This document shows positions 1 through 64,000 of a DNA stretch of 64,000 nucleotides, piece after piece. The notes below the pieces were generated by a model, which saw nothing but the letters and a program-made list of their open reading frames with translations, searched no databases and was not told where the DNA came from. Origin of the DNA: Bacillota bacterium. Its GTDB lineage: Bacteria; Bacillota; Limnochordia; Darwinibacteriales; DTU012. The stretch spans positions 3,082 through 67,081 of the forward strand of contig JAAYMV010000014.1 in the NCBI GenBank assembly GCA_012521185.1, given 5' to 3'. Within the stretch, counting starts at the first letter, position 1, and the number at the start of each line of letters is the position of its first letter. Both the position numbers and the translations under genes were made by a program.

Positions 1-803
1 TAACTCCTGAGTTAATCGAGAAGTATCAGATCGGTGTTGTGCCTTTAAATGTATGTATCAATGATCAATCCTTTAAAGATGGCATAGATTTACAGCCAGA
101 ACAGCTCTTTGCTATGGTTGATGAGACTAACACCTTGCCAAAAACAGCAGCTCCAGCCATAGTAGATTTTATTAAAGAATTTAAGGATAGTGAAGAATCG
201 CTTTATATTGGCTTGTCATCCAAATTATCGTCGACAATTCAAAACTCCTATTTGGCGCGCGAAGAAGTAGGAGAGGAGAATGTAGAGATAGTTGACAGTC
301 TAAACTTAAGTTGTGGAATAGGAATTCTTGTCCTGAAGGCAGTAGATTTACGGAATCAAGGACTCTCCTTAGCAGAAATAAAAGCAGAAATTGAAAAGTT
401 AGTACCACGAGTAAGAACATCTTTTGTGGTCGAAACTTTACGTTATTTATATCTAGGTGGCCGTTGTTCAGCCTTAGCTAGTATTTTTGGTAGTGTGCTA
501 AAAGTTCGCCCGGTAATTGAGGTAAAACAAGACGGTACCATGGGTGTGAAAGCTAAGGTTAGAGGCAAGCGTTCTAAGGTTGTTGAGTATTTGCTAGAAG
601 ACTTTAAAGCTAATTTAGAACGGATAGATTTAGACCGTGTAATTGTAACTCATGCCGCTTGCCCCGATGACGCTTCATATTTAAAAGAACAAATTGAAGC
701 TATTGCTCAGCCTAAAGAAGTGTTGATTACTACAGCAGGCTGTGTTATTTCTAGTCACTGTGGACCAGAAACAGTCGGTGTGATTTATTTGGAAAAAGAA
801 TAA
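1..803 (+). CDS. DegV-family fatty-acid-binding protein (5' end outside window)
   Basis: The reading frame is open from nt 1 (TPELIEKYQIGVVPLNV...), so the listed Met at nt 39 is internal. The size and the pattern of conserved Gly/Ser stretches (IGLSSKLSSTIQNSY, GRCSALAS) are typical of DegV/EDD-fold proteins. Confidence 0.65.
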   Translation, partial: TPELIEKYQIGVVPLNVCINDQSFKDGIDLQPEQLFAMVDETNTLPKTAAPAIVDFIKEFKDSEESLYIGLSSKLSSTIQNSYLAREEVGEENVEIVDSLNLSCGIGILVLKAVDLRNQGLSLAEIKAEIEKLVPRVRTSFVVETLRYLYLGGRCSALASIFGSVLKVRPVIEVKQDGTMGVKAKVRGKRSKVVEYLLEDFKANLERIDLDRVIVTHAACPDDASYLKEQIEAIAQPKEVLITTAGCVISSHCGPETVGVIYLEKE

Positions 804-810
804 TCTTTAC

Positions 811-2346
811 TTACATAAGTGGTGCAAAAGTTCGCAGGATTGTTGCCAGTAGCTTTTTGTACCACTTTATATTTTGCATATCCGCCAGCTTGATAGCGTG
901 AGATACTGCTAGAGTATCTAAAAAATCTTGTTTCACATGGGCAACGCTCTTGGTGTTAAAGAGCCAAACACCACATTCATAATGTAAATAGAGACTACGA
1001 TAATCTAAATTGATCGTGCCCACCACTGCGTATTTGTCATCCACTACAAAGGTTTTGGCGTGCATAAAACCAGGTGTGTATTCATAGATTTTAACGCCTG
1101 CTTCAAGCATTACTTCATAATGGGCACGAGTTACGGCGTGAACATACCATTTATCAGGTTTATGTGGTGTAATAATTCGAATATCAATACCTTGCTTAGC
1201 TGCAGAACAAATGGCGCTAACCATTTCGCTGTCAATAATTAAATAAGGTGTATTGATATAAACATATTCTTTGGCTTTATTAATTAGGTTTAAATAGACG
1301 GTTTCGCTGACTGGTTCATAATCTAATGGGTTATCACTGTATGGTTGGACATAACCGTCTGATTCGATTTTTTCTTCTAAGTAGCGATCAGATTTAAATT
1401 CTTCATAATCTTCTTCGATACCTTTTAAGTAATCCCACATGGAAAGAAACATGACCGTTAGACTCCAGACTGCATCGCCCTTGATCATTAAGGCGGTGTC
1501 TTTCCAGTGACCAAATCTTTCTTTGGCGTTAATATATTCATCAGCTAGATTAATTCCTCCGACAAAACCAGTATGACCATCAATCACGACAATTTTACGA
1601 TGATCCCGATTGTTGAAAGTAAAAGAAAGGATTGGAAGAAATGGATTAAATATCGCACATTTAATACCCAGCGCTTCTAGCTTTTTATCATAGCGGAAGG
1701 GCAGTTTAGTCATGCAACCGACATCATCATAAATCACGCGGACATCAACACCAGCCTGCGCTTTTTCCACTAAAATATCTAGAATAGAATTCCACATGAT
1801 GCCTTCTTCAATAATAAAATATTCCAAGAAGATATAGTGCTTTGCTTTTTTAAGTTCTTCTAATAACTTAGCAAATTTAGCTTCACCTGTTGGTAAGTAT
1901 TCAGTTGATGAGTTTTTATAAGGCGGACAGTTGGCAAATCGGCTTAGATACCGGGATTGATTGGCTGCCGTTACATCTTCGGCTTCTATTTCAGTAAGAA
2001 TATGATCGTTTGCTTCCAAAGCCTCTGCCATTTTTAAGTCGACAATCTTCATTTTTCGAATGGCTTTTTGGCTTAAGTGACCGCGACCGAACATCAAATA
2101 AAAGAGACCGCCGAAAATAGGGAATAATAAAATAGGAATAATCCAAGCAATTTTGTAAACCGGTTTACTTCTGCTGTTTAAAATAAAAATAACAACAATA
2201 ATGCTTAAAATTGAGCTGGCACTATAAAAATAGACAAATTGGTTTTTAAATTTTAAAACCATGACAATGAAAGCGATTAATTGGAGTGCTAGGGCTGCAC
2301 CTATAAATACAATACGATTAAAAAGAAACTTGAAAATTGATTTCAT
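811..2346 (-). CDS. cls: Cardiolipin synthase (two PLD/HKD domains)
   Basis: 511 aa with two N-terminal TM helices and two HxK(x4)D motifs (HRKIVVIDG and HAKTFVVDD). RBS AAGGAG lies 8 nt upstream of the start. Confidence 0.85.
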   Translation of the reverse strand: MKSIFKFLFNRIVFIGAALALQLIAFIVMVLKFKNQFVYFYSASSILSIIVVIFILNSRSKPVYKIAWIIPILLFPIFGGLFYLMFGRGHLSQKAIRKMKIVDLKMAEALEANDHILTEIEAEDVTAANQSRYLSRFANCPPYKNSSTEYLPTGEAKFAKLLEELKKAKHYIFLEYFIIEEGIMWNSILDILVEKAQAGVDVRVIYDDVGCMTKLPFRYDKKLEALGIKCAIFNPFLPILSFTFNNRDHRKIVVIDGHTGFVGGINLADEYINAKERFGHWKDTALMIKGDAVWSLTVMFLSMWDYLKGIEEDYEEFKSDRYLEEKIESDGYVQPYSDNPLDYEPVSETVYLNLINKAKEYVYINTPYLIIDSEMVSAICSAAKQGIDIRIITPHKPDKWYVHAVTRAHYEVMLEAGVKIYEYTPGFMHAKTFVVDDKYAVVGTINLDYRSLYLHYECGVWLFNTKSVAHVKQDFLDTLAVSHAIKLADMQNIKWYKKLLATILRTFAPLM

Positions 2347-2533
2347 ACACTAGTCTCCTTTTATTAATGAATAGTTGAACGTAGAAAAACTGTAATTATC
2401 TTACTATATTCTAATAAAAACTAGATGAATCCTGCAAAAATCAAATTCTCTTGGCAGGTAAAGTAGCTTGTGATAAAATAATAATGTTGAACTACTAAAC
2501 AGATGGAATTTTTCAAAGGAGAATTAGATTTAA

Positions 2534-3802
2534 ATGAAACTTTTAGCCATTACATTATTTTTAGTTACTTATTTTTTAATGTTAGCTATTCCTAAGCACA
2601 AGACTTTCACGGTACTTGTTTCAGCAAGTATTTTTATTTTGCTTGGGATTATTCCTTTTTCAGATGCGCTAGCAGCAATTGATTGGAATGCGATTATGAT
2701 TATTGGGGGTACTATGGGAGTTGTATTCCTCTTTATTGAGTCGAGAATGCCTGCTTTATTGGGAGATTTGATTATTGAACGAACGCCGAATATTAAGTGG
2801 GCGATTGTCTTTTTAGCTTTGTTTTCAGGTTTTATTTCGGCATTTGTTGATAATGTGGCTACCGTTTTAATGTTAGCGCCAGTGGCGTTAAACATCTGTA
2901 AAAGATTAAATATCTCACCTGTGCCTAGTATCATTGCTATTGCTGTATCTTCGAACTTGCAGGGTGCCGCTACCTTAGTTGGTGATACCACTTCAATTCT
3001 TTTATCCGCCCACACTAAATTCAACTTCATGGATTTCTTTTTCTTTCAGGGGAAATTTAGTATCTTTTGGGTAGTACAAGCAGGAGCCCTTACTTCTGCA
3101 TTGGTCTTACTCTACTTGTTCAGAGACAAAAATCAGCCAATGAAGATCAGTGAGCGCACTGAAGTGAGAGACTATTTTCCCTCCTTTTTATTAGTCGGAG
3201 TGATTGTGCTACTAATTATTGCTTCATTTATTCCAAACCGACCAGAACTTACCAACGGTTTTATTTGTGTAGGCCTGTTCATTGTTGGATTAGTGCGTGA
3301 GCTTATAGTGAAACGAGATTTATCTGTAATAATCGAACCAATAAAAGAAATTGATTATCATACTTTATTACTGCTTACTGGATTATTTATTATTATCGGT
3401 GGTATTACTGAAGCAGGAGTAATTGATGATTTAAGCAGATTCTTGGCTCGTTTAGGTAAGGATAATTTGCTTACAATCTTCACAGTTATTGTCTGGTTTT
3501 CGGTATTTGTGTCGGCCTTTATCGATAACATTCCATATGTAGCTACTATGTTGCCGGTAGTAGGTGGAATTGCTAGTATCCTAAATGTAGAACCGTATTT
3601 ATTATATTTCGGTTTATTAGTAGGTGCTACTTTGGGTGGTAATCTAACTCCGATCGGTGCCTCAGCTAATATTGCAGCATTAGGAATTCTTCGCAAAGAA
3701 GGTTATACTGTTAGCACCAAGGAGTTTATGGCTATTGGTGTACCATTTACTTTGGTTGCTGTTACTACTGGATATTTATTGCTCTGGTTTTTATGGAGAT
3801 AA
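2534..3802 (+). CDS. ArsB/NhaD-superfamily anion permease (CitMHS/ArsB-like membrane transporter)
   Basis: 422 aa of polytopic membrane protein with a two-halves repeat pattern and Gly-rich TM segments. RBS AAAGGAG. Substrate not assignable. Confidence 0.55.
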   Translation: MKLLAITLFLVTYFLMLAIPKHKTFTVLVSASIFILLGIIPFSDALAAIDWNAIMIIGGTMGVVFLFIESRMPALLGDLIIERTPNIKWAIVFLALFSGFISAFVDNVATVLMLAPVALNICKRLNISPVPSIIAIAVSSNLQGAATLVGDTTSILLSAHTKFNFMDFFFFQGKFSIFWVVQAGALTSALVLLYLFRDKNQPMKISERTEVRDYFPSFLLVGVIVLLIIASFIPNRPELTNGFICVGLFIVGLVRELIVKRDLSVIIEPIKEIDYHTLLLLTGLFIIIGGITEAGVIDDLSRFLARLGKDNLLTIFTVIVWFSVFVSAFIDNIPYVATMLPVVGGIASILNVEPYLLYFGLLVGATLGGNLTPIGASANIAALGILRKEGYTVSTKEFMAIGVPFTLVAVTTGYLLLWFLWR

Positions 3803-3811
3803 GCAAAATAA

Positions 3812-3845
3812 CCCTTGGATAAGCAATTGCTATCTGAGGGTTTCT
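3812..3845. terminator. Bidirectional rho-independent terminator between the convergent permease and phosphoesterase genes
   Basis: AACCCTTGGATAAGCAA / TTGCTATCTGAGGGTT forms a long imperfect hairpin followed by a T-rich run. Confidence 0.5.
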
Positions 3846-4301
3846 TTATTCTAAGGTAATGTGTTCAACATGGATTTCGTCGCCCAAGGTTAGAATAGCT
3901 ATAGAAATTGGTAGGTTAAATCTTTTTGGGCCAGCACTGCCAGGATTAATATACCAGACTCCATTTCGTTCTTGTAAATCCGGTTTATGGGAATGCCCAT
4001 AAACTACAATGTCAGTTTCTGGTCCAGGAGAAATTAGCCGGCCAATGTCATGTAGAACTAAGATTGACCAATTATCAATAGTAATACGTTCTGTATCTTT
4101 TAAGTTTCTAGCCCATAATTCTACATCAACGTTGCCCCGAATAGCGACGGTTGGCGCTATTTCTTTCAAGTTATCCAAAACTTGAGCTGAGCCAAGATCA
4201 CCAGCATGGATAATTAAATCACAGTCTTTTAAATGTTCTACAGCTTCTGGTCTTACGAGTCCATGAGTATCAGAAATTAAGCCGATTCTTTTTTTACCCA
4301 T
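3846..4301 (-). CDS. YfcE-type metallophosphoesterase (phosphodiesterase)
   Basis: GLISDTHG, GDLG and GHSHKP metal-binding motifs. The likely start is the internal Met (MGKKRIGLISDTHG) preceded by GGGAGGG, rather than the longer ORF starting at 4322. Confidence 0.75.
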   Translation of the reverse strand: MGKKRIGLISDTHGLVRPEAVEHLKDCDLIIHAGDLGSAQVLDNLKEIAPTVAIRGNVDVELWARNLKDTERITIDNWSILVLHDIGRLISPGPETDIVVYGHSHKPDLQERNGVWYINPGSAGPKRFNLPISIAILTLGDEIHVEHITLE

Positions 4302-4375
4302 GAATATCCCTCCCAAAATCAATGTACGTTTATTTTTCTATTTTTACCCAAATTTTCCTGCGACAATAATTTCTG

Positions 4376-4404
4376 TTGTACCCCTTAGGGGTACATGTTA
4401 TAAT
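4376..4404 (+). promoter_or_regulatory. SigA-type promoter of copA with an embedded perfect 8-3-8 palindrome (candidate CsoR-type operator)
   Basis: -35 TTGTAC (4376-4381), 17-nt spacer, extended -10 TGTTATAAT (TATAAT 4399-4404). The palindrome TGTACCCC-TTA-GGGGTACA (4377-4395) fills the spacer. Confidence 0.6.
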
Positions 4405-4433
4405 AAAATAAATATTAGTCAGGAGGTTATCTA

Positions 4434-6695
4434 ATGTCTAAAGCAACCCAGTCGAAAAAAGTTGACCGAATAGATCTAAAAGTTGCTGGAATGACTTGTG
4501 CAGCTTGTTCTGCGAGGGTAGAACGAGTTTTAAATAGAAAAGATGGTGTGCTAAAGGCTAGCGTAAACTTAGCTACCGAGAAAGCTACCATCGAATATGA
4601 TCGGTCTTTGTTATCATTAGATGATTTTAAAGAAATTATTTCTGCAGCTGGTTATGAAGTAGTTGATGATCCAGTAGATCCAGTTACAGAAGATCAGCTT
4701 AAATATGAAAAAGCTCGTAATAAGATGTTGCTTGCTTGGAGCTTTACGATTCCAATCATGCTCTGGATGATTTGGCATATGTTTGTGGCTGGTGGTCATG
4801 ATTATGGTAAGAACGATGCCCCAGGATTATATGAAATTGGCAGCTTGTTATTGGCTACACCTGTGTTATTCTGGATTGGTTTAGATACATTGAAATCTGG
4901 CTGGAAATCATTAATTAGCGGTAATCCAAATATGGATTCTTTGATTATGTTGGGAACGATGGCAGCCTATTTAACAGGACCAGCTGTATTTTTTGTTCCC
5001 ATTGATAACTATTCTGGTGTATCTGCTATGATTATGGCATTCCACTTAACTGGAAGGTTTATAGAAGCTAAAGCTCGTGGTCGTGCATCGGACGCTATTA
5101 AAAAGCTTTTAGAATTAGGTGCTAAAACAGCGCGAGTATTAAGAGATGGAGAAGAAGTAGAGATACCTATCGAACGGTTGCAAGTTGGCGATATAATGGT
5201 AGTTCGACCTGGAGAGAAGATACCTACTGATGGAAAAATTGTCTGGGGTAGTTCCGCTATTGATGAATCAATGGCTACTGGCGAATCGATGCCTGTAACT
5301 AGAAAAGAAGGAGACCAAGTTATTGGTGCTACCATCAATCAAGAAGGTTTAATCCATATAGAGGCTACCAAAATTGGTAAAGACACTTTCTTGTCTCAAG
5401 TAGTAAAACTAGTAGAAGAATGTCAAGGCTCAAAAGTACCGATTCAAGAGTTTGCAGATAAAATTATTAGTTATTTTGTTCCAGTTGTCATTGGCGTTGC
5501 ACTAACCACATTTTTGCTTTGGACTGTCTTTCCTAATGCTATGATGCAAGTAGCTTTCACTTTGCAGCAATGGCTGCCCTGGGTAAATTTAAACTTAAGT
5601 CCTTTGACATTAGCCTTATATGCTACTATTGCGGTTTTAGTAATAGCTTGTCCTTGTGCCTTAGGCTTGGCGACTCCTACCGCTTTGATGGTTGGCAGTG
5701 GTTTAGGGGCAGAAAATGGAATTTTAATGCGCAGTGGTGAATCGATCCAAGTTTTGAAAGATGTAAAAATGGTCGTCTTTGATAAAACAGGTACCATTAC
5801 TAAGGGTTTACCAGAAGTTACTGATATAGTTGTTTTGGGAAATTTAGCGGAAAATGAAGTACTACGGTTAGCCGCATCTGTTGAAACTGGTTCCGAGCAT
5901 CCTCTAGCTAGGGCATTTGTGGCAAAAGCGCAAGACCAAGATTTGCAGTTAGTAACGCCAACTGATTTTCAATCGATTACTGGTCAGGGTGTAAAAGGCA
6001 TGGTTGGTGATGATTTGGTTTTAGTCGGTTCACGGAGATTAATGGAGAACCATCAAATCCAATTGGTCGGTGAAGAATCTTTGGCTGGTCTAGAAGCTCA
6101 AGGAAAGACCGCCATGTTAGTAGCCGTCAACCAGGAAATAGTGGGAATTGTGGCAGTCGCCGATACAGTAAAAGATGATTCCAAAGCTGCAATTAAGCAG
6201 CTTGCTGCTCTGGGAATTAAAACAGCTATGATTACCGGTGACAATCAAGCTACAGCTCGAGCTATTGCTCAACAGGTAGGAATTGATCATGTCGTGGCAG
6301 AAGTCTTACCTGATGGAAAGGTTAATGAAATTCGTCGATTACAGCAAGAATTAGGAGCAATTGCTTTTGTAGGTGATGGAATTAATGATGCTCCTGCTCT
6401 TACCCAAGCGGATGTAGGCATTGCAATTGGAACAGGTACAGACATTGCCATTGAATCTTCCGATGTTACCTTGGTGAGTGGCAATCTTAGTGGCGTTGTC
6501 AGCGCAGTAAGTTTATCCAAGGCTACTTTCCGGAAGATTCAAGAAAATCTATTCTGGGCCTTTTTCTATAATTTAATTGCTATCCCTTTGGCAGTTTTAG
6601 GCTTATTACATCCGGTAATAGCAGAAATAGCGATGGCGACAAGTTCGATTACGGTAGTTACTAATGCTAATTTATTACGTCGCAGCAAAATTTAA
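4434..6695 (+). CDS. copA: Copper-translocating P1B-type ATPase
   Basis: N-terminal HMA domain with [12 protein letters not shown], the CPC motif ([10 protein letters not shown]), the DKTGT phosphorylation site and [17 protein letters not shown]. Confidence 0.9.
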
Positions 6696-6777
6696 ACAAT
6701 ATAGTCGAGTGGTCTGGACAAAATGTCAGTTAATGGTAAAGTAGAGGTAAGACTAGCAATAGAAAGTGGGTATTTAG

Positions 6778-7125
6778 ATGAACGTTCTGTTTATTGTGCT
6801 CAATGAATTAGATTATCTCGACGATATTTTAGCCAAGTTTTTAGAAATCGGGGTTAAAGGCGCAACTATTTTAGATAGTCAAGGAATGGCTAGTGCCTTA
6901 TCAGGACAGGGCGATAATCTACCCTTATTCGGTTCTTTAATGAAATTAATGGATGGAGCTAGGCCACATAATAAGACGATTTTTACCTTAATAACGGAAG
7001 AAGAAATATTAAACCAAACAATTGCAGCAGTGCAAGAAATCTTAAGCAGCAGTAAGTCGGGGGGTGCTGGTGTAATGTTTACTTTACCAGTTAAAAGTGT
7101 ATGTTTTTTAAATCAAGAAGTGTAA
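6778..7125 (+). CDS. PII-like small signalling protein, DarA/PstA (DUF970)-like
   Basis: 115 aa. The N-terminus MNVLFIVLNELD...GVKGATIL and the C-terminus GGAGVMFTLPVK resemble the c-di-AMP receptor DarA (…GGATVFVMPVD). Called from memory of that family only. Confidence 0.4.
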   Translation: MNVLFIVLNELDYLDDILAKFLEIGVKGATILDSQGMASALSGQGDNLPLFGSLMKLMDGARPHNKTIFTLITEEEILNQTIAAVQEILSSSKSGGAGVMFTLPVKSVCFLNQEV

Positions 7126-7126
7126 A

Positions 7127-7153
7127 GTGACCAGAATTTTCTGGTCACTTTTT
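7127..7153 (+). terminator. Rho-independent terminator
   Basis: GTGACCAGAA-tttt-CTGGTCAC followed by TTTTT. Confidence 0.75.
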
Positions 7154-7240
7154 ATTAGTGAATAATATCCCAATGCAGGTAATTATTGGTTGACGGAGTA
7201 TTGATATTCATTAACTATTTAGGATATGGAGGGCTGAGCA

Positions 7241-7666
7241 ATGTGGAAGGATAAGTATCGAGTTGGTGTAGAGTTAATCGATCAACAACATCAGGAGCTG
7301 TTTGGCAGAGTATCGGAGTTTTTACGGACTGTGCAATCCGAAGGTGATTGGCAGCAAAAGTTGGCTAAAGTTAAGGAAACCTTGGAGTTTATGCAGGAGT
7401 ATGTGATTGTCCATTTTGAAGCTGAGGAAGCTTTGCAGAGAGAAACAAACTTTCCAGAATATGAAGAACATAAAGCAGCCCATGATGATCTTAAGCAGAC
7501 GGTAGCTGAATACACTAATTTTTTTGAAACTGAAGGGTATGTGGAAGATAAGGTTCAGGAACTTGGCGCTAAGCTAATGACCTGGTTAATTATGCATGTA
7601 GCCGTTGCTGATCAGAAAATTGGCGTGCATTTACTAGAGCAGGAGGGAGCAAATAATGAAGGCTGA
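7241..7666 (+). CDS. Bacteriohemerythrin (hemerythrin-like metal-binding protein)
   Basis: 141 aa. H-x-x-x-E and HF-x-x-EE iron-ligand pattern (IDQQHQELF, HFEAEE, EHKAAHDDL) typical of the hemerythrin family. Confidence 0.8.
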   Translation: MWKDKYRVGVELIDQQHQELFGRVSEFLRTVQSEGDWQQKLAKVKETLEFMQEYVIVHFEAEEALQRETNFPEYEEHKAAHDDLKQTVAEYTNFFETEGYVEDKVQELGAKLMTWLIMHVAVADQKIGVHLLEQEGANNEG

Positions 7667-8120
7667 ATATATCAATCCGTTTTTTAAGGCAACAGTAGAT
7701 GTCTTTCGTATTATGCTGGATTTAGAAGTTGAAAGAGGAAAATTGGGAGTAGCAGAAGACTTAGCTCCTAGCAAGGATGCTAGTGCGGTTATTGGGATTA
7801 CTGGGGATTTATCCGGCTCAATTTTATATAGCTTCCCACAAGATATGGTTTTAGAGATGGTAAGAATCATGTCAGGGATGAGTTTAACTAAAATGGATAG
7901 CTTCGTCGGCTCAGCTCTAGGTGAAGTAGCGAATATTATTAGTGGAAATGCCATGACTAATTTAAGTGCAACTCAATACCTTTGTGATATTGTGCCACCG
8001 CAAGTATTGATTGGTAAAACAGCATCGTTGTCAATGGCCACGGAGAAGGCCCTAGTGTTACCGGTTATTACGTCGATCGGTGATTTTGAAATTACAATTT
8101 CGTTGAGAGAAAATAAATAA
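7656..8120 (+). CDS. cheX: CheX/CheC-like chemotaxis phosphatase
   Basis: 154 aa. The N-terminus INPFFKATVDVFRIMLDLEV and the overall size fit CheX. The start overlaps the hemerythrin stop by 11 nt, indicating translational coupling. Confidence 0.6.
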   Translation: MKAEYINPFFKATVDVFRIMLDLEVERGKLGVAEDLAPSKDASAVIGITGDLSGSILYSFPQDMVLEMVRIMSGMSLTKMDSFVGSALGEVANIISGNAMTNLSATQYLCDIVPPQVLIGKTASLSMATEKALVLPVITSIGDFEITISLRENK

Positions 8121-8138
8121 AGCTAGTTAGTTTGATTC

Positions 8139-8163
8139 GTGCAGCCTTAGCCTTAGGCTGCAC
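8139..8163. terminator. Bidirectional terminator between cheX (+) and ung (-)
   Basis: GTGCAGCC-ttagcctta-GGCTGCAC hairpin flanked by A/T-rich runs. Confidence 0.55.
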
Positions 8164-8168
8164 ATATT

Positions 8169-8849
8169 TTATGGGGACATGTTAGGTGTTTGCCAATCAA
8201 TAACATGAAGACCATTTGCCAAAAGAAATTCATTGGCCTTGGAAAAATGTTTACAGCCAAAAAAGCCTTTATTTGCAGAAAAAGGACTAGGATGAGCAGC
8301 CTGTAGCACGAGATGCTTCGAATTTGAGATTAATCTCGCTTTGCTTTTGGCGTGGTTACCCCAAAGCATAAAAACTACTGGCTGGTGTTTTTGATTAAGC
8401 TTTTTAATAATTTGATCGGTAAATAGCTGCCAGCCTAGATCTTTGTGTGAATTTGGTTGGTTGGCTTTTACTGTCATTGTTGTATTAAGTAATAAAACTC
8501 CTTGCTTTGCCCAAGAGATCAAATAGCCATGATCCGGTATTGAACAATTAAGGTCGGTTTTCAGTTCTTTATAGATGTTTAATAAAGATGGCGGAATCGG
8601 AACCCCTGGTAATACAGAAAAAGCTAATCCATGAGCTTGACCTTGGCCATGGTAAGGATCCTGACCCAGAATCACTACTTTAACATTCTGGTAAGGAGTT
8701 AGTTCTAAGGCTGTAAAGATCTGTTCTTTAGGGGGATAGATTGTTTCTGTTGCGTAGGCAGTGAGTAAATACTGTTTCAGCTGTAAAAAATATTGTTTTT
8801 GGAATTCTTCCCTTAAGATTCGACTCCAGTCGTTGGTAAGATTTATCAT
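8169..8849 (-). CDS. ung: Uracil-DNA glycosylase, family 1
   Basis: GQDPYHGQGQAHGLAFSV water-activating motif and a C-terminal HPSP-loop region. The likely start is MINLTNDW (AAGGAG + 6 nt). The upstream GTG of the longer ORF lies inside that RBS. Confidence 0.9.
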   Translation of the reverse strand: MINLTNDWSRILREEFQKQYFLQLKQYLLTAYATETIYPPKEQIFTALELTPYQNVKVVILGQDPYHGQGQAHGLAFSVLPGVPIPPSLLNIYKELKTDLNCSIPDHGYLISWAKQGVLLLNTTMTVKANQPNSHKDLGWQLFTDQIIKKLNQKHQPVVFMLWGNHAKSKARLISNSKHLVLQAAHPSPFSANKGFFGCKHFSKANEFLLANGLHVIDWQTPNMSP

Positions 8850-8974
8850 ATCTTTCTCCTTTTGCCTCACTTTCCTAACATTAACTCTAACATATTTTTA
8901 ATGTTCTGGTCAATCATCATGATTAAGTGGTATAATAGAAACTAGCGTGAGATATATGCTAAGGAGTGTAGAAA

Positions 8975-18583: not shown

Positions 18584-21268
18584 ATGAGTAGTAACCACAA
18601 AGTGTTAATACTTTTGTTGGCAGCGGTAGTTCTCTTGCTATTTGATGGAGTGGCAGTTGGGGTAAGTACTGATCAAGCTGAATTAGAGCAGTTAATTGAA
18701 GATTTAATAAGTAGTAATTTTCGAATCTCTACTTTAGCTAGCAATGCCTTAGTCGAATTAGGAGAAGAAGTCATTCCAGCAGTGGGAAAAGTAGTGCTGG
18801 AGAATTCTGCTTGGGATAATCGTTATAAGGCGATTACAGTTTTACGCCGAATCGGATCAGCCGAAGGAATTCCAATTTTATTGAATGCTTTAACTGATTC
18901 AGAGGATCGGGTACGTTCCCACGCTCGCACGTCGCTAGAGGAGATTGTGGCTCAAAGCGATCAAGTTAAGGTTATCGAATTAGTTGAACCTTATTTGGTA
19001 GCCAACAATTTAAACCTGCGAATAATAGCAGCAGACTTGCTGAGTGCTGCAGGATGGGAAAGTGAGGATTTTGCTAATGTTTTTATCAAATCCTTGTCAG
19101 CTAGTGATCCAATAATAAGGGCAATTGCTCTTGAACGCCTTGGGGAAATAGCTCATCAAGAAGCCGCGTATTTTGCTGAAGTTAGTCCCTTGGTATATGA
19201 TTCTCACATTGCAGTTCAAAAGGAAGCGGTTAGGACGCTGGTAAAACTTGGTTTTACTAGTGAGCAAATTGTGGAACTGGTTTTTGCTGGATTCATGAGT
19301 GGACAATTAGATAAAAATGTTGTGCCAGAGCTATTAGGTCAAATGGTTTTAGGCGAACTGAAAAATGCTAAGGCGTTAATTGATGTAATTACTAATACTC
19401 AGAACAGTAAAGAATGGCGTCAATTAGCCTTTGCAGCCTTAGATCTAGTGGTACCCGAAATGGAATATCATTTAGAACGAGGTTTAGTAGCCATTAAAGC
19501 AGCTGAAGGTGTCTATTTAAGCTGGCGATTGTTGGGTACAGAGCCTTATGATTTAGCTTTTAATGTTTATCGTGATGGACAAAAAATAAATGATCAGCCA
19601 ATAACCAGTAGTACTAATTATCAAGATCCACTTGGTACTTTAAATTCGAAGTATCAAGTTAAAGCAGTAATTGCTGACCAAGAAGTTTCTAGTTCTAAAG
19701 AAGTTACTGTTTGGGAAAAAGATTATCTGGCTATTCCTTTACAGAAACCTGAAGGTGGAATAACGCCAGATGGGGTTGCTTATAATTATCGGGCAAATGA
19801 TGCTAGTGCTGCTGATTTAGATGGTGATGGAGAATACGAGATCATTTTAAAATGGGATCCGTCAAATTCTAAAGATAACTCGCAAAGTGGATATACAGGT
19901 AATGTATATATCGACGCCTATAAATTAGATGGTACCTTTATGTGGCGCATAGATCTAGGGCGTAATATTCGAGCTGGTGCCCATTATACTCAATTTATGG
20001 TTTATGATTTAGATGGTGATGGGCGAGCTGAGCTTGTAATGAAAACAGCAGATGGAACCGTCGATGGGTTAGGTAATGTAATCGGTGATCCTAGTGCAGA
20101 TCACAGGAATAGCAGCGGCTATATTTTATCTGGACCAGAATATTTAACTGTTTTTGATGGTTTAACTGGAGCAGCCCTAGCTACAATTGACTATGAACCG
20201 CCAAGAGGTAATGTTTCTGCTTGGGGCGATAATTATGGTAATCGTGTTGATCGTTTCTTAGCGGGAATAGCTTATTTAGATGGTGTTAGACCAAGTGTGA
20301 TTATGGCTCGTGGTTATTATACTAGAACAGTAATAGTCGCCTACAATTGGCGTGATGGTAAATTAGAACATTTATGGACCTTTGATAGTGCTCATCCAGG
20401 ATATCAAGCATATGCTGGTCAAGGCAATCACCAATTATCAATTGCTGATGTAAATAATGATGGACGGGATGAAATAATCTATGGTGCGATGACTATAAAC
20501 CACGATGGAACTCCTTTATATAACACTGGTTTGGGTCATGGCGATGCTTTGCATGTGGGTGATTTCGATCCTGAGCGACCTGGTTTAGAGGTTTTTGGTG
20601 TGCATGAGAATTATCCGAACCCAGCAGGTGTTAACTTACGTGATGCTAGAACTGGCGAGGTAATTTGGGGAATTGCCACCGATTATGATGTGGGTCGGGG
20701 TTTGTCTGCTAATGTTGATCCAAACCATCCTGGAAATGAAGTTTGGGCTTCCCGGACACCGTTGTTTAACGCCAAAGGCGAGGTCATTAGTAATACAGCT
20801 CCTTCATCAATTAATCATGCTATTTGGTGGACAGGAGATTTATTGAGAGAATTGCTTGATCATGATCGTAGTCGTGGGAATGTAGGTAAAATTGACAAAT
20901 GGGACTGGGAAAACCAACGAACGGTTAATATTGCTACTTTCGAGGGAACTTCATCAAATAATGATACGAAAGGTAATCCATGCTTACAGGCGGATTTATT
21001 TGGTGATTGGCGTGAAGAAGTAGTTTTTAGAGCTGTTGACAGCAGTGAATTAAGAATATATTCAACAACTTATCCGACTGAACATAGGCTATATACCTTA
21101 ATGCACGACCGAATGTATCGAGTTGCTATTGCTTGGCAAAACGTAGCTTATAACCAGCCGCCACATCCAAGTTTCTATATTGGACCTGATATGGAGCGGC
21201 AAGAATTTAACATTGGTAATGCTTACACAGTGTTAGAGCAATATGGTGATGAATTAAGTAAGTGGTAG
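18584..21268 (+). CDS. Secreted rhamnogalacturonan lyase (PL11) with N-terminal HEAT-like module, paralogue 3
   Basis: Same architecture, 894 aa with a slightly shorter N-terminal module. RBS AAGGGAG. Confidence 0.8.
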   Translation: MSSNHKVLILLLAAVVLLLFDGVAVGVSTDQAELEQLIEDLISSNFRISTLASNALVELGEEVIPAVGKVVLENSAWDNRYKAITVLRRIGSAEGIPILLNALTDSEDRVRSHARTSLEEIVAQSDQVKVIELVEPYLVANNLNLRIIAADLLSAAGWESEDFANVFIKSLSASDPIIRAIALERLGEIAHQEAAYFAEVSPLVYDSHIAVQKEAVRTLVKLGFTSEQIVELVFAGFMSGQLDKNVVPELLGQMVLGELKNAKALIDVITNTQNSKEWRQLAFAALDLVVPEMEYHLERGLVAIKAAEGVYLSWRLLGTEPYDLAFNVYRDGQKINDQPITSSTNYQDPLGTLNSKYQVKAVIADQEVSSSKEVTVWEKDYLAIPLQKPEGGITPDGVAYNYRANDASAADLDGDGEYEIILKWDPSNSKDNSQSGYTGNVYIDAYKLDGTFMWRIDLGRNIRAGAHYTQFMVYDLDGDGRAELVMKTADGTVDGLGNVIGDPSADHRNSSGYILSGPEYLTVFDGLTGAALATIDYEPPRGNVSAWGDNYGNRVDRFLAGIAYLDGVRPSVIMARGYYTRTVIVAYNWRDGKLEHLWTFDSAHPGYQAYAGQGNHQLSIADVNNDGRDEIIYGAMTINHDGTPLYNTGLGHGDALHVGDFDPERPGLEVFGVHENYPNPAGVNLRDARTGEVIWGIATDYDVGRGLSANVDPNHPGNEVWASRTPLFNAKGEVISNTAPSSINHAIWWTGDLLRELLDHDRSRGNVGKIDKWDWENQRTVNIATFEGTSSNNDTKGNPCLQADLFGDWREEVVFRAVDSSELRIYSTTYPTEHRLYTLMHDRMYRVAIAWQNVAYNQPPHPSFYIGPDMERQEFNIGNAYTVLEQYGDELSKW

Positions 21269-21285
21269 GAATTTCCTACCACTTT
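21260..21285 (+). terminator. Rho-independent terminator overlapping the stop of paralogue 3
   Basis: GTGGTAGG-aattt-CCTACCAC followed by TTTTT. Confidence 0.75.
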
Positions 21286-21602
21286 TTCATCGAAACTAAA
21301 AGTTATCTCAAATTTCTATAAACTTATAGGAATCATTTTCTTGTGATAAGAATCTTTTTTTATTACCCCAACTCTGAATATACTGCAAAAAGCAAAAGCA
21401 GCAGACGAAGGAGAGGAAGATTTATACAATCGAGAAGGATTAAAAAATGTTCTTAAAAAGGAACTAGGCTCTGCTTATGAAGATGATCTAAAAAGGAATT
21501 TGCTGGATGTTCTTTCATGGTCGTGTAATTACTAAGTATAAAAAAATATTTGTGTGGTTTTTAGAAAAACTTAGGCCATTGGAAGTCCAATAGCCTAAGA
21601 AC

Positions 21603-23444
21603 TTAAAGCAGTATATATATCAATAATATCGCGAAAGCAATCAAGATCAAGTAGACATCAAAGTTAATGTTTGAAAAACTAATTTGACCAGATGCTCCCC
21701 AGCCGCTGGTATCTAGACGGCTACTAAAGTTTAGGATCCAGGTATAACAGGTTTTAGCCTGGGCTGAAAGATTAGCCATGGCTTGCTCATATTTTCTTTC
21801 GATTAAGCTTCCCAGATAACTAAGACCTTTAATAAAATTTCGTCCTAAATATTCAATACTTAACCAAGCAGGCGACTGATAGTGGAATAAATGGAATCTA
21901 AAGCCAATGGCACAGAAGCTGATTCCAGCCAGTAAAGTAATGATCATATTAAATATTTCTCTGCCTACCCAAAAGTTTGTCGCTAGCAAGTTATTAATAC
22001 TTGATACCCCTAACTCTGGTAAAGCAAGAATAATGGCCTTATTTAAGAATAGTTCAGGTTTGATGCCAATGAATGTAATCACTAAGGCGAAAATAAGTAG
22101 GGGAAAGATTAATAGTCCATTTTCTTTGCCATTAATTTCTAATTCTGGATCAGCTTTTCTTAAGAAAGCTAAGTAATATAATTTGGCAAATGATGCTGTA
22201 GTTCCAACTCCTACAAGATTAAATAGTCTTTCAATCCAAGGTAAGAGTCCTCCGCCAACTGCTGCTGCCTCAATTATCCCATGATGTAAAAGACTTTTAC
22301 TTACATATCCATTGAAACCAGGCGTACCAGTAATGCCAAAAACAGCAATTAACATTAGTAAGGCTGTAATTGGGAATTTACGCCAAAGACCGCCCATTTT
22401 ATATAGATTTTGTTGACCTGTCCGTAGATAAATAATACCTGTACCTAGGAAGAGTGCAGCTTTGAAGAAAGCGTGGTTAATTGTGTGATAAATAGCCCCT
22501 GCCAAGCCATAGCTACCTTCATTCCCTAAATAAATTGCTGTACCGATACCTATGATAATATAACCTACTTGACTGACGCTGTGATAGGCTAATAGGCGTT
22601 TAGCATTACTTTGCAAGAGAGCTAAACTAACTCCTAAAAGCATAGTAAGGATTCCTAAAATAATGACTATTAATCCTGTATTGGTAGGGAAACTGGCCAT
22701 TGGATTAGTTAGGTTAATAGTTTGAGCAGTTCTAATCATCCCATAAACTCCACACTTAATGATAATTCCTGACAGTAAAGCGCTACCTGGAGTGGGAGCT
22801 ACAGTATGAGCTTTTGGCAGCCAGATATGTAAGGGTACCATACCTGCTTTAATGCCAAAACCAATTAGTAGACAAGCGATTGCCCATGATAACAAGGTGC
22901 TGTTTGATAGCGACACTAGGTTAACTCCTATCTCTAAGGGTAAACCTAAGGAATTGATGAACACTAGTCCTATTGCTATGAATAAGCCTGCAGCAATCCC
23001 AAGAAATAAATAGAAATATCCAGCGGTGATGGCTTCTTGGTTTTGATTATGAATTACCCAAAAGAATGAGGTAACAGTCATTATTTCAAAAAAAGCTAAG
23101 AGAACAATCCAGTTATTTGCTAGAAAAATCCCTTGAACAGCACCCAAAGTTAATAAGAAGAATATGAAAAAGCTACGACTTCTTTCTTCAGCTTTCATAT
23201 ATTCAGGTAAATAAAAACTTACCAGCCACCAGGTAAAAGCACTAATTAAGCTAAAAATAGCAGCTGTCATATCGGATAATGGATAGCTGGCTCGAGTTTG
23301 AACAAAAAAGTATACACTGAGACCAAATACGATAGTAGTGGTTAACCATGTAAGCAGTGCAGTTGCATTTCTAGATTTTGTCCGTCTTAGCAAACCGGCA
23401 CCAATAAATGGAATGCCTACGCAAGCAATTGATGAAAATGTCAT
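21603..23444 (-). CDS. mrpA: Mrp/Mnh antiporter subunit A-like (NuoL-type proton-pumping subunit, lacking fused MrpB domain)
   Basis: 613 aa with ~16 TM segments and the NuoL/MrpA signature region (WLPKAHTVAPTPGSALLSGIIIKCGVYG). Confidence 0.7.
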   Translation of the reverse strand: MTFSSIACVGIPFIGAGLLRRTKSRNATALLTWLTTTIVFGLSVYFFVQTRASYPLSDMTAAIFSLISAFTWWLVSFYLPEYMKAEERSRSFFIFFLLTLGAVQGIFLANNWIVLLAFFEIMTVTSFFWVIHNQNQEAITAGYFYLFLGIAAGLFIAIGLVFINSLGLPLEIGVNLVSLSNSTLLSWAIACLLIGFGIKAGMVPLHIWLPKAHTVAPTPGSALLSGIIIKCGVYGMIRTAQTINLTNPMASFPTNTGLIVIILGILTMLLGVSLALLQSNAKRLLAYHSVSQVGYIIIGIGTAIYLGNEGSYGLAGAIYHTINHAFFKAALFLGTGIIYLRTGQQNLYKMGGLWRKFPITALLMLIAVFGITGTPGFNGYVSKSLLHHGIIEAAAVGGGLLPWIERLFNLVGVGTTASFAKLYYLAFLRKADPELEINGKENGLLIFPLLIFALVITFIGIKPELFLNKAIILALPELGVSSINNLLATNFWVGREIFNMIITLLAGISFCAIGFRFHLFHYQSPAWLSIEYLGRNFIKGLSYLGSLIERKYEQAMANLSAQAKTCYTWILNFSSRLDTSGWGASGQISFSNINFDVYLILIAFAILLIYILL

Positions 23445-23464
23445 TTTTCTCGGCCTCCTAATGA

Positions 23465-24910
23465 CTAAAAGAAATAATCGATTACAGAATTTACTAAAGG
23501 CATACAGAGCTGTGGCCAGATTCCTAAAGCTAAGGCTGTCATCACCAGCAGAATAGTTGGAACTAGCATTAAGAACCCATTGGTACCTAGTTTGATAGGT
23601 TGTAGATGATTAGTTGTGTTTTTGGTAAATGCAGACACTACAATAGGCAGATAGTAAAATGCGTTTAATAGTCCGCTAATCAATAATACGATGACTAAGG
23701 GCCAGTAACCACTAACAGTACTTCCTTGCATTAAGTAGTATTTACTCCAAAAACCATTCAGTGGTAGCATGCCAACCATACCTAAGCTAACTATACCAAA
23801 AGCAATAAAGACAAGCGGAAGACTAGGCCCTAAACCTTTCACGTCACTAACTTTTACTTTTCCAGTTTTTTCTGTAATTAGCCCAACAGAAAAGAACAGA
23901 GTAATTTTCAGGATTCCATGATTGATCATTTGAAATAAAGCACCGATTAAACCGATTGGATGTAAGGTAAAAGCGCCTAATAAAATATAAGATAATTGAC
24001 TAATTGTAGAATAAGCTAGTCGTTTCTTCAAGACATCTTGTTTCATCGCGATTAAGGAGCCTACTATAATTGTTATGGATACGATAACTAAGGCAATGGG
24101 ACCGACTTTTAACTCGCTCAATAGGCTATGCCCATAAACTGAATAGATTACTCTTAAGAGCCCGAATACGCCAGCATTTACAACTGCTACAGCATGGAGT
24201 AGTGCACTAATTGGTGTTGGTGCTACCATTGCTTGAGGCAGCCAGCCGTGTAATGGCATGACTGCTGCTTTTACCCCAAAGCCAATTAAAAATAATAAGA
24301 AAATCCAACCCATGCCTGGTTTGGCTTCAAGATTAGCAAGTAGAGGAGCATTACCAAAGGTTAAGTTTCCTTCAGTCCAAATCCAGACTGCTACTAGACC
24401 AGCTAAGATGAAGGCTGCACCAATTAGACTATAGATAATATAGCGGTTCCCAGCTTTAATTGCTTCTTGATCTCGATTGTAAATTACCAATGGATAGGTA
24501 GTAAATGTTAGTAATTCATAGCAAATATAAAGTACTAATAGATTCCCTGCTAAAGCAATGCCAAGAGTGACTCCAGCAGAGATTAAAAAGTAGGCAAAAT
24601 AACTTCGTTGCCGCGGTTTATCAGCCATGTAACCAAAAGAATAGATAGTTGCAAATACCCATAAAGTAGAGGATAGCAGGGCAAAGACCATGCCTAACGG
24701 GTCAGGCCTGAGACCTTCATCAATACCAACTAACACTGATTTATAGCCGAGGACATTTGGCAGCAGTCGCCAAGTAAACAAGGCTGTTAGTACGCTGGTA
24801 ACTAGTACAAGGGTATTTCTTCTGTTTTTACTAATTTTTCGCAAGTTAGCGATCAGCGTTCCACCGATTGTTCCTGTAAGAATTGGTAAAAGCACATTAA
24901 AAGTTGACAT
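23465..24910 (-). CDS. Mrp antiporter subunit D-like (NuoM/N-type), second copy
   Basis: 481 aa with the conserved WLPQAMVAPTPISALLHA region. RBS GGGGGG. Confidence 0.7.
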   Translation of the reverse strand: MSTFNVLLPILTGTIGGTLIANLRKISKNRRNTLVLVTSVLTALFTWRLLPNVLGYKSVLVGIDEGLRPDPLGMVFALLSSTLWVFATIYSFGYMADKPRQRSYFAYFLISAGVTLGIALAGNLLVLYICYELLTFTTYPLVIYNRDQEAIKAGNRYIIYSLIGAAFILAGLVAVWIWTEGNLTFGNAPLLANLEAKPGMGWIFLLFLIGFGVKAAVMPLHGWLPQAMVAPTPISALLHAVAVVNAGVFGLLRVIYSVYGHSLLSELKVGPIALVIVSITIIVGSLIAMKQDVLKKRLAYSTISQLSYILLGAFTLHPIGLIGALFQMINHGILKITLFFSVGLITEKTGKVKVSDVKGLGPSLPLVFIAFGIVSLGMVGMLPLNGFWSKYYLMQGSTVSGYWPLVIVLLISGLLNAFYYLPIVVSAFTKNTTNHLQPIKLGTNGFLMLVPTILLVMTALALGIWPQLCMPLVNSVIDYFF

Positions 24911-24942
24911 AATATAACCCCCCCGTTTAGCTTGATTACTGC

Positions 24943-26433
24943 TTATTGTCCTAACAGCATAGAAGCTGCTTGAGAGGCAAGCGTTAGTACTGGTCTAGGG
25001 AAAATGCCTAAAAGCAGGACAGTTCCAGCTAGTATTAAAATAGGTACTATCATGATAGTGTTTTCTTTGAGTTCGGCATAGTCTTGATTAGTAGTAAAGT
25101 ATGCCTGTTTAATAATTGGGAACAAATAAATTGCCGCCAAAATACTTCCAGCTAAAAGTACTAAAATCGCTAACCAGTTACCAGCTTCTAAGCTACCTAA
25201 TAATAGATTCCATTTTCCAATAAAACCCGAAAATAACGGTATGCCTGTCATTCCTAAGGAAACCACTGTAAAGGCTCCCATAGTTAATGGCATTTGTTTT
25301 CCAATTCCAGTTAAATCCTTAATTTGACTTTTACCGGTTTTTATTAAGATAAAGCCTGCTATTAAAAAGAGCGCCGTTTTAATCAAGGCATGACTAAAAA
25401 TATGGAAAAAAGCACCAGTCAATCCTGCTTGATTGTTTAAGCCCAGGCCTAAAAATATGTATCCTATTTGAGCAATAGTTGAAAAAGCAAATCTGCGTTT
25501 AAGCTCTGTTTGGGCGATGGCAAAGATTGAACCAGCGATGATCGATCCCATTCCTAGCAGTAATAGAATATCAGATATGTTTAAGCTGGCAACAATTAAC
25601 GGCCCAACTGCAATATAGAATACTTTTACTAGTCCTAAAACATATCCTTTTACTGATATAGCTGATAAAACAGCACTTGCTGGTGTAATGGCAGATGAGT
25701 GAGCATCAGGTAACCAGACATGTAAAGGAAAGACTGCCGATTTAATACCGAAGCCGACAATGAAAAAGGATAGACTAACCCAAAGAGCATACTGATAATT
25801 GCTCCAGGTCTGAGCGAGTTCGTGATTGACAAAGAGCATATTTAAGTTTCCAGTTAAGTTGTACAGAAAACCAATACCACCCAGAACGAAACATGAGCCT
25901 AAAGTAGCCAAGATTAGATATTTGAAAGTAGCTTCAGTGGACCGAGCATCGCCTTTCGCACCGACGATTGCACAACCACTAATGGTAGCAACTTCAATAA
26001 ATACATAGAGATTGAATAAGTCGTGACATAAAGCCATACCACATAATGCTGCTGTTAATAACATAAATAAAGTTAAAAACCAAGTTGCTCTTACCTTATT
26101 ACCTAACTCATCTGCTAAAGAAGGTAGAGCATAAACTAGAATCAATAAGTTTATTAAACCAATCATTATTAAAAATAGTGTACTTAAAGGATCAATCGTA
26201 ATTTCTAATCCCCAGGGAGCTTCCCAGCCAGCTAAAATATATCTAAAGCTGCCTTTAGCTAGAACTTGTGTTGCTAAAAATATACCGCCAAATAGGACGA
26301 AAAATTGTGTTGCTAAAGCTAAAAATCCAACAATACCATAACGCCGATATTGCATAAAGACAGGTAGTAGGTAGGCACTAAATAATGAAGCGATAACAAT
26401 TAAGATCGGCGCGTTTTCTTTAACTAGAGCTAC
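24943..26433 (-). CDS. mrpD: Mrp antiporter subunit D (NuoM/N-type)
   Basis: Conserved WLPDAHSSAITPASAVLSAISVKG region. The likely start is at 26433 (GAGGG + 8 nt) rather than 26490, leaving a 14-nt overlap with mrpC. Confidence 0.7.
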   Translation of the reverse strand, partial: VALVKENAPILIVIASLFSAYLLPVFMQYRRYGIVGFLALATQFFVLFGGIFLATQVLAKGSFRYILAGWEAPWGLEITIDPLSTLFLIMIGLINLLILVYALPSLADELGNKVRATWFLTLFMLLTAALCGMALCHDLFNLYVFIEVATISGCAIVGAKGDARSTEATFKYLILATLGSCFVLGGIGFLYNLTGNLNMLFVNHELAQTWSNYQYALWVSLSFFIVGFGIKSAVFPLHVWLPDAHSSAITPASAVLSAISVKGYVLGLVKVFYIAVGPLIVASLNISDILLLLGMGSIIAGSIFAIAQTELKRRFAFSTIAQIGYIFLGLGLNNQAGLTGAFFHIFSHALIKTALFLIAGFILIKTGKSQIKDLTGIGKQMPLTMGAFTVVSLGMTGIPLFSGFIGKWNLLLGSLEAGNWLAILVLLAGSILAAIYLFPIIKQAYFTTNQDYAELKENTIMIVPILILAGTVLLLGIFPRPVLTLASQAASMLLGQ

Positions 26434-26818
26434 CATTGTTTTTGCCCTCATTTCTAATTTCAAATATTTCATTAGCATCCATAGTTCCATAAAAACGGTA
26501 AAGTTTGATAATTAATGCTAAAGCAAATCCAGTTACACTAATACTAACAACTATACCAGTTAACATGAGCCCGGTTGGTAAAGGATTGATGTAAAGAGCT
26601 TCAGGCTGAGCAAGATCTACTATCGGAGGTACTCCTCCCCGGATGTTTCCTGTCGCCACGTAAAATAGGAAAATTGAACTTTCCATAATGTTAATACCGA
26701 GCAGTTTCTTAAGTAAATTTGAATTAGATAGCACTGTGTAACAACCAATTCCAAAAATGATTAAAGAACCAAGAAATGGATAATTGTTTAATAGTTTGGC
26801 TCCGATAGTTAACTCCAC
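26420..26818 (-). CDS. mrpC: Mrp antiporter subunit C (NuoK-like)
   Basis: 132 aa with three TM helices and a NuoK-like pattern (FGIGCYTVLSNSNLLKKLLGINIMESSIFLF). GTG start after GAGGAGG. Confidence 0.7.
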   Translation of the reverse strand: MELTIGAKLLNNYPFLGSLIIFGIGCYTVLSNSNLLKKLLGINIMESSIFLFYVATGNIRGGVPPIVDLAQPEALYINPLPTGLMLTGIVVSISVTGFALALIIKLYRFYGTMDANEIFEIRNEGKNNGSSS

Positions 26819-26821
26819 TGA

Positions 26822-27241
26822 TTATTCCTCCTCTGTTAGAGTAAAAAATAGCGTGACCATGGTACTGGCTACTTTTAACCCGACTCCAAAAGTAATCAAA
26901 AAGATTAATCCGCCAGAAAATAAGTTTCCTGGTTGGCCAACAGCTACTGCACCTTTATTTAAGAGAAAGCCAGCGCCTCGCAATACTCCAACTAAACCCA
27001 TTAATCCATACCAAAGGGTTCCGAAGCTTTCAATTAAGTTTGTAATCTTATGCGGGATCTTTTCTTGACCTTTTTCGGCACCAAAAACTAAACTGTAACA
27101 AATAAAACCTACAGCTACAATGATTCCTCCTGCAAAGCTGCCGCCGGGACTTAGGTGACCATGGAAGATGACATAAATGCCAAACATCTGTATAAATGGT
27201 AAAAGGATTAGAACAACTTTTTTCAATATGAAATCTAACAT
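26822..27241 (-). CDS. Mrp antiporter subunit B, C-terminal segment (MbhF-like)
   Basis: HGHLSPGGSFAGGIIVA motif characteristic of the MnhB C-terminal part. Confidence 0.6.
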   Translation of the reverse strand: MLDFILKKVVLILLPFIQMFGIYVIFHGHLSPGGSFAGGIIVAVGFICYSLVFGAEKGQEKIPHKITNLIESFGTLWYGLMGLVGVLRGAGFLLNKGAVAVGQPGNLFSGGLIFLITFGVGLKVASTMVTLFFTLTEEE

Positions 27242-27256
27242 ATGCTAAGCCCCTTT

Positions 27257-27547
27257 CTAGTGCTGTTCACCTTTCTTTAGCGTAATCAAGACAGCCATAA
27301 TAGATGTAAACAAAACAGTGGCCTCAATTAACGTGTCATAAGAACGGTAGTCGAGGATGATTGCTGTTACAATATTTAATACACCAGTTTCTTCTAAGGC
27401 GTTGTTTACATAGTGTTCATAAACATAGTTATGGGCAGGATTGTCAACATTTCCATAAGGTGGCAATTCTGCAACCGCTAACATAAAGACATATAACGCC
27501 ATAATAACTAAAATCATCGCTAAAATAGGTACTAATCGTTTAGCCAT
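27257..27547 (-). CDS. Mrp antiporter subunit B core segment (MbhE-like)
   Basis: NIVTAIILDYRSYDTLIEATVLF is the hallmark MnhB motif. RBS GAAAGGTGA. Confidence 0.65.
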   Translation of the reverse strand: MAKRLVPILAMILVIMALYVFMLAVAELPPYGNVDNPAHNYVYEHYVNNALEETGVLNIVTAIILDYRSYDTLIEATVLFTSIMAVLITLKKGEQH

Positions 27548-27548
27548 T

Positions 27549-27800
27549 TTACTTCACCTTTCTAGTTGTTCGCATAATTAAGGCGATCATTAACGTGGTG
27601 GTAGCCACTCCTGCCGCTGCCTCGGTGATTGCCAAATCTGGCGCATTCATTCGCAGCCAAATTAGAACCATAATTAAACCATAAACTCCGAATACAATTA
27701 CTACATAAAGTAAATCTTTCATAAAGTTAATGGCAATAGCAATAGTGATTAAGAAACAAATCAGTATAATGTTAATAATATCTGGTCCAGCAAAACTCAT
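27549..27800 (-). CDS. MrpB-related small membrane subunit (DUF4040/MbhD-like)
   Basis: 83 aa with three TM helices, starting at the internal Met (MSFAGPD) preceded by AGGGAGG. The longer ORF to 27869 would overlap mrpG by 65 nt. Confidence 0.5.
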   Translation of the reverse strand: MSFAGPDIINIILICFLITIAIAINFMKDLLYVVIVFGVYGLIMVLIWLRMNAPDLAITEAAAGVATTTLMIALIMRTTRKVK

Positions 27801-27804
27801 CAGA

Positions 27805-28128
27805 TTACCTCCCTTTAGCCTTTGGTTTAAAATATGGCCGATTACCGTGGAGCAAGGCCACTTTGGCAATGATGTGACTCATAGTAGGGTTAATTGTCCA
27901 AAAGATAGCACCAATTGCCAGCAATTTAATTCGTAATAAATGATCAGAGGCTAGCAAAATTAGTCCTAGCAAGGTTAAACCAAAGCCAAGAGTATCTCCC
28001 AGAGCAGCTGCGTGTAATTTATTATACGGATCAGGCATTCTAATTAGATTAAAAGAACCTATACTAAAGAAGATAAATGCTACCAAAAACAGAATAAAAA
28101 CTACGACATTTATAATCATCAATTTCAC
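27805..28128 (-). CDS. mrpG: Mrp antiporter subunit G
   Basis: NLIRMPDPYNKLHAAALGDTLG matches the MnhG signature (…RFPD.Y.RLHA…TLG). Confidence 0.7.
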   Translation of the reverse strand: MKLMIINVVVFILFLVAFIFFSIGSFNLIRMPDPYNKLHAAALGDTLGFGLTLLGLILLASDHLLRIKLLAIGAIFWTINPTMSHIIAKVALLHGNRPYFKPKAKGR

Positions 28129-28143
28129 TTCCTTAAAATTTAA

Positions 28144-28455
28144 TTAGTCTTTCGGTGTGGTCTGAGCATAAATATCAGCTAACTTCGCGACAGCTTTTTC
28201 ATGATTAACAGGTAGCAGGAATCTGAGTGTGGCGATTGTGCCCACAAGTCCACATAAGGTAAAAACGATAACTACATCAATAAAGGAAAAATTGTTTTGT
28301 AAAAACGCTAGTAATAAGATTATGGTACAAATTTTAGTTGTTAGTGAATTCACTACCACAATCCGGTCAGCAGCATAAGGCCCGCGAATTAAACGAGTGA
28401 CTTCTAACATCATTAAAACTAGAATTCCAACCAGCAAGAATCTTAAAGCGATCAT
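28144..28455 (-). CDS. mrpF: Mrp antiporter subunit F
   Basis: 103 aa with three TM helices and an RGP…DR motif near the N-terminus. Confidence 0.65.
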   Translation of the reverse strand: MIALRFLLVGILVLMMLEVTRLIRGPYAADRIVVVNSLTTKICTIILLLAFLQNNFSFIDVVIVFTLCGLVGTIATLRFLLPVNHEKAVAKLADIYAQTTPKD

Positions 28456-28952
28456 TATTTGTTCCCCCTGTATGTTTCAAGTTCTTGAATCATTTTGATT
28501 AGTTTACTATTATGTACACTATCGGCTAGGTCTTGGCTGATCGCGTGAACCACAAATTGGTCAGTATCGGGATTCACGTCGATGGTAACGGTTCCAGGAG
28601 TAATTGTGATTGAATTAGCTAATAAAATTCTACCCCATCTAGTCGCAAGATTTGGCTGAAATACTACAAATTTGGGATTGATCTTTGTTTTCCCAGCCAA
28701 TAAAATTTTAGCTACTTGAATATTAGAGCTAATGATTTCTCCTAACAATGCAAAGAGATAAACTAAAAATTTAAGATACAGTTTGGGATGGGGTAAATTT
28801 TCTGGCAGTAACTGGACAGATTCACCCCAAAACCAGGCTAAAAATACAGAAATAATTAATCCAGTTAATAAATGCTGAGCATTAAAAGCTTGGGTCAGAA
28901 CTAACCAAAAGCCAAATAAAAGGATAAAAAAGCTTAAGCGATTTTTATGCAT
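28455..28952 (-). CDS. mrpE: Mrp antiporter subunit E
   Basis: 165 aa. LANSITITPGTVTIDV matches the MnhE signature. First gene of the operon. Confidence 0.7.
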   Translation of the reverse strand: MHKNRLSFFILLFGFWLVLTQAFNAQHLLTGLIISVFLAWFWGESVQLLPENLPHPKLYLKFLVYLFALLGEIISSNIQVAKILLAGKTKINPKFVVFQPNLATRWGRILLANSITITPGTVTIDVNPDTDQFVVHAISQDLADSVHNSKLIKMIQELETYRGNK

Positions 28953-29255
28953 GTAAATCCTCCTAAAACAAAAAAATTCAATAAAAAAGTCACTTTGCTA
29001 AGTAAAAAGTTAGACAAATACTTGTAAACTTCTAGTTCGACATACTTTCACTATACGCCTTTTAGGTAATAACTTCAAAGTGAAATAATAGGTGATTTAT
29101 TTCAATTATACCATAAAACCGCCTTTTTATAGGGTTTTAATTGATTTTACGTATACCACGCTCTAATGTGTAAAAGAAAAAACTTGGAAAAAGCAGGAAA
29201 AGAAAAACAAATAGAGAATGATAACTATTAGCGGCATTGATAAGGAGGCGAATAA

Positions 29256-29765
29256 ATGCCTAATAGAACGGTTTTAATGCATGGTAAGGAAGTAAAATTA
29301 TACGGAAATGAATTGGAACTAAATACCAAAGCGCCTGACTTTACGTTAATCGATAATGATTTAAATAAAGTTAGCTTACAGGACTTTGGTAACCAAGTTA
29401 AGTTAATTAGTGTGGTACCTTCTTTGGATACAGGGATCTGTGATCAACAGACACGACGTTTTAATCAAGAAATAGTGAGTTATCCCAATGCAGTAGTAAT
29501 TACCGTTAGTGTTGATTTACCCTTCGCCCAGAAGCGGTGGTGCGGGGCATCTGGTTTGGATAATGTGATTACCTTATCCGATCATTTTGATGTTAATTTT
29601 GGCAAAGCTTATGGTGTTTTAATCGAAGATTTACGCTTGCTAAGTAGGGCGATTTTTGTATTAGATCAAGATAATACAGTTGTTTATCATGAATATTTAC
29701 CAGAAGTTGGTAAACACCCTGATTATGAAAAAGCGTTAGCTGCATTAAAAAGCTTAACCTCATAG
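29256..29765 (+). CDS. tpx: Thiol peroxidase (atypical 2-Cys peroxiredoxin)
   Basis: 169 aa. The N-terminus and peroxidatic Cys context ([10 protein letters not shown], here [12 protein letters not shown]) are characteristic of Tpx. Confidence 0.85.
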
Positions 29766-29907
29766 CAGGACGCTGGAAATAAATGTAGAACAATCAATCA
29801 TGGGAGAAAAGGGCTAAGTAGTAAGACTGGCAGTGCTGGTTTTGGCAGCTTTAGCTGCTAAGCTAGCATTAAGCTAATATATTAAACATTTTATGAGGAG
29901 GATGTCA

Positions 29908-30501
29908 ATGAAAAGTTTAAAAGGAACAAGAACAGCTGAAAATTTACTGAAAGCATTTGCTGGCGAATCTCAAGCAAGCAATCGCTACATGATCTATGCT
30001 TCTGTTGCCGATAAAGAAGGGTACAAGCAAATTCGCAATATTTTCTTAGAAACAGCAGATCATGAAAGAGAGCATGCTAAAAGATTTTGGAAATTCTTAG
30101 TTCAAGGTTTCGATGGAGAAATGCCAACAAACATTATGATTAATGCTGGCTATCCGGTTGCTCAAGGTAGCACTTTGGAAAACCTAAAAGCTGCAGCTGC
30201 AGGTGAAAAGGAAGAATTTACTGACTTATATCCATCCTTTGCAGATGTTGCTGAAGAAGAAGGATTCCCAGAAGTAGCAGCAGCTTTCCGCAACATTTGT
30301 GTATCTGAGCAAATGCATGAAGCTCGTTATCTAAAATTAGCTGATAACGTAGAAAAAGATTTAGTATTCAAGAAAAACGAAAGCATTGTTTGGAAATGCT
30401 CTAACTGTGGATATTTACATGAAGGCGATGCTGCTCCAGAAGCATGCCCTGCCTGTGTACATCCAAAAGCATACTTTGAAGTATTTAAAGAAACATACTA
30501 G
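29908..30501 (+). CDS. rbr: Rubrerythrin (ferritin-like diiron domain + C-terminal rubredoxin-like CxxC…CxxC)
   Basis: ExxH diiron motifs (ETADHEREHAK, EQMHEARY) and C-terminal CSNCGY…CPACVHPK. Likely start MKSLKGT (GAGGAGG + 6 nt). Confidence 0.85.
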   Translation: MKSLKGTRTAENLLKAFAGESQASNRYMIYASVADKEGYKQIRNIFLETADHEREHAKRFWKFLVQGFDGEMPTNIMINAGYPVAQGSTLENLKAAAAGEKEEFTDLYPSFADVAEEEGFPEVAAAFRNICVSEQMHEARYLKLADNVEKDLVFKKNESIVWKCSNCGYLHEGDAAPEACPACVHPKAYFEVFKETY

Positions 30502-30537
30502 ACTCAAGAAAGCTCGCCTAGGAAAAGGCGAGCTTTT

Positions 30538-31872
30538 TTAATCTTTTTGTTTTCTAAAGATTAATAAGACACCATCTTCTTGCAGATAGCGATTTTTGAT
30601 AGCAATCGCTTTTACATCAAGGTGAAGTGGTTGATTATTGTTTAACGATTCAGTTCGTAATTCAAAACGGTTGTTTTGTAAACTCTGATGTAGAGTTTTT
30701 TGTAGCTGATCGGTTAAAGATGGTTCTTGTAATAAAAAGTGAATAGGTCTTTCTAAAACTTGACTGAGTCGAACGCCAAGAATATCTTCAGCTGCTGGAT
30801 TCATCATGGTGATTCTAGTGTACAAGTCAGTAATTACAATACCATCTTCAATGTTATTAAGGATTGTGCTAGTTTGATCTCTTTTAGCTTCTAATTCTTT
30901 AAGTAACATGTCCACTTCAAAGCGGTCAAAATCTATGCTAGCTGCTACTTCTGGTTGTGAGACTTGGACTGGAGTGGACTGTAAATCTTCATCAATTTCT
31001 TGTTGCTTGCTAATTAGGTCTTGATTTTCTTGTCTTAATTTTTTGTTGATTTCTCTTACTGATTGTAAATCTACTTCTGTTAGTCTAAGTACTTTTTCTA
31101 ATCGTTCAGCTTCAGCCTGCAAAGCAGTATGACTTTGCTGTAGTTTTTTTAGTTCCAATTCCAGTTCGGTTTTTTCTTTCTGAATTTGTTCTAAGTTAGT
31201 TTGCGTTTCTTCAGCGTCATTACCATTTGCCTCAGTTGCAACCGCTGCGCGTAGTTCCATTAAGTTGGTTACGTCATTAAGTAACAAGTAGATTCTGGCA
31301 ACCTTGTCACGGTCATACTCGACAGCAGTCGTTACATTTGCCCAGCAATTCTTGCCTAACTTATTGCGGACTTTAAAAACTCCAAGGCTAGGTTCACTTT
31401 GCTTTGATTGAAGTGCTTTTTCAATAGCTTCATGATCATTTTTGTAAAAGAGGGTTGAAACACCACTTGACATTAAGATATCCTCAGCATTTAATCCTGT
31501 TAGTCGCGCAGTTGCTTTGTTGACTTCTATGATTCGCAAGGAATCGTTTAGAACTACTATTGGGGTTCCAGCGGTAGCTATGCAATGACTTTTTGCTTCT
31601 ATTTGTTCGTTAAGTATTAGTTTTTCATTATTAGTGCGATCGATCAAACCGCTAGCATAAATAGAAAAGCCCAACACTGATAAAACCACAATTAATCGGA
31701 TAATGATCGGTATTAGACCAGGAGTAACTAGGGCTTGAGTATAATCAAGCTCTGTATTTAATTTTAGTAAATTGATAGTATCAAGGACCCAGTACACTAA
31801 AGCAATCAATAAGCCTAGCATAATAAGTTTTTTATCTTGCTTCTGATTAGTTTGCATCTTAAACTCCTCCAT
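30538..31872 (-). CDS. Membrane-anchored PAS/coiled-coil sensor protein without recognisable output domain
   Basis: Two N-terminal TM helices, a PAS-like segment, a ~90-aa E/Q/L-rich coiled coil and a second PAS-like segment. No kinase, GGDEF or HD domain seen. Confidence 0.5.
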   Translation of the reverse strand: MEEFKMQTNQKQDKKLIMLGLLIALVYWVLDTINLLKLNTELDYTQALVTPGLIPIIIRLIVVLSVLGFSIYASGLIDRTNNEKLILNEQIEAKSHCIATAGTPIVVLNDSLRIIEVNKATARLTGLNAEDILMSSGVSTLFYKNDHEAIEKALQSKQSEPSLGVFKVRNKLGKNCWANVTTAVEYDRDKVARIYLLLNDVTNLMELRAAVATEANGNDAEETQTNLEQIQKEKTELELELKKLQQSHTALQAEAERLEKVLRLTEVDLQSVREINKKLRQENQDLISKQQEIDEDLQSTPVQVSQPEVAASIDFDRFEVDMLLKELEAKRDQTSTILNNIEDGIVITDLYTRITMMNPAAEDILGVRLSQVLERPIHFLLQEPSLTDQLQKTLHQSLQNNRFELRTESLNNNQPLHLDVKAIAIKNRYLQEDGVLLIFRKQKD

Positions 31873-32017
31873 CTCAATAGATATTCCTTTTATCTTAATT
31901 CAGCGTATTAACTGAAATTTCCTTTTTATGTTATAATAATACAAGGGAAATATTTACGAAACTAGAAATTAACATAAAACTCTAGTGCATTTGTCAGTAG
32001 TAATGGAGGTTAGTTTG

Positions 32018-35000
32018 ATGGCTCGACTAGTTCATATTGGCATTGATGTAGGTTCAACAACTGTAAAAATTGTTGTTATAGATCAAGACTTCCAGTTGTT
32101 GTACAGTAAGTATCAGCGACACTACTCGGAAATTCGAGAAGCAGTAGCTGATTTATTACAAGAAGCCTATCAAGAATTTTCGGACACTAAGATTACTGTG
32201 ATGGTTACTGGTTCCGGCGGTATTGCTATTGCTGAGCACCTTGGTGTGGAATTTATTCAGGAAGTAATTGCAGGCGCAAAAGCGATTGAAACCTTTCATC
32301 CTGAAACAGATGTGGCTATTGAGTTAGGTGGCGAAGATGCGAAAATCATCTATTTTAGAGGTGGAATTGATCAGCGAATGAACGGGATTTGTGCTGGCGG
32401 AACAGGGTCATTTATTGACCAGATGGCGACCTTGTTAAAAACAGATGCCGCTGGCTTAAATGAGCTAGCCAAAAATTATAAAACAATTTATCCGATTGCA
32501 GCCCGCTGTGGAGTTTTTGCCAAAACAGATTTACAGCCATTGATTAATGAAGGTGTTGCTAAAGAAGATTTGGCAGCCTCAGTTTTTCAAGCAGTAGTTA
32601 TTCAAACTATTAGTGGATTAGCTTGTGGTCGGCCAATTAGAGGTAATGTGGCTTTCCTCGGTGGCCCCTTATCATTTTTACCTGAACTAAGACAGCGATT
32701 TGTTGAGACTTTAAACCTAACCGATGAGCAGGTTATAGTTCCTGAACATCCACAGTTATACATTGCTTTGGGTGCAGCAATTGCTTCTAAAAATACTCAA
32801 CCACTTGCTTTTTCTGATCTAGCGAGTGCTATAACTACATTAAGAAATAGTACTATTCAAGAAACAGATAGATTAGCACCGTTATTTAAAAATGAACAAG
32901 AGTTAGCTGAGTTTAGACAGCGCCATGGCCGTTATGCAGTAGAAAGAGGCAATCTTGCTGATTTAGAGGGTAATTGTTTTGTTGGCATTGATGCTGGTTC
33001 TACAACAACGAAAGTAGCGGTAATCGATGAGGATGGAAAATTGCTGTACACTTATTACAGTAGTAATCAGGGCAGCCCGCTCCAAACAACGATTAATGCC
33101 TTAAAGGAATTCTATTACTTAATGCCAAAAACTGGTCGTATAGCAAATTCGGTAGTGACTGGTTATGGTGAAGGCTTATTAAAAGCGGGATTAAAAGTTG
33201 ATATTGGTGAAATTGAAACAATTGCCCACTATAAAGCTGCTGAATTTTTCTGCCCAGGAGTAGATTTTGTTCTAGATATTGGCGGTCAAGATATGAAAAG
33301 TTTGCGGATTCGTGATGGTGTGATTGAAAGTATTTCATTAAATGAGGCTTGTTCTTCTGGTTGCGGTTCATTTTTAGAGACCTTTGCTCATTCCTTAGGT
33401 CTCGATATTAAAGAGTTTGCTGCAGAGGCTTTATTGGCAGAAAAGCCTGTAGATCTTGGGTCGCGCTGTACAGTGTTTATGAACTCTCGCGTAAAACAAT
33501 CTCAAAAAGAAGGAGCAACTGTTGGTGATATTTCTGCTGGATTATCCTACTCGGTTATAAAAAATGCTTTGTTTAAGGTTATTAAATTGCGTGATAATAG
33601 TGAGCTTGGTGGGAAAATTGTTGTTCAAGGCGGTACTTTTCATAATGATGCCGTATTAAGAAGCTTTGAACTCTTAGCGGAACGGGAAGTTATTCGTCCC
33701 GATATTTCTGGCATTATGGGAGCGTTTGGTGCAGCCTTAATCGCAAGGGAGCGCTACCAAGAAGGATATCAATCTACTTTATTGAGTGCTAAAGAAATAG
33801 ATAACTTGCAAGTTAAAACCAGAATTACTCGCTGTCGTCTTTGTTCTAACAATTGTATGTTAACTATTAACCAGTTTGGTTCAGGCAATCGTTATATTTC
33901 AGGTAATCGCTGCAGTAAGGGAGCAGGGGAAGAAGACCGCAGTGAAAAATTACCTAATCTTTATCAGTATAAGTATGAACGGCTTTTTCAATATCAGCCC
34001 TTGCCAGAGAAATTAGCTCCTCGCGGTAGGATAGGTCTTCCACGTGTCTTAAACATGTATGAAAATTATCCTTTCTGGTTTACTTTCTTTACCGAGCTTG
34101 GTTTTTCTGTAGTACTATCAGAGAGGTCTTCGAAAGCTGTTTATGAAAAGGGGATTGAGACAATTCCTTCTGAGTCTGTTTGTTATCCGGCAAAAATGGT
34201 TCATGGCCATATTGTAGACTTAATTGATAAAGGCGTTGATGTAATCTTTTATCCATGCTTGACTCATGAACGACAGGAGCAAAAATCAGCTGAAAACCAC
34301 TTTAACTGTCCGATAGTTACTTCTTATCCGGAAGTAATTAAGAATAATGTTGAGATACTGAGAGAGAAGAATATTAAATTCCTTTATCCCTTCTTGCCCT
34401 ACGATCATAAAGGGCGGTTAATTAAGCGGCTTCACGAAGAATTAGGTGAGTTGTTGGGTTTATCAAAGAGTGAAATTCGGCAGGCGATAAACAGGGCTTG
34501 GCAAGAACAAGATGAGTTTAGAGCAGATATTAAAGAACAAGGGGAAATTACGCTACAGTTAATTAAAGAAAAGGGATTAACTGGTATTGTTTTAGCTGGC
34601 CGTCCTTATCATATAGACCCAGCTATTAACCATGGTATTCCTGAATTAATCAACAGTCTAGGTATGGCTGTATTAACCGAAGATTCAATTTCCCATTTAG
34701 ATTCTGCAGAAAGACCATTGCGGGTAGTAGATCAATGGGCTTATCATTCACGGTTATATGATGCAGCCACTTATGTTTCTAAATCTGACAATTTAGAGTT
34801 AGTACAATTAAACTCCTTCGGTTGTGGATTAGATGCCATTACCACTGATCAAGTGGAGGAACTTTTAGCTGCAAAAGGTAAAATCTATACTTGTTTAAAA
34901 ATTGACGAAGGTGATAATCTAGGTGCTGCTCGTATTCGTTTGCGCTCTCTAAAGGCTGCAATCATTGAAAGAAGAGAAAAAGGCTATCAACCAGTGCTTG

Positions 35001-36262
35001 AAAATAACATAGTGAAACGTAAGCTGTTCACCAAAGAAATGCGTCGACAGCATACTATTTTAGCGCCACAAATGTCTCCAATACATTTTGACTTGTTAGA
35101 AAAAGCTTTTAGGCTCTCTGGCTATAACATAGTAGTATGTCCTTCAACAGATCGGGAAGCTATCGATATTGGATTAAAATATGTTAATAATGATGCTTGC
35201 TATCCGGCAATTATTGTCATGGGGCAGTTAATTGAGGCCTTACAATCAAATAAATATGATCCAGATAATACGTCTGTATTGGTTACCCAGACTGGGGGAG
35301 GATGTCGAGCTACAAACTACATTGGATTTTTGAAAAAAGCACTAGTGGATGCTGGTTTTCCCCAAGTCCCTGTCTTATCCCTAAATCCTAAGGGGATGGA
35401 TGATAACCCAGGCTTTAAAATTACTCTTCCACTGCTCCATCGAGCTTTAATGGCAGTTATTTATGGGGATTTGCTAATGCGCCTGTTGTACCGTGTCAGA
35501 CCATACGAAAAAATTAAAGGCTCAGCTAATATACTTTATGAAAAATGGTCGGAAATTTGTAAGAGGACATTAGAAAAACCAGGAATCATAACTTTTAAAA
35601 ATACCATTAAACAAATTGTCAACGAGTTCGATAATTTCGAGATTATAAAAAAAACCAAGCCCAGAGTGGGATTGGTAGGCGAGATTTTAGTGAAATACCA
35701 TCCGACTGCCAACAATAATGTTGTTGAGATCGTAGAATCTGAGGGAGCTGAAGCAGTGGTACCGGATATGACGGATTTCTTCTTATACTCTGCTTTAGGG
35801 CTTGATTTTAGATACCGTTATTTATCTGGTACGAAGATTGAACAAATTCTATCGCGCACTGCGGTTCAAATCATTGAATTGTATCGTAAAACACTGCGTC
35901 AAGCATTAGAGACTAGTAAACGCTTTTCACCGCCAAAATCTATCTATGAAATCGCAGAAAATGCATCAAGGATCATTTCTTTGGGTCATCAAACTGGCGA
36001 AGGTTGGTATTTGACAGGTGAGATGGTAGAGTTAATTGAAAATGGCGTGGAGAATATTGTGTGTATGCAGCCCTTTGCTTGTTTGCCGAATCATGTAACT
36101 GGCAAAGGGATGCTGCGAGAATTAAAGCGAGTTTATCCGAATAGTAATGTAGTAGCAATTGACTATGATCCTGGTGCCAGTGAAATTAACCAGTTAAACC
36201 GGATTAAATTGATGTTAGCAGCGGCTTTCAATAATTGTGAACTACAAGCACAAGCTCAATAG
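32018..36262 (+). CDS. Giant fusion protein: two BadF/BadG/BcrA/BcrD (HgdC-type) activase ATPase domains plus 2-hydroxyacyl-CoA-dehydratase-like domains
   Basis: Two copies of the actin-fold ATPase start motif ([15 protein letters not shown] and [15 protein letters not shown]). Cys-rich linker (CRLCSNNC…C). Long C-terminal region resembling HgdB/BcrB-like dehydratase subunits. Likely start at 32018 (GGAGG + 8 nt). Confidence 0.7.
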
Positions 36263-36292
36263 CAGATTAAAGGAGAACCGAAAGGTTCTCCT

Positions 36293-37669
36293 TTAATCTA
36301 TTAGTTGATCGGCTAGCCAGTTAATATATTCTTCGATGGCTGTGTAACCGCTAGGCATGATTTGATTGTGATTACCATTTTTAACTCCTTTTTCTTCTTC
36401 CCACCAATCAGGGATACCATTACGATTTTTGTCTGTGCGGTCGATATCGATTGTTTTAGTTGTAATATCTTGAACTTTTGGCCAAGCGCTAACTACTTCA
36501 CTTTGTGAATCAATGATTTTACCAGTTCTGTTTCGCACATCATTGACTACACGAGCATCGATGGCATCTCGGGGAAAGGCGCCAGCTTTGGCTAAAACTT
36601 CGTCAAAAGCCATCTCAGCAGAACTAGTAGTTACATAAGCAACTGGAAACGGTTCGGTTGCTTTTAGATAAGTAGACTTGCTAGGACCACTACCAGAGAC
36701 TAAAGACCATTGATCACTAGGCAAATTACCATTCATCATATTGCCTAAAAAATATCCCTGAGCGTAGGGGGCATTATCCCTAAAAGCATAGGTATTAGAG
36801 GATGAATTCGGTCCTGGTTTGTAATAGTTGTTGATAAAGTTGTATTGAGTAATGGTATCAGTATCTTCATTGTTGCCGGCATAGGTACCGCCCCAGTTAT
36901 ACATTACATTATTGCGAATGTCAACTAAAAATCCGATTGGATCATCTTTATAAGAAGTATAGTTTCCTGGACGTGGATTACGCCCGCGATTATGCGCCCA
37001 TAGATTGTGATGGAAGCTAACTCTTTGCCCATTGCTACCCCTTATTAAGGAACCATAGCCATGAGGTCGTTTCTCATGATGTGATTCATTTAATGCTTCA
37101 CTAATGATACTCCATTGGATAGTAACTAGATCGCTATCTGATACAGAAAGAGTTTCATCAATACCCCAACTTGAAGTGACATGATCAAGGATTACATTGT
37201 TAGCTCGCAATATTTCGATACTGTCTTTTTCTTGTTTGATAAGATCCCCTAAGCGAACGCGCAGATGACGGACAACTACATGATCAGTTTGAATGGCAAA
37301 ACGCTTATTGGTTAAGGTTATGCCTTTTGGTGAAGTTTGTCCAGCAATAGTAATATAAGGGTTTCTAATTATCAATTCTTCTTTTAATTCAATAATCCCA
37401 GACACTTCAAAAACCACAATTCTTGGTCCACTAGCTTCTACAGCCTCCCGTAGACTGCCCGAACCACTATCATTTAGGTTAGTAACAATATAAACCTTTC
37501 CGCCCCGGCCGCCTCGTGCATCGGCTCCAAAGCCTTCTGCGCCAGGAAAGGCTAAAACTTTACCTGCAACAGGTTCTTTCATTTTAATAAATATATAATC
37601 ACAACCAGTCAATAAACAAAGAGCGACAATTAAAGTGATTAGTACGTAGAATTTTTGTATCTTCTTCAT
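36293..37669 (-). CDS. Pectate lyase, PL1-like β-helix, predicted lipoprotein
   Basis: Lipobox LLTGC. GGRGG…VTNLNDSG…GSLREA…PRIVVFEVSG N-terminal pattern. ILDHV…WGIDE (vWiDH-like) and RNPRPG (RxPxxR-like) motifs. C-terminal NRNGIPDWWEEE motif. Confidence 0.6.
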   Translation of the reverse strand: MKKIQKFYVLITLIVALCLLTGCDYIFIKMKEPVAGKVLAFPGAEGFGADARGGRGGKVYIVTNLNDSGSGSLREAVEASGPRIVVFEVSGIIELKEELIIRNPYITIAGQTSPKGITLTNKRFAIQTDHVVVRHLRVRLGDLIKQEKDSIEILRANNVILDHVTSSWGIDETLSVSDSDLVTIQWSIISEALNESHHEKRPHGYGSLIRGSNGQRVSFHHNLWAHNRGRNPRPGNYTSYKDDPIGFLVDIRNNVMYNWGGTYAGNNEDTDTITQYNFINNYYKPGPNSSSNTYAFRDNAPYAQGYFLGNMMNGNLPSDQWSLVSGSGPSKSTYLKATEPFPVAYVTTSSAEMAFDEVLAKAGAFPRDAIDARVVNDVRNRTGKIIDSQSEVVSAWPKVQDITTKTIDIDRTDKNRNGIPDWWEEEKGVKNGNHNQIMPSGYTAIEEYINWLADQLID

Positions 37670-37680
37670 AACAATCTCCT

Positions 37681-39024
37681 TTACAAGTTATTTATCAGAG
37701 AACTAGCCTTCCAATTTAAATATTCTTCGATGACAGTGTAGCCACTATCGGTGATTCGTTTAGGTAGCTCTGGATCATTAGCATCTAGACCATGCTTAAT
37801 TTCCCACCAATCTGGGATTCCGTTTCGATTAGTGTCTACTTCTGGCTCTCCAGTAAGGATTGGCCAGCCGCCAACTTCATCTTGGGAATTTATAATCTTA
37901 CCAGTCCCATTGATTACATCAGTAATAATTCGCTGATCCACTGGATCGCGGGGTAAAGCACCCACATGGTTTAACACTTTTTGAAAGGCTATTTCGGCAT
38001 GGTCAGTATTGATTGGATAGGTAGGAAAGGGCTCGGTCTTTTTATAATCATCTCGGTTTGTAGCATAGCCTGTAACAATGCTCCAAGGGTCAGCTGGTAA
38101 TTGCCTATTCATATAGTTGCCTGCAAAATAGGCAGCTGATTGAGAACAGCGATCATCAAAGGCAACATTATGATTAGCTCTAGTACTGGGACCAGCTAGA
38201 TAATAATTATTTATAAAGTTGTATTTTGTGATTGAGTCTGAGTCATGGTTGTTTCCACAATAATCACGCCAGTTATAAAAGACATTATTGCGGAAATCTA
38301 CTAGTAAACCTTGGGGATCAAGATCATAACTGTTATAATTTCCTGGCCGAGGCATCCGCCCACGATGATGAGCCCATAGATTATGATGGAAGCTAACTCG
38401 TTCACCATAGCCGCCGCGCAGTAAAGAGCCATACCCATGTTCACCTTTGGCATGTACTGATTGATTTAGACTTTCGGCAATCATGCAATATTGGACAGTT
38501 ACTAAGTCGCTGCTAACTACAGATAGTGTTTCATCGGTTCCCCAACTAGTAGAAACATGATCTAGAATTACATTATTAGCGCTCCTAATTTCTAATGTAT
38601 CTAATTCTCTACCAGAAACATCGCCGGGACGCACCCGCAGATGACGAATAATAGTTTGAGCAGCCCGTACTCCTAACTCATAATTAGCAAGAGTGATACC
38701 GCCTGGTGAAGTTTGACCTGCTATAGTTATGTAGGGATTTCTAATAATTAGTGGAGACTCTAGCTGAATAATACCAGATACTTCAAAAACTACGATTCTT
38801 GGCCCGCTAGCTTCGACTGCTTCCCGTAGGCTGCCAGGTCCGCTGTCATTGAGATTAGTGACGATGTAAACATCACCACCACGACCACCAATTGTATAAG
38901 CACCGAATCCTTCGGCTTCCGGAAAGGCTAACAGTTGATCAGTTGAGGCCATTCCCATGGAACATAAGCTAAATAGCAAAACTGTCAGAGTGAGTAGTGC
39001 AGCTATCGGATTAATTCTACTCAT
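37681..39024 (-). CDS. Pectate lyase, PL1-like β-helix, secreted
   Basis: Signal peptide. Same motif set as the neighbouring gene (ILDHVSTSWGTDE, HRGRMPRPG, NRNGIPDWWE). The two genes are diverged paralogues. Confidence 0.6.
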   Translation of the reverse strand: MSRINPIAALLTLTVLLFSLCSMGMASTDQLLAFPEAEGFGAYTIGGRGGDVYIVTNLNDSGPGSLREAVEASGPRIVVFEVSGIIQLESPLIIRNPYITIAGQTSPGGITLANYELGVRAAQTIIRHLRVRPGDVSGRELDTLEIRSANNVILDHVSTSWGTDETLSVVSSDLVTVQYCMIAESLNQSVHAKGEHGYGSLLRGGYGERVSFHHNLWAHHRGRMPRPGNYNSYDLDPQGLLVDFRNNVFYNWRDYCGNNHDSDSITKYNFINNYYLAGPSTRANHNVAFDDRCSQSAAYFAGNYMNRQLPADPWSIVTGYATNRDDYKKTEPFPTYPINTDHAEIAFQKVLNHVGALPRDPVDQRIITDVINGTGKIINSQDEVGGWPILTGEPEVDTNRNGIPDWWEIKHGLDANDPELPKRITDSGYTVIEEYLNWKASSLINNL

Positions 39025-39185
39025 GTTAGATTCCTCCGTCTCTAGTTACTTATTTTAAGTTTTCGCTAACAATCTGTTAAAACCTGCCGATGACAGTTAA
39101 TTTAAATGTTCACTTTAGTAAAGCAGGAAAAACGGAAAGGTTTGCTGAACACTAAGTTAAGGTCAAATAACGAGGGGTGTTAAAT

Positions 39186-40844
39186 ATGGATAAGTATGTG
39201 ATTGGTGTTGACTTTGGCTCAGATTCAGTCAGAGCATTAGTAATCAATGCTCTAACAGGAGAGGAATTAGCTTCTGCTGTAGCGTATTACAAACGCTGGA
39301 TGGAAGGGAAGTATTGTGATCCTACGAAAAATCAGTTTCGGCAGCATCCATTAGACTACATCGAGGGGTTAACTGAATGTATTACAGAAGCCCTCGGTCA
39401 GTTATCGCCTGAAATAGCAGAACATGTTGTTGGAATTGGTATTGATACCACAGGCTCAACCCCATGTGCCATAGATAAGAATGGACAGCCACTAGCCCTT
39501 AGTCCTGAATTTGCCGAAAATCCTAATGCTATGTTTGTTTTATGGAAGGATCATACAGCAGTCAAGGAAGCCGCAGAAATTAATGAACAGGCTTGGCATC
39601 ATTCGGAAATTGACTATACTAAATACGTTGGCGGTATCTATTCGTCTGAATGGTTTTGGGCAAAAATATTGCACGTCTTGCGCGAAGATTCTCAAGTAAG
39701 AGAGGCAGCTTATTCTTGGGTAGAACACTGTGATTGGATTCCTGCTTTACTAGCTGGAGTTAATTCAGCGGATGCTATTAAACGCAGTCGTTGTGCAGCG
39801 GGTCATAAAGCTATGTGGCATGCGGAATGGGATGGATTGCCAAGTGAAGAGTTTTTAAAAGCAGTTGATCCCTTGTTACAAGGTTATTCTAAAATGTATC
39901 AAGATACTTATCCGTCAAATGAAATTGCTGGGACTCTATGTCAAGAATGGGCAGACAAATTAGGCTTAAAAGCTGGAATACCTATTGCGGTTGGTGCCTT
40001 CGATGCCCATATGGGCGCAGTAGGTGGAGGAGTAACTGCTAAAACTTTAGTCAAGATTATGGGTACTTCCACGTGTGATATTATGGTGGCGCCCTATGAA
40101 GTAATGCAGGATAAATTGGTCGCTGGTATTTGTGGTCAAGTAGATGGATCAGTGATCCCTGGAATGATCGGTTTAGAAGCAGGGCAATCGGCTTTTGGCG
40201 ATGTGTTTGCCTGGTTTAGACAAGTTTTATCCTGGCCTTTAGATGACTTGGTAGAAAAAGGAGAATTAAGCAAAGGAGTTAGGGATCAAGTTTTTGATTC
40301 TATGTTAGGAAATTTAACTGAAGCAGCAGCTAAAATTCCAGTTGAGGAAACTGGACTTGTCGCTCTTGATTGGTTAAATGGTCGACGCACACCTGATGCT
40401 GACCAAACCTTAAAAGGTGCTGTACTTGGTTTAACTTTAGGTTCTTCTGCACCGAAAATTTTCCGTGCCTTAGTTGAAGCAACAGCTTTTGGTTCTAAAG
40501 CTGTAGTTGATCGCTTCCGTGATGAAGGAGTAGAGATTGAGCAGGTTATTGCTTTAGGCGGAATTCCTAAGAAGAATCCTTTTGTAATGCAAGTAACAGC
40601 TAATGTATTTAACATGCCAATTAAAGTAGTAGATTCTGAGCAAGCCTGTGCTTTAGGAGCCGGAATCTTCGCAGCGGTCGTTGCTGGTGTTTATCTAGAT
40701 GTGAATGCTGCACAAAAAGTGATGAGCAGCAAATACGCTAGAACTTACTATCCTGAAGCAGATCAAGTTCAAAAGTATCTGGCGGTTTATGATAAATACT
40801 TATCTATTGGCAAGCTATTAGAAGATAGTTTAAGAGCTTTATAA
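39186..40844 (+). CDS. araB: Ribulokinase (FGGY carbohydrate kinase family)
   Basis: N-terminus DKYVIGVDFGSDSVRALV, FGGY family motifs and the ~550-aa size typical of AraB. Likely start at 39186 (GAGGGG + 7 nt). Confidence 0.85.
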   Translation: MDKYVIGVDFGSDSVRALVINALTGEELASAVAYYKRWMEGKYCDPTKNQFRQHPLDYIEGLTECITEALGQLSPEIAEHVVGIGIDTTGSTPCAIDKNGQPLALSPEFAENPNAMFVLWKDHTAVKEAAEINEQAWHHSEIDYTKYVGGIYSSEWFWAKILHVLREDSQVREAAYSWVEHCDWIPALLAGVNSADAIKRSRCAAGHKAMWHAEWDGLPSEEFLKAVDPLLQGYSKMYQDTYPSNEIAGTLCQEWADKLGLKAGIPIAVGAFDAHMGAVGGGVTAKTLVKIMGTSTCDIMVAPYEVMQDKLVAGICGQVDGSVIPGMIGLEAGQSAFGDVFAWFRQVLSWPLDDLVEKGELSKGVRDQVFDSMLGNLTEAAAKIPVEETGLVALDWLNGRRTPDADQTLKGAVLGLTLGSSAPKIFRALVEATAFGSKAVVDRFRDEGVEIEQVIALGGIPKKNPFVMQVTANVFNMPIKVVDSEQACALGAGIFAAVVAGVYLDVNAAQKVMSSKYARTYYPEADQVQKYLAVYDKYLSIGKLLEDSLRAL

Positions 40845-40856
40845 GGAGAGCTTAAT

Positions 40857-41546
40857 ATGTTAACAGAGCTAAGAAAAGAAGTCTTAGAGGCGAATCTGGA
40901 GTTAAATAATAAAGGATTAGTAGTGTACACTTGGGGGAATGTAAGCGGTATTGATCGGGAACTAGGTTTAGTGGTAATTAAACCTAGTGGCGTGCCTTAT
41001 GAGGAGTTGACTGCTGCGAATTTAGTGGTGGTGAATTTAGCAGGTGAGCTTGTAGAAGGTGATATGCGCCCTTCATCTGATTTGCCAACCCATTTAGAGC
41101 TTTATCGGCAGTTTCCAGAAATAGGTGGGGTAGCTCATACTCACTCTACTTATGCTACTGCTTGGGCTCAAGCTAAGACAGGAATTCCATGTCTAGGCAC
41201 GACTCATGCTGATCATTTTTATGGTGAAGTACCATGTACCCGTCCATTAACCCAAGAAGAAGTTCAAGGTGATTATGAACTAAATACGGGTAAAGTGATC
41301 GTAGAACATTTTCAAAAACTAAATTACCAAGAAATGCCTGCTGTTTTAGTAGCACAACATGGACCCTTTACCTGGGGTAAGAGTGCTACAGAGGCAGTAA
41401 TGAATTCAGTTGTATTAGAAGAAACTGCTACTATGGCAAGTTTAACTATTGGAATTAATCCAACAGTCCAGCCAATTTCTCAATACTTGTTAGATAAGCA
41501 TTTTTTACGTAAACATGGAGCAAATGCTTATTATGGACAAAAATAA
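40857..41546 (+). CDS. araD: L-ribulose-5-phosphate 4-epimerase (class II aldolase fold)
   Basis: 229 aa with the N-terminal pattern and metal-binding His motifs ([16 protein letters not shown]) characteristic of AraD. Confidence 0.85.
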
Positions 41547-41566
41547 AGCGACCCTTGTCGCTTTAT
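41544..41566. terminator. Bidirectional terminator between araD (+) and bioY (-)
   Basis: AAAGCGAC-cctt-GTCGCTTT with T-runs on both strands. Confidence 0.6.
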
Positions 41567-42115
41567 TTATATACCGATTTTAGCTTTCTGCAAACGGATA
41601 ACTAATAAGGTAGCAATGACTAGTTTAATAGTATCAAGCAAAATAAATGGTGCTACGCCAGTCGAGAAAGCTTGAAGGGCATTAAATTTAAGAACTAGCA
41701 TTAAACCAATTACCCCGCAAAAATAAGTAATGATAAGGCCAATTACTTGAGTTAAGAAGATAGCACCGGGTTGTGTAAATTTCCGTTTTTCTTGAATTAG
41801 TCCGATAACAAAAGCACAAATTACAAAACCCCATAGAAAACCTGCTGTTGGACCATATAACATGGCAAAGCCGCCAGTTCGATTGGAAAATACAGGTAAG
41901 CCAAGAGCTCCCAACAACAAATAGATTAATTGACTTAAAGCACCATAACGACTACCTAAAACTAATCCAGCCATAGCTGTAAAGGTTATTTGTAAGGTAA
42001 TGGGTACTGGTGAAAAAGGAATCGGTACGGAAATAAATCCGCCAATAGCTGTTAAGGCAGCAAATAAACTAACGTAACATAGCTTGACTATTGGTGTTTG
42101 GTTCAAGTTCTTCAC
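41567..42115 (-). CDS. bioY: Biotin transporter BioY (ECF S-component)
   Basis: 182 aa with six TM segments and a BioY-type conserved core (GGFISVPIPFSPVPITLQ…GALGLPVFS). Confidence 0.7.
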   Translation of the reverse strand: MKNLNQTPIVKLCYVSLFAALTAIGGFISVPIPFSPVPITLQITFTAMAGLVLGSRYGALSQLIYLLLGALGLPVFSNRTGGFAMLYGPTAGFLWGFVICAFVIGLIQEKRKFTQPGAIFLTQVIGLIITYFCGVIGLMLVLKFNALQAFSTGVAPFILLDTIKLVIATLLVIRLQKAKIGI

Positions 42116-42178
42116 CTCGTGGATAGTTATTTGCTTTGATTATAGCTGATAGAGCAAATCCTGTCAACCAAGTTGCAA

Positions 42179-43165
42179 TTATGGTTGACGGACAGAAACA
42201 TCAGCTGCCCAAAGATTTGTTAATTTACCGTTCTCTTTCTGAATTAAAAGGGAACCATCAGAGTTTATATCAATAGCTTTGGCGGTATAAGTCTGGTGAT
42301 GAGTATTTACGGTAATGTTTTTTCCTAACAAACACGAATATTCTCTGGCCAATGGAATCAGTTGTCCAAATTCACCTTTGATAAAGTTTAAATAGTTAGT
42401 TTCTAATTGCAGCAATAATTGATTCAATAACTTGATTCGATCAATGTGGTAGCCAAGTACATGGCTTAAAGATGTTGCTATGGCTTTAATTTCCTCAGGC
42501 CAGTTATCGGTTGCGCTGTTACAGTTAAGACCAATGCCGAGAACAAGGTATTTGATAGTTTCTGGATCAGCTGAGAGTTCAGTTAAGATACCACAAACTT
42601 TGCGATTATCGATCAGAATATCATTAGGCCATTTGATGACAGCAGGCAGTTGATAGTCTTTTCGCAGTACTTGAACAATGGAAATAGCCACTAATAAAGT
42701 AATTGTAGAAACTTCTGCTAATGACAGCTTTGGTCGAAGTAGCAGCGAAAAATATAGACCACCTGGCTCTGACAGCCAATTCCGTCCTCGCCGTCCCCGG
42801 CCTCTCGTCTGCCGCTCTGCAATAACTAGCAAACCTTCTGCAGTATCTTGTTTACCGTAATCTTTTGCTACATCGTTAGTTGAATCCGTTTCTTCTAAGG
42901 CAATAATTTGATTTCCTAACAGTTGAGTTTCTAAGACTGCTCTTATTTCACTACTGGTTAATTTATCTGGTTTGTTTATAAGACGATAACCCTGCCCAGG
43001 TATCGCTTGAATTATATAGCCTTGCTCCCTTAAATTATTGATATGTTTCCAAATTGCTGTTCGACTGACGCCTAACAATTGACTTAGCTGTGCTCCTGAT
43101 AAATTACCATTTTGCATCTCAAATAACTTGATGATATTTACTTCAATTTTATTCATATTGCTCAC
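42179..43165 (-). CDS. birA: Bifunctional biotin-protein ligase / biotin operon repressor
   Basis: N-terminal HTH (GAQLSQLLGVSRTAIWKHINNLREQG), BPL catalytic core (GRGRRGRNWLSEPG) and a C-terminal SH3-like domain. Confidence 0.85.
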   Translation of the reverse strand: MSNMNKIEVNIIKLFEMQNGNLSGAQLSQLLGVSRTAIWKHINNLREQGYIIQAIPGQGYRLINKPDKLTSSEIRAVLETQLLGNQIIALEETDSTNDVAKDYGKQDTAEGLLVIAERQTRGRGRRGRNWLSEPGGLYFSLLLRPKLSLAEVSTITLLVAISIVQVLRKDYQLPAVIKWPNDILIDNRKVCGILTELSADPETIKYLVLGIGLNCNSATDNWPEEIKAIATSLSHVLGYHIDRIKLLNQLLLQLETNYLNFIKGEFGQLIPLAREYSCLLGKNITVNTHHQTYTAKAIDINSDGSLLIQKENGKLTNLWAADVSVRQP

Positions 43166-43358
43166 ATCCTTGCTGTATAATTCGTTTTTGGTATTTTTTT
43201 ACCTGCTAGAACAGAGATTTAACGATATGTTTGGATTCGAGGTTAATTATTTGTTGTTTTATTGTATACTAACATATTATGGCAGGATTTTATAATAATA
43301 ATAGTAGAATAACTAGGGTGATTAATATTTGATTGTTCTGGATTAGGAGGACTAGACA

Positions 43359-44909
43359 ATGGAGAAGTTGAAAAAAGTGTGGGTGGCTGACCAAGGTGAT
43401 GGTACATATATTAATCCGATAATTCATGCTGACTATTCGGATCCAGACGTGATTCGAGTAGGTGATGATTTTTTCATGACCGCTTCTAGTTTTAACTGCA
43501 CACCTGGGTTACCTATTTTACATTCTAAAGATTTAGTTAACTGGAAATTAGTGAACTATGCGATTAAAAATGTAGACTTACCAGGCTATGAGCTACCAGG
43601 TCATGGTAAAGCGATTTGGGCTCCATCCATTCGTTATCATGACAATAAATTCTGGATTTGCGTAGGCTTACCTGATGAAGGTATTTATATGACTACAGCT
43701 GAGGATCCATTTGGCGAATGGTCACCGCTGTTTTTAGTTAAAGAAGGCAAAGGCTTAATCGATCCTTGTCCATTCTGGGATGATGACGGTCAAGCTTATT
43801 TAGTCCATGCTTTTGCTGCTAGTCGTGCTGGTCAACATATGAAGAGTAAGTTGATCTTACATCGGATGGCTCCAGATGGTACTAAAGTACTTGATGAAGG
43901 TAAGATTATTTTTGATGGCACTAAAGATCATCCAACTCTTGAAGGTCCAAAAATGTATAAACGTAATGGTTACTATTACATTATGGCACCAGCTGGCGGT
44001 GTGTCTACTGGCTGGCAAACCATTTTCCGCTCAAAAGATGTTTGGGGACCTTACGAAGATAAAATTGTTTTGGCTCAAGGTAATACTGAAATCAATGGTC
44101 CACACCAAGGTGGTTGGGTAGAATTAGAATCTGGTGAATCTTGGTTTATTCACTTCCAAGATAAAGGTGCTTACGGTCGAATTACTCATTTGCAACCAGT
44201 TCGCTGGGAAGATGATTGGCCATTAATGGGGCATAACCAGGATGAAAATGATGTTGGTGAACCAGTTTTACGCTGGCAAAAGCCGAAGGTAGGCAAAGAA
44301 TATCCAATCGAAGTAATTGACACATCTGATTTATTTGATGGTGATCAACTGGGATTACAATGGCAATGGTTTGCTAATCATCAAGATGATTGGTACGAGC
44401 TTGGAGAGTTCGGTTTACGTTTACATGCAGTTGGTATACCTCTAGAGGAAAAAACTATGTGGAGTGTACCAAATATTTTAGCTCAAAAATTCCCAGCCCT
44501 ACAGTTTAGTGTAACAACCAAGATGACAGCTAATTTGAAAAAGCCAAGTGAAAAAGCTGGTTTAGTAATTACAGGGGATAAGTATTGCTACTTAGCAGTT
44601 CATCAGACTGAAGATGGTTGGACTTTAAGCCGTTTTGAAGGCAATAAAGATCAACAGGAGGAAGGCGACAAGTTCATTAGTTCTGTGCAGTTACCATCTA
44701 ATGAAGTGTACTTAAGGGTAGAAGTTGTCAAAAACGCTTTATGCACCTTCAAATATAGCTTAGATGGCAAAGAATATTACACTATAGGTGAACAGTTCCA
44801 AGCTGTTAAAGGACGTTGGATTGGAGCCAAAGTCGGTTTGTACTGTATTGATGAAAATTCAGGAGAAGGCTCAGCTGATTTCCAATACTTTATTGTGGAA
44901 GAGATTTAG
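43359..44909 (+). CDS. Glycoside hydrolase family 43 (β-xylosidase/α-L-arabinofuranosidase-type), cytoplasmic
   Basis: 5-bladed propeller motifs (DPDVIRVGDDFFMTASSF, catalytic Asp/Glu contexts) plus a C-terminal β-sandwich. No signal peptide. Confidence 0.85.
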   Translation: MEKLKKVWVADQGDGTYINPIIHADYSDPDVIRVGDDFFMTASSFNCTPGLPILHSKDLVNWKLVNYAIKNVDLPGYELPGHGKAIWAPSIRYHDNKFWICVGLPDEGIYMTTAEDPFGEWSPLFLVKEGKGLIDPCPFWDDDGQAYLVHAFAASRAGQHMKSKLILHRMAPDGTKVLDEGKIIFDGTKDHPTLEGPKMYKRNGYYYIMAPAGGVSTGWQTIFRSKDVWGPYEDKIVLAQGNTEINGPHQGGWVELESGESWFIHFQDKGAYGRITHLQPVRWEDDWPLMGHNQDENDVGEPVLRWQKPKVGKEYPIEVIDTSDLFDGDQLGLQWQWFANHQDDWYELGEFGLRLHAVGIPLEEKTMWSVPNILAQKFPALQFSVTTKMTANLKKPSEKAGLVITGDKYCYLAVHQTEDGWTLSRFEGNKDQQEEGDKFISSVQLPSNEVYLRVEVVKNALCTFKYSLDGKEYYTIGEQFQAVKGRWIGAKVGLYCIDENSGEGSADFQYFIVEEI

Positions 44910-44917
44910 ATTTTATT

Positions 44918-44953
44918 AAAGCCGGTTGGATAGTCAATCTAACCGGCTTTTTC
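44918..44953 (+). terminator. Rho-independent terminator
   Basis: AAAGCCGGTT…AACCGGCTTT followed by TTT. Confidence 0.7.
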
Positions 44954-45042
44954 ACCATTGTTTTTACTAGTGAACTAGACTATACTAAAAGGGCAGAGTA
45001 GTAATTTAGTAGTTTAGTAAACTAGTAGAATGAGGTGATTGA

Positions 45043-45522
45043 ATGAAGATCCCAACGAGTTTAAAGCATAAGCCGGTTATTGTTTCGGAAAATTACAGTA
45101 ATGTAGATGGGCGACAAGCTTATGAATCAGATGCAAAAGGCCTTTCTCTAGGTTTGGCTCAATGGAATGATCGAGGCAATGTAGATATTTCAGCTAAAGT
45201 ATGGCGACATACTGGCGAAAAATGGTCACGCCAATCAGAAGAACTGCCATTACATCGTGTGCTAGACTTAGCCATTCTCATAGCCAGAACAAAATTGCAT
45301 TTTCGTGATGCTTATCGTTATGAAAAATTATATGATCCAGACAATCCAGTAATAGATCGGATTGGCTTACAAGGGGATGCGATGACTGTAGCTGTGTGTA
45401 CAGAGAATGAGAAGATTGATCAAGATCTTCAGCTTTTCCAAGAGGCTCTTATTAAAGATGATGAGCTCTTGGCAGAACGTTTACGGACTTTAGCAAGAAT
45501 TTTACGTGAAATGGGTTATTAG
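45043..45522 (+). CDS. Hypothetical cytoplasmic protein (159 aa)
   Basis: Good RBS (GAGGTGA). No recognisable motif. Confidence 0.4.
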   Translation: MKIPTSLKHKPVIVSENYSNVDGRQAYESDAKGLSLGLAQWNDRGNVDISAKVWRHTGEKWSRQSEELPLHRVLDLAILIARTKLHFRDAYRYEKLYDPDNPVIDRIGLQGDAMTVAVCTENEKIDQDLQLFQEALIKDDELLAERLRTLARILREMGY

Positions 45523-45542
45523 TTTGCGGAAGGAGCAGGAAA

Positions 45543-47483
45543 GTGATTACAGTTTTTGAAAATGATTATGCTGAACTGGATGTTGGAGTTTTTCCCCATG
45601 ATTATTCTGCGTTAGGAGAGTACCATTTGGCTTTTCCACCTGGCAGAACAGGACCTTGGATTGCTTCCACTGTTCACCATTCCTGGCGTGGAAATCCTTC
45701 ATGGATTATTACTACAGAAAATGGAAAAAAGGTCTTAGAACAGGCTTGTATTCGCCAAAAGTTTTTGCCAATGCTGGTTACTGGTGATTTTAAGTGGCAG
45801 GATTATCAAATTGACACAGTTTTTAGACCTTTGTCCTTAAATGGTGCATTTGGGATAGTATTCCGTTACCAAACTAGTCGTCATTGGTATGCACTTTGGT
45901 ATGATCATGAAAAATTGCAAATTGTAGTGAAAGAGGATGACTTGTTTCAAGTCTTATCAGAAACAGCTTGGACACCAAGTTGTGATCTGTATTATCCTGT
46001 GACAATCAAAGTAGATGGAAACCAGTTTTCGGCCATAGTTGATGGTATAGAATTATCTGCTGCGGATGAACGTTACACCACCGGAAAGGTAGGTTTTGCT
46101 GGTACCCATCCAGTACGGTTTGGCAAGATCTCAGTTCAAATGGAATCTGCTAAATATGAAGCCTATTTACAAGAGCAAGAAGAAGAAGAACAATTAATCC
46201 GAAAAAAACGGGCATCCTTACCCCAGCCAAAGCTATGGAAAAAGATTCCGACCCCTGGATTTGGTGCTGGTAAGAGTATTCGTTTTGGCGATCTAGATAA
46301 TGATGGGCGACAAGAGATCTTATTAGCGCAAAATATTCGTCGGATGCGCGGTGACAATTTTAGTGAGATTAGTTGTCTAACAGCTATTGACTTAGACGGT
46401 AACGTGTTATGGCAAATTGGTGAACCTAATCCAGCGAACGCCTTGGTTTCTAATGATTTACCGATGCAAATTCATGATATTGATGGAGATGGAGAGCAGG
46501 AAGTTATCTTCTGTAAAGACTTTAAAATCAAAGTTGTGAATGGAAAAACAGGTGAGTTAAAATATGAAGCACCTACTCCAGTTGCACCGCCTCATAAAGG
46601 CGATAAAATGCCAGAAACTCAGTATCATAGAATTACAGGAGATTCCATTTACTTTTGTGACCTGACTGCTCAAGGTGAGCCGCGCGATATGATTATTAAA
46701 GATCGTTATAATAATATTTGGGCTTATACTTGGGATTTAAAGCAGTTGTGGCATTATCAGGGTAACTCTGGTCATTTCCCAATGGCTTGTGATATTGATG
46801 GAGATGGTAAAGATGAGATCCTGATTGGTTACACATTATTAGACCATGATGGTACAGTAATGTGGTCATTGGATATTGGTGATCATGCTGATGGTGTAGC
46901 AATTGGTAAATTTGCTGGTGATGACGAATGGCAGTTTATTATTGCAGCTAGTGATGAAGGTATGTACTGGGTAGATTACCATGGAAATATAGTTAAACAT
47001 CATCGGATTGGTCATGCACAAACTGCAACTATCGCACCTTTTTATCAAGGGTCAAACGAGTTGCAAGTTGTTACAGTAACTTTCTGGGGCAATCCTGGAA
47101 TTATTATTTACTTTGATGCTAAAGGTAACATTCTCAAACGTATGGAGCTAATAGCCCCCTTTGGTACTCCATTATCTCCAGTGAATTGGGATGGGTCTGG
47201 TAGAGAATTGATTTTATTATCCGGTCACCCAACTTTTGGCGGTTTAATTGATGAGGATGGGCATCGAGTAGTAATGTTCCCAGATGATGGACATCCTTAT
47301 CTCTGTTGTGAACCAATGGATTTAACCGGTGATGGCCTGGATGAAATCCTATTATGGGATGAAAACGAAATCTGGATTTACACGCAGGACCAACCAAGTA
47401 AGAATACTGGTTATCAGCCAGTACGTCAACCATCTTATAACATGTCCAACTATCGGGCTCAATTATCCTTACCGAAGAAGTAG
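45543..47483 (+). CDS. Cytoplasmic two-domain protein: N-terminal lectin/LamG-like (DUF1080-like) jelly-roll plus FG-GAP/VCBS-type β-propeller with DxDGDG calcium-binding repeats
   Basis: DxDGDG repeats: FGDLDNDGRQEI, HDIDGDGEQEV, CDIDGDGKDEI, MDLTGDGLDEI. No signal peptide. GTG start after GGAAGGAG. Function unassigned, possibly a PL11-like or other carbohydrate-active propeller. Confidence 0.45.
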   Translation: MITVFENDYAELDVGVFPHDYSALGEYHLAFPPGRTGPWIASTVHHSWRGNPSWIITTENGKKVLEQACIRQKFLPMLVTGDFKWQDYQIDTVFRPLSLNGAFGIVFRYQTSRHWYALWYDHEKLQIVVKEDDLFQVLSETAWTPSCDLYYPVTIKVDGNQFSAIVDGIELSAADERYTTGKVGFAGTHPVRFGKISVQMESAKYEAYLQEQEEEEQLIRKKRASLPQPKLWKKIPTPGFGAGKSIRFGDLDNDGRQEILLAQNIRRMRGDNFSEISCLTAIDLDGNVLWQIGEPNPANALVSNDLPMQIHDIDGDGEQEVIFCKDFKIKVVNGKTGELKYEAPTPVAPPHKGDKMPETQYHRITGDSIYFCDLTAQGEPRDMIIKDRYNNIWAYTWDLKQLWHYQGNSGHFPMACDIDGDGKDEILIGYTLLDHDGTVMWSLDIGDHADGVAIGKFAGDDEWQFIIAASDEGMYWVDYHGNIVKHHRIGHAQTATIAPFYQGSNELQVVTVTFWGNPGIIIYFDAKGNILKRMELIAPFGTPLSPVNWDGSGRELILLSGHPTFGGLIDEDGHRVVMFPDDGHPYLCCEPMDLTGDGLDEILLWDENEIWIYTQDQPSKNTGYQPVRQPSYNMSNYRAQLSLPKK

Positions 47484-47490
47484 TTATTAT

Positions 47491-47524
47491 AAAGCTGTTT
47501 AGCATAATGCTAGACAGCTTTTTC
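47491..47524 (+). terminator. Rho-independent terminator
   Basis: AAGCTGTTTAGCAT/ATGCTAGACAGCTT hairpin followed by TTTTT. Confidence 0.7.
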
Positions 47525-47609
47525 CGTTTGCTAGCAGGAAAGAAAGTTTGAAAAATTGAATAATAGAAATAGCTGTTAATGTTATAAACTTGAAAAGGAA
47601 GCGATATCT

Positions 47610-49841
47610 GTGGCTAAAATATTTAAATCAGTTGTTAAATATCGTTGGTTAGTATTGCTTTTTTTTACATTGGTGACGGTTTTTTTTAGCTATCATTTAT
47701 TTAATCTTCAATTAGACACCAATGTTACTAATTTAACGACTGGCAGTGAAGAAGAGGCTAAAGCTATTGAACAAGCAGCCCGAGATTTTGCTGTTAGTGA
47801 TCCCTTACAGATAATTTTGCTTGGTGATACTAATAACCCAGAAATGCTGCAAAAAGCTGCTAATACTGTTTATCAAATCCGAGCTTTACCAGATGTTTTT
47901 CAGTTATTAAGTCCCTTTGATACTACGTATTTTTCAGCAGTCGGGTTTCTGTTACAAACCTTTCCAGTAGCACCAAAGGTGCCAGAAACAAGCGATGAAG
48001 TTAAAGCTTTTAAAAATAAATTAGCGATGTCGCCAAATGGGAAAATGATGATTAGCGCCGATGGTGATGCCTTGTTATTAGAAGCATATATACAAGGTGC
48101 TGGTGGAACACGGGGAAACCGAGTAGTTGCTAAGATTGAAGAGCTGCTTAATGAGACATGGGGTAAAGATAACTATGCTATTACCGGCAGTGCTTATTTA
48201 ACCTATGCCGCTGAACAAAGCATTATTCGTGACATTATGGTACTTTTTCCGCTTGCAGCAATCATTGTACTTGTAGTTTTGTATTTGAGTTTTCGCAATT
48301 GGTGGTGTATCTGGGCTCCTGCTTTAACCGTTTTTATAGCAATTGTGGTTAGTATGGGGATGATGGCCTGGTTAGGCTATCCTATTACTATGGTGAGTGC
48401 GATTATGCCTGTGTTGCTGGTGGTAGTAGCATCAGCTGACGGCATTCACATTATCCATACCTATCAAGAAAAGTTAACGGTTGCTCGCGGTAAAGAGGAA
48501 GCAATTTTAGTAACTATGAATCAGTTAGCTGGACCAGTAATTATGACCAGCTTAACTACAGCCTTAGGTTTAATCTCTTTGCGCAGCTCAACAGTAATTC
48601 CCGTAAAAGATTTTGGTACATTTTCCGCTTTAGGGGTTATTGTAGCTCTATTCTTTGCCTTGTTTGGAATTCCAGCTTTATTAGCTGTTTTACCTCCTTT
48701 ATATCGAACGAAAGCAAGACAAAAGCAAGTAAATTATGATAATAAGCTGTTAGTTAAGTTTAGTAGATTTGTTAGTCGCCGAGCTTATCTTGTTGGAATT
48801 ATAAGTATAGTGATTTTGCTATTCTGTACTTATGGTATGAGAAACTTAACTGTAGAATCGAACGTAGCTCGTTACTTTAAAAGTGGCAGTCGAGTAACTG
48901 CTGGAATTAACTTATATGAAGAGAAATTTGCTGGGTCTTCTAAGGTTTTGGTAATTGTAGACACAGGCAAAAGTCTAGGGGCAGTTGATACAGACTTTCT
49001 GCCAGTTCTGGATCAGTTGGAACAATATATCCGAACTGTTTCCTTAGTCACCGATACTATGTCGATCGCTTCTATTGCCCGAGATTTTACGCCTGATGGT
49101 CAGTTATACCCTAGTTTAGTTAGACTGGTATATCGCCAATTACCACAAATGTATACCAGAGCTTTTCTCAGCCGTGACAATCAAAGCAAAACAGCTATTC
49201 ATGTAAATATAAAAAGTGCTCGAACATCGCAGCTTTCTGCTACTTTAAATCAATTAGAAAGTGGTTTGCAAGAGCTTGCCCCTGATGAGCTATCGATTAC
49301 AGTTGCGGGTATACCAAAAATTATTCAGTATCACATGGAACGCTTCTCCCAAAGTCAAATAGTAAGTTTGTTTTGGTCGGCTGTTACGGTCTTATGTTTA
49401 CTAATTCTATTTTTCCGTTCTTTTAGACTAGGATTATTAGGAATCTTGCCTTTGTTATTTACTGTTGGTATTAATTTTGGGGTAATGGGTTGGCTCGATA
49501 TACCGTTAGATGCAGCCACAATCTTGATTGGTAGTATTGCTATTGGCATCGGCATTGATTATTCAATCCATTTTATTAATAGAGTCGCTGTAGAGGAAAG
49601 TTTAGGATGGCAATTATCCGAAGCTTGTGAGCGAACGATTCAAACTACTGGTCGTGCCATATTAATTAATGCTTCAACACTAATTTGTGGCTTTGGCATT
49701 TTGGCATTTTCTGTTTTTACTACTGTTTCGATTTTCGGTTCATTAATGGCCTTTACTATGGCTACAAGTTCTTTAGCAGCTGTAATTGTCTTGCCTGCAT
49801 TATTACAGCAAACTGGAAGAAGTTTACGAAAAATAAAATGA
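47610..49841 (+). CDS. MMPL/RND-superfamily membrane transporter (12 TM, two large extracytoplasmic loops)
   Basis: 743 aa with an N-terminal TM then a large loop, two TM bundles (SSD-like), and conserved GxDxxIH-type motifs ([25 protein letters not shown]). GTG start. 16-bp gap to araA. Confidence 0.7.
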
Positions 49842-49857
49842 TGGAGGAGGAATTAGG

Positions 49858-51345
49858 ATGATTAACTTAAAAAATTATGAAGTGTGGTTGGTCGCTGGAA
49901 GTCAGCATCTTTATGGAGAGGAAACACTCCAACAAGTAGAAAAGCATGCTCGTCATATTGCTGATGCTTTAGATCAAAGTAGTTTGATTCCAGTACAAGT
50001 AGTATTTAAGTCCGTACTAACAACAGCCGAAGACATTAAGCGATTATGTTTGGAAGCCAACCTAGCGGAAGACTGTGTTGGATTGATCGCTTGGATGCAT
50101 ACTTTTTCTCCTGCCAAAATGTGGATTGCTGGTTTAAAATCTTTACAGAAGCCTTTTGTCCATTTGCATACTCAGTTTAATCGAGATATCCCTTGGCAGG
50201 ACATTGACATGGATTTTATGAATCTTAACCAATCAGCCCATGGTGGACGGGAATTTGGCTTTATGGCTACTCGGATGGAAATTGAACGTAAAGTTATTGT
50301 TGGGCACTGGCAAGAACCTGTAATTCAAGCTGAATTAGGCGCCTGGGCTAGAGCTGCAGTTGGCTGGCAAGTATGGCAAACTACCAAAGTTGCCCGTTTT
50401 GGCGATAATATGCGTTCAGTTGCTGTTACTGAAGGGGACAAAGTTGAAGCTCAATTACAGCTTGGATATACGGTTAATGGTTATGGAATTGGCGACTTGG
50501 TGCAGGTAATAAATCAAGTAAGTCAAGCAGAAGTAGATGCTTTGGTAGCTGAATATGATACAAATTACCAGGTAGTTGAGGCATTGCAAGCTGGTGGAGC
50601 TAAACGAGATTCATTAGTTGAAGCAGCCCGCATCGAGTTAGGCTTAAAGAAATTCTTAGATGATGGAGGCTATACTGCATTTACTACTACTTTTGAGAAC
50701 CTACATGGTTTAAATCAGTTGCCTGGCTTTGCTGTTCAAAGATTAATGGCTCAAGGATATGGTTTTGGTGCAGAAGGTGACTGGAAAACCGCTGCTTTGT
50801 TAAGAGTTATGAAAGTAATGGCTAGTGGTTTACCAGGTGGTACTTCTTTCATGGAAGACTATACTTACCACTTAGAACCAGGAAGTAATTTAGTGCTTGG
50901 CGCTCATATGTTAGAAGTGTGTGAATCAATTGCTGCCAGTAAACCTTCACTAGAGATTCATCCGCTTTCAATTGGTGGAAAAGCTGATCCTGTTCGTTCG
51001 GTGTTTACTGCCAAAGAAGGATCAGCCATCAATGTTACTTTAGTGGATTTAGGTCATCGCTTCCGAATGATTGTTAATCAGGTGGAAGTGGTTTCCGCAA
51101 GAGAGTTACCAAAATTACCTGTAGCACGGGCATTGTGGAAACCATTACCAGATTTACCAGTCGCTGCTGCTGCTTGGATACTAGCTGGCGGAGCCCATCA
51201 TACTGTTTTTAGCCAAGCCTTAACCATAGCTCATTTAGAAGATTTCGCTGAAATTGCTGGTATCGAGTATTTAGTAATTGATTCTGAGACTGATTTACGC
51301 CGGTTCAAACAGGAACTGCGTTGGAATAAAGCCTATTATGGGTAG
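49858..51345 (+). CDS. araA: L-arabinose isomerase
   Basis: Near-colinear motif match to AraA ([78 protein letters not shown]). Confidence 0.9.
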
Positions 51346-51354
51346 TATTTTCAT

Positions 51355-51395
51355 AACCTTCCTGTCCGAGGACATGGAAGGTTATTTAATTTTTA
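51355..51395 (+). terminator. Rho-independent terminator (imperfect hairpin)
   Basis: AACCTTCCTGTCC-gag-GGACATGGAAGGTT followed by ATTTAATTTTT. Confidence 0.55.
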
Positions 51396-51448
51396 TACGG
51401 ACAAAACAGTTGTAGCAACTGCGAAATTAATTGATGAGAGGTGGGTGA

Positions 51449-52201
51449 ATGGATATCAAAGCAGTTAAACCAAAAATTAGTTATTTGTCATTAATTGTGA
51501 TTACTGTATTTTTCATATTTACGGAAACTATTTCAGCAAGTGTGGTAAACAACCCATTTTATCATCGAATTATTAACGGGAAAACCAATCGTGATGTAAT
51601 AGTAATTGAAAGAATAATGGAAAAAGAATCACCTTACTTTTATAGTAAATTATCAATTCCAGTACTCCATTCCATAACAGAGAATGAACTATTTAAGCAA
51701 TTAAATAAAATGTTTTATGATGGAATTACTTTTTTTTCTCACGAGATCGAGTCTCTTTCTGAAACTCATTTAGAAGAATTGCTTGAAACCCGTGATTTTA
51801 TCCCTCGCTATGATGTAATTGTTGGTTTTGAAGTGCCTTTTAACGCTGGTGGCTTATTAAGTATTAAAGTTTATTTTTATCAATATACTGGCGGAGCCCA
51901 TGGATTTAGTTTTATTGAAACAGTGAATTTAGATTTAACTACTGGCCGGAGTATAGAATTTAATGATTTGTTTGATTCCGCTCAGGCTAGAAAATTTTTA
52001 ATTGATACGATTCAAACAGCTATTAACCAGGATCCCTTTAATTATTTTATTACTGAGGTTGATGAAAGTATTTTAAGTAGGATTCAATCATTTTATATCA
52101 CAGAGGGCAAGATTGTGGTGTATTTCGACCTTTATGAAATTGCTCCATATTCAACAGGTATCCCAGAATTTAGTTTAGATTTAACTAAACTAATTGAATA
52201 A
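51449..52201 (+). CDS. DUF3298/DUF4163-domain protein (RsiV/PdaC-N-terminal-like), membrane-anchored
   Basis: N-terminal TM/signal anchor. YQYTGGAHGFSF motif typical of DUF3298. Confidence 0.5.
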   Translation: MDIKAVKPKISYLSLIVITVFFIFTETISASVVNNPFYHRIINGKTNRDVIVIERIMEKESPYFYSKLSIPVLHSITENELFKQLNKMFYDGITFFSHEIESLSETHLEELLETRDFIPRYDVIVGFEVPFNAGGLLSIKVYFYQYTGGAHGFSFIETVNLDLTTGRSIEFNDLFDSAQARKFLIDTIQTAINQDPFNYFITEVDESILSRIQSFYITEGKIVVYFDLYEIAPYSTGIPEFSLDLTKLIE

Positions 52202-52212
52202 CTAATATATAA

Positions 52213-52240
52213 GCCAGGGCAATATTATGCTCTGGTTTTT
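52213..52240 (+). terminator. Rho-independent terminator
   Basis: CCAGGGC-aatattat-GCTCTGG followed by TTTTT. Confidence 0.65.
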
Positions 52241-52264
52241 CCATAAATAACAATCCTAATTTGT

Positions 52265-52294
52265 TTGACAGTTACTTAGTATATATGATAGAAT
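52265..52294 (+). promoter_or_regulatory. SigA-type promoter
   Basis: TTGACA (52265-52270), 18 nt spacer, TAGAAT (52289-52294). Confidence 0.5.
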
Positions 52295-52386
52295 TTATCA
52301 AACACTGGATGTGATTATTCTAGGATTTCATAGGAGGGATTCCATGTTCCATTTTCCAAAGTGGAAAGATAGGAGGGTGTAATATT

Positions 52387-52794
52387 ATGCGTAAAAATTT
52401 AATAAGTAAGTGGTCTGCTGGCGAACAATTAGGACAATTATTTATGATTGAAGGTACAGGTGGAAATCCGCTAATTGTCACAGAGCTAGGCGATGATCCA
52501 TTAAATAAACAAAGAATACAGTTTTGGTGGAATGAAGGCGATGATGTTATCAAGGGAATTGCAGAAGCCTTAATTACAAATTCTGGAGAACTAACTGAGG
52601 AACTAATGATTGGTTTAGTACTTTCTCAAAGAGGCAGTATATTTTACAGCTGGGTATCAGATATTGTTGAAGGAGATGTAGTGTTAGTTATTTCGCAAGC
52701 TGATCAAAAGATAATGATTGAGCAAGAAAATGTAGTAGGTTTTTTCAGATGGTTAAGGAAGTGCTTCCAACTTATGGAAAAGTTGGTAATGTAA
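52387..52794 (+). CDS. Hypothetical protein (135 aa)
   Basis: Strong RBS GGAGGG. No recognisable family. Confidence 0.35.
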   Translation: MRKNLISKWSAGEQLGQLFMIEGTGGNPLIVTELGDDPLNKQRIQFWWNEGDDVIKGIAEALITNSGELTEELMIGLVLSQRGSIFYSWVSDIVEGDVVLVISQADQKIMIEQENVVGFFRWLRKCFQLMEKLVM

Positions 52795-52964
52795 TACTTA
52801 GGAGGACGATGAATGGATTCATGGTTGCAATTGAATAGGGAAGAATAAAAACGGTCTTGTGTTCATGATTTTTATGAAAGCAGGACCGTTTTGTGTTATA
52901 ATAAAAAAGGCATTTATTTGGCATTATTAGTTATGACTGTCGTTTAGGTGAAAGGAGTATTATC

Positions 52965-53924
52965 ATGAAGGTTGCAGTATTAGGTACCGGAAGATGGGGC
53001 TCATTTTTAGGGTGGTATCTTAATCGAATAAATCATGACGTATTACTGTGGGGTAAAGCCGATTCTCGTGGTTTTCAAGAATTATCTCGCACAAGAAAAA
53101 ATGATTACTTAACGATTGATGACCGAATTACATTATCGAGTGATTTAAATCAGGCGATTAACCATGGAGACGTCCTAGTAATTGCCATAGCCTCCCAGCA
53201 ATTGCGTAATTTAGCTAGACAGTTAAATGAATTTGATTTACAAGGGAAAACTATTGTACTGTGCATGAAAGGTCTTGAGGAGGAAACCGGTAAACGGTTG
53301 ACTCAGATCATTAAAGAGGAAATCCTGTCCCCGTGCGAAGTCGCGATTTGGGTCGGTCCCGGTCATGTGCAAGATTATTTAGCCGGAATACCAAATTGTA
53401 TGGTAATTGGTTCTGACAACATTAATACAACTAAAATGTTGGTACAAGAATTTGCTAGTGATCTAATTCGTTTTTATTATGGACAAGATCTAATTGGTAA
53501 TGAAATTGGAGCAGCTGCTAAAAATGTGATTGGTATAGCCGCAGGTATGCTTGATGGCTTAAGTTATTCTAGCTTAAAAGGTGCTTTAATGGCTCGTGGT
53601 GCTCGTGAAATTTCTCGTTTAGTTAGAGCAATGGGAGGTAATGAGCTAACGGTTTATGGGCTCAGCCATCTTGGTGATTACTCTGCTACCTTGTATTCTA
53701 AATACAGTCATAACCGAGCCTATGGAGAGAGCTTTGTGAAGGGAGAAGAATTTCCAAAGCTGGCAGAAGGGGTAAGCACTGTTAAGGCCTTAATGGTCTT
53801 AGCTAAACGGTATGAGATAGAATTACCAATTTGCGAAAGTGTGTATATTGCAATTAATAAGAAAAAACCCGCAAAAGAGGTTTTATTAGATTTATTTATG
53901 CGCTCGGTCAAATTCGAGTTTTAA
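52965..53924 (+). CDS. NAD(P)H-dependent glycerol-3-phosphate dehydrogenase family protein (GpsA-like, divergent)
   Basis: N-terminal Rossmann VAVLGTGRWGS and a C-terminal GpsA-like helical domain (GNEIGAAAKNVIGIAAGMLDGL). Confidence 0.55.
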   Translation: MKVAVLGTGRWGSFLGWYLNRINHDVLLWGKADSRGFQELSRTRKNDYLTIDDRITLSSDLNQAINHGDVLVIAIASQQLRNLARQLNEFDLQGKTIVLCMKGLEEETGKRLTQIIKEEILSPCEVAIWVGPGHVQDYLAGIPNCMVIGSDNINTTKMLVQEFASDLIRFYYGQDLIGNEIGAAAKNVIGIAAGMLDGLSYSSLKGALMARGAREISRLVRAMGGNELTVYGLSHLGDYSATLYSKYSHNRAYGESFVKGEEFPKLAEGVSTVKALMVLAKRYEIELPICESVYIAINKKKPAKEVLLDLFMRSVKFEF

Positions 53925-53953
53925 CGGCAAGCAAGAAGCTTTGCCGTTTTTTT
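53924..53953 (+). terminator. Rho-independent terminator
   Basis: ACGGCAAGC-aagaa-GCTTTGCCGT followed by TTTTTTT. Confidence 0.65.
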
Positions 53954-54026
53954 GCGTAAACAATAGTAATTATTATTACATATAAGCTTGAGCAGGAAAA
54001 TTGAGTCAGAAACGGATTTTTAGTAA

Positions 54027-54055
54027 TTGTCATATAGAACTAAACAGGATATAAT
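54027..54055 (+). promoter_or_regulatory. SigA-type promoter of the flavodiiron gene
   Basis: TTGTCA (54027-54032), 17 nt spacer, TATAAT (54050-54055). Confidence 0.6.
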
Positions 54056-54088
54056 TTAATCAATATATAAGTTAGGAGGTAAGCAATT

Positions 54089-55279
54089 ATGAGATTGACT
54101 AAAGATATAACTTGGGTTGGAGTCTTGGATCCAGATCTAAGAATTTTTGATGTTGTGGTTCCGACAGAATGGGGCACAACTTACAACTCCTATTTAATTA
54201 AAGCAGAACAAGCCTGCTTAATAGATAATGTGAAATTCGAGTTTACTACAGAGTTTGTTGATAAATTGACTAATGAAATTGATTTGACAGATTTAAAGTA
54301 TTTAGTGGTGAATCACACTGAGCCTGATCATTCTGGCAGCATTAAAGCCTTATTAGAGTTAGCGCCACATTTACAAGTTTATAGTTCGCGAGCTGGGATT
54401 CAGTTTTTACGTGAACAGGTGAATATGGACTTCAATGCTGTAGTAGTCGGTCATAATGATGTGTTAGATTTAGGCGATAAAAAATTAAGATTTATTATGG
54501 CACCATTTTTGCATTGGCCAGATACGATGTTTACTTATTTAGAAGAAGATCAAATTCTCTTTACTTGTGATGGCTTTGGTGCCCACTATTGTGATCCAGA
54601 AGGTCGAATGTTGGAAAGTCAGTTAGATGATTTTACAGAAGCTACCAAACATTATTATGAGTATATTATGAGTCCCTTTAAGCCAAAAATCTTAGAAGCT
54701 ATTGATAAAATTCGTGATCTGCCAATTCGTTTAATTGCTACTGGTCATGGTCCAATTTTAGATCGAGACCCTTGGCGGGTAGTAGATTTGTATCAGCAAT
54801 GGAGTAGTCAAGAGTCAAATGATCAAGAAAAATATGTGTTAGTTGGTTATGTAAGTGCTTATGGTCATACTAAAAAAATGGCTCAGCTAATAGCCGAAGG
54901 TGTGGAAAAACATCGGGGAATAAAAGCTATTTTAGTTGACTTTGCCAATACGAGTTTGGCAGAAATAACTGATAACTTCGAAAAAGTTCAGGGCTTAATT
55001 GTTGGCTCGCCGACAATTAATGCTGATGCTGTAGAACCAGTGTGGCGTGCTTTAAGTCATTTAAGCGGTATTACTGCCAGGGGCAAGCTGGCGGCTAGTT
55101 TCGGAAATTATGGTTGGAGTGGTGAAGCTGCGGAATTAATTGAACAACGTTTAGAAAAAATGCGGTTGGCGATTGTGCAACCCAACTTGAAGCTCAGATT
55201 TGGTTTAACAGAAGCAGATGAAGAACGTTGTCGCCAATTTGGTTATGATTTTGGCAGAGCATTAGTAAAAGAAGAATAG
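54089..55279 (+). CDS. Flavodiiron protein (class A FDP; O2/NO reductase; metallo-β-lactamase + flavodoxin domains)
   Basis: HxExDH diiron motif (NHTEPDHSGS) in the MBL domain. C-terminal flavodoxin (VLVGYVSAYGHTKKMAQ). Confidence 0.85.
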   Translation: MRLTKDITWVGVLDPDLRIFDVVVPTEWGTTYNSYLIKAEQACLIDNVKFEFTTEFVDKLTNEIDLTDLKYLVVNHTEPDHSGSIKALLELAPHLQVYSSRAGIQFLREQVNMDFNAVVVGHNDVLDLGDKKLRFIMAPFLHWPDTMFTYLEEDQILFTCDGFGAHYCDPEGRMLESQLDDFTEATKHYYEYIMSPFKPKILEAIDKIRDLPIRLIATGHGPILDRDPWRVVDLYQQWSSQESNDQEKYVLVGYVSAYGHTKKMAQLIAEGVEKHRGIKAILVDFANTSLAEITDNFEKVQGLIVGSPTINADAVEPVWRALSHLSGITARGKLAASFGNYGWSGEAAELIEQRLEKMRLAIVQPNLKLRFGLTEADEERCRQFGYDFGRALVKEE

Positions 55280-55298
55280 GAGATCAATCAATGATCTC

Positions 55299-56804
55299 CT
55301 ATTTTTTGTTTGGAACACGTTGATATAAGGTTGCTAATTGGCTCAGGTCAGCAATTAACTGCTCGGTTAATAATTGGGGATCATAGCGCCAAGTCCAATT
55401 GCCCGTTGCTTGTCCTGGACGATTCATTCTAGCTTGGCTATCTAGTCTTAATAGATCCTGCAGCGGGATAATAGCCAGTTTGGCTGGTGATGCGTAAGCA
55501 GCTCGAATCAAATCCCAGACAATATCTGTTCCATCAGAGTTTAAATAGTTTTTTACATAGGCTTTAATCTCTGATGACAACTTCTGATACCAGCTGAAGC
55601 TAGTATCGTTGTCGTGAGTACCAGTATAGACTACTGAGTTATATTGATGGTAATGGGGTAAATGGGGATTAGGCTGCAGACTATCAAAAGCAAATTGTAG
55701 TATTTTCATACCAGGTAAACTCCATTGATCTCGCAGCTGAATAACTTCCTCAGTTATAAAACCTAAATCTTCTGCGATAAAGGGTAAGTCATCAAATTGA
55801 TCCACTACCACTTGAAAAAATTTTGAGCCTGGACCTTTCTGCCAAGCTCCCTTAACAGCAGTAGTCTCTCCATGAGGAATTTCCCAGGCTGATTCAAAAC
55901 CACGAAAATGATCGATACGAACTAAGTCCACAAGACTTAGTAACAAAGATAAACGTTTTAACCACCAGTCATAGTTCTGTTCTTGGTGTGCTTCCCATTT
56001 ATACAACGGATTTCCCCACAATTGACCAGTAGGACTAAAGTAATCGGGAGGAACACCAGCTACTACTGTTGGTTGTCCATCACTATTTAACTTAAACAAG
56101 AAGGGATGAACCCACACATCAGCACTATCATGAGCAACAAAAATAGGCAAATCGCCGATTATTTTTATCCCTTGTTTATGGGCATAGGCTTTTAATTGCT
56201 GCCATTGTTTAAAAAATAGATATTGGATAAATTGGTGGTAAGCGATTTCATCAGATAGAACTTGTCTCCAGTATTCAATTGCTTGCGTTTGTCGCCTAGC
56301 TATTTCTGGGGGCCAATTATACCAAGCCTGGTTATTAAATTGCTGCTTTAAGGTCATAAATAGGGCAAAGTCTATTAACCAAAATTGATTGTCTTTGCAG
56401 AAGGCAGTATATTCTTCGACTAGTTTAGTTGGTTTGCGGCGAAGATAATTTTGGAACGCTAAGCTCAGCAATTTGCTTTTCCAAGGAAGAAGCTGGGCAA
56501 AGTCTATTTTTTGCTGAGAAAAATTAGTTGGGACGGTTTGTAAATCCGCAACTGAAAGTAATTGTTCATTAATTAGTTTTTCTAAACTAATCAGCAGAGG
56601 ATTACCAGCAAAGGCTGAATATGGTGTATAAGGTGAATGAAACTGGTCAGTTGGACCAAGAGGTAAGATTTGCCAATAACTTTGTTTAGCAGCAGCCAAA
56701 AAATCAATGAAATCATAAGCACTTTGGCCTAAATCACCGATTCCAAATTGATTTGGCAAGGAGGTTAGATGTAGTAAAACGCCGCAAGCACGCCACTGAG
56801 ACAT
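55299..56804 (-). CDS. malQ: 4-α-glucanotransferase (amylomaltase, GH77)
   Basis: N-terminus RACGVLLHLTSLP…GIGDLG and GH77 catalytic region motifs. 501 aa. Confidence 0.85.
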   Translation of the reverse strand: MSQWRACGVLLHLTSLPNQFGIGDLGQSAYDFIDFLAAAKQSYWQILPLGPTDQFHSPYTPYSAFAGNPLLISLEKLINEQLLSVADLQTVPTNFSQQKIDFAQLLPWKSKLLSLAFQNYLRRKPTKLVEEYTAFCKDNQFWLIDFALFMTLKQQFNNQAWYNWPPEIARRQTQAIEYWRQVLSDEIAYHQFIQYLFFKQWQQLKAYAHKQGIKIIGDLPIFVAHDSADVWVHPFLFKLNSDGQPTVVAGVPPDYFSPTGQLWGNPLYKWEAHQEQNYDWWLKRLSLLLSLVDLVRIDHFRGFESAWEIPHGETTAVKGAWQKGPGSKFFQVVVDQFDDLPFIAEDLGFITEEVIQLRDQWSLPGMKILQFAFDSLQPNPHLPHYHQYNSVVYTGTHDNDTSFSWYQKLSSEIKAYVKNYLNSDGTDIVWDLIRAAYASPAKLAIIPLQDLLRLDSQARMNRPGQATGNWTWRYDPQLLTEQLIADLSQLATLYQRVPNKK

Positions 56805-56889
56805 GACAACCCTCTTTCGTTTTTATCTTATTATTGCCTGATATTGCCCGGGTAATGAAAAAGTAACATAGAACATTGTTCCATGTTAC

Positions 56890-58593
56890 TTAGGCAATTA
56901 GTAGTTTTTCAAATTCTTTTGTTTTTAGTGGCGGGCTAAAGTAATACCCTTGTGCCTCCTTTAGATTGTGAGCTTGTAACAATAGTAATTGGTCAAGGTT
57001 TTCTACGCCTTCAACAATGATATTTAAATTCATCATTCGCGCCATCTTAACGATGGACTGAACAATTACTTGATCTTTATAATTCTGACAAATATTACGA
57101 ATAAAACCGCGATCAATCTTTAAAGTATCGATGGAAATCTGCTGTAAATGACTTAATGGTGAGTATCCTGTACCAAAATCATCGATGGCAATTCGGACGC
57201 CTTTTTCTCTTAAGGAACTAATTTTGTACTTAACAGAATCGTAATTAAGTGTTTTACTTTCGGTTATCTCTAACTCCAAATAGCTAGGATCTAGTCCAGT
57301 TTTTTCTAGAATGGAAATGATGTTCTGATAAAAATCATCCTGGTAAAGTTGAACGACGGAGATGTTTACTGATAATCTTGTTAGCTGATGGCCTTGCTCT
57401 AACCATTGGCGAAATTGAGTGCAGGCATTCTCTAAAATCCAGTTTCCTAAAGGAACAATAAAATTGCTTTCTTCCGCCAGTGGAATAAATTCTAGTGGGG
57501 AAATTAAACCTAGATGGGGATGATTCCATCTTACTAAAGCTTCAGCCCCTATTATTTGATTGGTTTCAATGTCGTATTGTGGTTGGTAATAAATTGCAAA
57601 TTCGGAACCGGCTAATGCTCTTGTAAAAGTTCTTTCCATTAATAATTTACGCATGGCAACTTTTCCCATAGTTTTGGAATACAATTTATAACAATTTCCA
57701 TCACTTCTTTTGGCATAACTCATAGCAATATTAGCAAAGCGAATTAATGAGAACTCATCCATTATATTTCCTTGGTTTGCTAAACAAATGCCAATACTAG
57801 CGGTTATGATCAAATCATGTCCACTAAAAAATATCGGCTCAGAAATATTTTGTAGAATAGCATTAGCAACTGCTTCTATCTCTGAACTAGTTTTCCGTGT
57901 TAAAGTGATCAAAAACTCGTCGCCTCCCAAACGGGAAACAAAATCAGAAGCAGTAATGCTATTACGGAGCCGATAAGCAATTAATTTTAAAATTTGATCG
58001 CCAGTACCGTGGCCTAAAGTATCGTTTACTAGTTTGAAACGATCGAGATTAAGATAAAGAACAGCTATATTTAGTTCTTCACTCTCTAATCGAGCTAAAT
58101 TTTGCTTAAGATGTATGGATAATTGGTTACGATTAGGTAATCGAGTAAGTTGATCGCAGGAAGACATTTCTTGAAGTGATTCATGGACAGATATTTTTTC
58201 GGTAATATCAGTGACCAAACCATGAATTCCCAATAATTTCCCTTGGAAGATAGTTGGAATAGCAGTAACATTGGTATGAATTCGTCTACCGTTTTTGTGA
58301 AGTAAGCAAACTTCAAAGGTTTCGGTATATCCTTGTTTAACTTTTTCGAAGAGCGTGATAGTTTCTCCTAGATCTTCAGGTAAAACCAAGTCTAGAAACA
58401 AAGTATTAATAAGTTCTTCTTCAGAATAGCCGCATAGATTGATCAAGGCTGGATTTACTTCAGTGAAGAAACCGTCTTGATTAATACAAAACATTCCTTC
58501 TGAGCAATGATTAAAGAAGGATATATAAGTATTCATTCTAAATTGGTTTACAGAATTACAAGCTTGGTTTGCTGAATGATCGAATGTGGTCAC
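56890..58593 (-). CDS. PAS-GGDEF-EAL signalling protein (intact GGDEF and EAL motifs)
   Basis: PAS (S-box) segment, RLGGDEFLI, EALVRW and DDFGTGYS. GTG start after GAAGGAG. Confidence 0.85.
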   Translation of the reverse strand: MTTFDHSANQACNSVNQFRMNTYISFFNHCSEGMFCINQDGFFTEVNPALINLCGYSEEELINTLFLDLVLPEDLGETITLFEKVKQGYTETFEVCLLHKNGRRIHTNVTAIPTIFQGKLLGIHGLVTDITEKISVHESLQEMSSCDQLTRLPNRNQLSIHLKQNLARLESEELNIAVLYLNLDRFKLVNDTLGHGTGDQILKLIAYRLRNSITASDFVSRLGGDEFLITLTRKTSSEIEAVANAILQNISEPIFFSGHDLIITASIGICLANQGNIMDEFSLIRFANIAMSYAKRSDGNCYKLYSKTMGKVAMRKLLMERTFTRALAGSEFAIYYQPQYDIETNQIIGAEALVRWNHPHLGLISPLEFIPLAEESNFIVPLGNWILENACTQFRQWLEQGHQLTRLSVNISVVQLYQDDFYQNIISILEKTGLDPSYLELEITESKTLNYDSVKYKISSLREKGVRIAIDDFGTGYSPLSHLQQISIDTLKIDRGFIRNICQNYKDQVIVQSIVKMARMMNLNIIVEGVENLDQLLLLQAHNLKEAQGYYFSPPLKTKEFEKLLIA

Positions 58594-58798
58594 TGAAAGA
58601 TACTCCTTCTATGTTAGGATGACTAATCAAGTTAGAAAACAATCTTTTAATGTATAAATTCCATATTCATAACATAAGTCCTTCCAGAATTCTATCTTTT
58701 TTCTTGAAAATGTGGAGCTAGGAAGGTTAATGAAAAAGTTTGTATAATAAAATTATTAAAGTAAAATTATAACATTGTTGTAAAGGAGGAAAAGGTTG

Positions 58799-60619
58799 AT
58801 GCAATCTAAGCTAGGAGTTGTTTCAATTATATTTTTGCTGTTATGTTCAGGCATTGTTAGTGCGCAGATTTCCGAGCAGCAGTTGGTGGATTTACTGATT
58901 ACTTTAGGTGATTCAAATCCAATGGTAGCCTGGGAAGCTCATCGTAACTTACAGAAACTTGCTCCGGAGTATCTTACCTTAAATGAAGTTGCGTTAGAAA
59001 AGGTATTGCCTAAGTTGGCAGATCCAACTGTCAGAGATAATGTGATCAATTTGTTTCTTCGTGCACCTGAGAGTGGTGTTAGCTTATTGATAAACACGAT
59101 CAAAGATTCGGAGACTTCCATATTACTTAAAGATCAAGCTATTCAGTTACTAGGTAAAATGACTGGAGAAACACAGCAGATAGTTGCTGTTTTAGTTGAA
59201 TTGTTAGAAAATGAGCAAACGCCATACTTAATAAGAGTTTCTGCTAGCGATATGTTAGCTAATTTGGAAGTAGCTGATCAATCTGAATTGGTAACCAGAG
59301 CTTTAGAGGAGGCAAAGTATCTTAACCAATACATATATAATGAGCAAATTGTTTTTCGGATTGATAATAATTTAGCAGAACCACTTGATAATCATCTAGT
59401 TGTTGGGGTATTAGCAATCCCTGAATTAGATATTAAATTAGAAGATTTAGCGGTAGTAGATGATCAAGGAAATCGGATTCAAGCTAGAATTAGAGAGCTA
59501 GCTAGTTGGTCAAGTGGCAGTCCACGGGTGGTGGAGATTTCTTTAGCAGTTAGTTTAGATGCTCATGGCGTAGCTACCTATTATTTGCAGTTGAGTGGTA
59601 CTACTGGATTTGCATCAAATATTAACAATAATGCAGTTAGTTTTAGTTTCTTTGGCGAAGGTATTTCAGGGTTTACAGATTTAGATCTACCATATCAGGA
59701 AGGGTGGAGTAATTTGATGATTGTAGCTAAAGATGGAAGTGGCCAGTTTGATAGTGTGCAAGCCGCTATCGACGCAGTTCCTGAAAACAACAAAGAGCGA
59801 GTTTATATTTATATTAAAAATGGTGTTTATAAAGAAAAGATTACTGTACCAGAAAATAAACCGTTCATTAGTCTAATTGGAGAAAGTAGTGAAGGTACCA
59901 TTTTAACCTATGATGATAGTGCTCGGACCATAGGCCCAGATGGCAAAGAATTAGGAACTACAGGAAGTTCTAGTTTTTTTGCTAAAGCAGATGATTTTAC
60001 GGCTGAAAATATTACCTTCCAGAATACCGCTGGCATGTATGCAGGGCAAGCAGTAGCAATTAGAACCTACGGTGATCGATGTATATTTAACAATTGTCGT
60101 TTCCTTGGTTATCAAGATACTTTGTATGTTACAGGTGGGCGACAATATTTTGTTAACTGCTATATTAAAGGTGATGTGGATTTTATTTTTGGCGATGCAA
60201 CTGCGGTTTTTGAAAACTGCGATATTGTGGCAACTAACAGACGAGAAGGTGGATATATCACAGCTGCATCTACCCCTGAAACATCAGAGTTTGGTTATTT
60301 AATAATCAATAGCCGTTTAATTGGGGAAGGTGAAGCCAATAAATTCTATTTAGGTCGTCCTTGGCGTCCTTATGGTGCAGTAGCAATTATTAATTCTTGG
60401 ATTGGAGATCATATTCGCCCAGAAGGGTGGCATAATTGGAGTAATCCAGCTAATGAGCAAACAGCTCGCTATGTTGAATATAATAATTCCGGTCCTGGAG
60501 CTGCTACTGAGCGAAGAGTTCCTTGGTCTACAGTATTAACAGCTGAAGAGGCAGCGAGATATACTGTGGAAAATGTTTTAAGAGGTAATGATGGGTGGAA
60601 TCCTAAATTGCGTGATTAG
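58799..60619 (+). CDS. Secreted pectinesterase (CE8) with N-terminal HEAT-like α-helical module related to that of the PL11 paralogues
   Basis: Signal peptide, ~160-aa helical module and a middle β-rich segment. CE8 motifs: GSGQFDSVQAAIDAVP, QAVAIR, GYQDTLY, DFIFG, LGRPW. Confidence 0.85.
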   Translation: MQSKLGVVSIIFLLLCSGIVSAQISEQQLVDLLITLGDSNPMVAWEAHRNLQKLAPEYLTLNEVALEKVLPKLADPTVRDNVINLFLRAPESGVSLLINTIKDSETSILLKDQAIQLLGKMTGETQQIVAVLVELLENEQTPYLIRVSASDMLANLEVADQSELVTRALEEAKYLNQYIYNEQIVFRIDNNLAEPLDNHLVVGVLAIPELDIKLEDLAVVDDQGNRIQARIRELASWSSGSPRVVEISLAVSLDAHGVATYYLQLSGTTGFASNINNNAVSFSFFGEGISGFTDLDLPYQEGWSNLMIVAKDGSGQFDSVQAAIDAVPENNKERVYIYIKNGVYKEKITVPENKPFISLIGESSEGTILTYDDSARTIGPDGKELGTTGSSSFFAKADDFTAENITFQNTAGMYAGQAVAIRTYGDRCIFNNCRFLGYQDTLYVTGGRQYFVNCYIKGDVDFIFGDATAVFENCDIVATNRREGGYITAASTPETSEFGYLIINSRLIGEGEANKFYLGRPWRPYGAVAIINSWIGDHIRPEGWHNWSNPANEQTARYVEYNNSGPGAATERRVPWSTVLTAEEAARYTVENVLRGNDGWNPKLRD

Positions 60620-60709
60620 TTGTTAACATGCTTAACCAAATGCTAACTTGCTAATTTACTTAAAAAATGTGATAATCATCACAAGGCAAGTTAGAAAGGG
60701 TGTCTTATA

Positions 60710-61366
60710 GTGATATACATGCTGGATACAGCTAATGTACAAGAGGTGGCTCGTTTATTAGAGCTTTATCCAATTGATGGAGTAACAACTAATCCATCGA
60801 TAATAGCTAAGGCTGGTAGACCGTTGAAAGAAACAATTGCTGATTTGCGTCGGTGCATTGGCGAAGATTTAATGCTTCATGTGCAACCGATTAGTGAAAC
60901 GGCAGAAGCGATGGTGGAAGATTCCTTAAGATATTACGACCTAGTTAAGGGCAATTATTATGCTAAGATACCGGTGACGCCGCAGGGCATTAAAGCCATT
61001 CAGATTCTGAAGTCTAAAGGAATCAAAGTGACCGCAACAGCTATTTTTACCCAGCAACAGGCTTTAATTGCTGCTAAGGCTGGAGCAGATTTTATAGCTC
61101 CTTATGTTAACCGTTTAGATAACATTTCATCGGATGGGATTGGCGTTGTTGCTGATATTATGCAGTTTATTAATGTATATAACTTTGACACTAAAGTACT
61201 AGCTGCTAGTTTTAAAAACGTAGAGCAAGTACATAGGGTGAGTTTATTAGGTGGACATTCGGTCACTATTGCACCTGATTTATTTGAATCATTGCTGTAT
61301 CACCCGTTAACTGAGAGTGCTATTACAGATTTTAAACGGGATGGTCTTCCATATTATCAAGAGTAA
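60710..61366 (+). CDS. Transaldolase-family protein (fructose-6-phosphate aldolase / TalC-type)
   Basis: 218 aa. N-terminus LDTANVQEVARL…DGVTTNPSIIAK with the Schiff-base Lys context (YYAKIP) typical of FSA/short transaldolases. Confidence 0.8.
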   Translation: MIYMLDTANVQEVARLLELYPIDGVTTNPSIIAKAGRPLKETIADLRRCIGEDLMLHVQPISETAEAMVEDSLRYYDLVKGNYYAKIPVTPQGIKAIQILKSKGIKVTATAIFTQQQALIAAKAGADFIAPYVNRLDNISSDGIGVVADIMQFINVYNFDTKVLAASFKNVEQVHRVSLLGGHSVTIAPDLFESLLYHPLTESAITDFKRDGLPYYQE

Positions 61367-61409
61367 AAGAAGAAACGCCATTGGATTGATTTTCCAATGG
61401 CGTTTTTTG

Positions 61410-62561
61410 TTAACCTTGCAAAGCTTGAGCTGCTTCTTTTAAGTACTCAATGATAGTTAGATTTTGAGGACAGGCATCCTCACACAGACCACATTCTTGA
61501 CAAAGGGATGCATCTGTGGATTTATCTATAAATCCTTTATATCTTCGGGCTCCACCAGCAAAATCATCCCAAATTGAAGCATCATTGTAAGTAGCAAATA
61601 TCTGTGGAATAGCAACTCCTTGAGGACATGGCAAGCAATATTGGCAATCAGTGCAATGAACACGGATTTTACTATGATAAAAATCTTTTACACGATTAAC
61701 TACATCAATTTCTTCTTCCGTCAAGGAATTTGGGTGTCCTTCATTAGCAGTTTTAATATTTTCTACTACTTGCTCCATGGTACTCATTCCGCTTAAAACT
61801 ACTGAAATTTCTGGATGGTTGTAGAGCCAGCGGAAAGCCCATTCTGCTGGAGTTCTTTTTACAGAAGCACTGTCCCAGATAGCTTGCACCTCGGGCGAGA
61901 GATTATTGGTTAGTCTTCCGCCACGTAATGGCTCCATAATTACTATGGCCATTCCTTTGGCAGCTGCGTAATGCATTCCTTCTAGACCGGCTTGGTAATT
62001 TTCGTCGATATAGTTTAATTGAATTTGGCAAACATCCCAATCATAACCGTCTACAATTTCCTTAAATACTTCTAATTTGTCGTGAAAAGAAAACCCTACA
62101 TGTTTGATTTTTCCATCCTTAACTGCCTGTTCTAAGAAGTCAAAGACTTTTAGTTCTTTTGCTTTTTCCCAACGGCTTTTATTTAGAGCATGTACTAAAT
62201 AAATATCCAAATAATCAGTTTGTAATCTAGTTAGCTGTTCGTCTAAAAGTCTGTTAAAGTCTTCATATTTCTCTGCTTTCCAGATTGGCAATTTAGTTAC
62301 TAAATTAACTTTTCCCCGATAGCCATCTTGTAAAGCATATCCTAATAATACTTCACTTTTTTCATCATGGTAAGTATAAGCAGTATCAATATAATTAATT
62401 CCATTGTCAATTCCATAACGAATCATTTTAATAGCTTCTTCTTTATCAATGTTGCCGACGTCGCTATTTTCGTCAGCGTCTTCCACTGTTGGTAATCGCA
62501 TACAACCAAAACCTAAAATAGATGTTTCTAAATTCGTTGAACCAAACTTACGATAAAGCAT
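61410..62561 (-). CDS. Aldo/keto reductase with C-terminal 4Fe-4S ferredoxin-like domain
   Basis: AKR core (GFGCMRLP, DTAYTYHD, LDIYLVHA) plus C-terminal CxxCxxC…CP clusters (CTDCQYCLPCP, CQECGLCEDACP). Likely start MLYRKFG (AAGGGGGA + 5 nt) rather than the upstream ATG. Confidence 0.75.
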   Translation of the reverse strand: MLYRKFGSTNLETSILGFGCMRLPTVEDADENSDVGNIDKEEAIKMIRYGIDNGINYIDTAYTYHDEKSEVLLGYALQDGYRGKVNLVTKLPIWKAEKYEDFNRLLDEQLTRLQTDYLDIYLVHALNKSRWEKAKELKVFDFLEQAVKDGKIKHVGFSFHDKLEVFKEIVDGYDWDVCQIQLNYIDENYQAGLEGMHYAAAKGMAIVIMEPLRGGRLTNNLSPEVQAIWDSASVKRTPAEWAFRWLYNHPEISVVLSGMSTMEQVVENIKTANEGHPNSLTEEEIDVVNRVKDFYHSKIRVHCTDCQYCLPCPQGVAIPQIFATYNDASIWDDFAGGARRYKGFIDKSTDASLCQECGLCEDACPQNLTIIEYLKEAAQALQG

Positions 62562-62797
62562 ACGTGTCCCCCTTAAAACAGAAGATATTATTATAACACC
62601 AAAACAGATTTTATCATATCTAATTGTTTTGGACAAATTCGCTAGCTTGTTTTATATTTGTTTATAAGTTGTTTTTACTGGATAAATGTGGTAATATATT
62701 AGTGAATTAAATAATTAATTTTAGTTCAACATTAGTCGTGATTGACTAATGGCACAAGCATTTATTATGTTAAATAAATGTTGGGAAGGGGATTGAA

Positions 62798-64000
62798 TTG
62801 AGTTCGAGAAAGCCTAGTAGTATTAGCGATCGATTTAGAAAACTTGTTGGTTGGCTAAACCTGCGTCAAACATTTAGGGACTTTTCTTTAGGTAATAAAA
62901 TCCGGATCGGATTTGTATTGCTTATTATTTGCTTTATGGTTATAATGGCTTATTTTGTTTATACCATTAATGTTGTAGACCGTTTAGTTGGTTACCAAGC
63001 TCAGTTAGAGACAGAAGTTGGTTATGTGGAAGAGATAGTATCGTTGAACAGAGCTCGTGGCTTAGCAGTAAATGATTATGTGATAACCGGGCGACAATCA
63101 GCATTAAATACTTTTAACCAACATAGTAACAGTATTCGCAAATATCGTAACCTGGTGTCAGAAGGATTGATTGGCGTTGAAGGACGCGAGGAATTAGCTG
63201 AAATATTCCGTAGAAGTCAGGGATTATTTGGTGAACTTGACGATTTATTACGGGATATGATTGACCTGGCAGAAGAAGGTGAAACAATTAGCATTGGCGA
63301 TACACGGCGTATGAATGATATGTTAGCTGTAATTATTGAAAATGATTCACAGTTAGTAGATTTAATTAGAGCTGAACGTGATCAAGCCGCAATCGCCACT
63401 CAAGAATACATAGATCAAATTCAGTTAGCTGTTGGAGTTACGATTCTAATTATAATTGCTGGAGCTATATTACTTTCGTTCTTGATTAGTAATTCCATCA
63501 TCAAGCAGGTTCGGATCTTGATTAATTATAGTAATCGTCTTGCTGAAGGAGATTTAACTGTGCAAGAGATTATGGCCAATAAAGATGAATTAGGCTATTT
63601 AAGTAATACATTCCAAAGAATGCGCGAACAACTTACTAATGTGATTAAAAATGTTATTGAATCTACACATACAATTAATCGCTATGCACAGGAATTAGCT
63701 TACGCTACAGATGAAGCTAGTGCTTCAGTTGAGGAAGTTGCAAAAACAGCCAATCAATTTGCTAATAATACAGAGCAAATCGATTCACAAGTTCAAGTCA
63801 TGGAAAAACAAGCCAATAATACTGTTAGTGAAGTGCAAGAAAGTGTTAATTTAGTGAATAAAGTTGTTGAGCAGATGAATAGTACCGAACAAGTGATTAC
63901 TGAGTTATCGAATACTATGAGTGGTTTAGGTGAACGTTCTCTGGAAATTAGTAAAATCATTGAAATGATCAGTAATATTTCTGATCAAACTAACTTACTA
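62798..64000 (+). CDS. Methyl-accepting chemotaxis protein (3' end outside window)
   Basis: TTG start after GGGAAGGGG. Two TM helices bracket a helical sensor region, followed by a HAMP domain (LAEGDLTV) and an MCP signalling domain running to the window edge (…ISDQTNLL). Confidence 0.75.
   Translation, partial: MSSRKPSSISDRFRKLVGWLNLRQTFRDFSLGNKIRIGFVLLIICFMVIMAYFVYTINVVDRLVGYQAQLETEVGYVEEIVSLNRARGLAVNDYVITGRQSALNTFNQHSNSIRKYRNLVSEGLIGVEGREELAEIFRRSQGLFGELDDLLRDMIDLAEEGETISIGDTRRMNDMLAVIIENDSQLVDLIRAERDQAAIATQEYIDQIQLAVGVTILIIIAGAILLSFLISNSIIKQVRILINYSNRLAEGDLTVQEIMANKDELGYLSNTFQRMREQLTNVIKNVIESTHTINRYAQELAYATDEASASVEEVAKTANQFANNTEQIDSQVQVMEKQANNTVSEVQESVNLVNKVVEQMNSTEQVITELSNTMSGLGERSLEISKIIEMISNISDQTNLL

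Follow-up and report, generated by a model that had tools for sequence, protein, structure and literature searches.

A candidate CsoR-type operator overlapping the predicted copA promoter of an uncultured Bacillota bacterium

The copA gene of an uncultured biogas-reactor bacterium is preceded by a perfect inverted repeat of the 8-3-8 type, TGTACCCC-TTA-GGGGTACA, at positions 4377–4395 of the window (the whole stretch of DNA analysed here, 64 kb long). We consider it likely that a Cu(I)-sensing repressor of the CsoR family uses this palindrome as a type-2 operator and that the operator overlaps the copA promoter. What was observed is the sequence of the palindrome and its position, the match to the CsoR consensus, the conservation in a relative and further occurrences near cop and csoR genes elsewhere. 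Since the palindrome is a near-perfect copy of a known CsoR site, the locus is best read as an ordinary copper switch, probably a system of a known kind whose repressor gene is unlinked.

Results

The copA gene (4434–6695, + strand) encodes a 753-aa protein identified as a Cu(I)-exporting P1B-1 ATPase by its motifs, its Pfam domains and its match to NCBIfam TIGR01511 (accession NLM24738.1, MAG locus-tag prefix GX208). The protein displays a single N-terminal GMTCAAC metal-binding domain, the CPC, YN(x)4P, MxxSS and DKTGT motifs and the HMA, E1-E2_ATPase and Hydrolase domains of Pfam, and scores 574 bits against TIGR01511 (copper-translocating P-type ATPase; cut-off 397). Identical copA loci are present in biogas-fermenter and related assemblies. 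The palindrome lies inside the 132-bp intergenic region (4302–4433) that separates copA from a divergent YfcE-family phosphodiesterase gene (3846–4301, − strand). On the other side, 83 bp after copA, a gene on the + strand (6778–7125) encodes a 115-aa PII-fold protein: its match to Pfam P-II (E = 3.9e-4) falls below the cut-off, it has no NCBIfam match, and its AlphaFold2 model (pLDDT 68) yields Foldseek matches to PII and SbtB with a TM of ~0.55–0.6. copA and the PII-like gene are probably co-transcribed, and the unit is closed by an intrinsic-terminator-like hairpin with a T-run, called by the terminator scan at 7124–7151 (+ strand). Thus, a perfect 8-3-8 palindrome flanked by a phosphoesterase gene upstream and a PII-like gene downstream, as described in an earlier, sequence-only reading of this DNA, is borne out on each count, the palindrome being present as a single copy in the window.

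[quoted passage not shown] The core of the palindrome, TACCCC-TTA-GGGGTA (4379–4393, no strand assigned), conforms to this definition, with two 4-bp G/C tracts, three bases between them and TA repeats 11 bp apart. It also contains the 5'-TAC-X9-GTA-3' dyad, in the form TAC (4379–4381)-CCCTTAGGG-GTA (4391–4393); the same dyad recurs in the operators of S. lividans, S. aureus, L. monocytogenes and B. subtilis, and the CsoR of S. lividans requires it to bind (PMC3902906). Moreover, the core, TACCCCTTAGGGGTA, agrees at 14 of the 14 specified positions with TACCCCTNAGGGGTA, the central part of the streptomycete CsoR consensus ATATACCCCTNAGGGGTATAT (Tan et al. 2014, PMC3902906), and it sits at a promoter location, the site being 39 bp 5' of the ATG of the TIGR01511 Cu-ATPase gene. 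The CsoR-type character that the sequence-only reading had ascribed to the core is therefore supported by both the published type-2 definition and the consensus.

Palindromy by itself is unexceptional in this DNA. By chance, one repeat with 8-bp arms and a loop of fixed length would be expected in roughly every 64 kb. Ten perfect inverted repeats with loops of 3–5 nt and arms of at least 8 bp were counted in the window, and several of them resemble terminators located at the 3' ends of genes (e.g. 7128, 21263, 36272 and 41545). These figures are what speaks for a chance palindrome devoid of any regulatory role; yet what lies beyond chance is the specific sequence at its specific place. The full palindrome is unique in the window, even when up to three mismatches are allowed. 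TACCC-N5-GGGTA matches exactly once in the 64 kb, against no match in 100 dinucleotide-preserving shuffles, and its sole one-mismatch match (54767) falls inside a coding region and within chance expectation. A site that matches the 14-position published consensus exactly, that is placed at the promoter of the window's only copper gene and whose arms are kept in a relative with a different upstream gene (see below) has a negligible probability of being accidental; by consensus match, location and conservation taken together, chance is excluded for practical purposes.

The candidate site can be compared with several characterised ones. The S. lividans CsoR operators (csoR, copZA1 and copZA2) have in common with it two 4-bp G tracts and the TAC-X9-GTA dyad, and the streptomycete consensus agrees with it at all specified positions of the central 15 bp. 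In addition, the core ends in GTAC on either side and so contains an overlapping "external" GTA/TAC dyad like that of copZA1, where the external dyad has been linked to a high-affinity phase (PMC3902906); one may speculate that it matters for binding here as well. The two cases differ in their flanks (TG/CA here, ATA/TAT in the streptomycete consensus) and in their setting: the host here is not an actinomycete but belongs to a low-GC Bacillota MAG, with a copA gene lacking copZ and an operator that is still a candidate. The B. subtilis copZA operator, TACCCTACGGGGGTA as quoted in the sequence-only reading (Fig. 2B, PMC3902906), provides a Firmicute example of a type-2 G/C-tract site. It, too, sits at the promoter of an operon for Cu(I) efflux, where Cu(I) lifts the repression, but it is a pseudopalindrome, whereas the site described here is a perfect palindrome. 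B. subtilis has csoR beside copZA as well as a gene for the CopZ chaperone, whereas neither csoR nor copZ occurs within ~78 kb here. S. aureus CsoR binds PcopA (ATACCtataGGGGGTAC) and PcopX in trans, including horizontally acquired promoters, as established by EMSA (PMC5947656); PcopA has the same architecture as our site, but the S. aureus sites are imperfect with binding shown by EMSA, whereas ours is perfect with binding presumed by analogy. In M. tuberculosis, the CsoR paralogue RicR represses five loci via TACCC...GGGTA-type palindromes, e.g. TACCCCGCTGGGTA at the ricR promoter (PMC3944814). That regulon differs from the present case in belonging to another phylum and in comprising metallothionein, multicopper oxidase and other genes rather than copA. 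Finally, the CopY/CopR cop box, TACANNTGTA, for which an extended consensus has been published (PMC7253601), is the site of copper-responsive repressors at Firmicute cop promoters. As the sequence-only reading had noted, the palindrome is no CopY box: neither TACANNTGTA nor KACANNTGTA matches either strand of 4302–4433, and, unlike in the cop box, the TGTA and TACA bases occur here in reverse order, 11 bp apart.

The stretch 4371–4436 reads TTCTG-TTGTAC-CCCTTAGGGGTACATGT-TATAAT-AAAATAAATATTAGTC-AGGAGG-TTATCTA-ATG. The top-scoring sigma-A-like combination in the 132-bp intergenic region consists of TTGTAC, 17 nt and TATAAT, with a TG at 4396–4397: (i) the candidate −35, TTGTAC (4376–4381, + strand), matches TTGACA at three of six positions and is overlapped by the left palindrome arm; (ii) TATAAT (4399–4404) is a perfect −10, here part of the extended −10 TGTTATAAT (TG-N-TATAAT, 4396–4404, + strand). 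The ribosome-binding site AGGAGG (4421–4426, + strand) follows, 7 nt before the copA ATG. All three elements are kept in the closest relative, L163, the extended −10 as TGGTATAAT with the same spacing. The promoter is thus predicted from sequence and from its conservation in L163, and transcription of copA would start at ~4410. A generic consensus scan missed this promoter because its −35 matches only three of six positions, and listed the weaker TTTACC-16-AATAAT (4343–4370) instead.

The palindrome covers positions 2–6 of the −35 hexamer (five of six) and 14 of the 17 spacer bases of the predicted promoter, and its end, at 4395, directly abuts the TG (4396) of the extended −10. This geometry calls for some corrections to the sequence-only reading. 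The promoter had been called near-consensus, which applies to its perfect, extended −10 but not to its weak −35. The palindrome had been said to fill the spacer exactly; in fact, 19 bp cannot fit into 17 nt, and the −35 is overlapped too. The imprecise wording leaves the idea of repression by occlusion unchanged, and that idea fits the predicted site, which overlaps both the −35 hexamer and the spacer. A MerR/CueR-type activator site consists of a dyad in an over-long spacer of 19–20 bp, usually with a merR-family gene nearby; with a spacer of 17 bp, this type of site was rejected here.

The 11 strain-level copies of the locus (>99.8% identical) are uninformative because they are identical or nearly so, which leaves one informative relative, represented by L163/L164 (P0156). 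Its CopA is 78% identical and its locus is syntenic apart from two insertions, a MurJ-like gene 5' of copA and, in L163, a ZIP transporter gene that lies on the opposite strand and separates copA from the PII-like gene. Its copA upstream region, TTGTACCCCATGGGGGTATGTGGTATAAT, has retained the −35 hexamer, the TACCCC/GGGGTA arms, the TGnTATAAT and all spacings, whereas the central TTA has become ATG and the outer CA has become TG. In this single informative relative, the arms are therefore more constrained than the centre, as would be predicted for a dyad that is bound by a protein and whose centre is free to vary. As a caveat, conservation between the window and L163 is fairly good over the entire stretch from the −35 to the ATG and not confined to the palindrome, which makes the footprint suggestive but not specific. 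L165 (67% identical) and L166 (65%), the CopA relatives next in line, have no such site upstream of copA.

The same comparison bears on the idea that the palindrome acts as RNA, either as a 5' stabiliser or attenuator on a transcript initiated at TTTACC-16-AATAAT or as a bidirectional terminator. As RNA, the 8-bp stem would be stable (centroid −12.6 kcal/mol), the upstream promoter-like match ends at 4370, and at two other loci (L012 and L042) the identical palindrome is clearly a terminator hairpin. But the much better TGTTATAAT promoter puts the predicted start downstream of the palindrome, the z-score of the fold is only −1.6, and no Rfam family matches at gathering or relaxed thresholds. 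In L163, no compensating change accompanies the loss of the outer pairs (CA to TG), whereas the TACCCC/GGGGTA arms stay identical, which disfavours an RNA stem. An intrinsic terminator was rejected: no T-run follows the palindrome on either strand, the terminator scan did not call it, and, the flanking genes being divergent, there is no transcript to terminate at this place. Altogether, a function as an RNA hairpin seems highly improbable.

The CsoR-operator reading is strengthened by the recurrence of the motif next to copper genes. Most of the metagenomic CopA loci at 58–62% identity (n = 79) stem from unrelated high-GC organisms and lack the motif. The exceptions include four loci with an exact TACCC-N5-GGGTA directly 5' of copA (L084, L085, L106 and L109) and two Halanaerobiales-type csoR-copA loci with the exact motif ~50 bp 5' of csoR (L091 and L092); the CsoR proteins of the exceptional loci show the Cys...His...Cys pattern. 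In L091/L092 and L109, the site either directly adjoins a TG-extended −10 or lies between −35 and −10: L109 has TTGACA-TACCCCTGGGGGGTA-TG-TTATAT and GTACCCCAGGGGGGTA-TGGTATAAT, and L091 has GGGGTA-TGGTATAT, the site being likewise located between the −35 and the extended −10.

Some metagenomic loci deserve a separate remark. L109 is a compact multi-promoter copper cluster, with two CsoR-type sites, TACCCCTGGGGGGTA (1041–1055) and TACCCCAGGGGGGTA (3030–3044). The genes enclosed by these sites, just 5' of copA, code for a polytopic membrane protein of 414 aa, a CopZ-like HMA protein and a protein resembling thioredoxin; no csoR homologue was detected in the 11.5 kb covered. Three low-GC loci with the gene order copZ...copA-csoR carry a different motif (L087 4920–4960, L093 2380–2410 and L123 5385–5415): after their copZ promoter, TTGACA-17-TTATTATA, comes ATACCC(C/T)C(T)TACA(T/C)GTATA, which combines a single C tract with a TACA/GTAT repeat and is unlike the two-tract site; the downstream-encoded CsoR may use it as a variant operator.

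Scanning 185,579 species genomes for TGTACCCC-N3-GGGGTACA (16 fixed bases) returned 72 loci, the genome under study not being among them. A csoR, copZ or copA homologue lies at most 400 bp away in 17 of the 72 and within ~3 kb in six more; as a rough estimate, ~0.1% of random genomic positions are that near such genes. The cop-linked loci come mostly from Mycobacterium, Streptomyces, Kocuria and Geodermatophilus, the exact motif being found 5' of CsoR-family genes in many mycobacteria, and a second site of the ATACCCC...GGGGTAT type often lies alongside. The 16 fixed bases have other roles in other genomes, namely the terminator hairpins of L012 and L042, dispersed repeats and a structured Paenibacillus element, so the sequence alone is not diagnostic.

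Some of these other occurrences are of interest in their own right. In Paenibacillus spp. (L047 2387–2705, L058 4534–4852, L070 1709–2027, L072 2101–2419 and L077 4078–4396), the palindrome belongs to a conserved element of ~170 nt, CTCTACCCAC...CCTCCCTGCTAGGGAGG...CCCCGGAA...GAGYCG-TGTACCCC-NNN-GGGGTACA-ACTCTTGTTCGAGC, which is present in two to three copies per genome and corresponds to no Rfam family at the gathering score; its GAGCCG-hairpin-ACTC part presumably recalls domain V of group II introns. The Bacteroidetes MAG Cfx3-03 (one 5.3-Mb contig) contains four copies of the palindrome (L015, L016, L073 and L080), one of them with the identical TTA centre, flanked by inverted arrays of short CTGTACCCGTTC- or CTATACCCGTTC-like repeats; they look like a dispersed repeat family and not like a cop operator. 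In Caldilineaceae MAGs (L013, L045, L048 and L076, with L051 and L061 in reverse orientation), the palindrome is part of a stretch that several genomes of this family have kept, reading CGGCGGAG-TGTACCCCGTCGGGGTACA-AGCRCTGAACACCAGC..., and no cop or csoR homologue was detected at these loci. In five species of Methylobacterium / Methylorubrum (L036, L041, L065, L069 and L078), TGTACCCC(C)ATGGGGGTACA and its flanks are conserved ~2.8 kb from a copA-cueR cluster, too far away for a copA promoter site.

The repressor gene was sought in the window and around it. Searching the window by tblastn with CsoR, CopY, CueR and CopZ sequences revealed no credible regulator: the only CueR-like match (E = 0.022) sits inside the ORF of a 921-aa lyase, and the only CopZ-like match is the N-terminus of CopA itself, the window containing no copZ gene. 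A profile built from 22 CsoR sequences and run at maximum sensitivity against the window ORFs of at least 40 aa gave a best E of 3.3, and a Pfam scan of ten small window ORFs showed BirA as the sole DNA-binding protein. Loci with identical proteins made it possible to add ~14 kb of flanking DNA, bringing the total to ~78 kb; no PF02583, CopY or MerR gene is listed in the 5.5 kb to the left of the window or in the 8.5 kb to its right. The 18.9-kb contig of the L163 relative has no CsoR-family gene either. A protein search with a Halanaerobiales CsoR gave, among the best 120 of 7615 matches, ten plausible MAG-derived ones, none with an accession from the source MAG. An abundant CsoR candidate, P0140, was set aside because it comes from other samples; its csoR gene, in a Clostridia MAG, is surrounded by suf, NifU and isocitrate-dehydrogenase-type genes, and the gene list for the 3 kb around it shows no cop gene. 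The statement of the sequence-only reading that no csoR, copY or copZ gene lies near copA is thus confirmed by the tblastn and profile searches of the window. Its corollary, a regulator acting in trans, gains support from the fact that no regulator gene, csoR included, was found in the window or in the ~14 kb of flanks. We infer that a CsoR-family repressor is encoded elsewhere in the genome, outside the ~78 kb examined.

These searches can also be read differently, namely as pointing to a lineage that lacks csoR and in which an unrecognised copper or redox sensor has converged on the G/C-tract dyad or has taken it over. No csoR gene was found in the ~78 kb around copA or on the contig of the relative, and few members of the lineage have been sampled, so that the closest CopA relatives share only 78%, 67% and 65% identity. 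Nevertheless, this alternative is unlikely: the core equals the CsoR consensus at every specified base, the same motif adjoins csoR genes in other loci, and unlinked csoR genes, such as that of P0140, are common. The intergenic region contains no CopY box, and its 17-bp spacer is unlike the long MerR-type spacer. In its strongest form, this alternative would make the organism a member of a deep-branching uncultured lineage devoid of any CsoR-family gene, with an unrecognised regulator at TACCCC-N3-GGGGTA; a related conjecture casts the PII-fold protein as a nucleotide-sensing partner that gates CopA. Both are very unlikely in our view. Gating of this kind has parallels in the action of GlnK on AmtB and of SbtB on SbtA. 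If csoR turned out to be absent from the complete genome, which we rate as unlikely, the site would be a lead to a new copper regulator.

Discussion

Under the preferred reading, a CsoR-type switch with an unlinked repressor gene, copA expression would be controlled as follows. At low copper, apo-CsoR, encoded outside the ~78 kb examined and acting in trans, would occupy the TACCCC-N3-GGGGTA dyad, presumably as two tetramers, the stoichiometry per site in characterised systems (PMC3902906). With most of the −35 and the spacer as far as the TG taken up by the site, the bound repressor would block access of RNA polymerase. Binding of Cu(I) at the Cys-His-Cys site of CsoR would then take the protein off the DNA, in keeping with the finding that Cu(I)-CsoR does not bind (PMC3902906). 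After release, copA, and probably the PII-like gene too, would be transcribed and Cu(I) would be pumped out. The identity of the repressor, its existence in this genome and the response to copper are thus put forward by analogy with the systems described above.

Regulation in trans is normal for the CsoR family, as established for S. lividans, where CsoR controls two unlinked copZA operons besides its own gene, for S. aureus and for RicR (PMC3902906, PMC5947656, PMC3944814). The present locus adds another cop promoter with an unlinked repressor gene, as well as a perfectly symmetric type-2 site with an overlapping external GTA/TAC dyad. In practical terms, copA of this biogas-reactor bacterium can be annotated as copper-inducible via a CsoR-type switch, and a csoR gene, perhaps together with further sites, is predicted elsewhere in the genome; beyond annotation, this matters little.

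A few further observations concern the genes around copA. The L163 counterpart of the PII-fold gene lies at 13338–13685, and in both genomes the next genes after it encode a bacteriohemerythrin and CheX. Further along the window, three tandem paralogues of ~900 aa (13015–21268; HEAT_2, RGI_lyase and FG-GAP) form a rhamnogalacturonan-lyase-like array and, with a pectinesterase gene at 58796–60619, suggest a pectin-degrading lifestyle.

Follow-up and report, generated by a model that had tools for sequence, protein, structure and literature searches.

A probable stand-alone Group 3 Mrp cation/proton antiporter with three antiporter-like subunits, encoded by ten consecutive genes of a Bacillota bacterium

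The DNA analysed here (the window, 64 kb in its full length) carries on its minus strand, from 28952 to 21603, ten consecutive genes in the order mrpE, mrpF, mrpG, MbhD-like, MbhE-like, mrpB, mrpC, D1, D2 and D3. All are open reading frames at the coordinates given below and all ten products pass a Pfam gathering score, in keeping with the original prediction of a ten-gene operon that begins with E, F and G, in which the strand was left unstated.

29105..29113, minus strand: candidate sigma-A promoter with an extended -10 element (TGgTATAAT), read from the sequence, ~150 nt 5' of mrpE
28455..28952, minus strand: mrpE (MbhA-like), 165 aa; PF01899 MNHE, 118 bits, E 3e-34
28144..28455, minus strand: mrpF (MbhB-like), 103 aa; PF04066 (MrpF_PhaF), 45 bits
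27805..28119, minus strand: mrpG (MbhC-like), 104 aa; PF03334 (PhaG_MnhG), 69.5 bits
27549..27800, minus strand: MbhD-like gene (DUF4040), 83 aa; PF13244, 62 bits
27257..27547, minus strand: MbhE-like gene, 96 aa; PF20501, 33 bits
26822..27241, minus strand: mrpB proper (MbhF-like), 139 aa; PF04039 MnhB, 90 bits; NF009162, 99 bits
26420..26818, minus strand: mrpC (NuoK/MbhG/MbsG-like), 132 aa; PF00420 (Oxidored_q2), 69 bits
24943..26436, minus strand: D1, MrpD/MbhH/MbsH-type, 497 aa; PF00361, 196 bits
23465..24910, minus strand: D2, 481 aa; PF00361, 183 bits; PF00662 (Proton_antipo_N), 25 bits
21603..23444, minus strand: D3, 613 aa, MrpA-N/NuoL architecture; Proton_antipo_M; AlphaFold2 model
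21570..21599, minus strand: intrinsic terminator, a 13-bp stem with 6 G-C pairs followed by TTTTT

The gaps or overlaps between the genes are short, a purine-rich sequence resembling a Shine-Dalgarno site lies a few bases 5' of the start in most of them, and the neighbours of the operon are convergent or divergent to it. Independent gene calls on near-identical contigs reproduce the sizes of 83, 96, 139, 132, 497, 481 and 613 aa. The start of mrpG was placed at ATG 28119, from RBS spacing and the genes as called on contigs L003-L005, which are near-identical (its longest ORF begins at GTG 28128), and the longest ORF for D1, from 26490, has 515 aa. The site at 29105..29113, which may serve as a sigma-A promoter, sits in a 303-bp region common to mrpE and a divergent redoxin gene; a consensus scan gave weaker sites at 29172-29144 and 29078-29050, with a site count not above shuffle expectation. 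A strong terminator hairpin, beginning 4 nt past the D3 stop codon, closes the operon.

As judged from the domain assignments, all Mrp homology units are encoded in this operon, and MrpA is delivered by three genes: D3 supplies the N-terminal part (TM1-16 plus lateral helix), and the C-terminal domain comes from the MbhD-like and MbhE-like genes. The MbhD-like protein aligns to residues ~605-695 of full-length MrpA models, the first half of that domain, and in PDB alignments its Glu60 corresponds to MbhD E69 and MrpA E706 (APDLAITEAA, against APDVAIAEAA in MbhD). The MbhE-like protein is the second half, with a DTLIE motif that matches MrpA D792/E796 and scores of 52 bits to 6cfw_E, 39 bits to 6u8y_E and 20-28 bits to MrpA chains. 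Published work equates MbhD plus MbhE with MrpA TM17-21 (PMC7419157, PMC8415708). The three small ORFs had been read as a MrpB split into three, but only the third is MrpB; likewise, the statement that canonical operons have MrpB fused to MrpA is true of Group 2 only, MrpB being a separate gene in Group 1 operons (PMC5703873).

The small subunits find their best solved-structure matches among MBH/MBS chains and not among bacterial Mrp chains; for MrpC, which has a TM2 Glu (NIMESS) as in MbsG, the scores fall from 67.6 bits for 6u8y_G to 60.7 for 6cfw_G and 49.5 for MrpC. MrpG scores 64.1 bits against TIGR01300, above the cutoff of 63.1, and the TPG motif of MrpE does not vary among 5 orthologs. 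For the proposed Na+ coupling site, the small subunits retain the Glu and Asp residues with the exception of MrpF D35: alignments to 6cfw_B, 6z16_F and 6u8y_B place Asp30 at D29f and Asn36 at D35f, and an ortholog alignment has Asn or Ser at the latter position in all five orthologs. Asp35 has been termed "invariably conserved" and placed on the proposed Na+ path (PMC7419157), so that its replacement in five orthologs might mean a different cation path or specificity.

There are three antiporter-like (Proton_antipo_M) subunits in place of the usual two, and the residues of the proton channel (Glu in TM5, Lys in TM7, Lys or His in TM8, Lys in TM12) are retained in each; key residues of the operon are conserved in 4-5 orthologous operons too. 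D1, of the TM8 Lys type, matches MbsH best in the PDB (6u8y_H, 217 bits), followed by MbhH (178) and MrpD (153). D2 has no C-terminal extension and carries a TM8 histidine of the NuoL/MrpA type (PTPISALLHAVAVV), as identified from PDB alignments to NuoL 8e9g_L and MrpA 6z16_A; the histidine is kept in 5/5 intact operons, and a crude NJ tree does not group D2 with the NuoL/MrpA clade (3% support). D3, also of the TM8 Lys type (K230), has the N-terminal architecture of MrpA and no B-like domain, just as had been claimed for the 613-aa subunit. Its AlphaFold2 model (mean pLDDT 85.3) has TM15 at 494-516, a 48-residue lateral helix at 530-577 and TM16 at 593-612; the top Foldseek match is MrpA 6z16_A (TMq 0.80), and phmmer aligns residues 58-608 to MrpA 104-661. 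At 79 aa, and 76-83 aa in orthologous proteins, the D3 linker between TM15 and TM16 is about as long as that of E. coli NuoL (80 aa); in two MrpA proteins of the canonical two-channel kind it has 45-46 aa.

The arrangement is that of a recognised type, the Group 3 Mrp, and is not unusual. Layouts annotated as "MrpEFGBBBCD, MrpDD" in the NPL-UPA2 Unc8 MAG (PMC6305446; its two additional D genes stand apart from the other eight) and as "Mnh/MrpEFGBCD1D2D3" in Verruconatronum alginivorum (PMC13274419) are alike as annotated: they start with E-F-G, continue with B-like genes and end with C followed by three MrpD-like genes. The reports in question are annotation lines and do not include residue-level, structural or functional analysis. 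Together with a Natranaerobius thermophilus cluster that has three mrpB genes, cited in a review (PMC5703873), these layouts belong to stand-alone systems whose habitats are anaerobic and/or alkaline. The Pyrococcus furiosus Mrp (PF1147-53, mrpEFGBB'CD), also of the Group 3 class, is identical in order across its first eight functional units and likewise has MBH-like small subunits and no redox module (PMC8415708), but it has one antiporter-like subunit, lacks a MrpA-N equivalent and has the MbhD and MbhE units fused as one MrpB. D2 and D3 are thus extra in the window operon, and D3 provides the lateral helix. Canonical Group 1 complexes (Anoxybacillus 6z16, Bacillus pseudofirmus 7qru, S. aureus Mnh1) share all seven homology units, the MrpA-N fold of D3 and the essential Glu, Lys and Asp residues apart from MrpF Asp35, which is Asn here; they differ in their ABCDEFG order, a single MrpA protein of ~800 aa, two antiporter-like subunits, the shorter linker, and MrpC His37/His40 where the window MrpC has Glu. 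Complex I (NuoL/M/N/K/J) likewise has three antiporter-like subunits with a NuoK homolog, a linker of the same length in its distal subunit, and one His-type and two Lys-type subunits at TM8, but in the window operon the lateral helix sits on another subunit than the His-type one (D2), and NuoH, NuoA and a peripheral arm are lacking.

The best solved-structure relatives of each subunit tested are Mrp, MBH and MBS chains, and we consider it probable that the operon encodes a stand-alone monovalent cation/proton antiporter of Group 3 Mrp (CPA3 family) that works without a redox input module; Na+(K+)/H+ antiport driven by the proton motive force is its most likely activity. Our literature search found no activity reports for the ten-gene, three-channel type. 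A cyanobacterial Group 3 Mrp gives Na+/H+ antiport in E. coli (PMC5703873), and a Pyrococcus mrpEFGBB'CD deletion strain shows Na+-coupled pH homeostasis (PMC8415708). The subunits would lie in a row, E/G/F/B followed by MbhD plus MbhE, C, D1, D2 and the distal D3, whose unusually long amphipathic helix would span back over D2 and D1 much as that of NuoL does over NuoM and NuoN. The proton motive force would drive protons in through D1, D2 and D3, and a chain of charged residues might couple this entry to the exit of Na+ (or K+) through the C/MbhD/F/G module; stoichiometry, like direction and subunit order, is here a matter of prediction. More speculatively, the additional channel might raise the H+/Na+ ratio, which would be of use to a fermentative anaerobe whose membrane potential is small, or where the surroundings are neutral to alkaline and rich in cations.

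The same stand-alone complex might operate in the opposite physiological direction, an inward Na+ gradient expelling protons when fermentation acidifies the cytoplasm, as proposed for the Pyrococcus Mrp, or might exchange another ion (K+ or Ca2+/H+); we regard this as unlikely. The Pyrococcus deletion strain is acid-sensitive and not salt-sensitive (PMC8415708), and a Thermomicrobium Mrp performs Ca2+/H+ antiport (PMC5703873); the Asn at MrpF D35, the Glu of MrpC in place of two Bacillus MrpC histidines and the acid-producing pectin fermentation of the host point the same way. However, where three channels lead protons inward for each cation site, expelling protons against the proton motive force would be energetically harder, the proposed Na+ site has all its other residues conserved, and the sequence itself fixes neither direction nor ion.

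Somewhat less probable still is a redox-driven ion pump of the MBS/MBX or Hyf kind for which the operon would supply the membrane arm, with a peripheral arm (NuoB/C/D/I-like) and a NuoH/MbhM-like connector encoded elsewhere in the genome. The order E-F-G-MbhD-MbhE-B-C-D does mirror the MBH/MBS membrane arm, in line with the Mbh/Mbx comparison originally made: the order MbsA-B-C-D-E-G-H-H' of the Pyrococcus MBS/MBH arm (6u8y, 6cfw) is shared, the small subunits resemble MBH/MBS chains, D1 and MrpC are closest to MbsH and MbsG, and D3 is most identical among the references to MbsH' (34.6%; both TM8 Lys-type). The top NCBIfam match of D3 is HyfB, a 613-position model, NF006419 ("NADH dehydrogenase subunit M"), is matched over almost its full length, and the host, with rubrerythrin and a BcrAD-type activase, is an anaerobe whose metabolism is of the ferredoxin type. 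Compared with the MBS/MBH arm, the operon is without MbsM/J/K/L/N homologs and has one more antiporter-like subunit (D2). Against the redox reading, the HyfB score of 257.7 bits is far under the model cutoff of 667 bits, a terminator directly follows D3, and the lateral helix is carried, in Mrp fashion, by an antiporter-like subunit and not by an MbhI-like linker. No NuoB/C/D/H/I-like, MbhM, MbhI or hydrogenase genes occur across the 64-kb window. In four other Bacillota lineages (L006/L007, L008, L009, L010) the same ten genes recur in the same order between unrelated flanks, and no NuoB/C/D/H/I or hydrogenase genes lie next to them there. The original observation that such subunits are absent is supported. 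To our knowledge, the membrane and peripheral subunits of MBH, MBS, Hyf, FHL and Nuo share one operon, which we also count against a separately encoded arm.

That the locus is decaying or mis-assembled, its small ORFs being frameshift fragments of a once-canonical mrpA/mrpB, as the spread of MrpA-derived domains over three ORFs and the deletions in one strain variant and one relative might suggest, is refuted by the conservation of the ORF boundaries in four further lineages (83-84, 93-100 and 139-142 aa, in proteins about 45-50% identical), and the ATG starts of all the small ORFs, the RBS-like stretch upstream of most, the separate Pfam families (MbhD, MbhE, MnhB), the same division into chains D, E and F of the MBH structure 6cfw and the conserved key residues leave this reading next to no credibility. 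The operon appears to be dispensable in some relatives: in one near-identical strain the promoter is missing together with the 5' end of the mrpE gene, and one related MAG retains D2-D3 only.

As a Group 3 Mrp with a layout annotated in other genomes the operon is an ordinary finding, but the NuoL-length TM15-TM16 linker of D3, the NuoL/MrpA-type TM8 histidine of D2 and the Asn at the "invariant" Asp35 of MrpF may be new details. The salt-adapted lifestyle that had been proposed cannot be deduced from the moderately acidic window proteins (median pI 5.26, n=38, a figure without a reference baseline). The host is an uncultured anaerobic pectin-degrading Bacillota bacterium, and the only hint of habitat is the isolate label of a relative, AS23ysBPME_205, which resembles those of what we take to be a biogas-reactor MAG series.

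Ten consecutive ORFs, each scoring above the gathering threshold of one Pfam family, occupy positions 21603-28952 of the window on the minus strand, and the sizes and coordinates given for them in the original prediction are correct. In order of transcription, with the Pfam family matched by each, they are:

Gene 1, minus strand: MNHE, 165 aa
Gene 2, 28144-28455, minus strand: MrpF_PhaF, 103 aa
Gene 3, minus strand, from an ATG at 28119: PhaG_MnhG, 104 aa
Gene 4, minus strand, from an ATG at 27800: MbhD/DUF4040, 83 aa
Gene 5, minus strand: MbhE, 96 aa
Gene 6, minus strand: MnhB, 139 aa
Gene 7, minus strand: Oxidored_q2 (MrpC/NuoK), 132 aa
Gene 8, minus strand, from 26436: Proton_antipo_M, antiporter-like subunit D1, 497 aa
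Gene 9, minus strand: Proton_antipo_M, antiporter-like subunit D2, 481 aa
Gene 10, minus strand: Proton_antipo_M, antiporter-like subunit D3, 613 aa

The spacers or overlaps between these genes are short, and most of the genes carry a purine-rich, Shine-Dalgarno-like stretch a few bases 5' of their start. A hairpin begins 4 nt past the D3 stop; its stem is 13 bp long and a T-run comes after it. The operon is bordered on its 5' side by a divergent redoxin-rubrerythrin pair and on its 3' side by three convergent rhamnogalacturonan lyase genes. A scan of the window for promoter consensus sequences returned 25 sites versus 27.2 expected from shuffled sequence, i.e., no excess, and the mrp promoter is a candidate picked out by eye. 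Just downstream of its candidate extended -10 element, at 29078-29107, lies an inverted repeat of 11 nt (AAGTGAAATAA / TTATTTCAATT, spacer 8 nt) that might act as an operator. Neither an Rfam nor a tRNA scan of the window gave a match.

All of the Mrp units (the N-terminal part and C-terminal domain of A, and B, C, D, E, F and G) are encoded in this one cluster, in the order E-F-G-(A C-terminal domain, two genes)-B-C-D-D-D; an MrpA of ~800 aa is absent. The NCBIfam matches of the operon proteins are to Mrp subunit models, mostly with scores under the equivalog cutoffs, which points to a divergent subfamily. The three small ORFs that follow mrpG had been read as an MrpB split in three, an assignment that has to be revised: the 83-aa and 96-aa proteins align to residues ~605-695 and ~705-790, respectively, of full-length MrpA in the NCBIfam models. 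Since the MrpA C-terminal domain corresponds to MbhD plus MbhE, and MrpB to MbhF (PMC7419157; Table 2 of PMC8415708), MrpB is the 139-aa ORF only, and MrpA is here spread over three genes. The related statement that canonical operons fuse MrpB to MrpA is accurate for Group 2 and not otherwise (PMC5703873). Irregular gene order, the lack of a full-length mrpA and the presence of mrpD-type gene(s), sometimes in multiple copies, characterize Group 3 Mrp systems, and under the Swartz/Ito classification the operon belongs to that group (PMC5703873, PMC8415708).

This ten-gene set, with its order unchanged, was also found in a Bacillota MAG, a Limnochordia contig, a Syntrophomonadaceae MAG and another MAG, whose D3 proteins are ~45-50% identical to the D3 of the window. 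This conservation of ORF boundaries in four other lineages rules out the concern that the subunit ORFs are frameshift artefacts.

Counterparts of the acidic residues E706 and D792/E796 of the MrpA C-terminal domain are kept in the MbhD-like and MbhE-like proteins: Glu60 of the former aligns to MbhD E69, a residue given as homologous to the essential E706 of MrpA, and the DTLIE motif of the latter aligns to DTLFE of MrpA, which holds D792/E796 in A. flavithermus numbering. MrpC has a Glu in TM2, as does MbsG. The MrpE TPG and MrpG NPT motifs are identical in five orthologs, in a comparison made among orthologs alone; prolines P114 of MrpE and P86/P81 of MrpG are essential. In MrpF, Asp30 (the essential D29) is invariant. 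At the position of A. flavithermus D35 the window protein has Asn36, each of the five orthologous operons has Asn or Ser, and the MBH, MBS, Dietzia and Bacillus chains have Asp. Asp35 has been called invariably conserved and lies on the proposed Na+ path, and the D-to-N change is reported to be mild in B. subtilis (PMC7419157). We treat the loss of Asp35 as a deviation of the subfamily and not as a reason to exclude the operon from Mrp.

The proton-channel residues (TM5 Glu, TM7 Lys, TM8 Lys or His, TM12 Lys) are kept in D1, D2 and D3 as well as in their orthologs at four to five loci, and K230 of D3 is unchanged in 55 homologs. D1 is by its scores (MbsH 217, MbhH 178 and MrpD 153 bits) the ortholog-like counterpart of these three proteins. 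D2 has no C-terminal extension, and its TM8 is of the His type seen in NuoL and MrpA (PTPISALLHAVAVV aligned with PTPVSALIHAATMV and PTPVSAYLHSATMV, respectively). The TM8 of D3 is of the Lys type, as in MrpD, MbhH, MbsH' and HycC. The structure of D3, predicted with good confidence (AF2, pLDDT 85.3), continues past the 14-helix core with TM15 at 494-516, an unbroken helix of 48 residues at 530-577 and TM16 at 593-612, so that the amphipathic lateral helix found between TM15 and TM16 of MrpA-N-type subunits is present. MrpA chains give the closest folds, with TMq values of 0.80 and 0.76, and phmmer aligned residues 58-608 of D3 to 104-661 of the Anoxybacillus MrpA; at the level of architecture, the earlier description of this subunit as a short MrpA is borne out.

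In a crude neighbor-joining (NJ) tree of 430 columns, which took E. coli NuoL/M/N, HycC and HyfB/D/F as references along with PDB-derived fragments of MbhH, MbsH, MbsH', MrpA and MrpD, the D1, D2 and D3 proteins were each monophyletic across five or six lineages with 100% support. By this tree they are three ancient paralog families rather than products of recent duplication. The deep nodes are poorly supported, at 60% for D1 plus D2, a mere 50% for D3 with HycC and HyfB, and 3% for D2 with NuoL/MrpA. Because of this last value we keep D2 out of a NuoL/MrpA clade, despite its TM8 histidine and a match to Proton_antipo_N. Neither do we call D3 an ortholog of HyfB, because its score with the HyfB model NF005086 (257.7 bits) is far under the cutoff of 667 and the genomic context is wrong, with no hyf/hyc neighbours.

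The linker between TM15 and TM16 that carries the lateral helix differs in length among the proteins compared.

Lengths of the TM15-TM16 linker, measured from hydropathy
D3 of the window: 79 aa
Four D3 orthologs: 76-83 aa
E. coli NuoL: 80 aa
Canonical MrpA, Priestia megaterium: 45 aa
Canonical MrpA, S. aureus Mnh1: 46 aa
HycC: 64 aa
HyfB: 106 aa

In known complexes the lateral helix just spans the antiporter-like subunits present: MBH has one of these, MBS and Mrp have two each, and complex I has three (PMC8165549). The D3 linker, ~34 residues longer than that of MrpA, would fit an arrangement of three antiporter-like subunits in a row with D3 at the distal end.

The product of the operon is, with good probability, a PMF-driven, electrogenic Na+(K+)/H+ antiporter, of which we infer the direction, ion and stoichiometry. 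Protons would enter via D1, D2 and D3, and electrostatic coupling along the central axis would lead to the extrusion of cations at the MrpC/MbhD/MrpF/MrpG module. A higher H+/cation ratio is the probable effect of the third channel. A more tentative and somewhat doubtful extension is that the ten-gene type represents a stand-alone Mrp built like the membrane arm of complex I, in which a row of three subunits is braced by the NuoL-length helix of D3 and the D2-D3 pair is a separable add-on to a Pyrococcus-type core of eight genes. If this three-channel arrangement were true, the H+/cation ratio would exceed that of a two-channel Mrp, the operon would encode a living analogue of the step between such an Mrp and the three-channel complex I, and the change of MrpF D35 to N would be a hint that the path of cation entry is altered.

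We consider a partner module encoded elsewhere in the genome very improbable. A Pfam scan that covered ORFs of 120 aa or more lying outside the operon, over the whole 64-kb window, detected no NuoB/C/D/H/I, hydrogenase or Fpo-type proteins, and neither NuoB/C/D/I-like catalytic subunits nor a NuoH-like MbhM occur in the operon flanks of the near-identical contigs or of the other loci with the ten-gene order. The flanks of the latter are wholly unlike those of the window, and redox-module genes were not found there. The original prediction that hydrogenase or oxidoreductase subunits are missing is upheld by these searches, which also turned up no peripheral-arm genes just beyond the operon. A respiratory complex of the MBH/MBS/MBX type is rejected, as the operon has no NuoB/C/D/I-like or MbhM-type genes. 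A membrane arm of complex I (Nuo) is likewise rejected, with NuoK-like, NuoL/M/N-like and MbhD/E units alone and neither NuoH nor NuoA.

Two variants of the operon were noted. A contig 99.9% identical to the window elsewhere (L003; ENA ERZ2648073 NODE_25) has a clean 1137-bp deletion corresponding to window positions 28784-29920, with microhomology of at most 4 nt at the junction; it removes the 5' third of mrpE (its first ~56 codons), all of the intergenic/promoter region, the redoxin gene and the initial codons of rubrerythrin. Two other near-identical contigs carry this region intact. The second variant, from the Bacillota MAG JAAYRO010000188 (L001, 8341-11812), retains D2-like and D3-like genes alone, the first eight mrp genes being absent. 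It is syntenic with L006, one of the loci with the complete gene order, through ThrRS, Peptidase_C69 and ABC transporter genes, at 65-70% DNA identity. In its D2 both the WLP proline and the TM8 histidine (LLLEVAVV) have been lost, and the D2-D3 pair could be a module able to separate from the rest or else what remains of a decaying operon. Taken with the Unc8 MAG, in which 'MrpDD' is listed apart, the two variants suggest an eight-plus-two modular organization and, further, that the mrp system is accessory and non-essential.

Layouts identical to that of the window have been annotated in a serpentinite-spring MAG ('MrpEFGBBBCD, MrpDD') and in a soda-lake Verrucomicrobium ('Mnh/MrpEFGBCD1D2D3'); the stand-alone Mrp of Pyrococcus is mrpEFGBB'CD (PMC8415708) and, among anaerobes, Natranaerobius thermophilus has three mrpB genes (PMC5703873). 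The window operon is a further example of the known Group 3 Mrp, a group that in this form looks common among uncultured anaerobic Bacillota, within the sampling here. The residue-level and helix-length observations are modest and, as far as we have checked, are not found in the literature searched, in which we also found no structure or transport study of any stand-alone Mrp that has three subunits of the antiporter-like kind. A three-channel Mrp, if characterized, could test channel number and lateral-helix length against H+/Na+ stoichiometry, a question that bears on ion coupling in Mrp, MBH/MBS and complex I, and with its ten genes the locus is compact enough to serve as the construct.

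At least 24 metagenome contigs encode a protein identical to D3, and the 90% cluster of D3 includes NLM24750.1 from a 'Firmicutes bacterium' MAG. Annotations of the relatives name Natronincola, Clostridiaceae, Limnochordia and Syntrophomonadaceae. A scan of genome contigs with D3 alone found two loci, one of them (in Solibacter) of different architecture, and says little about taxonomic breadth. The suggestion of a salt-adapted lifestyle, and with it a halophile marker, is not substantiated: the 38 window ORFs outside the operon have a median pI of 5.26 and a median acidic/basic ratio of 1.33, values that lack a baseline for comparison and are moderately acidic but non-diagnostic.

Markers of anaerobic life in the window are rubrerythrin, a BcrAD-type activase and a flavodiiron-like protein. 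A broad set of genes for pectin/arabinan use at 37681-62636 encodes a pectate-lyase-like protein, GH43, a second RGL11-like FG-GAP protein, L-arabinose isomerase, an FGGY kinase, a class II aldolase, pectinesterase and transaldolase, from which the host would be a pectin-degrading anaerobe. Two ORFs, at 36293-37669 (minus strand, 458 aa) and 52387-52794 (plus strand, 135 aa), matched no Pfam family at E <= 0.001. The ORF at 31985-36262 (plus strand) encodes a protein of 1425 aa in which two BcrAD_BadFG ATPase domains are fused to DUF2229 (CoA-enzyme activase type), and marks radical or dehydratase-type anaerobic metabolism. The lyase genes next to the operon (13015-21268, plus strand) are three tandem family-11 rhamnogalacturonan lyase paralogs of 921, 921 and 894 aa, preceded by a gene for a GGDEF-EAL protein. 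Each paralog has a HEAT-repeat region at its N-terminus, which to our knowledge is unusual for a polysaccharide lyase.

Follow-up and report, generated by a model that had tools for sequence, protein, structure and literature searches.

Gene organization of the locus

Within the analysed stretch of DNA (64 kb, in the following referred to as the window), a gene for a membrane-anchored PAS protein and a gene for a long protein with two ATPase modules are divergently oriented (Table 1). The latter, a putative plsA gene, is monocistronic and equipped with its own promoter-like site and ribosome binding site (RBS). Its ORF on the forward strand (31985 to 36262) comprises 1425 aa if counted from the GTG codon at 31985, which is the start used by the gene callers. 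The true start is likely the ATG codon at 32018, resulting in a predicted protein of 1414 aa, since a GGAGG motif (32005-32009) is located 8 nt upstream of this codon and the block of RBS and ATG is conserved in related contigs. In the initial annotation, the length of 1425 aa was combined with an intergenic spacer of 145 bp. This spacer is correct as the distance from the PAS gene to ATG 32018, whereas the length holds only for the GTG start. The end of the PAS gene is marked by a convergent, terminator-like hairpin (30506-30539). As stated before for this locus, no separate dehydratase or reductase partner is encoded in the surrounding genes.

Table 1. Coordinates of the genes, protein modules and regulatory features at the putative plsA locus.
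Feature	Position	Strand	Evidence or remark
Membrane-anchored PAS-coiled-coil-PAS protein, 444 aa (neighbour; link to the enzyme system weak)	30538..31872	-	Pfam, NCBIfam
Promoter-like site for plsA: TTAACT, 18-nt spacer, TG-extended TATAAT	31908..31937	+	10/12 consensus matches plus TG
Imperfect palindrome ATTTCCTTTTTAT / ATACAAGGGAAAT around the -10 hexamer	31917..31951	.	Candidate operator
Putative plsA (fused plsA-plsR)	32018..36262	+	1414 aa; collinear with C. perfringens PlsA followed by PlsR
Act1, first HgdC/BcrAD-type ATPase module, about aa 1-300	32018..32917	+	Pfam, TIGR00241
Act2, second ATPase module, about aa 318-590	32969..33787	+	Pfam, TIGR00241, PDB matches
Cys-rich linker C606-x2-C609-x3-C613-x18-C632	33833..33913	+	Outside every Pfam model
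Red1, DUF2229, about aa 641-982; counterpart of the C-terminal third of PlsA from C. perfringens	33938..34963	+	PF09989
Red1-Red2 junction, about 20 aa (aa 983-1002)	34964..35023	+	Global alignment to C. perfringens
Red2, PlsR-equivalent, aa 1003-1414	35024..36259	+	43% identity to C. perfringens PlsR

Domain architecture of the long protein

The Pfam search revealed two BcrAD_BadFG and two DUF2229 domains in the long protein, giving the pattern B-B-D followed by a weak D, and the acyl-CoA dehydratase activase domain TIGR00241 was matched twice. Act1 carries the motif ELGGEDAK together with Cys125 and Cys164, and Act2 carries DIGGQDMK together with Cys445, Cys449 and Cys484. In a profile search of PDB sequences, Act1 matched MbdP (9gai_C, E 4.9e-16). 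Act2 matched the PDB activators 4eht_A, 1hux_A, 9gai_D and 7yyl_E with E-values from 1e-22 to 1e-36, and an alignment of the two modules with hhalign reached a probability of 99.5% (E 1.6e-22).

Red1 is covered by PF09989 with an E-value of 5.5e-99, and the second DUF2229 stretch, located in Red2, is weaker. The family PF06050 (HGD-D) could be detected neither in the long protein nor in C. perfringens PlsA/PlsR, even at E<=1. For the C-terminal half, single-sequence and profile searches of PDB sequences both missed the solved structures and returned only ATPase subunits. The folds of Red1 and Red2 match those of HadB/C, BzdN/O, MbdN/O and DCCP, the catalytic subunits of BCR/HAD enzymes, and it is this fold, at 7-14% identity, which suggests a catalytic likeness. 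The initial description of two activase modules followed by HgdB/BcrB-like domains was confirmed. Between Red1 and Red2, hhalign found a weak match of 71 columns (E 0.0037, probability 9%) and BLAST a local match with E 0.004, where both modules share the motif CYPA. These similarities are at most suggestive of an origin of Red1 and Red2 by internal duplication.

In total, 17 cysteines are common to the window protein and the C. perfringens enzyme and are distributed over Act1, Act2, the linker, Red1 (C722, C747, C764, C936) and Red2 (C1061, C1096, C1349, C1355). Across 120 homologues, C747 is the only one to vary (retained in 71%), the other 16 being invariant. Judging from sequence, all 17 are at candidate Fe-S positions. 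The invariant residues include all four cysteines of the linker (C606, C609, C613 and C632), which are also present in C. perfringens PlsA. In the predicted structure, the linker forms short beta-strands with a pLDDT of 60-74, and it may represent a metal or Fe-S site.

Homology to validated plasmalogen synthases

The long protein was initially regarded as an orphan, which does not hold, as its homologues form more than 8000 clusters, the top ones with 67-70% identity over the full length. The closest named homologues belong to the Clostridia, and public names are '2-hydroxyacyl-CoA dehydratase' and 'acyl-CoA dehydratase activase-related'.

The function of the plasmalogen synthase PlsA-PlsR has been known since 2021, and E. 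coli makes plasmalogens upon heterologous expression of plsA-plsR or of a single-gene plsA. Clostridia are listed among the groups carrying plsA/plsR. PlsA sequence motifs were reportedly defined by Jackson et al. in 2021. The plsA-plsR operon of Clostridium perfringens was used as a reference and was recovered from a metagenome by means of the published cloning primers. Both primers were found exactly in the loci L030 and L026. Since they span 4199 bp in L030, which is the size reported for the CPE1194/1195 fragment, this locus could be authenticated as C. perfringens plsA-plsR. Its ORFs code for a PlsA of 975 aa and a PlsR of 420 aa. Genome scans with the E. faecalis plsA forward primer, exact as well as codon-degenerate, yielded nothing but one unrelated Chloroflexia contig (L001).

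With the C. perfringens reference, the window protein forms a collinear alignment, in which aa 7-982 show 51% identity to PlsA and aa 1003-1403 show 43% identity to PlsR over 401 aa. The global alignment to PlsA-PlsR has 49% identity in 1386 aligned columns. Validated plasmalogen synthases reach similar values, as the single-gene enzymes of Enterococcaceae and Streptococcaceae have 48-55% (PlsA) and 41-42% (PlsR) identity to the C. perfringens enzyme. With a probability of roughly 0.8, the ORF is assigned to a single-chain anaerobic plasmalogen synthase, a fusion of PlsA and PlsR with the module order Act1-Act2-Red1-Red2.

The same architecture and chemistry would be expected for a glycerol ester reductase (Ger), which would fully reduce the sn-1 (perhaps also the sn-2) ester to a saturated alkyl ether, with Thermotoga maritima Tmari_0479 and Desulfatibacillum alkenivorans SHJ90043 as examples. 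Ger is described as a PlsA homologue with two activation domains and DUF2229. According to the Ger authors, the primary sequence does not at present separate PlsA, which forms a vinyl ether, from Ger, which forms a saturated one, and a diagnostic Ger signature does not yet exist. They also point out that minor quantities of alkyl ethers occur in some Bacillota, where plasmalogen synthesis might give rise to them as a by-product. Validated Ger proteins have C-terminal PF06050 segments (patterns BBDHDDH and BBDHDHDH), which were detected neither in the window protein nor in C. perfringens PlsA/PlsR at the threshold given above. This result, the level of identity to C. perfringens PlsA-PlsR, which forms plasmalogens, and the Clostridia as source of the nearest named homologues speak against a Ger-type enzyme, which is considered unlikely. 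A rule by which two activation domains indicate Ger and one indicates PlsA was rejected, as the validated C. perfringens PlsA has two BcrAD modules.

Intergenic region and PAS gene

The -10 hexamer of the promoter-like site aligns with TAGAAT in related contigs. The site itself is a consensus match only; in total, the region holds as many of these sites as expected from shuffled sequence. The palindrome around this hexamer retains its core TCCTT...AAGGA in L013-L015, together with the block AATACAAGG. No Rfam family was found anywhere in the 64-kb window and, consequently, no riboswitch upstream of plsA. The window carries no rRNA either.

The description of the neighbouring protein as a PAS-coiled-coil-PAS membrane protein without an output domain was confirmed. 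Its 444 aa comprise hydrophobic segments at about aa 15-38 and 45-78, PAS domains at aa 104-202 and 335-439, and a region rich in E, L and Q (aa 205-300). Pfam matches are restricted to PAS models, with HisKA, HATPase, GGDEF and HTH all absent, and NCBIfam kinase models match across the PAS region only, far under their cut-offs. An interpretation of the gene as a truncated histidine kinase was discarded, as longer relatives (572-577 aa) contain a third PAS domain instead of a transmitter.

In a search of 5.8 billion proteins, specific homologues of the PAS protein were limited to two closely related clusters (P0122 and P0123), whose loci keep the gene order mrp-tpx-rbr-PAS-plsA. None of the eight other plsA contexts examined has the PAS neighbour; plsA there adjoins a MerR gene or a TetR gene, or has no regulator next to it. 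The MerR and TetR neighbours agree with a published TetR/AcrR gene upstream of pls in E. faecalis and, in this respect, with the assignment to plsA. The conservation of the gene pair therefore applies to one closely related lineage, as part of a larger syntenic block, and does not extend to the other contexts. The PAS gene is best described as a lineage-restricted neighbour, and its functional link to plsA is weak.

This also concerns the initial proposal that the PAS sensor regulates or acts with the activase, which loses weight with a pair confined to near relatives. In its full form, this reading describes the long protein as an uncharacterised 'CoA-substrate-specific enzyme activase' fusion with an acyl-CoA substrate, which the divergent sensor would regulate or be functionally coupled to. 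It would agree with the public names of the homologues, which still refer to acyl-CoA dehydratases and their activases, and with the retention of the gene pair and of the palindrome at the -10 hexamer in the related lineage, despite divergence of the PAS protein to 35% overall identity. In contrast, the window protein is homologous over its full length to an enzyme whose lipid substrate has been demonstrated, the retention of the pair within the syntenic block is explicable by common descent, the eight other contexts have no PAS neighbour, and neither a DNA-binding nor a kinase output domain is present in the PAS protein. An acyl-CoA activase coupled to the sensor is therefore regarded as extremely doubtful.

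The PAS protein could also be a dedicated partner of PlsA, for instance as a sensor of O2/redox or membrane state which tethers or gates the soluble synthase at the membrane, the site of its lipid substrate, or by controlling the shared promoter via a factor that binds the palindrome. Such a role is quite improbable; if true, it would represent a previously undescribed regulation of bacterial plasmalogen synthesis.

Two further observations were made in the plsA contexts. In other lineages, plsA is recurrently followed by an aldo-keto reductase gene. Ferritin-like or rubrerythrin genes of the oxidative stress response are repeatedly located near plsA. Together with the invariant four-Cys linker, these neighbours are minor leads.

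Proposed function

As a plasmalogen synthase, the long protein most likely uses ATP to reduce and dehydrate membrane phospholipids at their sn-1 acyl ester, giving a vinyl ether. According to the literature, the substrate of the PlsA family is a membrane phospholipid ester and not an acyl-CoA. Cofactors, electron path, lipid substrate and product are proposed here by analogy to the PlsA family and from the literature. Act1 and Act2 would form an intramolecular pseudo-dimer resembling the HgdC/HadI homodimer, with a bridging [4Fe-4S] cluster held by two cysteines per module (C125/C164 and C445 or C449/C484). This cluster would be reduced by a low-potential donor, for example ferredoxin or flavodoxin, and ATP hydrolysis would push the electron on to Fe-S centres of Red1 and Red2. 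Due to the fusion of activator and reductase/dehydratase in one chain, a separate activator or dehydratase partner is unnecessary.

The earlier view of a poorly understood architecture with unknown substrates is outdated, since this architecture is that of the PlsA/PlsR and Ger family, with the identities to the validated enzyme given above. The names '2-hydroxyacyl-CoA dehydratase' and 'CoA-substrate-specific enzyme activase' should be corrected to a member of the ether-lipid-forming PlsA/Ger family, and this assignment predicts plasmalogens in the uncultured pectin-degrading anaerobe from which the window originates. Contigs of this organism were found in Logan and ENA assemblies only. Regarding the enzyme family, nothing conceptually new is added and the finding is largely ordinary.

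Comparison with known enzyme systems

C. perfringens PlsA-PlsR (CPE1194/CPE1195; Q8XL48/Q8XL47) shares with the window protein the Pfam pattern, the two ATPase modules, the four-Cys linker and the cysteine positions in Red1 and Red2. In C. perfringens, the plsA stop codon is followed by a gap of 8 nt and the plsR start, whereas the window protein has a linker of about 20 aa at this position in one polypeptide. The gene neighbourhoods differ as well; in C. perfringens, the operon is preceded by a gene for a YgiQ-type radical SAM protein and followed by a two-component system.

Ger has the BBD core in common with the window protein and belongs to a homologous family, and it likewise turns an sn-1 ester into an ether under anaerobic conditions. 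By description, which is the level of this comparison, it differs in its product, a saturated alkyl ether, and in the reported PF06050 segments.

The single-gene PlsA proteins of Enterococcus faecalis (EF1327, Q835P9; 4248 bp) and Lactococcus cremoris (4311 bp) have the same fused order Act1-Act2-Red1-Red2 as the window gene of 4245 bp, a likeness drawn from published lengths and identities to C. perfringens. The gene upstream is reportedly of the TetR/AcrR type for those enzymes and the divergent PAS gene in the window.

To the subunits of the 2-hydroxyacyl-CoA dehydratase, class I benzoyl-CoA reductase and DCCP systems, the catalytic half of the window protein is 7-14% identical, and it differs from them by belonging to PF09989 instead of PF06050. 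A further difference from HadBC/HadI, HgdAB/HgdC, BzdNOPQ, MbdONQP and DCCP/DCCP-R is the combination of four modules in one chain.

Gene model and predicted promoter region of plsA

Judged by its sequence, the long ORF on the forward strand encodes a fused PlsA-PlsR-type ether-lipid synthase, for which plasmalogen formation is the favoured assignment (probability roughly 80%). The likely translation start of this gene, here called plsA, is the ATG at 32018 (1414 aa), with a GGAGG upstream of it at 32005-32009; related contigs keep the block AAGGAGGTTAGTTT-ATG. The start codons of plsA and of the divergent PAS protein gene are 145 bp apart, in agreement with the initial annotation.

The predicted -10 hexamer of the promoter-like site aligns with TAGAAT in relatives. 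Because plsA has this site of its own and the next downstream gene is convergent, it looks monocistronic. A pair of adjoining paralogs for PelZ-like pectate lyases is located 30 bp past its stop, and no terminator-like hairpin was detected between plsA and these genes. The palindrome around the -10 hexamer, whose core TCCTT...AAGGA is kept in three related contigs (L013-L015), could be an operator for some regulator, but no DNA-binding domain was detected in the PAS protein.

Features of the window and of homologous loci (positions without prefix refer to the window; L numbers denote contigs from the homolog and primer searches)
Feature	Position	Strand	Remarks
Long ORF (plsA)	GTG 31985 to stop 36262	+	1425 aa if GTG used
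Promoter-like site	31908-31937	+	TTAACT-18-TGnTATAAT, consensus match
Imperfect palindrome	31917-31951		ATTTCCTTTTTAT / ATACAAGGGAAAT; brackets predicted plsA -10 hexamer
PAS protein gene	30538..31872	-	444 aa; divergent from plsA
Act1 (ATPase module)	about aa 1-300		C125, C164
Act2 (ATPase module)	about aa 318-590		C445, C449, C484
Cys linker	33833-33913, aa 606-632		C606-x2-C609-x3-C613-x18-C632, between Act2 and Red1
Red1 (reduction/dehydration domain)	about aa 641-982		C722, C747, C764, C936
Red2 (reduction/dehydration domain)	aa 1003-1414		C1061, C1096, C1349, C1355
Rubrerythrin, thiol peroxidase	29256-30501		just past PAS gene
PelZ-like pectate lyases	36293-39024	-	convergent with plsA
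Family-11 rhamnogalacturonan lyases	13015-21268		three tandem paralogs
FG-GAP/RGL11-like gene	45543-47483		
Mrp antiporter operon	21603-28952	-	
Flavodiiron-type protein	54089-55279		
Aldo-keto reductase/ferredoxin fusion	61410-62636	-	
Other lipid-related genes	39-2346; 52965-53924		
GGDEF-EAL proteins	11637-12980; 56890-58593 (-)		second with N-terminal PAS domain
Aldo-keto reductase after plsA	L003:10238-11188, L007:10255-11199, L009:9255-10199, L012:9254-10198		
MerR/TipAS or TetR plus ferritin-like/DUF2383/rubrerythrin neighbours of plsA	L003:4447-5749, L007:4530-5833, L009:3505-4812, L005:5286-5912, L011:9313-9912		
YgiQ-type radical SAM gene, C. perfringens	L030:4414-6402		directly upstream of plsA
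Response regulator and histidine kinase, C. perfringens	L030:11131-13231		downstream of plsR

Domain architecture and conserved cysteines

As initially annotated, two BcrA/BadF/HgdC-type ATPase modules are located in one polypeptide: Pfam and NCBIfam matched two BcrAD_BadFG/TIGR00241 activase modules and two DUF2229 (PF09989) stretches. From their sequences, Act1 and Act2 are clearly recognizable as duplicates of each other (hhalign probability 99.5%, E 1.6e-22). Among solved structures, their matches are the activators HadI (4eht), HgdC (1hux), MbdQ/MbdP (9gai) and DCCP-R (7yyl_E), with E-values of 1e-16 to 1e-36. C445 and C484 of Act2 are 39 residues apart, as are C125 and C164 of Act1. The homodimeric activator HgdC holds one [4Fe-4S] cluster bridged by two cysteines per monomer, at about the positions of the Act cysteines, and the fused modules would most plausibly form an intramolecular pseudo-dimer.

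For the C-terminal half, single-sequence and profile searches of PDB chains matched nothing but ATPases. On the fold level it matches HadB/HadC (3o3m), BzdN/BzdO (8s02), MbdN/MbdO (9g87) and the double-cubane cluster protein DCCP (7yyl_C), of which only BzdN/BzdO were found by Foldseek at E<=1e-3 (probability 1.0). The modelled C-terminal half is thus related to dehydratase/reductase subunits by fold only (7-14% identity), and in this sense the HgdB/BcrB-like domains of the initial annotation were retained.

All 17 cysteines listed for the five segments are common to C. perfringens PlsA/PlsR, and 16 are found in every one of the 120 nearest homologs, the exception being C747 (present in 71%). 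The invariant four-Cys linker (CxxCxxxC-x18-C), found also in C. perfringens PlsA, is modelled as short beta-strands (pLDDT 60-74) and is not spanned by any Pfam model. It might bind an additional Fe-S cluster or zinc; no discussion of it as a metal site was found in the PlsA/Ger literature consulted for this comparison.

By homology and the published proposal, a low-potential donor would reduce the activator cluster, and ATP hydrolysis by Act1/Act2 would drive the electron into putative Fe-S centres of Red1/Red2. The sn-1 ester carbonyl of a phospholipid would then undergo two one-electron reductions, protonation and dehydration, resulting in the vinyl ether. A dehydratase or reductase partner had been reported missing nearby, and none was detected among the flanking genes by Pfam and NCBIfam, which is expected because activator and catalytic domains are on one chain.

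The PAS neighbour

The description of the neighbour as a divergent membrane PAS–coiled-coil–PAS protein without output domain was borne out. Pfam and NCBIfam matched only PAS models in it (aa 104-202 and 335-439), and neither a transmitter nor a cyclase or DNA-binding domain was detected. Two segments close to the N-terminus are hydrophobic (about aa 15-38 and 45-78), and a stretch rich in E, L and Q separates the PAS domains.

Among 5.8 billion proteins, single-sequence and profile searches identified specific homologs in two clusters only (P0122 and P0123, 572-577 aa). Their identity to the window PAS protein is 35% overall and 62% for the C-terminal PAS domain, and they have an extra middle PAS domain. 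On their contigs (L013-L015), the mrp operon, tpx, rubrerythrin and PAS genes are followed by a divergent gene whose product has 81% identity to window PlsA over its first 286 residues. The window Mrp-type operon for a multisubunit cation/proton antiporter is complete, and L013 has it in the same arrangement with tpx, rbr and PAS.

The PAS gene is absent beside plsA in seven distinct homolog contexts (67-70% identity). In four of these, a MerR/TipAS gene is located upstream; in most cases a ferritin-like gene precedes it and the gene immediately after plsA encodes an aldo-keto reductase. A TetR gene is adjacent in two and no regulator in one. Conservation of the gene pair is thus confined to one closely related lineage, where the pair is part of a larger syntenic block, and is explained by common descent. 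Nothing specific in these comparisons supports a functional link, and the proposed regulation of the enzyme by the sensor, or joint action of the two, is improbable. As two GGDEF-EAL proteins are encoded, one with a PAS domain, PAS signalling proteins also occur elsewhere in the window.

Genomic surroundings

Thiol peroxidase and rubrerythrin genes are located upstream of plsA, and the two PelZ-like pectate lyases, ribulokinase and AraD downstream. The window encodes rhamnogalacturonan and pectate lyases, pectinesterase, arabinose catabolism, the Mrp antiporter, rubrerythrin, Tpx and a flavodiiron protein, a predicted gene content that fits a pectinolytic, oxygen-stressed anaerobe. The three tandem family-11 lyases (~900 aa) have N-terminal HEAT repeats, and the FG-GAP/RGL11-like gene is a fourth, more distant relative. 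The flavodiiron-type protein combines an ODP metallo-beta-lactamase fold with flavodoxin, and one aldo-keto reductase is fused to a 2x[4Fe-4S] ferredoxin domain; both proteins are of kinds characteristic of strict anaerobes. Other lipid-related genes, not adjacent to plsA, encode DegV (a fatty-acid-binding family), a cardiolipin-synthase-like protein with two PLD domains, and GpsA.

On the Limnochordia-like contigs, plsA is followed in the same orientation, at a distance of 15-35 bp, by a gene for an aldo-keto reductase of 314-316 aa, an arrangement resembling an operon; no equivalent of the reductase gene adjoins plsA in the window. The reductase might act on an aldehyde or hemiacetal formed as a by-product, or be unrelated. 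Where MerR/TipAS or TetR genes adjoin plsA, ferritin-like, DUF2383 or rubrerythrin genes are close. The recurring proximity to oxidative-stress genes, on contigs of which several are interrelated, agrees with an antioxidant effect that has been reported for plasmalogens.

Comparison with characterised ether-lipid enzymes

The long protein had been regarded as an orphan of a poorly understood architecture with unknown substrates. The protein search revealed at least 8000 homolog clusters, and the best homologs (Alkaliphilus, Clostridium, Limnochordia and related MAGs; 67-70% identity, full length) continue to carry the names '2-hydroxyacyl-CoA dehydratase' or 'CoA-substrate-specific enzyme activase'. 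The architecture has been characterised since 2021: the C. perfringens operon plsA-plsR (CPE1194/1195) converts diacyl phospholipids to plasmalogens (PMC12838417; PMC9702350), and in Enterococcus, Lactococcus and Bifidobacterium one gene of 4248-4920 bp covers both parts, drawn as Act1-Act2-Red1-Red2 (PMC12838417). Plasmalogens were made in E. coli expressing plsA-plsR or single-gene plsA (PMC12838417; PMC9702350). The orphan label and the unknown-substrate framing are thus superseded by the PlsA/PlsR assignment, and the uncharacterised four-Cys linker and the lineage-specific PAS neighbour remain the points of note.

The C. perfringens reference was recovered via the cloning primers in Table S6 of PMC12838417. 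A metagenome scan with the codon-degenerate forward primer gave 45 loci, of which two (L030 and L026) contain both exact primers. In L030 these span 6694-10892 (4199 bp, equal to the fragment size reported for CPE1194/1195; PMC12838417), with ORFs of 975 aa (PlsA, from a TTG within the primer) and 420 aa (PlsR), 8 nt apart. For the E. faecalis gene, primer-based scans of the genome collection gave no plsA match. The C. perfringens locus also carries the YgiQ-type gene (Radical_SAM_N + DUF3362) and genes for an OmpR-type response regulator and a HAMP histidine kinase.

By BLASTP, aa 7-982 of the window protein are 51% identical to C. perfringens PlsA and aa 1003-1403 are 43% identical to PlsR, in the same order; the global alignment to PlsA+PlsR shows 49% identity over 1386 columns. 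For validated single-gene enzymes from lactic acid bacteria, identities of 48-55% and 41-42% to the same reference have been reported (PMC12838417), so that the window protein is as close to the founding member as enzymes shown to be active. The Pfam pattern agrees as well, with two BcrAD_BadFG domains followed by DUF2229 in C. perfringens PlsA and a weak DUF2229 in PlsR.

The homologous glycerol ester reductase Ger, a 'modified PlsA' of Thermotoga maritima and Desulfatibacillum alkenivorans, forms saturated 1-alkyl ethers and combines PF01869 twice with PF09989 and PF06050 segments (PMC13159169). Two activation domains were rejected as a mark of Ger, as C. perfringens PlsA has two itself. Specialists state that PlsA and Ger are not yet separable by sequence, and the window protein shares PF01869 twice and PF09989 with the published Ger architecture. 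Nevertheless, a Ger-like saturated product is rather improbable here: PF06050 was not detected in the window protein, and it is likewise absent from C. perfringens PlsA and PlsR, even at E<=1. Moreover, the identity to the plasmalogen-forming enzyme lies within the validated range, and its closest named homologs belong to the Clostridia, for which plsA/plsR are listed (PMC9702350).

Follow-up and report, generated by a model that had tools for sequence, protein, structure and literature searches.

The window (the whole 64-kb stretch of DNA that was analysed) comes from an uncultured anaerobic-digester Firmicute and contains an L-arabinose gene cluster in which araA directly follows a gene for an RND/MMPL-type transporter (Table 1). 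The identity of the three catabolic genes was established with NCBIfam equivalogs. The 495-aa product of araA matched NF002795 with 834.3 bits (cutoff 622) and the Pfam domains AraA_N, AraA_central and Arabinose_Iso_C, each over its full length, while AraB matched NF003154 (754 bits) and AraD matched TIGR00760/NF006047 (367-371 bits). The nearby GH43 protein was recognised by the Pfam families GH43 (3.1e-68) and GH43_C2 (1.5e-38), and in the PDB it is closest to xylosidases and arabinofuranosidases of GH43. No signal peptide was found in this protein or in the 646-aa propeller protein; secreted PL11, PL1-like and pectinesterase enzymes are also encoded in the window.

Classical L-arabinose operons are exemplified by E. 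coli araBAD, with araE/araFGH and AraC, and by B. subtilis araABDLMNPQ-abfA, with AraR. The window resembles them in having AraA, AraB and AraD equivalogs together with an arabinofuranosidase/xylosidase-type GH43, but it differs in several respects. Its araBD genes are parted from araA by a divergent bioY-birA pair, a split arrangement present in all relatives, and the operon partner of araA is an RND exporter. When all ORFs of 120 aa or more in the window were examined, neither a sugar importer of the ABC, MFS, SSS or PTS type nor a regulator of the AraR/GntR/LacI type was detected, in agreement with the initial annotation. The only permeases in the window are unrelated to MFS (CitMHS, MatE, Mrp, P-type ATPase and BioY), and no sugar transporter was found beside the ara genes of the relatives. 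Searching for the AraR operator TGTACGTACA with at most 2 mismatches gave 18 matches in the window against 19.5 expected, none of them at ara promoters, and no arabinose-responsive operator was found. Finally, the candidate promoters of the cluster are of SigH type and not of SigA type.

Table 1. Features of the arabinose gene cluster and of the MMPL-araA pair (window coordinates).
Feature	Coordinates	Strand	Description
SigH-type promoter-like motif upstream of araB	39123..39152	+	GCAGGAAA-N18-GAAC
araB and araD	39177..41546	+	araB (ribulokinase) 39177-40844; araD (L-ribulose-5-P 4-epimerase) 40857-41546
bioY and birA	41567..43165	-	Pfam BioY, NCBIfam birA_ligase; between araBD and the rest of the cluster
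SigH-type promoter-like motif upstream of GH43	43282..43312	+	
GH43 gene	43359..44909	+	cytoplasmic, with GH43_C2 domain; beta-xylosidase/alpha-L-arabinofuranosidase type (Pfam)
Intrinsic terminator 3' of GH43	44918..44953	+	14-bp stem, -20.8 kcal/mol, z -6.3, U-tract
SigA-like promoter for DUF6530	44958..44986	+	TTGTTT-17-TATACT, read from sequence
TAGTA repeats, 8-nt periodic	44999..45028	+	TAGTAATT TAGTAGTT TAGTAAAC TAGTAG, between promoter and RBS of DUF6530
DUF6530 gene	45043..45522	+	159 aa, window-specific insertion
Propeller gene	45543..47483	+	646 aa, cytoplasmic; CBM66/DUF1080-like beta-sandwich, helix, eight-bladed FG-GAP/PL11-like propeller
Intrinsic terminator 3' of propeller gene	47491..47524	+	14-bp stem, -18.6 kcal/mol, z -4.6, U-tract
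SigH-type promoter-like motif for MMPL-araA	47534..47563	+	GCAGGAAA-N18-GAAT
MMPL gene	47610..49841	+	HAE3-like RND/MMPL transporter, 743 aa; Pfam MMPL, TIGR00921, 12-TM hydropathy
MMPL-araA spacer	49842..49857	+	16 nt, TGGAGGAGGAATTAGG; araA RBS GGAGGAGG
araA	49858..51345	+	L-arabinose isomerase, 495 aa; NF002795 equivalog, three AraA Pfam domains
Intrinsic terminator 3' of araA	51355..51395	+	-19.1 kcal/mol, z -4.6, U-rich tail

The transcription signals of the cluster were then delimited. Three hairpins, each with a GC-containing stem located 3' of a stop codon and followed by a U-run, fold with energies of -18.6 to -20.8 kcal/mol, as expected of Rho-independent terminators, and none of 200 shuffled sequences folded as well. 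The hairpins, like the ORFs and domains, lie at the positions given in the initial annotation. They had been proposed to bound two transcription units, and the boundaries held: the terminators are strong and the one behind the propeller gene is followed by a conserved promoter-like motif. No Rfam family was matched anywhere in the window.

The SigH promoter consensus of Sporomusa, B. subtilis and C. difficile consists of a -35 AGGA and a -10 GAAT separated by 18 nt (PMC12456013). AGGA and GAAT elements lying 17-18 nt apart were found 5' of genes in the window, where the strict AGGA/GAAT pattern occurs 6 times against 0.5 expected; by this match to the consensus, the motifs are promoter candidates. 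The one upstream of araB, at -54 to -72, is conserved in all relatives examined. The orthologue of the GH43 motif lies in relatives 5' of GH43, of the propeller gene or of the MMPL gene, depending on gene content. The AGGA-18 nt-GAAT motif 5' of the MMPL gene is present in the window and in most relatives checked, at 65-118 nt from the gene in L001, L013, L014, L051, L052, L054 and L057, and in L052 it is kept even though GH43 and the propeller gene are absent. These motifs share the elements and the 18-nt spacing of Firmicutes SigH (Spo0H) promoters, with the difference that in the window they would drive, or at least precede, sugar catabolic genes. They also precede cls, a phosphoesterase gene and purC, so that the motif does not define an arabinose regulon, and its interpretation as an arabinose-specific operator was rejected. 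A sigma-54 reading of the GGCAGGAA motif was also discarded, its GG-to-GC spacing being wrong and its -12 element not being conserved.

The gene preceding the propeller gene encodes a DUF6530 protein (PF20140, residues 1-159 on profile positions 1-159, 288 bits, 1.9e-86). The initial annotation had listed it as a hypothetical forming a first unit with the propeller gene; this arrangement proved specific to the window genome, relatives exhibiting either GH43 followed by the propeller gene or no propeller gene at all. DUF6530 is missing from this slot in all relatives and has a SigA-like promoter of its own, whose architecture is also found in L080 and L081. The TAGTA repeats downstream of this promoter are the single such cluster in the window, and equivalent TAGTA/TACTA arrays are located 5' of DUF6530 in Desulfitobacterium, Neobacillus and Tissierella. 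Read from its surroundings, DUF6530 is an unrelated insertion, with a predicted regulation of its own. The window protein shares 82-86% identity with its counterparts in distant Firmicutes, and the family displays 82-92% identity across them, a conservation that we estimate to be about that of a ribosomal protein. Its synonymous sites are saturated (pS 0.66-0.87 versus pN 0.05-0.11), which rules out a recent transfer, and only 2 of 2.9 million viral contigs carry a relative, thus the gene is not phage-borne. No match to the PDB was obtained with a confident predicted model, nor to PADLOC and PHROGs with the protein itself; proteins of 700-980 aa with an N-terminal DUF6530 domain contain no other Pfam domain, and no literature on DUF6530 was found. 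As a separate observation, a partner gene in other genomes matches a GIY-YIG homing-endonuclease domain in the PADLOC/PHROGs searches.

The 646-aa protein belongs to a family of more than 1,200 members from many phyla and had been described from the sequence as a cytoplasmic lectin-like protein with a PL11-like propeller. Its beta-sandwich, spanning approximately residues 1-200, has no Pfam match; it resembles CBM66 and DUF1080 (PF06439) and differs from them in being intracellular and fused to a propeller. The remainder matches FG-GAP and part of RGL11_C (profile positions 213-288, 76/490, 48 bits), whereas the three true PL11 genes of the window cover RGL11_C positions 1-487 with 830-864 bits. 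The protein has the eight-bladed beta-propeller fold of PL11, and the PL11 Ca2+ ligands are kept in all 34 family members compared: H411, H448 and D450 never vary and position 471 carries either D or E, corresponding to His363, His399, Asp401 and Glu422 of YesW. By contrast, the catalytic residue equivalents listed for PL11 (PMC8787155) are absent: the Arg aligns with the variable T494 (T/R/S/K) and the Lys with a gap before the invariant G583-H584-P585 (D-G-H-P motif), in a profile alignment that is imprecise in loops. Further differences from PL11 (YesW, YesX, BLi01367) are the cytoplasmic location, PL11 enzymes being secreted, and the N-terminal CBM66/DUF1080-like domain with its invariant E26-Y27-H28. 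The missing pair presumably corresponds to YesW Arg452 and Lys535, the Arg/Lys which we take to bind or neutralise the uronate carboxylate. Lacking it, the 646-aa protein is not a PL11 member. PADLOC and PHROGs gave no match for this protein. That it processes oligosaccharides is plausible, but this is a guess and not a result.

The 16-nt spacer between the MMPL gene and araA, already noticed as a tight junction, consists of a ribosome binding site alone; folding revealed no hairpin, terminator or other structure in it. In relatives, the MMPL stop codon often overlaps the araA start by 8 nt, the araA ribosome binding site then lying within the MMPL coding sequence. The two genes are presumably co-transcribed. 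It could be argued that araA is transcribed mainly from a promoter of its own in the 3' end of the MMPL gene, adjacency not meaning an operon, and consensus scans do give many weak promoter-like matches inside coding regions. We regard this as most improbable, given the short gap or overlap, the lack of an intervening terminator and the fact that the final 200 nt of the MMPL gene contain no motif of SigH type and no strong one of SigA type.

The product of the first gene of the pair was assigned to the RND superfamily on several grounds. Pfam MMPL (PF03176, 6.9e-46) matches two stretches, one in each half of the protein, alongside Sterol-sensing, Patched and ACR_tran; the best NCBIfam match is HAE3 (TIGR00921, 314.2 bits, below the curated cutoff of 351.9); and the best PDB match is HpnN (9.5e-12). 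Hydropathy predicts 12 TM segments (TM1 8-32, TM2-6 209-361, TM7 392-410, TM8-12 584-732), with two large extracytoplasmic loops after TM1 (33-208) and TM7 (411-583). The Asp of TM4 and the Asp-Tyr of TM10, proton-relay residues in MmpL3 (PMC6463170), are recovered as D277 in GSADGIH (9/11 clade members) and as D650-Y651 in GIDYSIH (invariant among the 11 sequences). The protein thus has the 12 TM segments, the two loops of about 175 aa, the MMPL and sterol-sensing Pfam domains, the relay residues and the length of about 750 aa of HAE3 (TCDB 2.A.6.7), HpnN and MmpL3/MmpL11. Judging from these matches and its score under the HAE3 cutoff, it is HAE3-like but of a separate clade. Homologues at 29-33% identity reside in classical TetR/MarR-MMPL-TP_0789 (LolA-like) exporter operons; unlike these, the window gene has no adjacent TetR/MarR regulator or LolA-like partner, and lies within an arabinose/pectin cluster, translationally coupled to araA.

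These features point to a PMF-driven exporter, and nothing in them indicates arabinose handling. Sugar efflux as such has precedents in the E. coli pumps YdeA and SetA. The absence of any other carbohydrate transporter in the 64-kb window or beside the relatives' ara genes, and the tight coupling to araA, could suggest that the RND protein is itself the missing importer of arabinose or arabino-oligosaccharides, or an exporter valve for excess arabinose or ribulose. We find this highly unlikely. To our knowledge, every bacterial RND protein that has been characterised is an exporter acting from the membrane or the periplasm, and lipids are what the nearest families (HAE3, HpnN and MmpL3) transport. 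RND proteins are proton antiporters that extrude their substrate (PMC6463170). Searches with the 743-aa protein retrieved only RND families, with no Pfam or NCBIfam match to ABC, MFS, SSS or PTS families and no similarity to any sugar-transporter family, so that the identity first proposed for it is retained; an importer could simply be encoded elsewhere in the genome. Which way the protein transports, what it carries and how it might be connected physiologically with arabinose are inferences, and no literature joining HAE3, RND and arabinose was found.

The conservation of the pair was assessed by a synteny search, as had been suggested, and the pair was present in all close relatives. AraA is encoded directly 3' of the MMPL gene in every homologue with at least 49% identity, a set comprising several uncultured Bacillota species (GTDB species representatives L011-L014 and L017, ENA contigs L001-L007, metagenome loci L045-L052, L054 and L057). 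Homologues with at most 42% identity never have araA downstream, and Kosmotogaceae, the closest outgroup at 42%, lack a sugar context. The pairing is limited to one lineage in which the entire block of about 20 kb is syntenic, so that its conservation demonstrates a stable operon without establishing a functional link, and shared ancestry alone could explain it. Within the block, the pump diverges faster than its neighbours, araA included (50-54% identity across relatives versus 70-77%).

These observations leave some room for a historical accident, which we judge possible but less probable: in the ancestor of the lineage the RND gene would have landed between a promoter and araA, would be co-transcribed with no functional relationship, and would stay there only because araA depends on that promoter. 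The restriction to one lineage with complete local synteny, the outgroups devoid of the pairing, the already scrambled order of the ara genes (araBD, then bioY-birA, then araA), the generic promoter type and the faster divergence of the pump all agree with it. Against it, the two genes have stayed together and kept their translational coupling while four or more genes around them (GH43, the propeller gene, DUF6530 and, downstream, FIST/GGDEF genes) were gained or lost in different species, and the MMPL ORF is full length with its proton-relay residues kept in nearly all members. We therefore prefer to consider MMPL-araA as a bicistronic operon, stable in one lineage, whose product is an RND exporter and not an arabinose importer, and assign this reading a probability of about 0.55. 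A functional link between the exporter and araA is unproven.

If the operon reading is right, the MMPL-araA transcript would start at its putative SigH-type promoter just 3' of the propeller terminator and end at the hairpin following araA. The secreted PL11, PL1-like and pectinesterase enzymes would break down pectin extracellularly, a transporter encoded elsewhere would import arabinose or arabino-oligosaccharides, and the cytoplasmic GH43, possibly with the PL11-like propeller protein, would trim the oligosaccharides. AraA, AraB and AraD would then channel L-arabinose into the pentose-phosphate pathway. Since it would share an mRNA with AraA, the pump, an RND exporter related to HAE3, MmpL3 and HpnN and powered by protons, would be made whenever arabinose catabolism is on. 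Our best guess is that it would expel some hydrophobic or amphiphilic molecule encountered while the cell grows on plant cell walls, such as the hydroxycinnamates that arabinan side chains carry. We consider it rather unlikely that the RND protein is devoted to the use of arabinan/pectin and has a carbohydrate-derived substrate, which could be arabinose/ribulose overflow, feruloylated or acetylated arabino-oligosaccharide debris or an imported oligosaccharide; the same low expectation applies, independently, to DUF6530, with its near-ribosomal-protein conservation, having a new fold and being controlled by its TAGTA-repeat leader.

DUF6530 offers a well-defined target for functional discovery in Firmicutes, and the family of the 646-aa protein is a candidate new family of carbohydrate-active enzymes, with a PL11 scaffold and different catalytic residues. 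If the pump does serve the metabolism of arabinose or pectin, the range of roles known for HAE3/MmpL-type RND proteins would reach past lipids and drugs; it would be, as far as we know, the first RND pump of the HAE3 type to act in a sugar pathway, and would hint that anaerobic digestion of plant biomass includes a step of detoxification or overflow.

The positions of the four ORFs agree exactly with the initial annotation, and their products were identified by profile searches. The 159-aa protein matches DUF6530 over its full length (1.9e-86), the 646-aa protein contains FG-GAP repeats and matches RGL11_C in part, and the 495-aa protein scores 834 bits as an AraA equivalog (cutoff 622). The 743-aa protein is, as proposed, an MMPL/RND protein, whose top NCBIfam family is HAE3 (TIGR00921) with 314 bits, under the cutoff of 352. 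The three hairpins proved to be genuine intrinsic-terminator-like structures, none of 200 shuffles being as stable and a U-run following each. The MMPL-araA gap is 16 nt long, as described, and forms an unstructured spacer consisting of the RBS.

Features of the window, with hairpin energies and NCBI records (all listed under a 'Bacillota bacterium' MAG)
Feature	Position	Remark
SigH-type motif	2435 (-)	cls
SigH-type motif	4361 (-)	Metallophos gene
SigH-type motif	10438 (+)	purC
Three tandem secreted PL11 lyases	13015-21268	N-terminal HEAT repeats
SigH-type motif	31925 (-)	PAS gene
BcrAD/BadFG-DUF2229 fusion	31985-36262 (+)	1425 aa
Secreted PL1-like protein	36293-37669 (-)	458 aa
Secreted PL1-like protein	37681-39024 (-)	447 aa
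SigH-type motif	39123 (+)	araB
araB-araD	39177-41546	
SigA promoter TTGACA-17-TATAAT	42139-42167 (-)	between birA and bioY
SigH-type motif	43282 (+)	GH43
Cytoplasmic GH43	43359-44909	NLM24770
Hairpin	44918-44953	-20.8 kcal/mol
SigA-like promoter TTGTTT-17-TATACT	44958-44986	before DUF6530
TAGTA repeat run, 8-nt periodic	44999-45028	before DUF6530
DUF6530	45043-45522 (+)	159 aa
Propeller	45543-47483 (+)	646 aa
Hairpin	47491-47524	-18.6 kcal/mol
SigH-type motif	47534 (+)	MMPL gene
MMPL/RND transporter	47610-49841 (+)	NLM24773, 743 aa
AraA	49858-51345 (+)	NLM24774, 495 aa
Hairpin	51355-51395	-19.1 kcal/mol
Secreted pectinesterase	58796-60619	

The window covers a region for pectin utilisation from an anaerobe and also encodes a transaldolase. 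Among its ORFs of at least 120 aa we found no sugar importer and no AraR, LacI or GntR regulator, in agreement with the initial annotation. In each PL11 lyase the signal peptide is followed by a HEAT module about 300 aa long, and the pectinesterase has an N-terminal extension of similar length (about 300 aa) resembling it; HEAT repeats seem unusual on secreted pectinases and could form an anchoring or assembly module. The two PL1-like proteins are paralogous secreted proteins or lipoproteins with the look of PL1-type pectate lyases, one having a weak PF00544 match (7.8e-4) and the other none, and may represent a divergent pectate-lyase clade. The fusion protein, with two BcrAD/BadFG-type ATPase domains and DUF2229 (CoA-enzyme activase), is of a type usual in strict anaerobes.

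A protein search for MMPL homologues retrieved ten cluster representatives with identities of 50-54%, after which the best match had 33%. In the synteny search, araA was directly downstream at every locus whose MMPL protein was at least 49% identical (ENA contigs L001-L007; GTDB species representatives L011-L014 and L017; JGI/ENA metagenome loci L045-L052, L054 and L057). The pairing is conserved, within one lineage only. Common to all these loci is the block araB-araD-(bioY, birA on the opposite strand)-(GH43)-(propeller)-MMPL-araA-...-PdaC-GPDH-ODP-GH77, in which a species has both GH43 and propeller, the propeller alone, or neither. Between birA and bioY, the two genes that interrupt the ara cluster, a perfect SigA consensus provides bioY with a promoter of its own. 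In relatives, FIST and PAS-GGDEF-HD (c-di-GMP) genes follow araA, lying before the PdaC-like gene (about 13800-16800 in L001-L007 and L012-L014); the window lacks them, and its araA gene leads straight into the terminator and a PdaC/DUF3298 gene.

The next closest MMPL homologues, from Kosmotogaceae (41-42% identity), lack the arabinose context. These Thermotogota loci (L015, L016, L053, L055, L056 and L058) form the closest outgroup of the Bacillota clade, nearer to it than any other Firmicute homologue found, which suggests that the RND gene was transferred across phyla in anaerobic digesters. Homologues at 29-33% identity occur in typical exporter operons (TetR/MarR-MMPL-TP_0789, LolA-like); unlike these distant relatives, the gene of the 743-aa protein has neither the regulator nor the LolA-like partner.

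Hydropathy of the 743-aa protein is canonical for RND proteins, with loops of about 175 aa separating TM1 from TM2-6 and TM7 from TM8-12. TM4 contains GSADGIH, with the Asp present in 9 of 11 clade members, and TM10 contains GIDYSIH, with Asp650 and Tyr651 invariant in the 11; the equivalents of these residues form the proton relay of MmpL3 (PMC6463170). Among solved structures, HpnN, SecDF, MmpL3/4/5 and AcrB-type pumps are nearest to it in sequence. The protein is best described as belonging to a distinct, putatively PMF-driven HAE3-like exporter clade. That it is instead a carbohydrate transporter or overflow valve is very unlikely, even though no sugar importer was found among the window's ORFs of at least 120 aa, the protein resembling none of the sugar-importer families. 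Because of this, and because the pair is conserved in relatives, the unexpected pairing stands.

Aligning the relatives' intergenic regions revealed the motif (G)GCAGGAA[AT]-N18-GAAT, which precedes araB, the MMPL gene and whichever gene comes first after birA by 55-120 nt. It fits the SigH consensus (-35 AGGA, -10 GAAT, spacer 17-18 nt), for which expanded regulons have been reported (PMC12456013). The window has 6 matches to the strict pattern where 0.5 would be expected, and the copies listed in the table are all correctly oriented. Since the motif also precedes cls, the Metallophos gene and purC, it cannot be taken to mark an arabinose regulon; it suggests that this lineage has a broad SigH-like regulon to which central and sugar metabolism belong. 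No AraR-type operator was found when searched for, nor any Rfam element in a scan of the window.

The copy before the MMPL gene lies directly downstream of the second hairpin, and L052, a metagenome locus without GH43 and propeller genes, keeps both promoter copies. The motif thus supports a predicted independent MMPL-araA transcription unit. It is very unlikely that araA is transcribed separately from MMPL: the two genes are separated by 16 nt in the window, and in relatives the MMPL stop and araA start overlap by 8 nt, with the araA RBS inside the MMPL coding sequence. With its structural signals in place and exporter-type features in its first product, our favoured reading, with a probability of roughly 0.55, is a bicistronic operon whose own SigH-type promoter would drive an MMPL-araA transcript, so that a putative RND exporter would be made together with AraA. 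The exporter would expel its substrates, at a guess amphiphilic compounds met on the plant cell wall, and may have a physiological link to arabinose. The adjacency may also be a pure historical accident between functionally unlinked genes, a possible though less likely explanation. As the neighbourhood is wholly syntenic, conservation shows that the operon is stable, not that its genes are functionally linked.

The initial annotation placed the DUF6530 and propeller genes in one unit. In the window the propeller gene is now probably transcribed from the DUF6530 promoter, but DUF6530 is outside the conserved cluster. In relatives the propeller gene begins about 22 nt after GH43; in the window a terminator, the SigA-like promoter, the TAGTA repeats and DUF6530 are inserted between them, DUF6530 occupying this slot in no other locus compared. 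The search with DUF6530 yielded more than 7,000 cluster representatives, almost all of exactly 159 aa and 82-86% identical to the window protein, from Desulfitobacterium, Desulfosporosinus, Desulfotomaculum, Tissierella, Lutispora, Neobacillus, Cytobacillus and others. Saturation of synonymous sites (pS 0.66-0.87) together with a low pN (0.05-0.11) points to ancient purifying selection rather than a recent transfer. TAGTA/TACTA arrays precede the gene in 4 of 4 genomes, and in three other genomes a GIY-YIG-only gene (about 116 aa), with no counterpart in the window, directly follows it. DUF6530 had no match in a PDB sequence search, no publication in a literature search, and was essentially absent from viral contigs.

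The 646-aa family has more than 1,200 matches, almost all of about 650 aa, with 40-47% identity across Armatimonadota, Planctomycetota, Poribacteria, KSB1 and Paenibacillus. The AlphaFold model, built with 34 sequences, is confident (pLDDT 93.2, pTM 0.92); YesW and YesX rank top in Foldseek, and a PL11 structure gives the highest identity (22% over 368 residues). Profile-profile comparison with the window's true PL11 domains yielded 99.1% probability over 352 columns. The Ca2+ ligands of PL11 (His, His, Asp, Glu; PMC8787155) are kept in 34 of 34 members as H411, H448, D450 and D/E471. In contrast, the alignment places a variable residue opposite the PL11 Arg and a gap, beside the invariant D582-G-H584-P585, opposite the Lys. 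The suspected PL11 likeness thus holds for the scaffold and metal site but not for the catalytic residues, which places the protein outside PL11. Further invariants are particular to the family (E26-Y27-H28, R247, Q263, K386, R388-Y389, H491-x-Q493). No signal peptide was found, in line with the proposed cytoplasmic location, and a putative intracellular metal-dependent glycan-processing enzyme is a reasonable prediction. Elsewhere the family adjoins ABC sugar or peptide transporters, a LacI regulator and FmdA_AmdA amidases. In two loci from unrelated phyla (L043, 6967-7823; L044, 9965-10816) it adjoins FmdA_AmdA (acetamidase/formamidase) and ABC transporters. This context hints that the substrate is not pectin but a compound bearing an amide or N-acyl group.

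Overall, the observations of the initial annotation held and its interpretation did so in part. Each component is a member of a known superfamily; the unusual features are a lineage-specific arabinose operon with an RND exporter as partner, a cytoplasmic propeller family that is PL11-like yet non-PL11, and an ultra-conserved orphan protein inserted among these genes.

Follow-up and report, generated by a model that had tools for sequence, protein, structure and literature searches.

Do an esterase and a lyase that act on the same polymer share a non-catalytic N-terminal module and, if so, does that module dock the enzymes to something outside the cell? The question arises from a stretch of 64,000 nucleotides in a genome of an uncultured Bacillota bacterium (Darwinibacteriales), referred to here as the window, in which three tandem lyase genes lie 37.5 kb (end of the third lyase to the downstream gene) from a pectinesterase gene. 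The initial annotation had claimed that the helical module that follows the signal peptide in the lyases recurs on the pectinesterase, and had read this as the signature of a targeting or docking system. The coordinates and peptides it quoted were right, and the three sequences it cited for comparison correspond to the opening repeats of lyases A, B and C.

The pectinesterase gene and the parts of its product are as follows.

58783..58790, + strand: Shine-Dalgarno site AAAGGAGG, as read, 8 nt upstream of ATG 58799
58799-60619, + strand: CE8 pectinesterase ORF, 606-aa product
58799..58864, + strand: predicted Sec signal peptide, aa 1-22, MQSKLGVVSIIFLLLCSGIVSA, cleavage after VSA
58865..59332, + strand: divergent HEAT-repeat array, aa 23-178, nine helices, about 4.5 hairpins
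59345..59596, + strand: beta-sandwich domain, aa 183-266
59597..59716, + strand: S/N/G-rich low-confidence linker, aa 267-306 (pLDDT <50 at model residues 245-284)
59717..60619, + strand: CE8 catalytic domain and stop codon (Pfam Pectinesterase, E 1.2e-83; NCBIfam PemA, 1.9e-51)

The Shine-Dalgarno site supports a start at ATG 58799 and not at TTG 58796, and the 606-aa product starting at 58799 is recorded as a called gene on 18 contigs. By inspection of the sequence, the signal peptide has a basic n-region, a hydrophobic core and a VSA motif, which would leave QISEQQLVDLL... as the mature N-terminus; the protein has no lipobox because a Leu occupies residue -1 to the Cys. The CE8 motifs QAVA417, QDT439, DFIFG461 and GRPW519, which cover the catalytic Gln, Gln/Asp, Asp and Arg/Trp, were all found and, judged by them, the catalytic domain is intact. 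The pectinesterase is a Sec-exported protein in which a short and highly divergent HEAT solenoid (about 156 aa) is joined through a beta-sandwich and a flexible linker to the CE8 domain, four parts in all. We considered whether the beta-sandwich was the N-terminal beta-sheet domain of PL11 enzymes, which would have pointed to transfer of a module from a lyase, and rejected this since RGI_lyase gave no match and the fold of the predicted structure matched the sandwiches of GH38 enzymes instead. It differs from the GH38 alpha-mannosidase sandwich in that there is no sequence similarity between them and no GH38 catalytic domain in the pectinesterase.

The lyases, together with two further pectin enzymes of the window, are laid out as follows.

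13015-15780, + strand: PL11 lyase A ORF
13090..14007, + strand: HEAT array of lyase A, aa 26-331, about 10 repeats of 31 aa (Pfam HEAT_2, E 4.8e-19)
14008..15780, + strand: PL11 body of lyase A, beta-sheet domain and propeller (Pfam RGI_lyase, 4.1e-31; RGL11_C, 1.1e-249)
15792-18557, + strand: PL11 lyase B ORF
15870..16781, + strand: HEAT array of lyase B, aa 27-330 (Pfam HEAT_2, E 8.1e-13)
16782..18557, + strand: PL11 body of lyase B (Pfam RGL11_C, 6.7e-259)
18584-21268, + strand: PL11 lyase C ORF
18659..19468, + strand: HEAT array of lyase C, aa 26-295 (Pfam HEAT_2, E 7.5e-17)
19469..21268, + strand: PL11 body of lyase C (Pfam RGL11_C, 3.5e-260)
36293..39024, - strand: two PelZ-like PL1 pectate lyases lacking a HEAT array (NCBIfam PelZ, 7.6e-51 and 6.3e-48)

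The annotated domains identify the three tandem ORFs as PL11 rhamnogalacturonan lyases, with an RGI_lyase beta-sheet domain and a complete RGL11_C propeller, the latter matched over the full profile length in all three (E 1e-249 to 1e-260). Lyase C is 100% identical over the full protein to NLM24749.1, from a MAG labeled 'Firmicutes bacterium'. Their arrays are about 300 aa long, with ten 31-residue repeats near the PBS-lyase/alphaRep consensus, and score 48.9-68.9 bits against HEAT_2, for which the Pfam gathering cut-off is 27.7. Neither Pfam nor our module profiles matched HEAT in the two PL1 lyases, which the initial annotation had correctly set apart as lacking the module.

Is the N-terminus of the pectinesterase truly similar to the lyase modules? 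None of the Pfam HEAT families matches it even at E<1, so its assignment to HEAT depends on custom profiles and on the fold. BLASTP aligned it with lyase C from the N-terminus onward in colinear fashion (E 3e-4), and the comparison with lyase B was not significant. An HMM built from the three window modules found the pectinesterase as its sole additional match among the 148 window ORFs (E 7e-5). When 26 lyase modules from other organisms were combined into a profile, the whole CE8 ORF scored 31.5 bits (E 8.6e-10 over the 148 window ORFs) and its N-terminal fragment 35 bits, with HMM positions 3-135 aligned to residues 23-161 in the register that the initial annotation had used; on this profile 5,000 composition-preserving shuffles gave at best 11.2 bits, and reversal of the sequence gave 1.6 bits. 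Scores so far above those of the shuffles mean that the similarity is not merely compositional; a purely compositional resemblance was what the initial annotation had named as fatal to its claim. When the CE8 N-terminus was searched with phmmer against 1.84 billion representatives, the only matches were its syntenic ortholog (P0007), a bifunctional protein (P0010) and 35 others, and HEAT_2 was present in 34 of the 36 matches scanned with Pfam. A search of PDB sequences with the CE8-type profile produced no match at E<=1. In the AF2 model of the region, tandem helix-turn-helix hairpins stack as a helical solenoid that is followed by the beta-sandwich. Taken together, we are highly confident that the N-terminal modules of the pectinesterase and of the three lyases are HEAT-type repeat arrays.

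It is a different matter whether they are one pectinase-specific module. The spacing pattern on which the initial annotation relied is the general HEAT_2/PBS-HEAT repeat consensus; the module type is not new but an already known repeat, seen by Pfam in the lyases. A profile of six lyase modules, that of lyase A among them, searched against the PDB matched alphaRep designs and other HEAT/ARM structures, up to 3.6e-42, and on unrelated HEAT proteins the 26-module lyase profile scored 40-100 bits per domain, compared with 31 for the pectinesterase and 40 for P0010. By these scores, the CE8 and PL11 arrays resemble each other no more than they resemble unrelated HEAT proteins. Since the latter match better, only a shared repeat class has been shown, not a pectinase-specific tag, and the scores do not establish that the arrays of CE8 and PL11 descend from a single specific module. 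Moreover, the register between them is ambiguous, as profile-profile alignment (hhalign) placed the CE8-type array on the last three lyase repeats (probability 84%, E 8e-6). The CE8 array is also about half the length of those of the lyases (about 5 repeats, compared with about 10 in theirs), and behind it lies the additional beta-sandwich that the lyases lack. A special conserved 'head' common to the carriers, formed by the first 135 residues, was considered and rejected, as column information and pairwise identity were even along the array (0.33 vs 0.33). What stands of the proposed shared module is thus that the same kind of helical repeat directly follows the signal peptide in both enzyme types; that it is anything narrower than a repeat class does not.

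If the repeat is a general one, how is it distributed? The lyase profile matched four of the 148 window ORFs, all of them exported pectinolytic enzymes. The association that the initial annotation had noticed extends beyond the window, both to P0010, in whose 1,596 residues a signal peptide is followed by a HEAT array, a PL1 domain, a TSP3 repeat, a second HEAT array, a beta-sandwich and a CE8 domain, and to about 40 clusters of proteins combining HEAT_2 and RGL11, all from uncultured Bacillota including Ca. Wallacebacter. In both arrays of P0010 the match to the lyase profile begins at the N-terminal end. Two other loci (L005 and L011) are syntenic with the three-lyase locus, and a search with the three lyase modules found as its only close relative the frameshifted first lyase of L005. 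Among about 3,100 ORFs from 79 other PL11 loci, and in loci L093 and L094, there were no further array carriers. The carriers thus span three families of pectin enzymes (PL11, CE8 and PL1) and are absent from the other ORFs of the regions scanned. In the search that gave the HEAT_2 and RGL11 clusters, other PL11 enzymes have dockerin, SLH, cohesin, CBM6, Big_2 or fn3 modules in place of the array. We conclude that the architecture is characteristic of a small set of uncultured Bacillota from anaerobic digesters, Ca. Wallacebacter (Darwinibacteriales/MBA03 order) among them. It is this architecture, HEAT arrays on exported pectin enzymes, that is unusual, as the repeat itself is already known. 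HEAT repeats are familiar as a fold that binds proteins and are only rarely known from secreted carbohydrate enzymes, and our search of the literature for HEAT repeats combined with PL11 or RG lyase returned nothing relevant.

The closest known systems compare as follows. PBS-lyase-type HEAT-like repeats (HEAT_2 PF13646 and HEAT_PBS PF03130, as in CpcE/F, NblB and E. coli YibA) are the natural basis of the designed alphaRep binders, but the present arrays follow a signal peptide for export and form part of carbohydrate-active enzymes, their CE8 copy is too divergent for the Pfam HEAT models and there is no bilin-lyase context. The dockerin-cohesin system of the cellulosome and SLH modules likewise place one non-catalytic module on several enzymes with a polymer target in common; however, the fold differs, the arrays measure 160-300 aa rather than about 70 or about 55 x 3, and they are N-terminal, strongly divergent between carriers and, on the lyases, free of a linker. 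Among modular PL11 lyases of the YesW/YesX type, the catalytic bodies here are 55-65% identical to Paenibacillus and Bacillus PL11 enzymes, the difference being that the appendage is an N-terminal HEAT array and not a CBM, Big_2, fn3 or dockerin.

What, then, do the arrays do? HEAT and alphaRep solenoids bind other proteins on their concave faces, and for this reason the arrays are most likely to be extracytoplasmic protein-binding arms. Such arms would keep the enzymes that act on the pectin backbone at the cell envelope or beside each other, so that de-esterification and backbone cleavage would occur near the cell; the compartment that the arrays would reach turns on whether the lineage has one membrane or two. 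Between paralogs the arrays are 28-32% identical whereas the catalytic domains are 71-73% identical, and between orthologs the values are 36-46% and 71-75%, respectively, i.e., the arrays evolve about twice as fast. That all three paralogs, and their counterparts in other species, still have them despite such rapid change points to retention under selection. The strong divergence between paralogs argues against one common receptor and suggests that the partners may be enzyme-specific. We saw no partner, receptor or scaffold, cohesin-like ones included, in the window or in the loci fetched, and Dockerin_1, SLH and the T9SS C-terminal domain had no Pfam match at E<1 in any of the four proteins. 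In P0010 there is a possible lipobox (LSAC), meaning that anchoring of that protein may not need its arrays. A docking or assembly role is plausible, and a role in protein binding or retention is a possibility that we put forward with some reserve, leaning slightly against it. The statement as a whole, joining the identity of the modules to such a role, we likewise propose tentatively, as a working view that could well prove wrong. The more specific idea that the arrays are the enzyme-borne half of a hitherto undescribed assembly or surface-retention system, a 'pectinosome' built on alpha-solenoid contacts in place of cohesin-dockerin pairs in Darwinibacteriales-related digester Bacillota, seems to us rather unlikely.

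The alternative that survives best is that the arrays are integral structural extensions, rigid parts that stabilise the enzyme, self-associate or lengthen the surface by which it approaches its substrate, with no shared partner, and that CE8 and PL11 enzymes may each have gained or reshaped them separately. As read from the sequences, the last HEAT helix of each lyase passes without a linker into the conserved LEYHLxRG start of the PL11 body, which suggests a rigid extension and not a tethered docking tag; dockerin, SLH and CBM modules differ in this respect. The divergence of the paralogous arrays fits this explanation too, as do the half-length CE8 array with its own beta-sandwich, its similarity to the lyase arrays, which does not exceed that to generic HEAT proteins, and the significance of both alignment registers, which is expected of generic repeats. 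Against it, the fusion is very rare in PL11, found in one of the 80 best of at least 580 loci in GTDB genomes, most PL11 and CE8 enzymes function without such an extension, and its occurrence on three families that act on one polymer in one lineage speaks for a common logic. We consider structural extension somewhat unlikely, yet a serious competitor to protein-binding arms.

Could the solenoid instead act as an unconventional CBM, with pectin, the neutral side chains of pectin or some wall polymer of bacteria or plants as its ligand? The arrays sit where other PL11 enzymes have CBMs and every known carrier acts on pectin. However, they are acidic (pI 4.4-4.8) whereas the homogalacturonan and RG-I backbones are polyanionic, and their aromatic residues amount to 4-7% compared with 11-12% in the catalytic domains, a composition that points to binding of protein rather than sugar. 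They match no CBM family, and HEAT/alphaRep folds are recognised protein binders, so that we regard polymer binding as improbable.

Lower still we place a pro-domain or autoinhibitor, a helical N-terminus that would keep the enzyme inactive or aid its folding until export. The PMEI-like PRO region (PF04043) of plant group-2 pectin methylesterases is likewise a helical, non-catalytic N-terminal extension before CE8, and in our pectinesterase an all-helical extension and a disordered, possibly cleavable linker precede the catalytic domain. But PMEI has no match at E<1, the model shows a solenoid where PMEI has a four-helix bundle, there is no processing motif, the same array type occurs on lyases that have neither a linker nor an obvious processing site, and bacteria own no pectin that needs protection; this explanation is very improbable. 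Finally, a resemblance due to chance or composition alone, for which one could cite the failure of the Pfam HEAT families on the CE8 N-terminus and of BLASTP with lyase B, is refuted to the point of being hardly credible by the scores against shuffled and reversed sequences, by the almost exclusive yield of HEAT proteins in the exhaustive phmmer search and by the solenoid of the AF2 model.

The significance of these arrays depends on which of the surviving explanations is correct. If they are merely structural extensions, the practical value is smaller and consists of a corrected annotation, namely that the CE8 N-terminus is a HEAT array missed by Pfam, and of a marker architecture for the pectin enzymes of this clade. 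If, on the other hand, the arrays do serve retention or assembly, they would represent a new solution to the organisation of enzymes on plant cell-wall substrates, in a lineage that abounds in biogas reactors and has yet to be cultured, and they would show the natural family behind the alphaRep binders working outside the cell.

The helical region that the initial annotation had recognized at the N-terminus of one pectinesterase and of three lyases encoded 37 kb away is a known repeat, of the HEAT_2/PBS-HEAT type. The enzymes concerned, and a part of the pectinesterase, are:

13015-15780: PL11 rhamnogalacturonan lyase A, in tandem with B and C
15792-18557: PL11 rhamnogalacturonan lyase B
18584-21268: PL11 rhamnogalacturonan lyase C
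58799-60619 (+): CE8 pectinesterase ORF, product of 606 residues
59345-59596 (+): beta-sandwich between the HEAT array and the CE8 domain, without a Pfam family

Each lyase has an RGI_lyase beta-sheet domain and a full-length RGL11_C propeller (E 1e-249 to 1e-260), and the approximately 270-305 residues N-terminal of each PL11 body match Pfam HEAT_2 (E 8e-13 to 5e-19); their module is, therefore, a known domain family and not a new one. In the sequence, the last HEAT helix passes without a linker into LEYHLxRG, the conserved motif with which the PL11 body starts; the array is therefore probably fixed rigidly to the enzyme, in contrast to dockerin or CBM modules.

In the pectinesterase ORF, which has a Shine-Dalgarno sequence (AAAGGAGG) 8 nt 5' of its ATG and whose identical product is called as a gene on 18 public contigs, the sole Pfam match is the CE8 domain of the C-terminal half (E 1.2e-83); the catalytic motifs QAVA, QDT, DFIFG and GRPW are all intact. 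A 22-residue signal peptide precedes the mature N-terminus, QISEQQLVDLLITLGDSNPMVAWEAHRNLQKLAPEYL, which is as originally quoted. An AF2 model of the N-terminal part (three-sequence alignment, mean pLDDT 74) comprises a solenoid of nine helices (pLDDT 80-94), a beta-sandwich (pLDDT 70-84) and a disordered linker of about 40 residues leading to the catalytic domain. The sandwich has homologs only in the CE8-related proteins P0007 and P0010 among 1.84 billion representatives, and in fold it matches the sandwich domains of GH38 mannosidases best.

Are the N-termini of the pectinesterase and the lyases truly similar? By pairwise BLASTP the case is weak, with a colinear match to lyase C from the N-terminus (E 3e-4, 26% identity), a local match to lyase A (E 1e-3) and no significant match to lyase B. 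Profiles speak for it more strongly. When the three window modules were made into an HMM, the pectinesterase was its sole extra match (E 7e-5) among 148 window ORFs of at least 60 aa, the next ORF lying at E 1.3. A deep lyase profile, made from 26 modules of HEAT-PL11 database proteins with the window's own left out, scored the whole pectinesterase at 31.5 bits (E 8.6e-10, window ORFs) and its N-terminal fragment at 35 bits, versus at most 11.2 bits in 5,000 composition-preserving shuffles of that fragment and 1.6 bits for its reversed sequence, so that the similarity is not merely compositional. This profile also reproduced the register first proposed, first repeat on first repeat (HMM positions 3-135 on residues 23-161). 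An independent route, phmmer run exhaustively with residues 24-306 against 1.84 billion representative proteins, led to the same HEAT identity: it gave 37 matches, and HEAT_2 is present in 34 of the 36 scanned with Pfam. They include P0007, the syntenic ortholog (E 4e-47), and P0010, in one stretch spanning the helical part and the next domain (E 1.8e-8).

How specific is this similarity? The lyase arrays differ very little from the generic PBS-lyase/alphaRep HEAT consensus: against the PDB, their profile matches designed alphaRep proteins at 3.6e-42. Since HEAT proteins unrelated to these enzymes, often of the NACHT-HEAT kind or otherwise large and repetitive, reach 40-100 bits per domain on this profile, versus 31 bits for the pectinesterase and 40 for P0010, what the sequences show is a shared repeat class, and neither a pectinase-specific subfamily nor one mobile "tag". 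The register between pectinesterase and lyase repeats is also ambiguous, as is usual for repeats: in profile-profile comparison the CE8-type family (the pectinesterase, P0007 and P0010) preferred the last three lyase repeats (probability 84%, E 8e-6), and in P0010 the window array has its homologous region in the C-terminal half of an array of full length. The pectinesterase array is half as long as those of the lyases and is followed by the beta-sandwich, which they lack. Of the single common module that had been claimed, what stands is the same repeat class right after the signal peptide; the similarity is no more specific than that of HEAT repeats generally.

Even so, the HEAT-pectinase architecture is unusual and not random. 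Within the 64 kb of the window the deep lyase profile matches four proteins, each of them an exported enzyme that degrades pectin. P0010 is a bifunctional enzyme of 1,596 residues (gene at L006 3790-8580; also L007, L008, L092 1965-6755); several samples supplied the 17 contigs that carry it, and a JGI metagenome has it as well. It runs in the order signal peptide, HEAT array, PelZ-like PL1 lyase, TSP3 repeat, second HEAT array, beta-sandwich, CE8. The two arrays, one before PL1 and one before CE8, both align to the lyase profile starting at their N-terminal ends. Three CAZy families that act on pectin, PL11, CE8 and PL1, are thus preceded by this repeat class. P0010 has a possible lipobox, LSAC. 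The window's own PL1 lyases are, as had been noted, without the helical module:

36293-37669 (-): PelZ-like PL1 lyase
37681-39024 (-): PelZ-like PL1 lyase

NCBIfam PelZ matches both, Pfam Pectate_lyase_4 just one, below its threshold; both end in a TSP3-like DxNxNGIPDWWE motif, and the first, with lipobox LLTGC, is probably a lipoprotein.

HEAT_2 and RGL11 are combined in about 40 clusters (90% identity) of proteins of 880-960 residues, bar a few outliers, all from metagenomes or Firmicutes/Bacillota-labelled MAGs. One belongs to Ca. Wallacebacter cryptica, of the Darwinibacteriales/MBA03 order and anaerobic digesters; the Wallacebacteriaceae are described as pectinolytic (PMC12663870). The three-lyase locus and its upstream GGDEF-EAL gene are kept in two relatives (L005 and L011). 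GTDB species genomes contain at least 580 PL11 loci; among the best 80 of these, only L011 matched the HEAT part, and the module profile matched nothing else in the approximately 3,100 ORFs of these 80; the HEAT-PL11 fusion is rare outside this group. Other PL11 enzymes in the protein database bear different accessory modules instead, with Pfam accessions that we take to be Big_2, CBM6, fn3, dockerin, SLH and cohesin. A literature search returned no paper connecting HEAT repeats with PL11 or RG lyases.

In catalytic-domain identity, the PL11 database proteins nearest to lyase A are P0083-P0085 (63-68%, 562-637 residues). They are without HEAT_2, so gain or loss of the array may be a recent event, or short contigs may have left these proteins incomplete. 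In L005 (10001-12855) the first HEAT-PL11 gene is split by a frameshift, either an assembly error or a pseudogene, into two overlapping ORFs, the N-terminal piece of which surfaced in the protein search as a stand-alone 321-aa HEAT protein.

Several neighboring genes were also observed:

11637-12980 (+): GGDEF-EAL gene, directly upstream of the three-lyase cluster
56890-58593 (-): PAS-GGDEF-EAL gene, adjoining the pectinesterase divergently
45543-47483 (+): FG-GAP-repeat protein, 646 residues, without signal peptide; partial RGL11_C match, E 1e-12
31985-36262 (+): 1,425-residue ORF, flanked by a PAS protein gene and by the PL1 lyases

The first two adjacencies are kept in relatives (L005 8637-9911, L011 6-1310, L009 1542-3215), a hint that control of these pectin enzymes may be linked to c-di-GMP. 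The FG-GAP protein, whose gene adjoins those for a GH43 and an L-arabinose isomerase, may be related to the PL11 propeller but cytoplasmic, and the long ORF, read by eye, looks like BcrAD/BadFG-type ATPase domains fused with a 2-hydroxyacyl-CoA-dehydratase-like part.

What, then, could the arrays do? They are kept in every paralog and ortholog, though they evolve at roughly double the rate of the catalytic bodies.

Identity of arrays and catalytic domains
PL11 paralogs in the window: array 28-32%; catalytic domain 71-73%
PL11 orthologs: array 36-46%; catalytic domain 71-75%
CE8 versus P0007: array 35%, beta-sandwich 43%; catalytic domain 72%

The arrays are acidic (pI 4.4-4.8) and contain 4-7% aromatic residues versus 11-12% in the catalytic domains, a composition that fits a protein-binding solenoid. 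Our preferred but tentative reading is that they would be extracytoplasmic protein-binding arms retaining or assembling pectin-backbone enzymes; a docking system of this kind is our hypothesis. No candidate partner protein was seen within the window or the fetched related loci, and the main rival, a rigid structural or oligomerisation extension with no common partner, is a possibility to be taken seriously, if a doubtful one. Binding of the polymer by the arrays is improbable, because an acidic, aromatic-poor composition such as theirs makes it unlikely that they bind polyanionic pectin or neutral sugars directly, and a pro-domain role is less probable still. GTDB places the group in Limnochordia, a class discussed among the diderm Firmicutes, so the arrays may reach either a periplasm or the outside of the cell. 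What is new here is a known domain in a new context, confined to a little-studied lineage.
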